From positions 496,001-560,000 of the forward strand of contig OZ176052.1 in the NCBI GenBank assembly GCA_964247055.1: 64,000 nt of DNA, in the 5' to 3' direction. Below the pieces are notes generated by a model. That model saw only the letters and a list, made by a program, of their open reading frames with translations. It was not told where the DNA came from and did not search any database. Both the position numbers and the translations under genes were made by a program. This document shows positions 1 to 64,000 of the stretch, piece after piece; the stretch's first letter is position 1, and every line of letters begins with the position of its first letter. Source of the stretch: Paragordius varius. Its lineage: Eukaryota; Animalia; Nematomorpha.

Positions 1-690
1 GATAAATTCTCATAATAACTCTGCTAATATTTAATAATTGCATATAAAAATGTGCCAAACATATCGATTCCGTGAACCCGCAAAATTCTCGAAAATTTCT
101 TAAAAATAATAATTTCTTAAATATTAATCTTGTATAATTTCGAATCTTCGTTAAATAAACGCTAAAGGTTACTTCACTATTTATTAACTAAGGTAAAGAA
201 TTTATATTATAAATTTATTTCAAATGTAATGTTGATAATCAATAATAATATGTTATTTGTATAAACACTCCCCATTATATTTGCAAATGGACTCCTAACA
301 AATGAGTAGTGTGGTAAAATAATAAACAGTATTTTAAGAGCGAATGGTTTCATCAACTTAATAATTATTAAGGGGCTTAATATGTAGAAAAATCTGCGAC
401 ATTAAACAAGATACGTATTAAAGAGTTTGAGAAACTTCAATAAATGCATATTGTATTAATTGTTTATCTTTTGGTGCCTTATTTTATAGAGTTTGGCTGA
501 AAATCATCAAAATAATTTTCGCAAAATTCGAATGGGTGGCAAAAAAATGTTACATTCATAACCAAAAGACTTGACTTGTGTATTTTTTTTCACTGATCTT
601 CAAGTATACACTTGCTGGCTTAAATAAACATGCTCAACTTGGCACACTTGATTTACAAGTCAAGTGCGACTATTTTATCACCCACCCATA
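1..690. mobile_element. Partial copy (right part) of a ~1-kb TA-flanked MITE, family shared with 25841-26870
   Basis: 1-690 is the reverse-complement homologue of ~25840-26540 and ends in caagtcaagtgcgactattttatcacccaccca-ta, matching the terminal inverted repeat of the full copy. Confidence 0.75.
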
Positions 691-1244
691 ATATTTTATG
701 AAAAATTTAGCTATATTTTATGAATGTAGATTTAGCTTTAACCAAAAAAATTTTAATACATTCGCAAATTTTTCTATTTTCTGATATCGAACTCTTAGCA
801 CAAAAGTGTAACTTCACGTGTAAGCCTTAAACCAAAAGCATCATTCCTGCATTTTACTATCGTAATATAAATATTTCATCATTTTATCCTTATAATACTA
901 AACAATGTTTGATAATTATAATAAAATAGTTAAAACCAGTATTATAGTTAAAAGATTGAGCTCTGAGATATGTAACTTTCCCAATATGTCATCGCGGACA
1001 AAAAAGTTAAACAGGTCATGAAGTGCTAATTCAAGCAAAAATTCATAAGGCTTGAATGCACGGGCAAAATTAGACATAAATATAAATCTATATTTTCAAA
1101 ATAAAATATTATGTTATACTTTAAATGCTGTTCGCAATCATCATGGTTTTATTTTAATTTATTTTACATATACATATTTTTTAAATACTACATATTTTCG
1201 ACATGCTTCCACCATTTTTTATTATCGCGCATTTCTCTTAGTGT

Positions 1245-1803
1245 TTAACACTTGGATACAACACATTCATTTTAGTCTTTCGATTTCGGGGTAGTAATAC
1301 CCCAGGACTGTTTAAAATTATCTTTAAAAATTATGGAAGGAATCGAAACCTCGGCGTTTTGCACTTACAATAAATCGAAATATATAAAAAAATTATACAA
1401 AAATACTTGATATTACATATTTTAAGGTAAAAACTAAATAAAAAATTTAGTCAGCGTGACATGTCTGCAATGGTAAAATTGAAAAATAATATAAAATAAA
1501 CCGCTTTTTTAAATTCTAATGTTAGTTGTAATTTAAATAATAAATTAGCTTTAATTTACCCTTAAAATTAAATGGACGATATTTTGCAAATATTTTGTAA
1601 AATAAAAATGGCGTCAAAGTTGACATGGAACTTTTTTCTCCAAAACAATATTTTATTTGGATATTTTGGCATATTTATATAATTTTTATTAGGATATGAG
1701 CATAAATTTAAATTGGAACCGTTTCGTACAGTAGTTTTTCAAAAATCCTAACTCAAATTTGATCTGGGGTATTTAGATACCCCAATTTGAATCGAAGTGT
1801 TAA
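1245..1803. mobile_element. piggyBac-like non-autonomous MITE (family P1), TTAA-flanked
   Basis: Ends are TTAA-CACTT...AAGTG-TTAA. An internal inverted repeat CGATTCAAATTGGGGTA sits behind a spacer at the left end only. The homologous locus at ~30260-30290 has a single TTAA (empty site). Confidence 0.8.
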
Positions 1804-2084
1804 ATCAATTATTATTATCCCTATTTTTTAAATAAATGTTTTATATTCACTAGATTTATTTTAAACTTTTAATGGTTAAATAGGTTCATGAGGGCCTTCA
1901 TTGTATTATTTCTATCTATTGATTTTTAAACGCCATAGAACATTAAAATTTAGTAATAATTTGCCTAATGACATTTGTTTTCCATTTTTAATAATACTAC
2001 TTAATTAATATTCACTCAAGTATGTTTTCAATCACATTATCTCATATAAATTAGATATGGAAATGTCAGAAAAGAATAAAAGTA

Positions 2085-4215
2085 AATAATGAAAAAAGAA
2101 CGAATTTAAATGCTGTGTTTGTTTAATACTAGAGTAATGACTTATTCATATTTGTTAATGTTTTTTTGATGTGGGGGATTAGATCCAATGATCCAAATGA
2201 GCTCCATAGTTCAGAGCTATAAAAAATGGTACTGCTTACCATTTGCTCGATGATCGTGGATGGTTCTTGTGCTCGGCATAAATTATTAATGATTAAGTCA
2301 TTTTTTGGATGCCAAACACCAAGAGTTCCAACCACCAGATTTCTATACTCTTGTATCGCGTTTCCATTATTGGCATGTATTTGTCAAATTTATTTTGAAA
2401 GGCATCGTTCAAGGATTGGGATTTGTTTTCGAATTGGCAGATCACATCGTTTATATAGCAGTTATTTTTATTGGTTACTATCAGGTCGGGTTTCAAGCGC
2501 AATTGGGTTGGGGAAGGAATTTTCATGTAATATTCTTGTGTCCTCGTTAATATGAGTTTTCAGAATTTGCAGACATGCATTGTGGAGTTTAATCCAGTGC
2601 GGAGAGTATCGAAGGCAATGATTCAACACATGGGGGAGTGTTTATATGCCTTCCCACATCTCCTGCACAATGGATTTTTAGTCGACCCTGGACGGCTGTT
2701 CACAGGCAGCAGATTAAGGGGTGCCTTGTTAATAAACCGTCAGGTTTTGAAGGATGTATACGTTCCGGTCAGGGTAAAGTGAGATGAGACAGGATGATGT
2801 TGGATGGCCTCAATCACTTTACCCTGATTAGGACAGTCAGTTAATGATTGTAAGCTGTGTTTAGCATATCTTTTGGATAGGGATAGTATAATAATTTTTC
2901 AGGCATTCGGGTCGATGTTTACCGAGTGCCCTTTTATGAAGGGTATGGAATTTTGAAATTCCCATGCCAGGTCAAGTCTTTTAGAGGCTTGCCTGGCTTT
3001 TGTATATATGGATAAGCATCCTGTCGTTTTGATTTGTATTTCATTATTTAAGTATTGGTTTAATTGAATATCGTTAGTGGTGGTTGACTTTGTATGTCCA
3101 GATACGGTATGTTTTAAATCATTAATCGCTTGAGCTGCTAAATATTGATCATGAGACGTTAATAGTTTGTAAGTTGAATCAATTATAAAGTTGTCATGCA
3201 GGTTTGCTAGCTGTGGCAGACCAAGTCCGCCTGCTTTGGTGGGGGCATAGAAATAGTTAGTATTGGCTGTTGGGGGTAATGCTGTTCTTTTTTTATCTGG
3301 GAACGAATTTTATTATCTGATTTGGTTAGCTCGGTTTTTTTTATTGCTTCCATTCTGAGGGAGTGGATAATGGTGGGAAATATGAATGTTTTAAGGAAGT
3401 CTAATTTTTGCCACGGTGCCAGATTCGATTGTGTTATATTGTTTACCAGGTTATCCAGTTCTTGGATTTTAAGGGGGTGCTAAGGGCGACATTGGTTTGT
3501 CAAGGTATGAAATGGATTTTCCTTCAGAGATTTGCTCGATGATTTGATTATGTATGGTTATTGTAGGATTTGGCGAGTTAATACTAAGAAGAGCAGATTT
3601 GTTGGCATTTATTGTTATGTTATGTGATTGAAGCCAATGCTCTGCGGTGAGGATGGTTTTTTGGAGAGCATCGGCTTGGTGCGCGATAATTACCAAATCA
3701 TCGGCATACGCAAGGGATGTGGAGGATGTGATTAACAACTCTAAGAGAGGGTTGATGGCCAGGTTGAATAACGTTCCGGAGACAAGACAGCCCTGTTTAA
3801 TGCCCTTGTGAAATGGAATAGGATCTGTGAGTCCGGCTTGCGTATATATTTGGGTTTTAAAGTTGGTTATATTTTGAATAATAATATTTTTAATGTTGTG
3901 TTTATTGGAATTTGACAAATTGTATTAATAAGTATGTTATGGGGAATTGAGTCAAAGGCCTTGTTGATATCGAGAAATGCTATAAATAGTCTATGCTTAT
4001 CTTGTTTCACACTCTTAATTTTTTGTTCAATCACATAGTTGTGCTCTAATACCCCATCAAAGGGCATAAAGCCTTTTTGAATAGAGTAAATTAAGGTTTT
4101 GTCTATTATGGTTTTGAGTAAGGTTTGGTTCACATATTTAAAGAAAATTCTATAGTTTATTAAATATAGTTATGGGTCTAAAAATGTTTATGTCGTTTAT
4201 GTTACCCTTTTTGTG
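2085..4215 (-). mobile_element. Utopia-like (R2/NeSL clade, RLE) non-LTR retrotransposon, 5'-truncated and decayed, subfamily A
   Basis: Minus-strand fragments: HKKGNINDINIFRPI, QKGFMPFDGVLEH, FLDINKAFDSIPH, KGIKQGCLVSGTLFNLAINPLL, LAYADDLV, CCHC region, KPDLIVTNKNNCYINDV (PD..D endonuclease). The 3' UTR matches that of 4218-5691. Confidence 0.9.
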
Positions 4216-4217
4216 CC

Positions 4218-5691
4218 TCGAGCAAATCTCTGAAGAAAAATCCATCTCATACCTTGGCAAACCAATTTCGCTCTTAGCACCCCCCAAAAATACCCAAGAA
4301 CTGGATAACCTGGTTGACAATATAATACAATCCAATCTGGCACCGTGGCAGAAATTAGACTGCCTTAAAACATTCATTTTTCCTACCATTATCCACTCCC
4401 TCAGAGTGGGAGCATTGAAAAAAACCGATCTAACTAAATCTGATAATAAGATTCGATCTCTGATCAAAAAAATTACAGCCTTACCCGCCAGTGCCAATAC
4501 CAATTATTTCTACGCACCCACAAAAGCTGGCGATCTCGGTTTATCTCAGCTTGGCATTCTACATGATGCATATTTAATTGACTCAACTTACAAACTCCTC
4601 ACTTCTCCCGATGAAAAATTAGCAGACCAAACCAAAATCCATCTTAAACATACAATAGCTAAACATACAAACTCAACCTCCACTAACGATACTGAGTTAA
4701 ACCAATACTTCAATAATGAAATACAGATCAAAACTACTGGATGCTCATCCTTATACACCAAAGCCAGGCAAGCCTCTAAAAGGCTTGACCTGGCATGGGA
4801 ATTTCAAAATTCCATACCCTTCATAAAAGGGCACTCGGTAAACATCGACCCGAATGCCTGAAAAATTATTATACTATCCCTATCCAAAAGATATGTTAAA
4901 CACAGCTTACAATCATTAACTGACTGTCCTAATCAAAGTAAAGTGATTGAGGCCATCCAACATCATCCTGCCTCATCTCACTTTACCCTGACCGGAACAT
5001 ATACATCGTTCAAAACCTGGCGGTTTATTCACAAGGCTCGCCTTAATCTGCTGCCTGTGAATAGCCGTCCAGGGTCAGCTAAAAATCCATTGTGCAGGAG
5101 ATGTGGGAAGGCATATAAATACTCCCCCATGTGTTGAATCATTGCCTTCGATACTCTCCGCACTGGATTAAACGCGACAATGCATGTCTGCAAATTTTGA
5201 AAACTCATATTAACGAGGGTACAAGATTATTACATGAAAATTCCTTCCCCAACCCAATTGCCCTTGAAACCCGACCTGATAGTAACCAATAAAAATGACT
5301 ATATAATCGATGTGATCTGCCAATTCGAAAACAAATCCCAATCCTTGAACGATGCCTCAAAATAAAATTGACAAATACAATCAGTTGATACCATTAATGC
5401 AAACACAATACAAAAGTATAGAACGCTGGTAGTCGGAGCTCTTGGTGCTAGGCATCCAAAAAATGACTTGATCATTAATAAATCATGCCGAGCACGAGAA
5501 GCATTCACGATCTTTGTAAGCAGTATCAACTTTTTTATCTTATCCAATGATTATATTTGATCTAATCCTCACCATACATCAAAAAATCTTAACAAATATG
5601 AATAAGTTATTACTATAGTATTAAACAAACACATCATTTATATTCGTTCTTTATTTCCTTCTTAAAATCTAAACATATTTAATAAAATCAT
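4218..5691 (+). mobile_element. Utopia-like non-LTR retrotransposon, 5'-truncated, subfamily A, followed directly by the U2 3' part
   Basis: ORFs 4172-4861 (SYLG, LAPWQKLDCLK, GDLGL) and 4943-5137 (WRFIHKARLNLLPVN, CRRCG). It is an inverted homologue of 2085-3545. The 3' end abuts TCTGTTCTT of U2 at 5692. Confidence 0.92.
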
Positions 5692-5836
5692 TCTGTTCTT
5701 ATTGGCCTAATACCTGATACGACCGCTAAAGAGGTCAATGATATTATTTTTTGGAGATTTTGGGAAGGTGCTCTGAGATTGCCTATCCCTTTCCATCGGG
5801 TCAACCTGGTATTGCGGTGCCTCCAAATGTCGCCCA
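5692..5836 (+). pseudogene. U2: U2 snRNA 3' portion (from nt ~40), 5' end missing
   Basis: tctgttcttattggcctaatacctgatacgacc...ttttggag...gggtcaacctggtattgcggtgcctcca aligns to the intact U2 at 30792-30941. Confidence 0.92.
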
Positions 5837-7254
5837 AACACAATCATTTTAATTTTTTTTAAACAAATAGATAAAATCAGTCTTAAGAATGTGTATCTAT
5901 ATCAAGCCACTTCTATATATACCGGAGATCACTAAAACTCCAAAAATAAAAAAAAACATTAGGGACCGAAAAATTTTAAGTGATATTTTAACAAATTGAC
6001 AAACATACTTGGGTCAACAATTAAAGTGTGATAAAATGGTTTGCCAACACAAAAAATATTACTATTATTTAGTGAGAATTACGAATTCACTAAAAAGTAA
6101 AATAATTTTTATAGCGTTAAAAATAATAAGGTGTCAAGAAAATAAATATTAAAATTCAAATATAAAATTTATAATTCTTAATGGTACTCAAGGCGTACCA
6201 AGAAAAGGGGGTAGCAGACCCACGTCGCCCTCTGTCCACAAAAGACGTCCCTTGTTGCCCTTCCATACACGAGTCAATGGTAGTTCAATGACAGCCGTCT
6301 AGTTACGTCGAGGTTCGGGTTGACTTCTAGGGATATAATGATAAGTTTTATATATAAGACAAGTATAAAATAAAATCAAGAAATATTTGATATTTTACAC
6401 GTAAAATAAATCTTATCAACTATATCCTATATGTTTATACTAATAGGATTTTATAGCAAAACATTCTTAAAAATATAACGTATGTATATTCTAACTTAAT
6501 TTAACCGAGTGCCTATTTATCATATTGTTACAGTATTTATCTTGATTAATACGATTTTGTAGATCATTATTTAACTTTAATTAGTGTGTGTTTTGCTAGT
6601 AATATGTAATTCCGTTTTTAGTGTTTAGGTTTTTTTAGATCATAAATTCCAATTGGCATTCATAAAATCTGGATATTTAAATCAAATTTTCTTCCTTTAT
6701 ATTATTAATTTGAACATTTAAAGACAGATAAAATTGAAGTTTCATCAATCAATATCATAATTTAAATAACTTCTTTTCCTTGTAATACCTTGTTAACATG
6801 CCTTCGTAATCATTATCTTTTATCTTTAAATACAAGTTGTAATTTCCCTTTATAATATGATTGCTACATTTAAAATTCCGCATAACTTTGAAGTGTTATC
6901 TTTGGCATACGCCTATATAAAATTAATGTCAAGCATCCAGCATATTTTTATTATTATTTTTTTTGCAAAATATCGTGTTTATAAATAAGGCTAAAATTAA
7001 ATTTATTTTTTTAGTAAATCATATTTTACATTAAACAGAAAAAGTGGTATATTTTGCATTATTTTTATATTTAGCTTATGCAGACATGTCATGTTGGCTA
7101 AATTTTTACCTTTGGGTTTTACCTCTGAATAAGTAATATTAAGTATTTTTGAATAAATATCTTATTATATTTCTTGTCATTAATGCTATATAAGTGCAAG
7201 ATTTTACTAGGTTATCAATTTATTCTATATTTTTTGAAATACTTAATAAACAAG

Positions 7255-7322
7255 CCAGTGTAACTAAATACCCCAATTTGAATCGAAGGACTGAAATGAA
7301 AGCGTTGTAATCAAGTGTTAAT
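7255..7322 (-). repeat. Solo left end of piggyBac-like MITE family P1
   Basis: ataccccaatttgaatcgaaggactgaaatgaaagcgttgtaatcaagtgttaa is the reverse complement of the P1 left terminus. Confidence 0.7.
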
Positions 7323-7694
7323 CCACCCGTTTATTAAGACTAATGATCATTACAATATATTTGTAATTTGTTTTTTTGTCCACTGAGTACTTATAATACT
7401 TTTAAGCAATTTTAATTAGTAATTCTAATCGACATATTTTATGATCAGTTAATTACGCCTTTTTTATTTTTTGGATTCGATCTCGTTTACAGCAAAAATT
7501 TATCCATTCAACATATGATGTGCACATTTGTTTTGGCCTAATTCTATTGTTGGCTAATTGGTAACACAGTAGCTCGTGTTAAACAAATTTTGTTCATATT
7601 AAAAATGTTATAAAAATACAAAAAAATGTATAATTTCGAACATTTTGAAGTTATATTGTTTAAAAGTTTCCAAATTGTTTTCAATAATTGTGTT

Positions 7695-7843
7695 TGCGCC
7701 ACTCCTGGAGGTACTGCAATACCAGGTTGACCCGATGGAAAAAGATAGGCAAGCCCAGAGCGCTTCACCAAAATCTCCAAAAATAATCGTATATCATGGA
7801 CCTCTTTAGAGATCGTATCAGATAATAAACTTATAAGAACAGA
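7695..7843 (-). pseudogene. U2: U2 snRNA 3' portion (from nt ~40), 5' end missing
   Basis: The reverse complement begins tctgttcttat and keeps the Sm site (atttttgg), stem III and stem IV (cctggtattgcagtacctccagg). Confidence 0.93.
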
Positions 7844-10102
7844 TTTTATTTATTATATATATGTGTGATTAATTATAACATATTTTTCAATAGATTGATC
7901 AACGCTGGCTATAAAATGAAGTCTTGCAAATTTATATATTAAATTTTTAATAAATTTTGAAATATATTTTACGTTATAAAAATGGGGAAGAAACCCCGGA
8001 CGGGATTGGAAAAAAACTATCCCAAAGCAATCTTTGGTTGATCCTGTTGGTTTGATTCTCGCACAATTCCGTTTCCATTCGACGTCTGTTGATTGTATTA
8101 TTGAGGAATTGACCAAAGTAACAGTGCTGAGTCCTGTTGTCATTTGTGATGTTGATTGATAATGATCACCATTGGTTGGGTTCTAGGTATATGTTTGGGC
8201 ACTAGCTAAGAATTGGTCGGAATCTCTGTCGGGAAGTTCCTCCATTTTTAAACCCGTACCAGAGCCGTGATGAGTGTCGTATTGTAAAACTTATCATCAG
8301 GCTTCCAAGCCAAAAAAAATAGAGAAACTGGGTGTAATATGCTTCGACCATTCGTCGTTTTTCGGATACCATGATCCTAAACTTCCGACGACTAGTGTAA
8401 ATATTTTGACTTTGTTTGAGTTATCAGATAATAAGGACATTAAAGGGGTATATTTTTCCACCTAATTGTTCCAGAAGGCCTCCAACCGATCATCTAAAGG
8501 ACAGTCACATCGATGATATAGATTATCCCTCGGTATTTAGCCACTAGATCTAGTTTAAGGGGGAGGGAAGCTGGGTAGGAGTTCTCAAATATATTTTCAA
8601 CGCCACAAGAATGTGTTTTAATTATATTGACGATGAAATCATGCCGAGCTTTCCATGAACGCGAATATCTTAAACAATGAATAAAAAGGGGTAAAGTTTC
8701 CAGGTGACGCCTGCATCGTCGACATGAGGGTTGTGAGAAGAACCTGGATGCGCGTTCGTAGGAAGTAGATTAAATCGGGGCTCGATAATGAGTCTTCAAT
8801 CCCGAAAAAAAGTACCTCACCCGAAGGTTATAAATGAGGAGCTGGCTTTGTGGAAGAAAACTACCTCGATAGCACGGCTTTGGGATGGACACGCGATAAG
8901 GCTGTTTAAAAACGAACAAGTATATTTAGAATAAATTGGATGAACAAGTACGCGACACGACAAGTCAATATTAAGCTTTCTTTTATAAAGAGCTGGGAAT
9001 TAAATTATTAAGATTGGATGCCAAGCGAGATTGGCTGAAGATGTTGAAGGTTAAGATTGTTTAAACCTGATAAAAATTCAAAGGTCTTGGATTCAAAAGG
9101 GGTTTCAAATTTTTTCCTTTAAGAAATGGTGGCTAGAAGAGTAGAATAGGCGTGTTCAGAATGAACGGATCAGAGCTAGTTAGGAGCCTGAGTCAGTCTT
9201 TATATATCGGGAAGAAAAAATGTTTTAGAGACGTCTAGACCTGCTTCAAAGACTGGGATGTAATAGTGGATGTTCATTGAGAAAGCGATGTGATTTTCTT
9301 TGGAGTATGAAGACACCGAACCCATACGAAATTTATGGATCAGTGTACAAACGTTTTTAAAGCATCCAGCATCTGCCTTCAGGTTGGATGAACTATCATA
9401 AGTTGTCGGGAGGAACCACAATCCTATCTGGCTTATCATGAGTCTGGCCTTCCTGCAGAGTGGGAACCACGTGTCCATCTATCTCTATATGTGAAGTGGC
9501 TAAACTCCCTATGTAAGATATATGTTTAATAATTTTTATTTAAACGGTAGAGCAAACTGGCCCTAGAAAGGAATTGGCCACGAATGCACCATTAATCATT
9601 ATTATTGGATATGATTAAAAGTCATCTGCATAAGCGAGACTAGTGGTGTAATGAGTGTTGTTCAGGGAGGATATCAGAAGATTGATGACTGAATTAAAAA
9701 GATGGGGGAAAGAGGACATCCTTGGTAAGTTCCTCTTTTAAGAAAAATGAAGAAGGGTTGGCTCGTTTAAATTGCGAGTGTAGGAATTAAAGAAAAGATT
9801 AAACAGAATTGAAAACAAATTATCAGACATAACTATACCGCGAAGGTATATTATAAAATGGCGGAGGGAATCAAAAGAAGCAGCATCGAGCCCCAGAAGG
9901 AAGCAAGGGTGTCGATGATGCCGAAGACAATTTGTGAATGAGAAATGTTCGAGAATTCCATTATAAAGTATGAATCCTTTCTGATGGGGAAAACAATAAT
10001 TTTGGAAAGATAAATGGAGAGAGACTTTAAATAATGATAGAGATATTCTGTAGCTGGTGTCTAAAAGCAAAATGGGCCTAGGCGGAATTAGCAGCGTCGC
10101 CC
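7844..10102 (-). mobile_element. Utopia-like non-LTR retrotransposon, 5'-truncated, heavily decayed, subfamily B
   Basis: The minus strand starts at a GDAANSA..PILLLDTSYRI RT motif, then QKGFILYNGILEH and FDSL. The downstream part is homologous to 10100-11234. The 3' end abuts U2 TCTGTTCTT at 7843. Confidence 0.85.
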
Positions 10103-11234
10103 AACTTGTTTCGTAAAATTTATTCTAAATTTACTAATTCGTTTTTAAAAAACCTTATCGCGTGTCCTTCGCAAGGCCGTGCCATCGAAGCAACCTCCCT
10201 ACACAAAGCTAGCTCCTCATTTATTACAGCCGGATCAGGCATTTCTTTTCGAGATTGGAGATTTATCCATCGGGCCCGCCTTAACTTACTTCCAACAAAC
10301 ACGCGACCCGGCTCTTCGCATAACCCCCCTGTCGGCGATGCGGGCGCCATCCTGAAACACTACCCCATATTTTTAACCATTGTTTTAGATATTCGCGCGT
10401 TCATAGAGAGCTCGGCATTCGTCACTATATTAAAAACACATTTTTCTTGTGGCGTTGAAATCATATCCGAGAACTCCTACCTAGCCTCCCTCCCCTATAA
10501 ACCTGATTTAGTGATTAAATTCCGCGGCATTATATACATCATCGACGTGACCTGTCCTTTCGATGATCGGTTGGCGGCCTTGGCTGGAAAAATAAGGTGA
10601 AAAAATTTACCTCTTTAATTCCCTTATTGTCTAATAACTCAAACGAAGTCAAGATACTCCCACTGGTGGTGGGAAGTTTAGGATCATGGTACCCAAAAAA
10701 CGACGAAGGTTAAAGAATATTACATCTAGTTCCTCTATTTCTCGGCTCAGAAGCCTGATGATAAGTTCTACAATACGACACTCATCACGGCTCTGGTACG
10801 AATTTAAAAATGGAGGAACTCCCGACAGAGATATAACCTCTAACCCGGCCCATGTACTTAGAACACAACCAATAGTGATCTTTTTCAATTAACATCACAA
10901 ATGATACCAGGACTTAGCCCTATTACTTTGGTCAATCTTTCAACAATACAACAATTGAATGAAAACTAAATTGTGCGAGATCAAATCAACCAACAGGATC
11001 AAACAAAGATTACTTTGGGAGAGTTTTTTTAACCACTTCCAGGGTTTTTTTCTCCTATTTTTTTCCTCTATTGGAAATTATTTTTTTACACGTAAAATAT
11101 TTTTATGACAAAATTTATTATAAATTTAAAATATTGATTCGTAAGTCTTCATTTCATAGCCAACAATGATTAATATATTAAAAAATACATTATAACTTAT
11201 ATTATACATATATTATATGTAAAATAAGTAAAAA
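10100..11234 (+). mobile_element. Utopia-like non-LTR retrotransposon, 5'-truncated, subfamily B
   Basis: ORF 10106-10600 has FRDWRFIHRARLNLLPTN and YKPDLVIKFRGIIYIIDVTCPFD. The 3' UTR is followed by the U2 3' part at 11235. Confidence 0.9.
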
Positions 11235-11381
11235 TCTATTCCTATCAGTTTAATATGTAATACGACCTCTATAGAGGTCCATGATACTAAATTAATTTTT
11301 GGCAAATTTCGGGAGGCGCTTTGAGCTTGCCTATTTCTCCCCATCAGGTCAACCTGGTATTGCAGTATCTCCAGGAGCTCA
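11235..11381 (+). pseudogene. U2: U2 snRNA 3' portion (from nt ~40)
   Basis: tctattcctatcagtttaatatgtaatacgacctctatagaggtcc...cctggtattgcagtatctccagg aligns to the intact U2. Confidence 0.92.
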
Positions 11382-11599
11382 AACACAATCATTTAAACCA
11401 TTTTAAAAACCTTTTTGAAACAAATAATTTTTAACAAACTTTATAAAAAAATGATGATAGAAAAATGAAAAGTTTATAAGGATGATAATGTTGTGTATGT
11501 TATGATTTAAACAAATCAGTTATAATGTCTATCAATATCAGGCCACTTTTCTATTTATACCAGGAACCAAAACTCCAAAAACAAAAAAAAACATATCTT

Positions 11600-11930
11600 A
11601 TTCCGCAATTACAATCCCAATTTAAAACAGTCCGGATTCTTCCACTAATCGTAGGAGCATTAGGTGCATGGCAACCAAAAAATATTATTCTTAATAAACT
11701 CTGCTCACCGCTAGATGCTCAAATAATTCGCAAGCAAATAGTAAGCAGTACCATTTTCTACAGCTCAAAAATATGGAGATTCTCAAAAAATTATGTAGGA
11801 AATATATAACCACCTTATTTTAAATAATCTATAAAATAATCAATTTATTCTCAGTACTATAACAAGTATAGCATTTATTATTTCTTCAACATTTGATATA
11901 ATCCTTGTAGTATAAAGTAATAATACACAC
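11600..11930 (+). mobile_element. Short 3' fragment of a Utopia-like element (endonuclease C-terminus plus A-like 3' UTR)
   Basis: VRILPLIVGALGAWQPKNIILNKLC..IRKQIVSSTIFYSSKIW parallels the C-terminus of copy 2085-4215 (MVGTLGVWHPKNDLIINNLC...VSSTIFYSSELW). Confidence 0.8.

Positions 11931-11936
<6 letters not shown>

Positions 11937-11990
<54 letters not shown>
11937..11990. repeat. (AT)n microsatellite
   Basis: Perfect run of AT dinucleotides. Confidence 0.95.
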
Positions 11991-11993
<3 letters not shown>

Positions 11994-12019
11994 ACAATAT
12001 ATAATTTTTTTGTCCTTAT

Positions 12020-12478
12020 TTACATTTTGGGGCAGTTTTATATCCCAGAGCTCAATTTTGTAAATAAATTACAGCTTTGGTTATTTTAGTTAAAATTGAA
12101 TTATCAATTTCTTTGTAGTTTACAGTTTTGTGACTTCTAGAGTCTAGAATTGTGACGCCTCCAAAACACTATATAAACGAACAAGTGATATAAAATACAG
12201 CAAGTATTTGCTGGTAAAATGTAGCCTGAAAGCTTTTTAAAGTTAAATATAATTATTGTTGCATTGGCGATTTAAATAAAATTATTGAAAAAATTAGCGG
12301 CATAATTGAGACGAATTTTTTTACTATTTTACATTGTATAAAATTTTTGAATGCGCCTAAAAGACTAAAGAAAGCATTTTAAATTTAGCTTAATACCTTA
12401 AATACTTTTAAGATATATATATATATATACAAATGGCTCTGGTATAGAAAATACCCCAAAAGGTAATGGTGTTTTAAA
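12020..12478. mobile_element. MITE family P2 with ttgggg(c/t)a(g/t)ttt terminal inverted motifs, probably TTAA-type
   Basis: Colinear homologue at ~42545-43075 (tacagttttgtgacttctag..., aatgcgcctaaaag.ctaaagaaagc). Inverted ttggggcagttt / aaataccccaa motifs lie near the ends. Confidence 0.65.
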
Positions 12479-12482
12479 TAAA

Positions 12483-12597
12483 TTTGTGTTTTTCAGCTTA
12501 ATATTAATACTACTTCTAAAGAGGTCCCTAATAACCTTATTTTTGGAGATTTTGGGGAGGATTTTCTAAACTTGCCTATCCATTCCCATCAGGTCAA
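12483..12597 (+). pseudogene. U2: Degenerate U2 snRNA 3' portion
   Basis: tttgtgtttttcagcttaatattaatactacttctaaagaggtcc...atttttggagatttggggagg...cttgcctatccattcccatcaggtcaa. Confidence 0.85.
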
Positions 12598-15049
12598 TTG
12601 TTACAATAAAATATAGAAATTAAAAATAAATGTAGTGTTTTAACGAATATGTTATTTTTGTTTTAAAATTTTTAAATAATTTCAATAAAAGGCAACTCCA
12701 AAAAATAACATTATGGAGAGTATGTGATCAAAAATATTATGTCTAAATGACAAACATATTTAAAGGTATTGGTATAAAATAAAAAAATGAAAATGCATTC
12801 AATGTATGGATTAACTCATCATGATGGTATCATAAATCATTGTTTGCGCATTTTATAATTATTTACACATTTTTGCTTATCATGAATTTAGTATTATACG
12901 TTTCATTGGATATGTAATTAGAATCTGTGAAAAATGATATGCTAATCACTCCTACACTAAGGCGTGTAAAATGGTAAAAGGCGGTAAAGGTCGTCCTATG
13001 TGGACGTTATATTGGGAAAAAACCTTTTAAATTTTTTACTGAAATTTTTATAAATGCAAATTTTTGCAGATATATTTTATGTTATCATGTTTTAATTTTT
13101 TATTAACTGTAAATAGTGTTATTAAATTTGATTATTATATCAAAAGAGAATTAAAAAATACCGTACACAAGGTGCGCTTTGGAAAGGACATTGTTTATTT
13201 TTGCATCAGAGGTTTGTTATTGATTGAGCTGTTGATTATTGGTTCTAATTAATTAAAACGTTAACAATAAAAAACAATAATAATTTTACCCATATACGAT
13301 AACCTAAATAAAATTTATAAAAATAAACTTAACTTTTATTATGAATGGATTCATATCCGAGTTACAGTAAAACTTCATCATCTTTATATTGCACTCTTTA
13401 CAAAATGATACCCATATTCCTAAAGTATAGATAAAAAAAGTATATGGCTTTGGTGCGCACTTATCATATTCATAATGCAGACGATCTTGAGCGAATCGCC
13501 TGATTTCAAAAAATCCATGCGGTTTTGTCGTTTTCAGCTGACAACATCGATAGATACCACGAGGTAAAATACAAGATTTAAAAAGTTGGGTATTTAAATA
13601 GTGAAAGAAATGTGCGTTAATAAGATGGTTTTGTGTTTGTTAAATAAATTTTTAATTAAAAAACGGAAATAAAAGGAGGAAGAGTTGTAAAAAAACAAAA
13701 AAATGAGTGAGAGAAACAGCAATCAATTTTAAAAAAATTAATTTTTAAAAAATAGTTCATATCGAACTTCTCAACGCAATTTCTGTTACATTATTTGGTT
13801 CTATGGCTAAAATTAAAGTTTTATTAAAATCTATCTACATTGTAACCAGAAAAAGTGTTTTGTTTTGCAACATTCCGGTTTATTTATAAAATAATTATCA
13901 AGTATATTAATAAATTTTGATTTCTCGTATGTAAGTATTCCTCTTTTTTAATATTAAATTTTGACAGTGGGGTTACTATCGACCCCAAAATTGAAGGATT
14001 AAAATGAATGTGTTATATCCAAGTGTTATATATAAAAATATATGTGATTTTTGTGTTACTATATGCATTTATATTCTAAGTCCAATTTTCCATGCTCTTA
14101 CCATTATAACTAGTGCAAACATTTCATCACCTTTTTATTGTTTCAACGCATTTCGTGGAATTTTTATAACCCAGAGCTTAAACTTAAAAAAATTACTGAT
14201 ATGAAAGTTGTTCAAGTTTATTGATTTATCAAACATTATGTTACGTATGGAAAAATCTTGTATTTTTTTAGTTTTTGTCTTCTAAATTCGTTTGGACAGC
14301 TTCAAAACACGGTTATAAACGTCTATATTTAAATTAAAAATAAAAAAATTTATTATGTTGAATTGGGTTAAAATATAACTAAGTTGTGTCTCTACGGGTA
14401 TATTTATATATTTTTAAATGGATGATTGTCAATTAATTAAAGTAGAATGTTATTTGCATTATACTTTTAATCCATTCGCCGCACTAAGACTTCTAATTGC
14501 AAAGATAAACTAAGAAAATAATCCTCATAACATGTTTTATATTTTATAATTTTAAATAACAAAATATAGGACTAGAAATTTATAAGCTTTTCTTTTTGTT
14601 GTCAATTATCTCAGTTATTTATTTTTTAACTATTTTCACTTTTTAAGGTGATAACTGGAAAGAATTAAGGGGTTTATTAATTATCAACTTGTAATAAAAC
14701 CGCTTATTGAGATAGTAAAAAAAATGCATTTTTGCGCTTTTTCTTTCTTTTAATCAATAATTATCTTTATTCTTTGCAAGATTAACAATCAGGCAATCAT
14801 TACTTACATATCTGTAAATAAAAAAGGTAATAAATTTTAGGCCCCCACTCAAAATAGAAAGGGGGATTAAATTTACTATAAATTATATAAAAGGGCCCCT
14901 GTTTTGCCTTGGGCCTCTCCGCACTGCTCCTCCTAGCTCCCCGTAATTTCAATTTTATGTATTGTTTGCGGCTTCAAGATCTTGTGAGATAGAAATATTT
15001 TCTTTTGATATAAATGCATTCCATTTTTTGTTTCGAATGTTAGCGTGAT

Positions 15050-15830
15050 TTCTGAGGACACTGTTGTCTTGACCATATATGACAATAGACCCTGCGTTCT
15101 AAGGCTTTTCTGATCTCCATCCTTTCTCTATAATTTTTTATAAGAACCTTCAGCCTTGGAACAAATTGACGAGTCTGTTTTATTTCGTTATCTATGAACT
15201 CGAATTTGGCCATGATATTGGGCCATTGGGGTGTCTTTAGAGAAAGACTTCTGATGGTGTATGCCTAATTGCACTGTGTAGTTTTGATTCGATATCCTTA
15301 TAAATTGTTTCTATTGCTTTGTGTCTATGCATGTTTTCAGTTTTTATAAATTTAGGTTGCAGTAAATCTTAAAACTAATCCATTAACTTTAGACTCACTA
15401 AAATATGTTTATTAATATTATGTAACGTATTTCTGAATTTATGGATGTTAAATACGTCCCGTTATCAGTCACCGTTTATCTCAAGACCTAAATCTTTCCA
15501 TATTTTTTTAAGCAATTCAATATTTTGTGATGTTATTGATTTTAGTAATTCCACTTCAACCTATCTGATAGCACTATCAATCGCGATTAACCAAAAATAC
15601 CCCTCTATGGGCCCGGCTATGTCAAGATCAATCATCTCCCACAACGTGGTGTTGGGTCTCATTCTCACGTATAGGATTTACTTCATATTAGGTTTGTTCT
15701 TTTTACACGGTTCACATTATTCTTCAAAATTTTCTTGTTTGTAAACATGGCCAATATAAGGAATATCTCGCTTATTGTTCATCATTTGCAATCCGTCATG
15801 CCCAGTATGTTAGATACGTCCCGCTGTATG
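15050..15830 (-). pseudogene. Gypsy-type LTR retrotransposon integrase remnant
   Basis: The minus-strand translation with stops and frameshifts gives HHCC-like TGHDG...CEPCKKNK, WEMIDLDIAGPIEGYFWLIAIDSA, and later HTPSEVFL*RHP. Confidence 0.75.
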
Positions 15831-15976
15831 TCGGTATAAGTATTCTATCATTCCCAAATAAAAGATTATAGTATATTAAGTTTTAATATTTATTTTGTAT
15901 TTCTAAATTTTATTTAAAACGTTTGTTCAACAAAATTTTGGTGCATTTTAAACACAATTAATATTTAACATGAATA

Positions 15977-16560
15977 TATACCATTTACACTTCAAGAGTG
16001 TCCTTGAACACTTCAAGTTGGTCCTTGAACAATTCAAGTTGGTCCTTACAATTCAAGTTGGTCCTTGAACATTTCAAGTTGGTCCTTAAACACTTAAAGT
16101 TCCTTAAAAATTATAAATTTTGATTTAAGCAAAATTTTTGCATTTATTTTTTTATTTTATTATTTATTGAACTAATTTTCTTTTTTTATATATTTATTCA
16201 TTCAAAAAATTTAATTAAAAAACCACTATTTTGTTTCAAACTATTTTTTTCAATTGAACAAAATTATTGAGTTTTAAATGTTTTTAAGGAATAATTTTAA
16301 TTAATAACCCAGAAAACTTATATATTTTTTCATATCGTGTTTAAATCTTTTACATATCCCAAATTATTTTAAAAAATTATTAAAAATATACGGTTTCTCA
16401 AAAATTAAAAGTTATCGATTTAAAATTAATGTTAAATAATAGAAAATAGGTTAAAAAACAATAAAATAGATGAATTATTTACGATTTGATTGATAAAGGT
16501 TAAAAACAAAAAAGTCAAAGGACCAACTTGAACTTTCTACCATTTTAACCACCAAATTTC
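15977..16560. mobile_element. MITE family M2 (TA-TACCATTT termini, ~21-bp subterminal repeats), right end eroded
   Basis: tataccatttacacttcaagagtgtccttgaacacttcaagttggtcc repeated; the inverted unit ggaccaacttgaac lies near 16520. Homologous to 48459-49024. Confidence 0.75.
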
Positions 16561-16589
16561 AGAAAACAGTTGACTTCGCTCTGTCTCGT

Positions 16590-17871
16590 ATATTTCAAAA
16601 TTTTCATCAAATAATTAGAAATTATTAATGTCTCCAATATTTCAGCTAATTTCGTACGGCATCGTGCGTCTCGGTCTCCTCTATAGGACTACTCCAATTA
16701 GCACTTTTTTATAAAAGGGTAACAACCTTAACATTAACCCATCCTCCTGCCGCCTTGTTCGAACTATTTAGTCTAAAAAAATTCTTCGTTTTTACATAGC
16801 CTTATCGCGCGTCAATCCCAAGCTCGCATCGAGGCGGCTTCCCTGCCCTAGACCAGTTCCTCTTTCAAAACATCCGGGGTAGGATTCAAAATTGAAGATT
16901 CATTGAATCAACTCAAATCTACACCCTACAAACACTCGTCCAGGTTCCCGCATCATCGCAATAGTGATGCTAGCGGCACCCACTTTACCACATATCTTTA
17001 ATCAGTGCTAAGATTTCTTACGAATAAATAGCTCACTATTACATCGTCTTTATGATTACTTTAAACATTTTTATGTTGCGTTGAAGTTTTGTCCGACTAC
17101 TCTTATCCGGCTACCCTTCCTCTTTATTATATTTAATAATAAATATCACGGTATTCATTTTCTAATTAACGTGACCTACCTTGATGAACGCAGGGGGGCT
17201 TTGGTCTCAACCTGTATCAATAAGGTGGACAAATACACCCTTGCTAATACCCTTATTGTCTCAAAACTCAACCGATGTCAAGATACTTCCGCTGATCTAC
17301 GGAAGTTTATGATAACGGTATTCCAAAAACGACCAACATCCGAAATATTTAACACCTTGTTACTTGATTTTCGGTTCAGAAGCCTGATGATTAGTTCAAC
17401 AATATGGCTCCTATAACAGCTCTGGTCCTAGTAAAATGGTAGCTATCAAAACCGTTTTTACAAGCGCCATGGCTAATTAAGTTCATTAGCCACAGCTTAA
17501 ACATCAACACAGCCAATCATTGCTCATCACCTCCAATCAGCAACACAGATGCTACTTGAACATAGCTCTGTTAGGGTGAAGCTTTGAACGAAACATTTAA
17601 CAAATCAAAACAAATATGCTGCAATCAGACCAACAACAGGATCAACCAATTCCCTTGGAGGAATTTTTCAACCCTGCTCGGGGTTTTTCATTCATATTTT
17701 TTTCCATGAGTGTTATTTTACATAAAACATTTTTACAAAATTTATTATAAAATAATCATAAATTCATGTTTCCATCCCATAATCCAGCATTCACCAATCA
17801 ACCTATGTAAAAAAATATTATATTTAACCTAACTGACCTTTTTTTAATGTATACATTGTAAATTAAATATA
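16590..17871 (+). mobile_element. Utopia-like element remnant, subfamily B, heavily decayed
   Basis: DNA homology to 10100-11234 and 8000-9000 (cagccttatcgcg.gtc.atcccaag, agaagcctgatgat.agtt, caacaggatcaacc). Followed by a U2 remnant. Confidence 0.8.
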
Positions 17872-17960
17872 TATGTTTTATCACTTATAGCTGATACGGC
17901 CATTAAAGAAATCCATAATAATAAATAAATTTATTTTTGGAGATTTCGGGGAGGCGCTCA
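17872..17960 (+). pseudogene. U2: Degenerate U2 snRNA 3' portion, truncated by a MITE
   Basis: tatgttttatcacttatagctgatacggcc...atttatttttggagatttcggggaggcgctc. Confidence 0.8.
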
Positions 17961-17974
17961 CTTTGATCACTATA

Positions 17975-18680
17975 TATATACCATTTAAATTTCAAATTCA
18001 CTCTTAAAATAAATTATAAAGTTTCGGCCAACTACAAGAGTGTCCTTGAACATTTTAAGTTGCTTGAACAATTCAAGTTGCTCCTTTAACTTTTTTGTTT
18101 TGTTTAATTTTTATCAATCAAATAGTAAATAATTCATCTATTTTATTGTTATTAACCTATTTTCTATTCTTTACATAAATTAAATCGATATCAATTGTTA
18201 ATATTTAACAAACCGTATATAATTATTAATTTTTTAAAATAATTCCGGATATTTATAAGATTTTAAAAAAATATACAAGTTTTCCGGGTTATTTATTGAA
18301 ATTTTCACTAAAAACATTTAAAAGTCAATAATTTTGTTTAATTGAAAAAAAAATAATTTAATGGTTTATCAATAAAAAAATTTTAAATATATAATAAAGA
18401 AAATTAGGGTAATAAATAATAAAATTAATGCAAAAATTATGGTTAAATCAAAATTAAATTTTAAGGACCAACTTGAAGTGTTCAAGGACCAACTTGAACT
18501 GCTCAAGGAACAACTTGTAGTGTTCAAGGACACTCTTGAAGTACAAACGGTATATCTTTGTGGCATAGTTTTTTATTTTTTCAGTAATAATTTAATTTAA
18601 AACATTTCATTTAAAATACAGTTGAATTGTTTGAGGGTGATTTGTTCAAGGGCAAATTTAAATCGTAAGTGGTATAAATA
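17975..18680. mobile_element. Nested MITEs of families M3 and M2
   Basis: M3-type ends at ~17975 (tataccatttaaatttcaaattcactc) and ~18630-18675 (gagggtgatttgttcaagggc...gtggtata) enclose an M2 copy at ~18030-18553 with inverted 21-bp subrepeats. Confidence 0.65.
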
Positions 18681-18719
18681 TTGGATTGAAGAGATGAAGC
18701 TTTAATTTAAGATGCGCAA

Positions 18720-18758
18720 AATAGAGGTCGTATTAAATGTAAAAACTGAGGGGAATAA
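18720..18758 (-). pseudogene. U2: Short U2 remnant (stem IIa/IIb region)
   Basis: Reverse complement tttattccctcagtttttacatttaatacgacctctat resembles U2 nt 40-78 and lies directly after an A-type Utopia 3' UTR (18759-18900). Confidence 0.6.
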
Positions 18759-21180
18759 ATTATATTTTTACAAATGTGTTTAGGTGTTGCCATAATATAT
18801 TATATAAATGGAAGAATAAGAAAAAGGAACTAATACAAATCCTATATTGTTTAATACTATTAAGATAATAAATTAATTATATTTATGAAATGTTTGAATG
18901 TACAGTAAAAATTGAAATTATACGGACAAAACGTAAAAATATAAAGACAAAATTTTTATTTCAAAAGACAGCCATATCGTTATAATTCTTAATTTATCCT
19001 AAAAATCATTAAACACAATTGTAAGATACATAATTGATTATGTTACTAATACACACATATATTTCATATTTTAAATTTTAAAACAACGAGTTATATTTAA
19101 AAAGTATGGTCTTTTGGAAAAAAATATCTGTCTTTATATTCTTACGTTTTGTCCGTATAATTTCATTTTTTACTGTAATGTGTATTGGTTTAGTTTTTAA
19201 ATATAATTTTTTATGAATGTGTTCTATACTTCTGAGATATAAAAGATGGTGCTGCTTCCTATTTGTTTGCATAAGCCATTCTTTATATGTCATCATCAAT
19301 ATTTTTTTTGTGCTTGTATTAGGGGTAGAATACTGTTGGTATTTATCATTTTTTTATTATAGTGAATAATTTCAAAAGGACAATGCATCTATTTCAAAGC
19401 AATTACCTTTAATATTAATTATATAAGGGTTGTTGTGTTGAAAAGGTGTGTTTTCATAAACTAATTTGGTGTTTTATAAATACAGGCATGCGTTATGCCT
19501 TTTTGTCCAGTGTGGTATTGAAGGCAATGGTTAAGCTGATGTGGAGTTTCATTTGCCTTGCCATTTTATTACCATGAGTTTTCATGTTTGGGCCACTATT
19601 CACAGGTAACAGTTTTCGGCGATTTTTGTGGATAAATCAGCCAGCCGGTTTTGACATGTATTTCCCGTCTGGATATGTTAATATATTGGTAATTTTTATA
19701 TTGAAACGTACATAATTTATTTTAGGGTGAGTTTGATATTCAAGAATGAATTCGTATTGTTCAAATAAGAAATTGAATTATTCACGGGTGAATTAGAGGT
19801 GTAAATGGTAAATCACTGAAAGAAAAAAGAAGTTGAAAAGGAAGGGCATTTATTGACTATGTAATACCATACTACTACGTTATATTCTTTCCCTTCATTA
19901 GTAAATAGTAAAAATAATTATTATTTGATGCGCATGGTAATGCTTACTCGTGCACCATGGCCCTTCGTTTCTTTTTTATTTTCAGTAATATTTATTTTTT
20001 ACTCCTAATATTAATTTCTTTACTACAAATATTCTTTTATTTAATCCACTGTAATCCACCAGAATTGGTTTCACTATAGAAATAAGCGTTAGTTTCACCT
20101 TGCGGGAAAAATGTAAGGGACTTGAGATTTGTGCGAAGATGAGTCAATCAAAGATATATCTGATTATAGAAAGATTTCCAAACAAAGCTTTTGATGATTA
20201 GTCAGTAAACAGCTGTCGCATTTTTGCCAAGGAGTCATGAAAGAGAGGATACAATTTACCGATAAAAAAGCTAATTTGTATGGAACAATCAATCCAACAA
20301 GTTAACCCAAAAATAACGGGACTCATCGAGCAGGCATGGGGTTAGGTGATCGTTGCTAGAAAATTCAAATGGTCGTAAGCAGTTGGAGGCGGTTCATATT
20401 ATTTTAAAACCGATCGAATTAAGAGAGATTGAGTGAGTCTGACTGACTCCGGCTTCATGGCGTCAGGGCTATCTGCGATGATGGTAAGGTCGTCTGCGAA
20501 GGCCAAGCATGAGGTAAGGGGTTGATTGTTAAGGGCTACGACAATGGGATTAATGCAAAGGTTAAAAATTAGACCTGAAAGTGGGCACACCCTTGCTTAA
20601 TTCCTTTAAGATAGTGGATCGGGGGTCGGTAAGATTATCATCAATTAAAAGGGTTGATGAATTAAGTAAAATAAAGGTTAGAAGGCATTCAACCGGTGGG
20701 GGCAGACCGAGGGACCTTAAAAGTTGTGAACAGACAGGGTGGGGAATGGGTCGAAAACGGCGGAGATGTCTAATCATAAGAAAATGGATTGATGGTTCGC
20801 AGTTCGGGCTTTCGACAGGCGATTGGAATTGTAAAAATTAATGTTCAACACGCCATCAAAAGAGGAAAAAGCCTTTTTGTTGGAGGGCGATCAGGTTATG
20901 GAGGGACACATGGTGGCTAATGTGTTTATGAAGGATTTTTGTGAAGACGCGGTAAATAATGTTGGTGATAGCGATGGGGCGAAAGTTGGCCGGGTCAGAG
21001 GTGTTGCCTTCTTTATGAAAATTCGTGGAAATTCATGTATATATGAAGTCAAAAAAAATAATTTGGATGGATATCCCGCTACAAGCGTATTCAATCTATT
21101 CTAAGAAACAAACTTAAAAAATGGTTTGGAAATTTTATTTGAAAACAAATTTGTGGATTTTTTTCCTATAAGCCTGACGT
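18759..21180 (-). mobile_element. Utopia-like element, decayed, A-like 3' UTR, interrupted by a MITE at 18901-19177
   Basis: RT motifs [43 protein letters not shown]; CCHC remnant ETPHQLNHC at ~19500-19560; endonuclease C-terminal remnant at ~19200-19330. Confidence 0.82.
18901..19177. mobile_element. MITE family M1 (TA-CAGTAAAAATTGAAATTATACGGACAAAACG termini), Tc1/mariner-like
   Basis: Near-perfect ~50-bp terminal inverted repeats flanked by TA. Many further copies, for example 38763-39006, 45419-45724, 52072-52449, 53380-53679, 54690-54982, 55620-55922 and 57925-58211. Confidence 0.85.
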
Positions 21181-21239
21181 GGTGTTGAGATCTTTGAATG
21201 CCTTAGACATAATCGATGCCAATATTTTTGACAAAAAAT

Positions 21240-22090
21240 TAACAGGCCTTATTATTATCAAAAAGAAATTAAGAATGCCGCCTCTCAAGCCTTATTTTCA
21301 TCCTTTGTATCAACCAAATCATAGCTACATTAAATATCAAACCCCTGACTTCGGGCGCAGATGACCTTACCAAAATTTTTAAAACATCTCTGCCTGATAT
21401 TCCAGACTTGCAATCCTTTTCCATTTTAATCCATAAAAAAGGCGACACCTCCGACCCCTCCAATTTTCGCCCCATCGCAATTTCTAACATAATCTATCGA
21501 ATCTTTGCTAAAATCATCCATAAATTCCTCAGCCACCATGTAGCCCTCCACAATCTGATCGCCCCTCAACAAAAAGGGTTTTCCCCCTTCGACGGCGTGT
21601 TGGAACATAATTATTACATTTCCAACCGCTTGTCGAAGGCCCGAACAGCGAACCACCAGACCATCTTTCTATGGCTGGACGTTTCCGTCGCCTTCGACTC
21701 CATTCCCCTGCCTGTCTGCACCAAACTTTTAACGTCCCTTGGCCTGCCCCCACCCCTTGAAAGCCTTTTAAATTTTATTTTACTTAACTCTTCTACTCAA
21801 TTTTTAATCACCTTACCTACCCCCCATCCCCTATCTTAAAGGAATCAAGCAGGGGTGCCCTCTTTCCGGCCTAATCTTTAACCTCTGTATTAACCCCATT
21901 ATCGTAGCCCTAAACAATCGACCCCTCACCTCATGCTTGGCCTTCGCGGACGACCTTACTATCATCAGAGATAGCCCCGACTCTATGAAGTTATCTTCAA
22001 TTGATATAAAAATAATCCTAATTATAAATCGCACTCCAATGACTTAGGACCCATTCAATTATGTATCGACAACCATTCAATCCTTGATGG
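21240..22090 (+). mobile_element. Utopia-like RT remnant, inverted homologue of ~20400-21100, 3' part lost
   Basis: ORF 21408-21839 IHKKGDTSDPSNFRPIAISNIIYRIF...QQKGFSPFDGVLEHN...WLDVSVAFDSIP, then [17 protein letters not shown] and AFADDLTII. Confidence 0.88.
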
Positions 22091-22709
22091 TGAGCCCCAT
22101 AATTTGGCAAACCTGTCAGGTTACTGATTGCTAGATATAAACTCTCAAACTTTATTTTTTTATATCGATTTAATAACTCAGCCTATATCATAATTTAAAC
22201 AAAAAAGTGCTAGCATATACAATTATCAAAAATAAAACGGTTCAGAAATATTATAGTCCTGGTTCTAAAATATTTGTTCAAAACCACAATATTTATTAAC
22301 CAAAAGTTACAAATACTTGCCAAGTGTATAATAGAGACCAAGTTGAAAAATAAATTTATAAATAAAATTACACCATTGAAAAGTTACAAAAATAAAATAT
22401 ACTTATGTGTATTGTTCACAAAGATAAACAACTTGGCTTTCAAAATCAGAGTTCATTATCTTAATGCATTCATAGCGACCTGTAAGAGTAACAACTCAAC
22501 ATTTTGAATGATTCTCAAAATAATCTAGGTGATAAGATGATTTCCCATTCCATGAAAGATTTTGATTGTGTTGGGACAAAATTTAACTAAAAGATTCAAT
22601 TACACTCTTCGTTCATGTACATAACTAAAATATAACATAAAAATTTACCGGATGTTAAAATATTTTAAAATTTAAAACATGCGCGTTATAACCATATGTT
22701 CCAGATTTT

Positions 22710-23272
22710 TTAACACTTGGATACAACACACTCATTTTAGTCCTTCGATTCAAATTGGGGTAGTTGGATACCCCAGGCCTGTTTAAAATGAAATACTTCA
22801 AAAAGTATGGAAGGAATCGAAACCATGGCAAAATTTTGCACTTATATAACATTGATAAACCGAAATATATAAAAAAATTATTCAAACATACTTAATATCA
22901 CTTATTTTAAGCCAAAACCGAAATAAAAATTAAGGCAACGTGACATGTGTGCAATGATAAATTGAAAGATAATACAAAATAAACCGCTTTTTCTATTTCT
23001 ATCAATGTTAGATTAGTGTATTAGCTTTAATTTTACCCTCAAAATTTCTATCAATGTTAGATGTAGTGTATTAGCTTTAGTTTTACCCTTGAAATTAAAT
23101 GATGACTTTTCAAAACAAATTTTATATAGATATTTTGGCATATTTATACAATTTTTATTATGATAAAAGCATAAATTTAAATTGAGACCGTTTCCTTTAG
23201 TAGTTTTTAAGAAATCCTAACTGAAATTTAGTCTGGGGTATGTAGATATCCCGATTTGAATCGAAGTGTTAA
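22710..23272. mobile_element. piggyBac-like MITE family P1, second full copy
   Basis: TTAA-cacttggatac...gaatcgaagtg-TTAA; colinear with 1245-1803. Confidence 0.82.
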
Positions 23273-23399
23273 TAGAAGTGGTAAATTAAAAATGACAGCT
23301 CTGTGTGAAAAAAAGGGATCAATAAAATGATCCATATATGTGGATTATTTCGAAATATTATTTACTGGTGTAAAGGCCCCAAATTGACGGCTAACGGAA

Positions 23400-24720
23400 A
23401 CCGCTATGCCATAATTTTTACCTTTTTATAAGTAGTATTAAAGTCTTTATTGAAATCGTATGGCTTATTAAGTTTTTTGAAAATTAGCTCCAAAGCCATG
23501 CCATTGTGTGGTGTCTTAGTTTTAACTGGTATACCCTTACCAGGCCTATATGGAAAAAGTGCTAAGTTAAATTTTTTGCCTTTATAGGGAAAAGATTTGG
23601 AATAATCTTTGATATCGTCTCATGGGTTATTCGAAAAAATACCTCATCATTAAATAATCGTTATATTATGGCGTATTTTTAAAGATTAAGGCCCCAAATG
23701 GGTAATAAAAAAGGCTCTAATTTTTACCTAGTTACGGGTAATATTTTGAACTATAAATAATCTCATATGGCATATTTATATTAGTTCCAAAATAAAGCAA
23801 TTTCCATATAGTGGTACAGTTTTTGGCGGGTAGCTACTTACCCAAAGGCAGGCATAAAAAAGCGTCGGGCAATTTTGTCTTTATATGGGGAGTATCTGGA
23901 ATTTGATTGTAAGTTTTTGGAAATATTGATTCGAAACCAAAAGTTCTATGGCGGCGATTTTCGAGGTAAAACTTTTCTTAGCGACCCATTGAAATTACCC
24001 CCTTTACTAAAATATTTGTTTTTTAAACGATAATAAATATTTTAGGCCCTTATTGAACTCGCATAGTCTCATAGGTTTTCTGAAATTTGGCTCCAAAGGC
24101 ATGCTGTACCGATATAGTCACGCATTTTTAAGCGGGTTCCCCCCTTCCTCAAGCCTATTTAACCGCTAATTTAACACCGCTCGACTTAAATTTTTGCCTT
24201 TTTGCGGGTAATATTTCAAGGCCTTATAAAACTTATATGACCTGATTTCTGAAAATTAACTCGTAAACAACGAATTTGATATGGTGGCGAGGTTGTGGGC
24301 GGGTAGCTCCCTACCCAGAGGCTTATACAAAAAAAGCGCTTGATTATGCCTTTTTACGGAGAATACCTGGAATCATGATGATTCCATATGCTCTCATTAG
24401 TTTTCGAAAATATTGCCTTAAAAAATTATTCTATGGTGGAGAATTCAGGGCGTGATGGGCCTAGGGCTAATTTTAAAAAAACCCACGATCTATATTTTTG
24501 ACTTTTTACGGGTACTTTAAGCAGGTATTGAACTCATATGGCGATAGGTTTTCTGAAATTTAGCCCCAAAACCACGCTATTTCGATATAACGGGTAAGTT
24601 TTTCGCGGGTAACTCCTTACCCAGCAGCTTTCATCAAAGAAGCGCTTGACTAAAATTTTTGCCTTTTGACAGGAAATATGTGAAATCCTTATTGATTTTT
24701 ACGGTCTCATACCTTGGGCG
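23400..24720 (+). repeat. Degenerate tandem array of ~140-170-bp units, richer in GC than its surroundings
   Basis: Recurring motifs tttttgcctttttacggg..aata, ctcataggttttctgaaattt.gctccaaa, gcgggtagctcc.tacccaa and aaaaagcgcttga. Confidence 0.65.
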
Positions 24721-24779
24721 AAAAATAGATTCAAAAAATTACAACATTATTGATCAAATAAAAATTATAATTTTAATGC

Positions 24780-37642: not shown

Positions 37643-38024
37643 ATCAGTTTTCCTATACCTATTAATTTATTCCAATAAATTAATTTTTAACATATTATTT
37701 ATTGGCTAAAAATGAATGTTATTATTGCTTTTATGTTTAAAGATCTACGAAGTTATATATTGTTTCTTTTAATGCAATAATTATAAATATGGTAAAAAAG
37801 ATGCGTCATTTTCAAGGTACAGTCATTATTTAAAATAAAATTACTATATAATTACAACAAAGGCAAAATAATATTTACTGTCTTGCGCACTATAATACAG
37901 CTAAAAAAACTTTCACTAAAATTTTTTCTCTCGTTTTATTTCTCATTTTTTTCGTTTCCAAATTTGGTAACATTGTTGTACACATACATTGTTTTTATTC
38001 TTTGTTGCGAAAATCGTGACTAAA

Positions 38025-39946
38025 ATGCAACCAAATTATAATTCTTGCCCACATTCATTGCATGCACATTGTTTTACAAGTCCGGCTTTTTGTGATTTTT
38101 GCGGTTCCATGATTTTTGGTCTTATTCTCCAAGGGCTAAAGTGCAGTGGATGTGGAAGGCCGTTCCATAAAAGGTGCGCCACAAAAGTCCCAAACGATTG
38201 TTCCCAAAGCCAATTGTTTAAGCAAAGGAATAATTATTCGAGAAATAACCAGGCGGATTCAAATTTGGTAGAAACAACAGCTGGTCGAATTATATCTAAT
38301 CCTGCTGGCAAGGTTTAGTTATTTAAAACTTTCAATCAATTTAGTCACTGATAAGTTATGTTATGGTTTTTAAATCTTTAATACATTATAACGCATATAT
38401 CATAAAAGTAAGACGGTAGATCCGGTTTTGCATTGCTATATAGATAAACGCTTATTAATTTGGCCAAAATACCATTATCCGTTTAATTACAATAACGTAT
38501 GGAGTATGACCAAGTGTGTTGACAATAAAAATAGATTTTTTTAACAATAAAAATTGAGATTTTACAGATAACATCATAAAAACAAAAGACAATTATTTTT
38601 AAAAATATAACAACCATACCTTTTCAAACTTTTATTTTGCCCATATAAACTAATTACAATTTTGAAATTTAGAATTGAGTGTGTTACTAATTTGCGCTCA
38701 GGTTGAATTTGACCTTAAAAATTGCTTATATTTTGTCTGTATAATTTCCATATTTACTGTAATTACAATAAAAATTTAAATTCTACGGACATAACGTAAA
38801 AATTTAAGGACAAATATTTTTTAAAATACAATTAACTTTTCAAAACCTTAATTTTTCTCATATACAATTGTAAAATATTGATTGTGTTAGTATATATACC
38901 TATATTCACTTTGCCATTTAAATAGATTAAAAAAGTATGGTTGTCATTTAGAAAAAAATATTTGTCTTTATTTTTATTTGTCCGTATAATTTCCATTTTT
39001 ACTGTAATTACAATCATTTCTCTTTTAAACCTCACGCTTAGTCACTTAAACAACGCAGTTTATATTATTATAGAGTGATTTTGGAATAAAATCAACAACT
39101 GCCCCAGAAGACATAATTGGTATATTTATTTGTACATTGTATTTTACAAAACGCTTTAATTTGATAATTATTTTAAAATATCTCTAAAGATTCTGAAAAA
39201 CGAACCCGTGGAATAAGCCACAATCTAGAAGCTCATACATATTATGTTCCGACCATTTGCCTTTCCTGTAAAAAACTGCTTTTAGGTTTCAGAAGACAGG
39301 GATCACAATGTACAGGTTAGTTAAAACAGTTTTCAAAACATTGTAAAAAAACCATTTTTCAAATATTAGAGTTAGTCCGGTATAGTGGCCGAGAAAATAC
39401 TGTCCAAATATGAAGTCGGTTTATTTTTTTTTAAGTTCAATGATTTGATTGTGGTTTCATTTCCAAAAATGAATGCCTTACTATTATAATAAATAAACAT
39501 AAAATGCAAAAATTAATTACAGATATTAATTACATGCCATTTTTGTTTAAAAAACTTTTTGTTCGAATAAAATAGAAAACAAAATTGGAAACTTTAAACG
39601 TGTATTAAAAATTGGTAACGTTTCTTTAAAAGCTACAATATTCAAAGAAAAGTTTTTTATAATTGAGTTTTTTAATTGCTTGTTTTTATTTTTTACAGCA
39701 TTTTAATTTAGAAACTCTCTTTTGGTGCTACACCAACTATTCATATTTCACTCAAAATTTTATTCTCAAACTAATTATAATTTAAATATAACAACTGCCA
39801 TGCATTTTGATATTTTATGCTTAAAAAATATTTTATTTAAAAATATTTTAGCTTGCCACTTCAATTGTTGCAGGAAATGCGCCCCCAACCTTCAGCCCAA
39901 TTGCATCGGAATCCAATCCGAAAACCAAACTTTAATTCATTCTTAA
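38025..39946 (+). CDS. Protein kinase D-like tandem C1 (C1a-C1b) protein with no kinase domain found; exons 38025-38312, 39074-39119, 39190-39315, 39852-39946
   Basis: C1a [50 protein letters not shown]; C1b [32 protein letters not shown]|[18 protein letters not shown]. Splice phases are consistent; stop TAA at 39944-39946. Confidence 0.8.
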
Positions 39947-40057
39947 TTTAAATCAAATTCGCTATACAATTTTATATTTTATTGTCTATACAAATCGATC
40001 TTCTATGCACTTAAACGAAAATCACGATTAAATTATTTATTTATCAATTTTATGATA

Positions 40058-40632
40058 CTAGCGTAAATCTCGTGCTGCTACGCAGCCCGAGGAAGTCTTT
40101 CGGACTTCTAGGGGGAGGGCTATTGAAAAAAAGGGGCAATAATATGATCCACTTCGAAACATTATTTAATAGTTATGATTTTATAGGAATTTTAAAACGG
40201 AGCTTTCATACTAATATATTGCTTAATTGGGGGAAAAATAGATTTAAAAAATTATTTTTGTGGACTTTTTTTAAAAATGGCATTTTACGGGGGGAGCGAG
40301 TATAAATAGGGACTAAATCAAAAAAGCGAGACGACTATATTCGGCGCAATCGAAAATAAGTGAACAAAAATCATATTTGAAATTGAATGGTCGCAACAGG
40401 TTCTCCGGAAAATTGTCTCAAAGACACGATTTTTTTTGGACTTGTGTTTTCAAAAACCGTTTTTCACACGGGGTGGGCCCGAACTGGGGGCCTATTTCAA
40501 AAAACGGGCGAAGCTATTGTCGGGGCATTCATTAATGATTATATTTTTTCGAAGTTTGGATTTGAATGGGTCTACCGGTTTTCCGGTACCAGATCACAAA
40601 GCCAGCATTTTCCATTTTTATAAATATATAGA
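40058..40632 (-). mobile_element. Non-autonomous Helitron, 575 bp
   Basis: The minus strand starts A|TCTATATATTTAT and ends with hairpin CTCGGGCTGC-GTA-GCAGCACGAG followed by CTAG|T. Confidence 0.85.
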
Positions 40633-41303
40633 TTAAAGGATTTGCTTCAATGTTGTATATGGTAATTTTATATATGTAATATTCTTTCTGAATTAATCCA
40701 TTTATAATTAAGAATAAGTAAGGCTTCCAAGAAAAACCGGATCAAAAGATATTTAAACTTTGTTTAATATTTTTTGCAAACCCTCCTAAAGTAAAAAACG
40801 ATTTTAAAACGCTCTAACCGCTCTTAGAATAATAACAGTGTGTTAAGCTATTATTAATTTATACGAAAATGTAATTTACTGCGTTGCTCATTATTAAATT
40901 TACTAACTATCTTAAAACCTATTTAATTTTGTTTAAACCCTTTAACATTTAAAATAATTGTGTTATTTATCGAACATAATACATATGAACATAATATAAT
41001 TTCAGTTATGTGAATTTTGAAAGGAATTGTAAATTTCGATTTTCGACGTTTTCATAAATTTAAACTAAAAGCAATATTATATCAATAATAGGTCCATAAC
41101 ACTTGAAAAGTTTTTGTGGTAGTTAGGGATCCCAGAGCAATATTAAAAAATATTTTAAAAAATTTAAAAATATCACAATCTTCGACCTTTTAACCGCATC
41201 AATTTATCGTGAAATCTCGAATGGAATATATTTTTATATATATAAAATTACTAAGATTATTAATAAAGAAATATTAATAGCAATAAATGTAACGTTAATA
41301 TGG

Positions 41304-41370
41304 TATACCATTTGCACTTCGAGAGTGTCCTTGAAGATTTCAAGTTGGTCCTTCAAGTTCAAATGGTATA
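41304..41370. mobile_element. 67-bp minimal derivative of MITE family M2
   Basis: tataccatttgcacttcgagagtgtcc...ttcaaatggtata: both termini are retained and the interior is deleted. Confidence 0.75.
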
Positions 41371-41556
41371 TTTTAGCATATAAAACACATTTATAGTTTC
41401 AGGTATTTAAATATTAAATTTTCAGTTTACTTTTAAATTTTCAGTTTATTTTTCATATATGTCCATTAAATTAAATTAAATTCGTATGACCCACTTCATT
41501 AATACCAAAACATCCAAGTTGACTAAATATACAAAATTGATACCCCAAGTAGTCAA

Positions 41557-41614
41557 ATAGTTGTGTCGTACTGATGAGTGCTAACAAACACGAAACTAGT
41601 CTACGATTACTATT
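41557..41614 (+). ncRNA. Minimal type I hammerhead ribozyme motif
   Basis: tcgta-CTGATGA-gtg(ctaacaaa)cac-GAAA-c-ta-g-TC-tacga. Stem I is tcgta/tacga extended by aatagt/actatt, stem II is gtg/cac, and stem III is formed by palindromic ACTAGT. GUC cleavage triplet at 41599-41601. Confidence 0.8.
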
Positions 41615-42059
41615 AACGATCACATAACATTTTTTTACAAAACAATATTAATCCGTCATTTACCTTTGCAAGATCAACTTGTCAGTTTATTGAGCAGATT
41701 AATATCTGTGTATTTATTTGTCTCTTTATTTTTAACCAATAAGAGTTGTTGATAAATAATATAATATCAAACATTATTCACAAATAAAACAATGATTTTT
41801 GATTACCAATAATTATAAATTAATAAATCATATATATACGAATATTGCGGAATATATATTCAATATAAATATTATATGTCCTTAGCGAAAAAAACAAAAT
41901 TATCCGAAATTGTTTTAAAGCCTTATTGGGGGACTAAATTGAGGGGATAATTTAAACGCATTCATATGTCAATACAAAAAGTACACTATTGAAACTAAAT
42001 CCAATAATTTTTCGGAATCGTTTGAACTCATAATTAAAGCGACTTTTTCAAAAAAACCC

Positions 42060-42179
42060 GATTTTTACATGGACTGGGGCAACTTCGGCGTATTTATTAA
42101 AATTTTATACAATCGTAATGGGCTATCCGTTCCCAAGCGTTACTCAAAGCTGACATTCTTATTTTAATAATATATAGAT
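42060..42179 (-). mobile_element. Probable Helitron 5' end fragment
   Basis: Reverse complement begins A|TCTATATATTATTAAAATAAGAATG, like the Helitron start at 40632; no 3' end identified. Confidence 0.4.
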
Positions 42180-42544
42180 TAGCTTTAAAAAACTTTTAAT
42201 TTACAATTTAATAAAAATTTTGATATTTTTAGAGTTAAATACCAGCTATTAGTTTCTATTAATTTTATAGCTTAAATTTGGGATACAATATAAAATGATA
42301 AGTTTTTATATTTTCAGGTGAAGAGGGTTTGATAAAAAGGTTTAACCAAACAACTTTTTAAATATTTTGTTCTAACTTAAAGGACCGGGCTGAAAACTAA
42401 TCCAAAATGTCATCGCTACAAAATTAATAAGGTAGGTAACTAATTATTCTTTTGTTTAATACCGATAACTAAGATAGCTAGAGCTACCATAACCATATTT
42501 AAATTGATATAATTAAAGCTTTCTCACCTTTTGACTTTGTTAAA

Positions 42545-43075
42545 GTTAACCATATTGGGGTATTTTATATCCCAAAATTATGTAATTACTGTTTTAAAAG
42601 TGTTTTATAAAAAAATATTATCGAACATTTTTCTCTGCATTAGATAAAAAAGCTTATTTTTTTTACAGTTTTGTGACTTCTAGTGTCGAAAATTGAGACA
42701 GCTTTAAAAGAAAAAACGAACAGCTGATATTAAATAAAAAATATCTTATTTTTGCTAAAATATCGGCTGAAACTTTTTAATGTTAGTTTATGATTTACAT
42801 ACATTATTGCCTGCATTGGCGAATTCGATAAAAAATGATGAAAAAAAGTTTAAAATGAGGATTTTTTTCAAACTATACTTTTTAAACAATTTTTTATAAT
42901 GCGCCTAAAAGGCTAAAGAAAGCTTGGTTAAATTCAACTCAACAACACAATTACATTTTGATATATTTAGACTCACTTTAGTATATATACTACCCGAAAA
43001 TGTATACCCTAAATACCTTTAGATATTTAATTTTCGAATAGCCCTAGTAAACTGCCCCAAATGGGGTGTTAAGTA
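42545..43075. mobile_element. MITE family P2, second copy, TTAA at both ends
   Basis: ttaaccatattggggtatttt...aaactgccccaaatggggtgttaa; homologous to 12020-12478. Confidence 0.7.
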
Positions 43076-43192
43076 TATAAATTTACACATTGATTAATAA
43101 TTATAATAAAATATAAATCGATTGCAACATCCAAATAATTTATTTTAACACATATGTCTAATGTATGAATCTTAAATTTTTTAAAATTCAGC

Positions 43193-44751
43193 ATGTCAGG
43201 AGCTAGCGACGAAGAGGTTTTGGGAAACTTATTGCAAGAAAATAAAACCCATGAAAGTATTTTAATTACGTAATCTAATAAAAATTGTTTCTGTTGTTTT
43301 GGACAAAATAATTAAACGAAACTGACAAAAAATTTAAATATAATTTTTACATTTAGAGAATGAATCATCTTCTGACACAATTTTGGAAGATGACACCATT
43401 CACGATATTGAATCACCAAAACGAAAAAAGGTTCACGTTGAAAAAGATAAGAAAAGTATTTAAATATTAATTAAATAAAATTTATATTATTAGATGATGA
43501 TTCTTCTGTATCCGACACAGACGATTTTAAAGATAATCCAAAAAATAAAGCGAAAACTACAAAATCAACGCTTATTGACTCTAACAATAACAAATTAAAA
43601 GTACTATCCATTTTTCAATCAAAAACAACATTTTTTAAAGAAAACTATCTTTTTTATTCAAATCAATATTTTATTTCATTACTCAGAAAACAGATATAAC
43701 CATTGAACGTTGGAAAAAATATATTCGGGCAGCCGGTCTCCATATTAATAATTATCAGAAATTTTTCGATGACTGTAAAAATGAGAAACAAAAGATTGCT
43801 AAACTTAAAAACTTTTTAGAGCAGACGTTTAAGGAAATGCACATGAGTTCAGGTTTTATCAAACAGTTTTAATTTATTACACTAATATTTTAAATTTGGC
43901 GGAAAAAAACCTAAATAAAGACAAATATATTTTTTAAAAGGATACCATACTTTTATAAACCTTAAATTTTCATAATAAATTATTTAATAACAAACGTATG
44001 ATAAATAATTAATTATGCTACCAATATGCATCTCTATTCCATATTTTGCAAATGGAAACAATGGGTTAAATCGAAAAAATTAAGATTATTGGTATGATGT
44101 GTTTTTTTGAAAAAAATTTGTCGTAATATTTTTACGTTTTGTCCGTATAATTTTTTACTATTTATACTTGTAGAAAACATTTCGCTTAAAAAATGTCTAA
44201 AACTCAAAAAGAAAATAGAGGAAGCAAAAGAAATATCCGAATTGGACACATCCAACATTATATCTACTAATGGTATAAATTAAATGTTACAAATCTTGAC
44301 AAAATATTGTAAGACAAACCTTTTTTTGTGAGGACACAACCATAGAAACATCTTTTTTAAGCCAATTATCTACCATTCATAAGTCGGTATGAAAACGCAA
44401 AAAAACATTCGCTTATGCAATAAAATTTTATACACAAAATATTTTTTACTAAAAAATTTGAAATGGCAAAATTTAAACATACACATTTTTGACATGTGTA
44501 TCAATATTTGCGAAAAAATTAATTTTTTTCACGCAATATTTTTTTATATTTTTCAATTTTTTAAAGGCAAAAGACCTCGCAGATCAAACGTTCGAAGTTT
44601 ATATGCCATCTCTCCCCTGAGTCAAGAAGAAAAGACGCAAAATCAATCAGCTGATCTTGAGGATACTCACGAATCAGACGATAAAAATGAAATCAAAGAA
44701 ACATTCAAAAGGCTAAAAAATGTTTTTGATTGTGAACAGGAATCTGATTGA
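43193..44751 (+). CDS. HIRIP3: HIRA-interacting protein 3-like histone chaperone, 6 exons
   Basis: Acidic/basic N-terminal exons, then IERWKKYIRAAGLHINNYQKFFDDCKNEKQKIAKLK, ENISLKKCLKLKKKIEEAKEISELDTSNIISTNG and KRPRRS. All splice phases were checked and are consistent. Confidence 0.8.
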
Positions 44752-45878
44752 TTGATTGATATCACGATTATATATTTTACACTTTCCAATGATCTCAGTG
44801 GATGTATATTTGTAAACAATGTATAATTACATGCAACAATGTTGGTGGAACAATATTTTATTTTGTGTCATCAATCATACATATAGATATTTATATATCA
44901 TATATTAATAAATACCAGAAAAATATATTAAGGATAAATTTTGAATTCAATTTGGTGTATATATATATATATATATATATGCATAAAATTTAACCGGATA
45001 TAAATGTAATATAATATGGTGATGATAATCAAAATCAAAATGCAATTATTATAATTCAATATTTTTATGTGTGGAGTGTAAAATTAATCATAAACACCCA
45101 AAAAAAGCGTAGGTTATTTTGGCAAAAATGGAAGGCAAATACATGTAAAATAAATCACAGCAGACGAATTATATATGACAGTAAAATTGAAATTATAAAA
45201 GGCAAAACACGTTAAAAAATTAAGAGACAAATATTTTTTTATCGAAAAAATCACAAACATACTTTAATAAACTTTAATTTTTTTCTAAATCCAACACCTA
45301 TTGTTTTATGTTGCAGAATTTGGAATAGAAATGTCTCTAATGGTTACACCAATAATTTTATTATTACCATTGTAGTAATTATTTTAGAGTTAAAGAAAAA
45401 ACTAAGGTTTTGTACAAGTACAGTAAAAATTGAAATAATACGGACAAAACGTAAAAATATATAAATTTTTTTTGCTTCTAATAGACAGACAACCAACCAT
45501 ACTTTTTTAATCTTGATTTTTTTGAGTATAACTCATCGTTTGAAACTACAAAGTATAAATATAGAAAAAATTGGTAACACAATCAATTATGTATTTTACC
45601 ATTGTAATTAAATGTTATAATAGGATAAATTAAGGTTTAAAAAAGTATGGTTGTCTTTAGGATAAAAAATTTTGTCTTTATATTTTTACCATTTGACCGT
45701 ACCATTTCAAATTTTAATGTGTATAGTTGTATTTTGAAAAAAAAACGTATTTGCCTCTTTTCATTAGTAGTATTTACGTCGTTTTATCTTTGCATAAAAT
45801 TTCAATTTTTACTGTAATGATATTGTTATTGTAAAAAATAATCTGGAAGTCACACATGATTATATGCGTGCGTTTTAT

Positions 45879-48800
45879 TTAAGTTGAGGTGGTAAAAGAT
45901 AAGGCTTCCTGCATTTCCTCCACCAATTCTTGGGCAGTTTCATCCATTTTAGATCGGGCGAAAGGCGAATTCACAGGCAATAATCCTTCAATAATGTGCC
46001 ATCTACCTTCATTTGCATCCACGCGCACTGGAAAACTGTAACAAATGCCAGCTGGGATTCCGTAATGTTTGCCATCGGACAACACAGCCATAGAAGCTAT
46101 TACACCCTGACATATATGCATATATATTTATAAACTATTTATACCTCAAAATTACCCTTGGAACAATTCATTGCACCTTTAAATATTTCAAATTTACCCT
46201 GGAATGATTCAAGTTGACTATCAATTCTACCCTTGTAAATATTATGATTTCACTTTTGAAAAATTGAAATTTATACCAAAATAAATAACGTGTGTTTTTT
46301 TTGAGTATAAATAACTATCCATATTTTTATGCAGTTGTTAAATTTAAAATTTGGGATATAAAATAAATACAATAGGGAAAAAATAATAATTCACTTAAAT
46401 GGTCGCTGTGCTATGCAGTATCATATGGTGGTCAGCCCTTGAGACAATAAAAATATTTTTTTGACCTTTTAAATTTTTTGGTGAATAACACTGGTATATA
46501 GTTAATAAAAATTAAGATATTATAATAAATTGATTAGAACAATGTTTTAAACAAGATATTGCGATATTACTATTTCCCCATACATGATTATAAAGAATCA
46601 AAATTTAATATTTTAACATAATGACTAATTATAATCTTAAAATGATGCCTAAATAAACATGAATATAATACAACTAAACCAAAAAAATCATATTAAAATA
46701 TTCCATTATAAATTTTAACCAGGGATTTACTAAGCAATATAAATTTTTTTTATAAATCCAATAATTATCTTTAAACGATGCCTTAATAAATATGAATACA
46801 ATGATAATCAAATAAAATCTTGTAAAAATATTATTTTACACTTAAACAGGAATATTTAAATATAACAAATTACATAAACCAAAAAATAAAAATTTATAAA
46901 TATTTCCGAAAATAAATACCAACTATACATTTAGATCAAGCTTGAGATTATTATTTTATTCATACTCTCATACAAGAATTTATCACGATAATAATTTAAA
47001 ATAAGATATAATTTTATTAAATACTAGTTTTATTAAATATTCCAATATTAAAATTTTGACATAAATTTAAAAATATTTCCCGAAAATAATCGAAAATGTA
47101 CCGGGGCAGTTCCAAAGAACCAATCTCTCATATGATCGCAGGCGGCTTTCGCAGCTGACATTGCACTTGACAGTTTGCGGGCCGCGATGACTTCGGCACC
47201 TCTTTGTTGAACTGACTATAAAAAGAAAATATATACGGACAAAATGTAAAAATGTAAAGACAAAAGACAGGCACATACTGGTGAATTACAATTTTAAAAT
47301 GTGTATACCTTTGTTTTAAAAAAACTCTATTAATTAATTATGATGAGCTATTTTTATGTTAAAAGTATTCTACATAACAAAAAAATTATATTAAAAATCA
47401 ATAAAGACAAAGTATAAAAAAAAGCACTTATAACCCATTTTGTATATCAATACTTTTGATTTTGGGCAGCAAATACAATAATAAATTGGTATTAAACTCA
47501 GTTCTATATTGCAAAATTCAATCATATATGTGGTAACAATCACAAATTGGAGTTTTCTTTGGTAATATACCAAAACTAAATAAGATATATGTGAAAAATC
47601 AAAGTTTACCTTTACGAACGTGTTTTCGACCCAATCCCTATCGTCTGCCAGTAGGCTCATGACGGGCGTGAATGTGTGCGAATCACGTGTTTTGCACTCA
47701 GCTGCATCCAAACACGGAAATTGAGTGGATGAATGATTGCCCCAAATCACGACGTTTCGAACATTCGAGACGGGCACCTCTAATTTCCGGGCCAACAAGC
47801 CCAAAGCCCTATTTTGATCCAACCGGGTGAGGGCTGAGAAATTTTGGCGAGGTATAGAGGGCGCATAATGCGCACAAATCATGGCATTAGTGTTGGCCGG
47901 ATTCCCAACCACCAGCACTTTAACATCCCGCCTAGCAAACTTTTCAAGGGCCTGACCCTGACCCTTGAAAATGTTCACGTTCATTCGCAACAAATCTTTG
48001 CGTTCCATTCCAGCTTTGCGTGGCATTGAACCGACGAGGAATGCGACCTGGACATCTTTGAAAGCTACCTCCTCCGAATCCGTGGGAATAAGATCTGAAA
48101 GCCAAAAATATATTACAAAGGGGTTTTCAAACAGTCGGGTTTTTACGCATATGGGGTGATTTTAAAATTCAAATTATTTTATAGACAAAAGATATATTTG
48201 TAATTAAGATAGTGGATTAAAAAGTTTTATTCTCATGCATAATAAAAAGTAAACCGTTAATAAATAGTCATATATTTTTATACCTAAATATATATAAACA
48301 ATAAGATTAGGAAAATAAAGTAAAGGGATCCTCAAATCATACAACCTAATCAAAATGGACCATAAAAGCTGTTTGAAATTTAAATTTTTTATAAAAAATA
48401 TAATTCTTAAGACTTTAAACTCGAGTTCTTTATGTTTTTATTACCTAAAAATAGCGAATATACCATTTGCACTTCGAGAGTGTCCTTTACCACTTCAAGT
48501 TGGGCATTAAACATTTCACGTTGGTCCTTGAACATTTCAAGTTGGTCCTTAAACACTTTAAGTTGGTCCTTTAACTTTTTGTTTTTATCTTTTATTAATT
48601 ATTTTTTATACCATTCATCTATTTTGTCGTTTTTAACCTATTTTTATTTATTAACAATAATATTTAATCAATATCAACTTTTATGAAAAACCGTATAACA
48701 TTATTAATATCTCGAATTATTTTGGATATTTAGAACATTTCAAGACGTAATTAACAAATATATAAGTTTTGTGGGTTATTATTTACAATTTATTATTGAA

Positions 48801-50153
48801 GACATTTAAAATTAATAAATTTGTTAAATTGAAAAAAATTAGAAGAAAAATGTGGTTTGTGAATAGAAAATTAATTTTTAAATGAATAAATATATAATAA
48901 ATAAAGAAAATTAAAAATAATAAAATAAAAAAACACATGAAAAAATTATGGTTAAATCAAAATCTTCAAATTTTAAGGACCAACTTGAAGTGTTCAAGGA
49001 CGCTCTTGAAGTGTAAATGGTATATAATGTATCGTAGTTAGAAAAGCTAACTAATAAAATACTTTTGATAAACTTTTCGTAGATTTTTCAAAAGTAAGTA
49101 TATTTTTAAATTTATAGTCTCTAGAACAGGGGTGTCCAAGGTAAATATCTACGTGGCTAATTTTATAATTTTTGGTTTTTATGCCCGTAAGAAATTTTAT
49201 ATAGACAAAATTTCGCAAATTTAAGTAAAATTAATTATTTTAAACAAATTTTCAGATAAATCTCCCCGTGGCATAGAAGTAAAAAAAAGTAATTTTTATA
49301 ATCTTATGTTTAATACATGCAATAAAATATTTGTTAATGCCCTTATATTCTGCAAATGCGGCCGAAATTTTTGATTTCCCCATGTTTCTAGATAATCGTA
49401 AATTTTTGATTATCAATATTTTATTTTATAAACATTTTTTAGAGTTTTTAGGCCCCAAAAAAGCGTGTTGGAATCCCTGTTCTGAAACTTAATAAGTATT
49501 TATAAAGTAGCTTAATAATGTTTTATCTTCAAAATATATATCCATAATAATAAAGGTATAATGTGATTGAAAATTAAGAAAAGCAAATATAAATATGTTT
49601 ATTGACGCTTAATAAGCTCTTAAACACTTAATATAATATTTAATGCGCCTGCTATATTCAGTATGTGAATAAATTTAAACGTTTATAAAATTAAATCCTT
49701 AAGCATTACACATATTCGATTTAAATATATTTTATAGTGTGAAAATAGGGATTTGACAAATATTTTTAATAAAAAACCACAGGAACAATCTTAAAATTAG
49801 TACTAGATTTGGTGAAAAACCAATTTTCGCTATAGAAATTAACACTAAAGTTATATAGAAAAATGGATCAAAAAAATCCGTATTTATTTTATGTCTTTTA
49901 ATAAGACATAATTTATTTCCATACTTCGAACATTAGGGAAAGCGCAATCTTGTATTTCCATAACAACTCCGTTCAAAACGCCCATCATTGGAGTGATGTC
50001 CAACATAACGAGATCAACAAGCCTTTCTTTTCCAAAAACATCGCCTTTTGCAATAGAATATAGGAGAGAATAGCCAATCTGACCTGCAGCTCCAGTGACT
50101 AGGACGCGTATTGCTTCTGTAGACTAAAAAATTACGAAAAAATTTCTAACCAT
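45879..50153 (-). CDS. MDH1: Cytosolic malate dehydrogenase; exons 50153-50151, 50123-49925, 48094-47610, 47215-47102, 46106-45879
   Basis: [91 protein letters not shown]. Confidence 0.97.
48459..49024. mobile_element. Full MITE family M2 copy in an MDH1 intron
   Basis: TA-TACCATTTGCACTTCGAGAGTGTCC...GACGCTCTTGAAGTGTAAATGGTA-TA. Confidence 0.85.
49127..49479. mobile_element. hAT-like MITE in an MDH1 intron
   Basis: Termini CAGGGGTGTCCAA / TTGGAATCCCTG; flanks ctctagaa / ttctgaaa resemble a decayed 8-bp target-site duplication. Confidence 0.65.
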
Positions 50154-50308
50154 GTGCAAGTCAAAATTTTTTAAAACATATGTCTAAATAAAATCTTAAA
50201 TATTTAAAAAATTATAAAAATAGATTTTTACAAATTATTAACCATTTCTAATTATTTTAAATTATAATTTCTTAATAAACATTTTTGTGCAAAAAACAGT
50301 GTGCTCAC

Positions 50309-51284
50309 ATGGCATCGATTTTTACCAAATTGGGACGGGCTATGGGTCTCGTTCCTAAAGTCGCTCGATTGGAACAAGTTAAACCAGCAGGTTGAGATTT
50401 TTTTCGGAATTTATATTTTAGTTCTTGGAGATGCGGTTGAATCGGCAACTGGACCGGCTCAGAAAATTTTGAAGCTGCAATTGCGCGGAATGGATGTATT
50501 ATTTCTTAAAATTTTTTACAACATTAACTTGTAATGTGTAACAAATAAATTAGATTTTTTATTTACTTTTTTAAAAGTTTTAATTGGTAAAATGCCCATT
50601 ATCAGCTTGCAAAATTTATTTTATGTAATTCAGACAGTTTTGCCTTTATCATTATATATTATATCAATTAGGACCCCTTCCTAACCAAACCAATTAAAAA
50701 AGGACCTGGAACTAAGGAACAACCAACTTTAATTCCATCAATTTTGGATCGCAGAATGTTGGGATGCTTATGTATTACTATTTATTAATTTTTTACAACT
50801 CTTTATAATATATATTTTAATATTAAAAAAACAAAACATGCAAAAATACCTTTTATAGAAAATATTTCTTATTTTCATGTTAAATTATGAGTATGTTACC
50901 AACTTACATTTATATTTTTTATTTTTCCCAAACGATAGTTCATATAAAAAACGACGTTTTTGAAATATGGTTTAAACATATTTTTCTTTTATATGTTTAA
51001 TCATTGTATTTTTCTGCAAATATTTTTTTTCGCAAACCAAACGATAACTTATATATAACGATTAAAAAAATAGTTTTATCAAAATCGTATGCTTTTACTC
51101 TATATGTTTTGTCTATAATTTAAATTTTTACTGTTTTTATAATCTTTTTTTTTGTGTTTAAGGCGAGGAAGATCAACCAGGATTTACTTGGATTTGGTTA
51201 TATAAAGATCAACCAAAGAGATGTGAATGTGGTCATTGGTATCTTTTAAAGCAAGTCAAAAGTCCTCTTGAAACTGTCGATTGA
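50309..51284 (+). CDS. COX5B: Cytochrome c oxidase subunit 5B, 4 exons
   Basis: Presequence-like N-terminus, ATG PAQKILK...GMD|DPF...GPGTKEQPTLIPSILDRRMLGCL|CEEDQ..FTWIWLYKDQPKRCECGHWYLL with the zinc-binding cysteines. Confidence 0.95.
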
Positions 51285-52707
51285 TTGATTGATAAACCAT
51301 TTTACTTTATTTTTTTATTTAAGGTTTGTTTTATAACGAATGAAATAAATTTGATTATAGAGCTACTATATTGGTATCCTATATATTGTAATTGAGATTT
51401 GCGTATTTGAAAATAAATTTATCGGTGCTAAAGATTTAAATTTTAACACATATTCATTTACATTTGACTAAATCCTGCAAAACTAAACAATACTTTTACA
51501 TATAATTTTGGTAAATTTATATGAATTAATTTAAAATTATTTTGGTGTGTAATATTATGTAATAATGAATCGACCCAAACTTAATTTGCAAAAAAATATG
51601 ATTAAAGAGTGACATTCTAAAGCAATTTTTATAAAACAACCCACCAATCCATTATTTCAGCTCTTTTTTATAAGCGTTTTTAATGTTTTATAGTGCAATT
51701 CTATATAATCGTGTAACCAGAAAATTCTTTTCCAATTATCACCATTGATAGTAATATTTCTAAACTATAATGTGTAATTTTTTATAAAAAAAGGGTTGTC
51801 TCACAAATCGATATTTGACAATGCTATGTTAAATAGCTGTTAATCTTCTTGTTATTCCATATGCTTGAATATCTAAAAATTAAGAATGCATGTGATAAAA
51901 GTTTGCCTTACTTTTATATTAACTTAAAAACTTGATATAATTTTCCATTACCCTTAAACATTTAACAACTTTTAATTAAAAAATATCTTGCATTCTTCTG
52001 TACCAAATATTATGAATCCAAGATATTTTCAACTTTACTAAATTATTGATTATTTTTTTCCACAATTTTATGGAAAAATTGAATAATATTTTGAATGTTA
52101 ATTCAGATTATAGACTCTATAATTAAGACTTTACGGTAAAAATTGAATTTATACGGACAAAACTAAAAATATAATGATAATTATTTTCTTTTTACTAAAA
52201 GACACAACCATACTTTTTAAATCTTAATTTTTTTTAAATATAAATAGCATTATTGTTAAAAATGGCACAAAGTATGAAATAGAAATGTATATTGTGGTAA
52301 CATACTATCAATTATACATTTTAAACTTAAAATTCAATAATTTATATATGAAAAATTAAGGTTTTAAAAAGTTAAATATAGGGTTGTCTTTTAAAAAAAT
52401 ATTTGTCTTTTTACATTTTGTCCGTAGTATAATTTCAATTTTTACTGTAAGCTATAATATTATTAAATTATTTATGTATATTATATTATCTTGAATATTA
52501 ACAATAATTTATTAGGTTAAGGGTGTGTGTTGAAATATAGTTCAATAATAAAATATATAAATCTTTTTTAATAAAATGGTTATAATTAAATAAAATTAAT
52601 AAGTTTATAAGTGTAGGCTTTTTCTCTATGTAATAAAAAGAATTGCTAAAAATATTATTGTAGTTATTATTGAGAAATATGGATTTCTTTTCGTGATAAA
52701 TGCGCCC

Positions 52708-55700
52708 CTATCGTGAAACTCCCCATATGATTAGCGCCAAAACGGTTACTATGCCAACCAGAATTCCAATTATAATGCACATTTTTTTTCGGGCGGCAAC
52801 CTGGGTATAAAGAAAATTGATAAAAACGCATAAATTAGTTAGTAATTCTTATACAATATGCATTTTAATGGTTGTTTGCTTATTTCACATTATAGTATGG
52901 AAATATGCAACACACAACATTAGTGTATGGAAAAAAGAAAGGAAATAATTGTTTATTTAACATTTTGTCGTTTTTTTCCATACACTATTGTTGAGTGTTG
53001 CAAATTTCCCAATTATAGTCTGTAAAATAATGATCAACCATTAAAATGCATATACTGTAATTGTGAAGTCAAAAATAGCTATAAAAAAGTTGTTTTTTTA
53101 CAAAAAAAAAGAATTTTAACTGCATTTTTTACGTATTTTAATTTTTTGTTTAAATGATTATTGTAGAATAAAAATCTTTTTTTTATGCAAATAAAAAAAC
53201 CTAACCTGATATCTCCGAGCCTGTTTTAATTGCGTATTTCCTTGTTCAACTTGAACATTGGCTGTTTCTACATTCGCTTCTATGCTGTCTGTTGTTAAGA
53301 TATTTTAATAATTTATAAAATATTATATTAATTTAAAGATTTAAGTAAAAAGTGTAAAATTTTTGTAAAGAAGTTAATCCTTAAAAATACGATAAAAATT
53401 GGAATTTTACTATGGACAAAACATAAAGATATAAGGATAAATATTTTTTTCTAAAAAAACAACCATGCTTTTTAAATCTTAAATTATTTTATTATATCTG
53501 ATTATTGTAAAATTATAATAATGGATTGTGTTACCAATAAACATCTCTATTTCATACTTTATAGTTTGAAACAATAAGTTATATTAAAAAAATGAAGATA
53601 AGAAAAGTATAATTTTCAGAAAAAATTATTTGTCCTTATATCATCATGTTTTGTCCATATAATTTTAGTTTTTACTGTAAAAGATTCGTCAAATATTTTT
53701 ATGTAAAGAACCATAATTTAAATAAAAGTTTTAAGATTATGGATAGAATATTAATTTAAGGTTAACTACACATTAAACAATCTAAAACACAGGTTCTAGA
53801 GCAGGATCCAACACATTTTTTTTCGGTAGTTAAAAATATTGTAAAAAACGTTAAAAAATGTTAAAAATTGGATTTTAATCAAAAATTTACCGTTATAGAT
53901 CACTAGACACAAAATAAATATTAAAAACAACCAAAGTAGCCGCAAAGATATACCCTTATACAATTCAATTTCACCCTTAAACAATTTAAATTCACCCTAA
54001 AGATAAATTATGTGTTTTCGAACCAATATAACTCATCATTATAATATAAAATATATCTTTATGACATAGTTTATTATTTTTTAATTAGTATTTTAATTCA
54101 AAACAAAATTTAATTTTTCAAAATATAAAATATAGGTAAATATTAATCTTAAAAAACATATATTTTATTTGAGGGTGGATATGAGTTGTAAATGGTATAT
54201 TTGTGTTGGACACCTCTGCTCTAGGTCAAAATTATAACATAATAATTCAAAATATGGCCCTTAAAAAAGGATTAATAGATTTTTTTATACTTTTTATACT
54301 GTAGTTCTTTAACTAAAAAAATTTGATATTTATTTAAAATTAAGCTTTAATGCGTGTATAATAAAAATATAAATTTTAGATTAATTTCAAACAAATACAT
54401 ATATAATGCGTAATTCTCTCAATATGTTGCTAAAAAAATTTGATAATAATATGCCCCTTAACATATTTTATGCGGCCCTTACGCTATAAAATTTTAATAA
54501 TATGATTGATTTTACCGTAAAAATAAGTTTATAAAGATAAAACTAAAACTAACCTAACATATCGCCTTGTTCATGAACCAACATTCCTAAATCACGGAAA
54601 ATTTGATTTACATCATTGATATCAGCCTACGAATTAGAGAATTAATAAAAAATTAAAAATATAAATTCAAAAAAAGTAAAGTATAATATATACAGTAAAA
54701 AGTGAAATTTTACGCATGGACAAAACGTAAAAATATAAAGACAAATATTTTTATCTAAAATACAATCTCTTACCTTTTTAAACGTTAAGTTATCCTATGT
54801 TAACTATTTAATTAATATTGTAAAATGCATAATTGATTGTGTTACCAATTTACATTTCTATATTATATACTTTGTAGTTTAAAACAATGAGAGTTATATT
54901 TGAAAAGGTCAAGATTAAAAAAGTATGGTTGTTTTTTATTTATCTTTCACATTATGTCCGTATAATTTCAATTTTTACTGTATTTGTTAATTCAAAACCC
55001 ATATTTTTTTAGACACAACTTATTTTTTTATTCAATACATTAATAGATTTTAATTACATATTTGATTCTTAATTGGCAGAAAGAGTTTAATTTATAAAGT
55101 TTTAATCAAATATGTTTTTTATGAAAAAAATTGTTTTTCACTTTTTTTACGTTTTGTCTTTAATATGATACTGTAAATCATTTTTCAGTAACAAAATTAA
55201 AGATTAAATAATTAAAATTGCCTTAAGATAAACGAAATTGTTGTTTATATAATAACATTCCTATAAAATCTTTAAAAAACACAAAAATAGAAAAAACTAG
55301 CAATGTTAACTGTTTAAAACAAGTTTTATTAAAAACTGGTATTATTTTATCCAAAAATCAGGGTATTTAAAACCACATATTTTAAATTAGATGAAACCGC
55401 TACAATATATTTAAAACCTCAATTTTTACTAATAAAATTAGTCATTATATATTTTTTTCTTAATAAAAAAAAATTAAAAAATAAACTATAAATTTTATGG
55501 GGCGAAAAATTTGCGAATTATAACAAGACAAAACACAAAAATTAAAGACAATTTTTAAATATAACCAAATTAAAAAAAAAATATTATAAACTTATTTTTC
55601 AACTGTAGACACAAATTATATTATAGTAAAAATTATAATTATACGGACAAATGATGAAAATATAAAGACAAATATTTTTTTCTAAAAGACAACCCCATAC

Positions 55701-58700
55701 TTTTTTAATCTTGATTTTTTTTAAATAGAACTCATTGTTTTAAACTACAAAGTATGATATAGAAATGTAAATTGGTTACACAATCAATTATGTTTAGGAT
55801 TGTAATTAAATGTTTTTTATAAGATAAATTAAGGTTAAAAAAATTGTTTTTTGAAAAAAAATACATTTTGTCTTTATATTTTTACATTTTGTACATAGTA
55901 TAATTTCAATTTTTATACTGTAAAAATTGAAATTCAAAGAACAAAAACGTATACCTTTTCTTTCAGGTAACAATCGGTTTTATTTTAAAAGAAAAACCAT
56001 AAATTTTTTAAAAACTTATAATTTTTTTAGGAATTTTAAACCTCAAGTTTTTGGATTAATACTTTTAGGATAAATTAAGGTTTAAAAAAGTATGGTTAGT
56101 TGTCTTTTTTTAAAAAATACATTTTGTCTTTATATTTTTACACCTTGTCCATAGTATAATTTCAATTTATATATTGTAAAAAAACAGTTTTTCTTATAGG
56201 TAACACAAGTTTTTTTTAAAAAAAAACAATACTTTGTTCAAAAAATCAAAAAGTTTATTTTTAAGTTAAAGGGATTTTAAACCTCAAGTTTTCGGATTGA
56301 TGCTTTTAATTAGTTTATATAGGATAAATTATCGTTTTAAAGTTTGGTTAGTTGTTTTTTGAAAAAAATACGTTATGTCTTTATATTTCACCTTGTCCAT
56401 AGAGTAATTTCAATTTTTATATTGTAAAAAAACAGTTTTTCTTATAGATAACAAAACACAAGTTATTTTTAAAAAAACCATACATTTTTTAAAAATTAAT
56501 AAAGTAAAGTTTAGTTTTTTATGAATTTTAAACCTCAAGTTTTCGGATTGATGCTTCTCGTTCACGTAATTCACTAATGTTAACATCTTCCTCCATAGAG
56601 ATGTGCGTTTGTCTGAAAAACAAATTATAAATTAAACTAAATTTACAGTAAAAATGAAAATAAATGTAAAAATTAAAAGACAAAAATATTTTTTTAAAAA
56701 TAAAAAAAAATACTTTTATACCTTAATTTTCAGAAAAAAAATTAAAATTTTAATGATAAAAGATAAATCCAAAAGGCAAATTTTCAAACTTCGGCATTTT
56801 AAATAAAAGTCATCGTTTTAATTTGCCAAAATAGAGTTAGTTGGTAAAATCTATTTGTATTAACAATGCAATTATATATTTTTGTGTAAGGAATATCAAG
56901 CTTGATCAAAACATGGTTGTCTTGTCTTTAAACTTTAAGATTCTGTCATAAAATTAACAATAAAAAAGATTATAGGAAAAAGAAAATTTTTATTTTTATA
57001 TACCATTTACATATCAAATTCCCCTTTGAACAATTCAAATTCACCCTAAAAATAAATCGTGTTTTCGAATTAATATAACTCATCATTTATATGTAATTTA
57101 TCTTTATGGCATAGTTTATTATTTTTCAGTATTATTATAATTAAAAACAAACTTTTTATGTATTTTTAAAAATATACATAATTTTTAATCATAAAAACAC
57201 ATAATTTATTTGAGGGTGAATATAAATTGTTCAAGGGAATTGTTCGATGGTCAATTTGAATTGTAAATGGTATATATAAAATCTGCCTCATATTTTTTAG
57301 CCTTCATTATTTATAAATTAGGTTGGTACCAATTTACATGCCTGTATTCCATATATGCGCAACTCAAATCGATAGCTTATATATATATATATATATATAT
57401 ATGAATATCAAGTTTACGTAGTGTCTATATAAAAAAATATTTGTATTTTAGTTGGTTTTTCTTATGGGTTTTACTGTTAATTTTTATACACAAAAATGAT
57501 GCTAAAATTAAAACATCAAAACAACAAGAATATTATCCACTATTTTTGTCAAAAATCTAACATAAATTTAAAACCAAAAAAACTAATGCTTAAATAAGGT
57601 TAGAGTTGTATTAAAAATTTTGTAAAAAATTTAATCGTATTTTCCCCAAAAACTACTATCCAATAAAAGTTGATGATAATATTCCAATGAGATAATTGAG
57701 AAAAATAAAAAAAATCCAATATAAATTCTATAGATTATAAAAAGCCATTTTACTAAGATATATATATTATAATAAAGTCTTTATACTTTTGTTGCATTGA
57801 ACCAAATGCTTCATCTTCAAATGGGAGTTTAGAGGGTTGTCCACTCGTGTTCTAGAATTAAAAATTTAATTTTTTTAAATTAAAATATCAATTTTTTTTA
57901 TTAAATATTATAAATTTAACCGGTTATAAAGTAAAAATTGAAATTATACGGATGGACAAAACGTAAAAATATAAATTTTTTAAAAGACAACCATACTTTT
58001 CTAAAATGATAATTCCTGTAAAAAACATTTAATTACAATCGTAAAATACATAACTGATTGTGTTACAGTTTGCATCTTTATTTTATACTTTTCAGGTTAA
58101 AACAATGAGTTATGTTAAAATCATCAAAAAAGTATGTTAGTCTTTTTTAGATAATATTTGTTTTTATATTATTGCGTTTTGTACATGGTATAATTTCAAT
58201 TTTTTAATGTAAAAGGGTTTATGAAATAATCTATATATATATATATATATATATTTATAATACTTCAATATGGGTTTATTTTAAATTTTTACTTTTTCTG
58301 TTTTAATTTTGAAAAAATCTTTGAAAATTTAATTTTTGGTTTATAAACAGAATTCCAAAAATAAAAAAATGTTCCAAAATAATCTATAACTCAAGATGAT
58401 GCAGGATTTTCATAAATATAAGGTTATTTACATTTCAAATTAGGTCCTATTTTTATTTTTTTTGTGCTTATAATATTTTTTGTATTTTATAAAAATATCA
58501 CAGGAAAAATTGAAATTATACGAGGATAAAACGTAAAAATCAAAGAAAATATATATTTTTTATATGAAATAAGTAGAGTTTTTTACATTTAAAATTTCCA
58601 TATAAATATAAAAGTACAATTTTAAAATATATATATATATATATATGAGTATATTACCAATTTATAGATCAATCCTTATTTTGATCACAAATCAAAATGA

Positions 58701-59683
58701 GATACATCTTAAAAAACCATCAAAGTCAATACATTGTTGGTTGGCTTTGAAAAATATATTGTCTTACAGTTTATTTTTCGTTTTTTTTCGGTATAATTTG
58801 AATTTTTACTGTAATTTTTACTTATTTTTTACCCTCGAAACCCAACCTAAAACTTAAAAGTAAAACTTAAAGTATACGCCAATTAAGATTTTATTAAAAG
58901 ATATATTGTCTTACAGTTTTTTTTCGGTATAATTTCAATTTTTACTGTAATATTTAATAATTTTTTACCCTCAAAACCCAAACCTAAAACTTAAAAATAA
59001 AACTAAAATGATACTCCAAAATTAGCTTTGGCCCGGGCAACACTAGCCTTTTCTTTACTGGCAGCATTTCTTTGAGTCGCTTGGAATGTGTTGAGAACTT
59101 TGCTGAATTCATCCATAACCTTTTCTTTTTGCAGTTTTTGTTTCCTCTAATATGAAATTTTTTTTATAGTTTTAATTAAGGCAAAAAATAGTTAAACACC
59201 ATTTAAATCATCTATAGTTAATTTCGTTACATAGGCAATTGATATCTTATTGGATATATATATGTTAAGTTTATATTGAACGATTAACTATTAAAAAATA
59301 TAAAGATTAACGTTAACCCTTTTTCACGGAGCTCTATTCAAAAAACAAAATCCAATCCAATGTAATAATATCATTTACGAAAAAGCAAAAATACCTGGTC
59401 AAACTCATTATACGGTGGAGGTATATGAGCCAAATCTGCAATTTGCTTATTTATATTCTTAGCTAACGCATTGGTATCTTGAATATTTTTATGCCTAATC
59501 AATATAAAAACCATAAGATTACAAAGATTTGCGTAAGCTATCGCTGTCTTGAGGAGTCCCAATCTGGGTAACCATTCTTTGTATTTGAGAAACTAAAAAT
59601 TTAATATAAATTAAACCATTTTGCGCTAATCTTTCAATGTTATTCGAAGCTACCGTAATTGAACTCTGAAAATCTTGATTCAT
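52708..59683 (-). CDS. STX7: Syntaxin-7/12-like Qa-SNARE, ~9 exons; the true start may lie slightly upstream
   Basis: NIERLAQN|VSQIQRMVTQIGTPQDSDSLRKSL, QKLQKEKVMDEFSKVLNTFQATQR, ELREREASIRKLE|ADINDVNQIFRDLGMLVHEQGDML|DSIEANVETANVQVEQGNTQLKQARRYQ|VAARKKMCIIIGILVGIVTVLALIIWGVSR*. STX7 and STX12 cannot be distinguished. Confidence 0.9.
55920..56560 (-). repeat. ~240-bp unit triplication containing M1 MITE halves and copies of a syntaxin exon 3' end and splice donor
   Basis: (gc)atcaatccgaaaacttgag|gtttaaaat occurs at 56534 (real exon), 56283 and 56042. Confidence 0.8.
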
Positions 59684-60037
59684 CTGAAATGGTAATGTTT
59701 TTATGCTGACATGGAAAATATGTAATAGGTTATCTGTACTATCCAGGTATCCAGAAAAGGGTGAGAAAAATTTCAAAGGTCCCTCATACGATATAAAAAT
59801 ATTTTTTGTTTTCATATTCTTTTTAAAAATAGGTAGTTGTTATAAAATTTTAATATAATATATACCAGATTTTCATTTATTATTTTTTATTTTCCATTTT
59901 ATTTTTATAGCTTATAAAATAAGGCGAAAATTTAAGGCATATTACTGGCATTGTGTGTCCTAAGAAATATATTTATCGCAAAATTTAAAAAAACTTTAAA
60001 TTTTTGGCGCATTGTAGAGTTCTCCAAAATATCTACC

Positions 60038-60536
60038 CTAACACTTGGGATAGTTGTACCCCTGGCCTGTTTAAAATCAAAGACTTTATAAAGTATGAAA
60101 GGAATCGGAACCATGGTAATATTTTGCACATATATATTAATAAACCGAAATATATAACAAACTTAATTGAAAAATACTTGATATTACTTATATTAAGCTA
60201 AAATCAAAAGGTAGGTTTGACGTGACATGTGTGAAATAGTAAAATTAAAAAATAATACAAAATAAACCGCTTTTTCTATTTCTATCAATGTTAGATGTGA
60301 TTTAAATAACTTTAAGCAAAAAATTTTGTGAAACAAAAATTGCGTCGAAGTAGTTTGACATAAATTTTTTTTTCAAAACATAACTTCATTAAGATATTTT
60401 GGCAAATTTATATAATTTTTATTAGGATAGAAGCATAAACTAAAATTGGGACCGTTTCTTTTAGTAGTTTTTTAAAAATATTAATTTAAATTTAGTCTGG
60501 GGTAACTAGATAACCCAATTTGAATCGAAGTGTTAA
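60038..60536. mobile_element. piggyBac-like MITE family P1, third copy with left end partly deleted
   Basis: ctaacacttgggatag...gaatcgaagtgttaa; interior colinear with 1245-1803. Confidence 0.78.
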
Positions 60537-60654
60537 ACTGAAATTACAGGCTGTGTCTAAATAAATTGCTAAAAACTTTTTATCACGATCTTTGAGAACG
60601 TTGCTATAAAACATCATGGTTTAACTATATTTTCCAATATAATTATATTTATAA

Positions 60655-62382
60655 TACATTAGAAACAGACGCCAAAAATAACCAAAACCTCTTTGCCCAT
60701 GCAAACAATATTATTCCACACAAAAAAGTTTTTTATAAGGGACTTATGAGAAACGACAACAACTCAATCGTCACTGAAAAAGACGAAATTCGCAAACTAT
60801 GGCACAAACATATAAACAAACTATACAATGTAAATAACCCCCCGACTATTAACGAACTTACTCAACAAAAAGAACCACCTATTATAAAAGAAGAAGTGGA
60901 ACTCGCGATAAAACATTCTAGCACCGGCAAATCAGAGGGCCACAGAGACATCCCTACTGAAATAATAAAATACATTCCAATCGATATACTCACCAAATTA
61001 TTTCAAACCATATTTGAGATGGAAAAAATTCCTGAGGATTGGTGCACATCCATTATGATTCCGATTTTAAAAAAGGGTAACCCAGAACTGCGTGACAACT
61101 ATCGCACCATAGCGCTCATAAACCAGGTGTCCAAAGTTTTTCTAAAAATAATACAGTTTCGTCTAAATTCCATTCTTGACCCCTAGATATCCACGATTCA
61201 GGCTGGTTTTCGAAAAGGTAGAGGATGCCGAGATATGATATGTAACATGAGGTGGATAATCGAGAAACACATCGAATTTAACAAAGAATTGCATATGTGC
61301 TTTGTCGATTTTTCCAAAGCATTTGATTCCATCCAGCATAATAAACTACGGAAAGCTCTAAAACAACTCGGAGTGTCAACACATTTAATCAACTCATATT
61401 TTCAATTTATTCAAATTCCACGGCTGTAGTATCTACATGTCACGGTATATCTGACTCATGTAAGGTACAAGGTGGCATCCGTCAAGGGTGCGTTTTATCA
61501 CCAATTCTTTTTAACGCATACCTGGAGGGCATTATAAGAAATATCCTACAAACTTACGGCATCAACGTAGGTGGGAACCTACTTACATCCGTTCACTACG
61601 CGGATGATACAGTCTTATTCGCAGACAGTGTAGACACATTATCGCAAGCCTTGCAAGTGTTTACAACTGAATGCAATAAATTTGGATTAAATATCAATTT
61701 CAAAAAAAGAAAAGTCATGCAAATAAATCCAGCTCAAACCAATCCAATAATCCTCAACCGCAACCAGATCGAAACAGTTAGCAGCTACACGTACTTAGGT
61801 AGCATTATTAATAATGAGAACAACTCTACGCCTGAAATAAAGCGAAGAATTGCTATTGCTAAAGCAGTAACTTTTAAATATAACAGGATTTGGATGTCAC
61901 ATGACATTAAACTACAAACCAAAATCATATTAATCAAAGCTACAGTTTTCCCCACATTCATGTATGGGGGGGGGGGAAAGCTGGACACTGAAAAAATATG
62001 ATGAACGTCTAATAAATTCTTTCGAATTATGGGTTTGGAGGAAACTTCTTCAAACAAAATGGACAGACAAAGTTTCAAACACCACCCTTCTAAATAAAAT
62101 TAACCCAGAAATGTCACTTCTTGGCAGCTTAACACGGCAAAAACTCTCCTTCTTCGGGCACATCATGAGATCCAGCTCACTTGAAAAATCACTGATGCTG
62201 GAGAAAGTGAGTGGTGCCCGAAAAGAGGGAGAAGACGAACTCGTTGGATGGATAACATCCTTAAAGAAACCAAACAATCATTATACGACCTAAACACCAA
62301 AACCTGAAATCGCAGTGAATGGAGAAACTTTATTTTCAATGTTCAGTTAGTCGGAATCGACTTTAGCAAACAACAACAACAA
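60655..62382 (+). mobile_element. RTE-clade (BovB-like) non-LTR retrotransposon, 5'-truncated, with frameshifts and stops
   Basis: IPEDWCTSIMIPILKKG..NYRTIAL, QAGFRKGRG, FVDFSKAFDSI, GIRQGCVLSPILFN, YADD, YLG, LRQKLSFFGHIMR..LEKSLMLEKVSG; ends in a (CAA)n tail. Confidence 0.92.
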
Positions 62383-63669
62383 TAGAGCTTTTTTCCAAAT
62401 ATTTTATGCACCACTTCTATCAAAATGATGCTGAAAAATTGGAATTCCAATATTTATGATTACAAAATGGAACATTTTGAAAAAATAAATAGCTAAATCC
62501 AATTTTCGACAAAATTATGATGGGCAATGGTATTTTGTCAAAATAATAAACACCCCCTTTTTATTTTTTTAATAGCGCTGAACTTTCCTATACCATTCTC
62601 CAAATTTCAAACGTAAATCGAAATATCCTCATCAAATTATGGAGAAAAAGTGTTTTTTAACATAAGCATTTTTATACATTTCCCATCATGTCTTAAAACA
62701 ATATGAAGTACGCATCAACAAAACTTAATATTTAAACAAACTACCTATTTTTAGAAAAATATTTAAAAATTTATTGAACAACATCAGCTTATTTGCATTT
62801 ATTTTATGAGAAATAGTCCTCCTTAGAAGGGACAAAAAATTAGGGACTTTTCGAGACCACATCAAATTATTAAAATATTTTTTTTCTTCTTTATATAGTT
62901 TTTGGTATATTTTAGTTATATTTTTTGGTTAAAGCATTTATCTTTCACCAAAAAAATTTTAACAAAACTGTGCAAATTTGCCATATTCTGATTTGAAGCA
63001 GTTAAAACAAAAGCGTTATAACTCGTAAGCCCTAAAACAAAAGGGTCATGAGAATCTTGATATTTTATCCTTTTCATCAGGATATTAAAGCCGGCGATTT
63101 TGTGCGCAGTGTAAAATACGTATAATAAAATTTAAATCGCGCTATTTTTGACATTTACCTCCATAAATTTTTTGTTCTCTTTATATACCACAATTTTTAT
63201 AAAAAACTTGAATACAAAATGGCAGGCACTCGAAAAAATACCATAATCGGCGTGAAAATAAATGATGCGTATGACTTTATGTTTTTAAACCCCGAGTTTA
63301 TTTATTGTAAAAAACTTATAAGAATACAAAAGGTGTAAAAACTTTTGATGATTTATCCGCAACGACTCCTAATTTTGTCATTCCGTAGGGCAAATTTTGT
63401 GCATTTATCGACATAGTTTCGGATATATTCTTTAAACATTACAGATACACCCCAAAAACAGGAAAAATACAAAATAATAAATATACGTAATTTATTGAAA
63501 ATGCTAAAAATTGGTAATGTGCTGACAAATAAATAAATAAAAAATGTATCAAATCAATAACATAATCACATATCACATTCGTATTAATAAATATCGTGTC
63601 ATCCATTCGTGATCTAATTAAAAAATCTTTTTATATCGAATGATTTAACAGATTTAAACCTAGACTCTT

Positions 63670-64000
63670 TCATAGGGCATTTATGGAATTTAGATCGAGT
63701 CTATTCATATGTTGGCTATTTAAATTATTTACAGAAAAAGGTCCATTTTTTCCAACTAAAAGGGCATTAGGCCCAAAACTATTGTTGAAAGGGTCAACAA
63801 CAGACTGTTGTTTTGAGTTAGCAGAAAACGAAAAATCTGTACGGACTGAACACTTCTTAGCAGTCGACATGGCAGATTTTGTGGTTGGGTTTAATGGTAA
63901 TAAACTTATATTGCTGTTACCATCCTTTGTTTTTATCATGGATGAGTAGTAAATACTACTTTTGTATTCTTGAGGATTCAATACATATTTCCATATTATA
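63670..64000 (-). CDS. Probable terminal exon of an unidentified host gene (Ser/Asn-rich), open to the window edge
   Basis: More than 100 codons without a stop and with higher GC than the flanks; no recognisable domain and no ATG in the window portion preceding it. Confidence 0.4.
   Translation of the reverse strand, partial: IIWKYVLNPQEYKSSIYYSSMIKTKDGNSNISLLPLNPTTKSAMSTAKKCSVRTDFSFSANSKQQSVVDPFNNSFGPNALLVGKNGPFSVNNLNSQHMNRLDLNSINAL

Follow-up and report, generated by a model that had tools for sequence, protein, structure and literature searches.

This locus raises the question of how two copies of a site-specific retrotransposon come to lie head to head, with the same half of the target gene at both outer ends. 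The window, a stretch of 64,000 nucleotides of Paragordius varius (contig OZ176052.1, positions 496,001 to 560,000), holds three inverted pairs of such copies associated with U2 snRNA genes. R2 and related site-specific elements, which have a restriction-like endonuclease, now serve to write transgenes into genomes. To our knowledge, aberrant insertion outcomes of these elements, such as snap-back and the joining of cut ends, have so far come only from somatic cell experiments. The dimers described here would be their fixed germ-line counterpart in a natural host, and the known target lets the primed strand and the target half be read for each arm.

Identity of the elements and their target site

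The elements encode a reverse transcriptase (RT; RVT_1 match at E = 2.6e-33) and a putative CCHC and PD..D/E..K-like C-terminus. An N-terminal C2H2 finger is matched weakly. Downstream of the RT, a CRRCG motif and PDLI(V)...D motifs were seen in the ORFs by eye, and no endonuclease profile matched there. The 3' end of the element abuts U2 at nt 38/39. All five U2 fragments in the window begin at U2 nt 38-40, and most U2 matches genome-wide begin at query position 158-160, which corresponds to the same nucleotides. Judged by sequence, we assign the elements to Utopia, a non-LTR retrotransposon whose insertion site is U2 nt 38/39 and whose endonuclease is of the restriction-like kind.

A natural full-length copy, refA (C3:359100-363900, minus strand; element at refA 197-4537), served as the ruler for arm coordinates. 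It is flanked by U2 nt 1-37 on one side and by U2 nt 39-195 on the other; the two full-length copies refA and refB are both bounded by U2 1-37/38 and 38/39-195. The genome holds around 33 U2 3' halves against five 5' halves, and U2 units occur in both orientations in the cluster. Among Rfam families, only U2 was found at the arm ends at E <= 1, and no ribozyme.

Kojima and Jurka (2015, PMC4640811) described Utopia as non-LTR retrotransposons that carry a restriction-like endonuclease and are specific for U2 snRNA genes. The elements observed here resemble them in several respects. The first 38 nt are missing from the disrupted U2, which directly adjoins the 3' end of the element, and disrupted U2 copies outnumber intact ones. 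A single ORF carries an N-terminal zinc finger, the RT, and a putative C-terminal CCHC and PD..D/E..K region. Target-site duplications are absent, as in the arthropod families.

Anatomy of the three pairs

The features of the pairs and of the neighboring solo copy and U2 sequences are collected in Table 1.

Table 1. Inverted Utopia pairs, U2 sequences and associated features, in window positions.
Feature	Position	Strand	Remarks
U2 downstream-flank remnant, outer left side of pair 1	1800-2027		direct match to 30274-30496
Pair 1 long arm, Utopia family A	2085-4215	-	refA ~2309 to near 3' end (2309-4350); RVT_1 matches
Pair 1 short arm	4216-5691	+	refA 2986 to 3' end (2986-4700)
U2 3' half on pair 1 short arm	5692 to 5842-5848	+	from U2 nt 39/40
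U2 3' half on pair 2 long arm	7689-7844	-	U2 match
Pair 2 long arm, Utopia family C	7845-10102	-	5' end GGGCGACGC..., 8 nt downstream of homologous pair 1 breakpoint
Pair 2 short arm	10104-11233	+	begins at long-arm position 1154
U2 3' half on pair 2 short arm	11234-11388	+	U2 match
Solo 5'-truncated copy related to family C (65-67% identity)	16650-17959	+	U2 3' fragment 17870-17959; outside pair 3
Pair 3 left arm, Utopia family D	19589-21017	-	RT-to-thumb part verified, left limit provisional; 5' end at same His codon as pair 1
Pair 3 spacer	21018-21366		patchwork, 349-414 bp
Pair 3 right arm	21367-21990	+	begins ~65-87 nt upstream of His codon; 3'-truncated
Intact U2 gene	30786-30980	-	177.7 bits, full model; reference for target site and flanks

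The initial annotation had described pairs 1 and 2 as 5'-truncated copies joined directly at their 5' ends, and this is what we observe. The joint of pair 1 is blunt, within 1-2 nt (4215|4216-4218), and that of pair 2 is 10102|10104. The arms of pair 1, put at 85-90% identity by eye, are 86.0% identical over 1472 bp (2085-3539 against the reverse complement of 4218-5663). The 5' end of the long arm coincides with the first nucleotide of the His codon in the RT motif ILIHKxG..NFRPI. As annotated, a U2 3' part was matched on the right of this pair and none on the left. On the left, ~290 bp of flank is gone along with the U2 3' half, and the remnant that is present has the expected mirror orientation relative to the sequence downstream of the intact U2 gene. 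In pair 2, positions 7648-8949 are 77% identical to the reverse complement of 10104-11430, and the U2 3' parts annotated at both outer ends were both matched.

The description of pair 3 was borne out only in part. It is an inverted pair (80% identity between 20453-21017 and 21432-21990), but its arms are not joined directly, since a spacer intervenes. The U2 part that had been placed on its left is absent from the minus strand there; the nearby U2 fragment is on the plus strand and belongs to the solo copy, whose body covers ~16650-17869. The right arm ends at the refA equivalent of ~2970 and is not followed by U2. A MITE-like dispersed repeat at ~19817-20055 breaks up the left arm. In the paralogous copies, the spacer is ~190 bp longer and holds two sense-oriented fragments of the element, one of 175 nt from the 3' region and one of 94 nt from the RT. 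We also considered whether the short arm of pair 2 has its 5' end in common with the solo copy (16754), and rejected this: the solo copy runs at least 60-100 bp further upstream.

Recurrence of the joints in the U2 cluster

None of the three structures is an assembly artefact or a product of chance. Misassembly is excluded because every junction is found again in paralogues that have diverged and that lie on the same contig (2, 3 and 6 copies for pairs 1, 2 and 3, respectively) and because short contigs of two independent short-read runs, X3 (4042-4247) and X6 (4126-4276), bridge position 4216.

Five junction types are present in the 270 kb U2/Utopia cluster, in two (I), three (II), three (III), two (IV) and six (V) copies; only the coordinates are known of the type III paralogues, one copy of type IV and the full-length copies of family D. 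Pairs 1 and 2 lie within one segmental duplication of at least 12 kb. Window positions 578-7199 are colinear with C3:310277-316866 at 85-88% identity, and a copy of pair 2 lies 5.7 kb further along in both duplicated segments. Inverted segmental duplications are abundant in the region, including those of non-Utopia DNA.

The joints are old, and each is present in 2-6 segmentally duplicated copies, so that copy counts overstate recurrence. The pair 1 (type I) joint is probably a flipped type II dimer with a secondary, blunt central deletion of ~1 kb. As type I has this appearance, we place the apparent number of independent origins at at least three, one per family (A, C and D). Head-to-head joining had been proposed to be recurrent, and its presence in three different Utopia families agrees with this.

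Breakpoints and junction fillers

Two features of the junctions are newly seen here. The first is a breakpoint shared by three families, in which one arm ends no more than 9 nt from the start of the RT domain. This common breakpoint, at refA 2309 and 2317, lies at a GGG, the first G+C clamp that follows a very A+T-rich stretch. At type V junctions, the arm that ends at this hot spot is the shorter one, so there the hot spot would act as a landing site, whereas in types III and IV it would be the end of a cDNA. No solo copy truncated at the hot spot was found in family A or family B. Two candidate explanations were rejected. The hot spot shares only a 5-mer and an 8-mer with the U2 target site or the element 3' end, which is chance level, and a stable RNA structure upstream of it, acting as a roadblock for the RT, found no support in the z-scores (-0.6 and -1.0). 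A breakpoint common to three families may point to pausing, to the end of an RNA or to a fragile site.

The second feature is the presence of fillers at two junctions, all in the sense orientation of the adjacent arm. The type II filler comprises 34-37 nt from refA ~3188-3221, with GATAA(A)ATAA microhomology; the type V fillers, of 175 nt and 94 nt, are element-derived. Taken by their sequence, such fillers point to serial template switching. With regard to microhomology elsewhere, type I is blunt, and type III has a possible 5-6 nt match (GTCGC) at an offset of 2-3 nt, in arms that have diverged.

Divergence of arms, U2 halves and flanks

In type III, the U2 halves are 82.4% identical and the arms 83.1%; in type IV, the values are 82.7% and 85.9%. 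In one type II copy (II_384), the mirrored flanks are 86.7% identical and the arms 86.8%. Flanks mirrored 320-650 bp beyond U2 are as alike as the arms. Divergence is about the same for arms, U2 halves and mirrored flanks, although this clock is blurred by gene conversion: every arm shows 14-23% divergence and is a mosaic of gene-conversion tracts. Equal divergence implies that both sides were nearly identical when the dimer formed. From the clock of the U2 halves and flanks alone, we infer that the arms were identical at formation. Such near-identity favors a fold-back, whether between sister chromatids, between identical units or through a hairpin made by cDNA snap-back, rather than an event at two unrelated U2 genes.

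The two arms differ in their distance to extant full-length copies. In family A, one arm is 88-93% identical to these and the other 76-79%; in family D, the values are 92-93% and 84-85%. To account for this inequality, either active copies must have served as donors in conversion, or the two arms must differ in origin. We rejected two arguments for different origins. An excess of third codon positions among the arm-arm differences (47-57%) could be taken as proof of two source RNAs. Paralogous copies of a single arm show the same excess among themselves; we therefore attribute it to gene conversion from active copies and give it no decisive weight. Likewise, the 'alpha' and 'beta' subfamilies of family A could be read as two independent hetero-dimers; the flip relation between types I and II makes them look like the arms of one old dimer, with conversion tracts.

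Origin of the joints

Our preferred reading, which we hold tentatively and at a little less than an even chance, is that these are old, genuine head-to-head joints of 5'-truncated Utopia copies that arose by fold-back resolution of an insertion intermediate. The 3' end of each arm would still be fused to the U2 3' half that primed its reverse transcription, and the broken U2 end carrying the first-strand cDNA would not have been joined to its own U2 5' half. The 3' end of the cDNA may have snapped back and primed the second strand, leaving a hairpin that was later replicated (route a), or the cDNA-tipped end may have been joined to its cDNA-bearing counterpart on the sister chromatid or in an identical U2 unit (route b). 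Either route would produce an inverted duplication of the element 3' part, the U2 3' half and the downstream flank, with loss of the U2 5' half and arms of unequal length. Unequal arms, a long one and then a short one that restarts further 3', are the layout expected of a hairpin with a loop. The sense-oriented fillers, the excess of U2 3' over 5' halves and the R2 and L1 precedents compared below also speak for this reading. It counts against a fold-back that it would yield a dicentric or a terminal inverted duplication, so that further repair would be needed for survival. Also against it are the type V layout, in which the hot-spot arm is the shorter, the unequal distances of the family A and D arms to full-length copies, the considerable divergence of all arms, and the inverted duplications of non-Utopia DNA, which make a general process at the DNA level available. 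The joints would have formed during rather than after retrotransposition, by route (a) or route (b). Formation would have occurred at least once in each of families A, C and D. The dimers would then have been copied by large segmental duplications in both orientations and flipped; central deletions would have shortened them (pair 1), and gene conversion would have patched them.

An origin purely at the DNA level seems to us somewhat unlikely. A solo insertion, 5'-truncated or full-length, with its U2 half and flank would have undergone inverted duplication, through replication fold-back or a hairpin-capped break, or two inverted insertions would have lost the DNA between them; deletions after breakage at the palindrome center would later have produced the unequal arms. 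The equal divergence of arms, U2 halves and flanks fits an inverted duplication, and the cluster is full of inverted segmental duplications, also of non-Utopia DNA. The pair 1 joint, best read as a ~1 kb central deletion, suggests that palindromes were indeed revised at the DNA level, and a structure-specific nuclease could cut a breathing hairpin at the GGG clamp that follows the A+T-rich stretch. However, this origin leaves unexplained the sense orientation of all three fillers (34-37, 94 and 175 nt), which derive from 0.5-1.5 kb away. It also does not explain recurrence in three or four Utopia families with the breakpoint always inside the element. If the joints were only later DNA rearrangements, they would represent ordinary repeat-cluster decay.

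The initial annotation had proposed two target-primed reverse transcription (TPRT) reactions on two U2 genes or sister chromatids, followed by joining of the cDNAs. The outward-facing primed ends and U2 3' halves agree with this proposal; the version with two different U2 genes is weakened by the equal divergence. In that version, which we consider improbable, the two reactions would have taken place on different, divergent U2 genes of one chromosome, and the interval with both U2 5' halves would have been deleted when the cDNA-tipped ends were joined. The head-to-head geometry and the U2 units in both orientations fit it, and L1 ends from two independent retrotransposition cuts do join to give translocations (PMC11702581). 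The unequal distances of the family A and D arms to full-length copies and the third-position enrichment could also be cited in its favor, but the latter, as noted, extends to paralogues of one arm. The two targets would have to be identical units, since mirrored flanks and U2 halves match the divergence of the arms, whereas the flanks of other U2 units compared within the window are only 74-81% alike. Moreover, a tandem snRNA array would contain no divergent pairs before the first inversion.

Chimeric fold-back long reads are a negligible explanation: palindromic junctions are a known long-read artefact, but these arms differ by 14-23%, each junction is present in 2-6 diverged paralogues, and the short-read contigs crossing 4216 already refute it for pair 1.

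A broader proposal extends the fold-back reading. Utopia intermediates may recurrently end as germ-line fold-backs with a preferred breakpoint at the RT start, and the palindromes may have seeded a breakage-fusion-bridge-like amplification that built the 270 kb cluster; we regard this combination as unlikely, and put it forward as speculation. The dimers may explain the excess of U2 3' over 5' halves and the change of the snRNA array into a patchwork of inverted duplications. If fold-backs of this kind do recur in the germ line, the site specificity of the element would let the dimers show directly that both arms were primed on one and the same target half. They would then reveal, in a natural setting, how inverted structures of retroelements come about, those of Penelope-like elements among them.

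Comparison with known systems

We found no description of such dimers for Utopia, as the initial annotation had supposed. Tandem insertions are reported in PMC4640811, and the words 'inverted' and 'head-to-head' are absent from it; here, in contrast, inverted dimers account for 8 of the 11 family A copies extending as far as the RT start.

R2 proteins, of a related R2-type class of non-LTR elements with a restriction-like endonuclease, form cDNA snap-back junctions in human cells (PRINT), in which the added sequence is the complement either of the cDNA itself or of target DNA close by (PMC11371274). Those events are somatic, short-range and scored from reads. In the Utopia dimers, the inverted copy takes in the entire 3' part and continues through the U2 half into 650 bp or more of flank, and it has become fixed in the germ line; next to the inverted part, no U2 5' half was seen.

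For L1, an unligated end bearing cDNA self-anneals to a hairpin or is tethered to the sister chromatid, and replication or fusion then gives a foldback junction (PMC11702581). These junctions carry inverted reverse-transcribed sequence, and template switching precedes end joining (PMC11702581). L1 is an APE-type element without site specificity, and the work was performed in cultured cells; Utopia is site-specific, and so both outer flanks can be read as the same target half. Twin priming of L1 (5' inversion) also gives a head-to-head junction inside one insertion. It uses both strands of one target, joins segments that overlap barely or not at all, and keeps both flanks and the target-site duplication. 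In the Utopia dimers, by contrast, the two arms have 1.1-2 kb of element coordinates in common and the flank on either side is a U2 3' half, which upholds the distinction from twin priming drawn earlier.

The closest parallel in layout is found in Penelope-like elements (PMC8557442), where an inverted 5'-truncated copy lies directly beside the 5' end of another copy, with the 3' ends facing outward. These belong to a different class of retroelement, with a GIY-YIG endonuclease, whereas Utopia is a non-LTR element.

Target site and structure of the dimers

The insertion site matches that of Utopia. Sensitive BLAST detected five U2 fragments in the window (three partial matches with Rfam), all of which begin at U2 nt 38-40. 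Across the genome, about 33 U2 matches begin at nt 38-40, and the upstream region together with U2 nt 1-37 is covered by only five matches; four are uninterrupted. U2 genes disrupted by Utopia lack the 5'-terminal 38 bp and adjoin the 3' UTR of the element (Kojima and Jurka 2015, PMC4640811). ORFs within the arms (the two Utopia copies of each dimer) match RVT_1, with CCHC and PD..D-like motifs located downstream. The coordinate ruler was refA, a natural full-length copy with a part of U2 on each side. It was used as found in the genome, with no consensus and no frame repair. The element occupies refA 197-4537, and its ORF of 999 aa has RVT_1 at aa 467-707 and a weak match to a C2H2 finger.

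Pairs 1, 2, and 3 belong to families A, C, and D, respectively, which share no DNA similarity. The initial annotation described inverted copies joined directly at their truncated ends. This was borne out for pair 1, which has a blunt joint, and the arms of pair 2 are likewise inverted, with the reported U2 3' half at each outer end. The arms of pair 3 are inverted as described, but a spacer lies between them; the right arm ends at approximately refA-equivalent 2970. The U2 part previously placed to the left of pair 3 is absent, as there is no minus-strand U2 sequence on that side. The U2 fragment at 17870-17959 was ruled out as this flank; it is on the plus strand and is part of a solo copy starting near 16650. 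This solo copy and the U2 fragment are enclosed by a 500-bp inverted repeat, of which a third copy was also observed.

Positions of junctions and other features (window coordinates unless a contig or ruler is named; the window is C3:496001-560000 of genome G000)
Feature	Position	Strand	Remarks
Ruler refA (family A)	C3:359100-363900	minus	
Reference refB (family B)	C3:403947-408437		
Intact U2 gene	30786-30980	minus	Rfam, 177.7 bits; sole intact U2 found by Rfam in window
Pair 1 arms	2085-3539; reverse complement of 4218-5663		86.0% identity; left arm refA 2309-4350, right arm refA 2986-4700
Pair 2 arms	7648-8949; reverse complement of 10104-11430		77% identity; joint at 10102/10104
Pair 3 arms	20453-21017; 21432-21990		80% identity
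Type I (pair 1)	refA 2309 joined to 2986		family A; 2 copies
Type II (no window pair)	refA 2076, filler, 2261		family A; 3 copies
Type III (pair 2)	position 1 joined to long-arm position 1154		family C; 3 copies, one inverted
Type IV (no window pair)	position 438, 26 nt, position 1		family C; 2 copies
Type V (pair 3)	patchwork spacer between arms		family D; 6 copies
500-bp inverted repeat	16033-16532; 18072-18540		78% identity
500-bp repeat, third copy	48557-49014		
Family A 3' fragment, then U2 3' fragment	11596-11824; 12482-12597		refA 4158-4395 (family A fragment)
Recurrences of pair 2 with both fragments	C3:256-258 kb; 320-322 kb; 447-450 kb		
Head-to-head family B copies	C1:14727193-14728204 / 14728340-14728721	minus / plus	
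Head-to-head family B copies	C2:11959688-11960563 / 11961417-11962248	minus / plus	from coordinates alone
MITE-like repeats (among others)	18901-19178; 38764-39008; 45419-45720; 52132-52450; 55622-55923		
U2/Utopia near contig ends	C4:7230-8481; C6:8530-10000; C8:6827-9489		
U2/Utopia near contig ends	C6:10102477-10107269; C1:15223064-15223350		contig ends at 10113835 and 15230783

Junction types and their paralogues

The joints are not assembly artefacts, yet they are not unique events either. Misassembly at 4216 was checked, and short contigs of runs X3 (4042-4247) and X6 (4126-4276; filed under another organism label) bridge this position. Genome searches recovered every joint of the window in further, diverged copies elsewhere on contig C3. 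C3:310277-316866 is colinear with window 578-7199 at 85-88% identity, and a pair 2 copy lies 5.7 kb further on in both places; pairs 1 and 2 thus move as a unit within a segmental duplication that spans at least 12 kb. All dimers are old. Several of the paralogues, as well as the full-length copies of family D, are known from coordinates alone. Directly downstream of pair 2 lie a family A 3' fragment and then a further U2 3' fragment, and this trio recurs elsewhere on the contig.

Family A arms are mosaics. The same two copies are about 70% identical in one 150-bp window and 99-100% in the adjacent one, and these abrupt jumps point to gene conversion. The type I right arm and flank run colinear, in reverse, with the left arm and its flank in the 454-458 kb copy (2.5 kb at 81.5%). 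In type I the left flank, likewise reversed, is 91% identical to the flank on the right of the 388-390 kb copy, and the two arm types of the family pair up consistently when type I is flipped onto type II. From these three flipped matches, type I appears to be a type II dimer from whose centre about 1 kb has been lost. The number of independent origins is put at no fewer than three (families A, C, and D) and at most five.

Breakpoint hot spot and fillers

One arm of types I and V terminates on the first nucleotide of the His codon in ILIHKxG..NFRPI (refA 2309). Types III and IV have one arm whose end, at GGGCGACGC, is 8 nt downstream of the equivalent position. This hot spot coincides with the start of the Pfam RVT_1 model (aa 467, refA nt 2306). 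It is not an alignment effect, since the arm adjoins the other arm in types I, III, and IV, which makes these boundaries sharp. Two more arm ends are found 48 and about 87 nt upstream. At the site, families A, B, and D carry an oligo(A) stretch and then GGG; in family C, available only downstream of the break, the GGG side alone is visible. No target-like sequence, stable RNA fold, or Rfam family was found at the hot spot, and no solo copies of families A or B were truncated there.

The type II filler (34-37 nt) has the sense of the adjacent arm and is copied from refA ~3188-3221, and the return to refA ~2255 falls within GATAA(A)ATAA microhomology. Type V contains sense fragments of 175 nt (source 630-810 nt before the 3' end of the element) and 94 nt (source RT).

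Origin of the joints

The arms are 83.1% alike in type III and the U2 halves 82.4%; the corresponding values for type IV are 85.9% and 82.7%. In the type II copy at 384 kb, the arms (86.8%) compare with mirrored flanks 320-650 bp beyond U2 (86.7%). Each U2 half is 87-91% identical to the intact gene, so that neutral decay since formation explains the whole arm-to-arm difference. On these values, arms, U2 halves, and flanks would have been near-identical at formation. The arm-to-arm differences show an excess at third codon positions; this was rejected as decisive evidence, as the same excess exists between paralogous copies of one arm.

On both outer sides, the flank consists of the same target half. 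Together with the equal age of the parts, this fits a fold-back origin. By one route, a cDNA hairpin would form and be replicated later; by another, an end would be joined to its equivalent on the sister chromatid or on an identical unit. In cells, snap-back cDNA is produced by R2 proteins (PMC11371274), and L1 intermediates yield foldbacks through cDNA self-annealing or sister tethering (PMC11702581). An origin at the DNA level only, without reverse transcription, is possible, given that the region is rich in inverted duplications, that palindrome revision is seen in type I, and that the first G+C clamp, where the hot spot lies, could be a site of hairpin cleavage. The version of the initial annotation in which cDNAs primed on two different U2 genes were joined is less likely than fold-back because it requires two identical units. 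Twin priming, already doubted there, is excluded by the same-half flanks, as is priming of both strands at a single cut.

In line with the initial annotation, no description for Utopia was found: Kojima and Jurka 2015 (PMC4640811) reports tandem insertions and mentions no inverted ones. In a 2026 survey of R2, the words "inverted" and "head-to-head" are both absent. Snap-back and foldback outcomes are already known, and the dimers are therefore a new variant of these. They are fixed in the germ line and are legible thanks to a known target.

Family B and genomic setting

A fourth family, B, is young and widespread. Its reference copy, refB, occupies the same U2 site as family A without DNA similarity to it, and further copies are found on contigs C5, C6, C7, C2, C1, and C11. 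Over a 901-bp query, eight or more copies show 97-100% identity, and family B was thus probably active recently. Its inverted pairs on C1 and C2 have ends away from the RT-start hot spot.

A repeat of extremely high copy number occupies window 1500-1899 and 6900-7299, with a summed contig depth of 10^5-10^6, compared with values between a few hundred and about 2,000 for the dimer (run X1). Positions 1803-1805 are linked with 7032-7137 in many contigs, and this repeat family therefore borders pair 1 on either side, in inverted orientation. The window also contains dispersed MITE-like repeats, palindromic and about 230-300 bp long, and one copy interrupts the left arm of pair 3 (about 19817-20055). 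One such family has dozens of matches (79-93% identity) across all large contigs. U2 genes and Utopia copies also lie 7-9 kb from several contig ends and are 95-99% like the cluster copies; this likeness and their position suggest a shared subtelomeric block.
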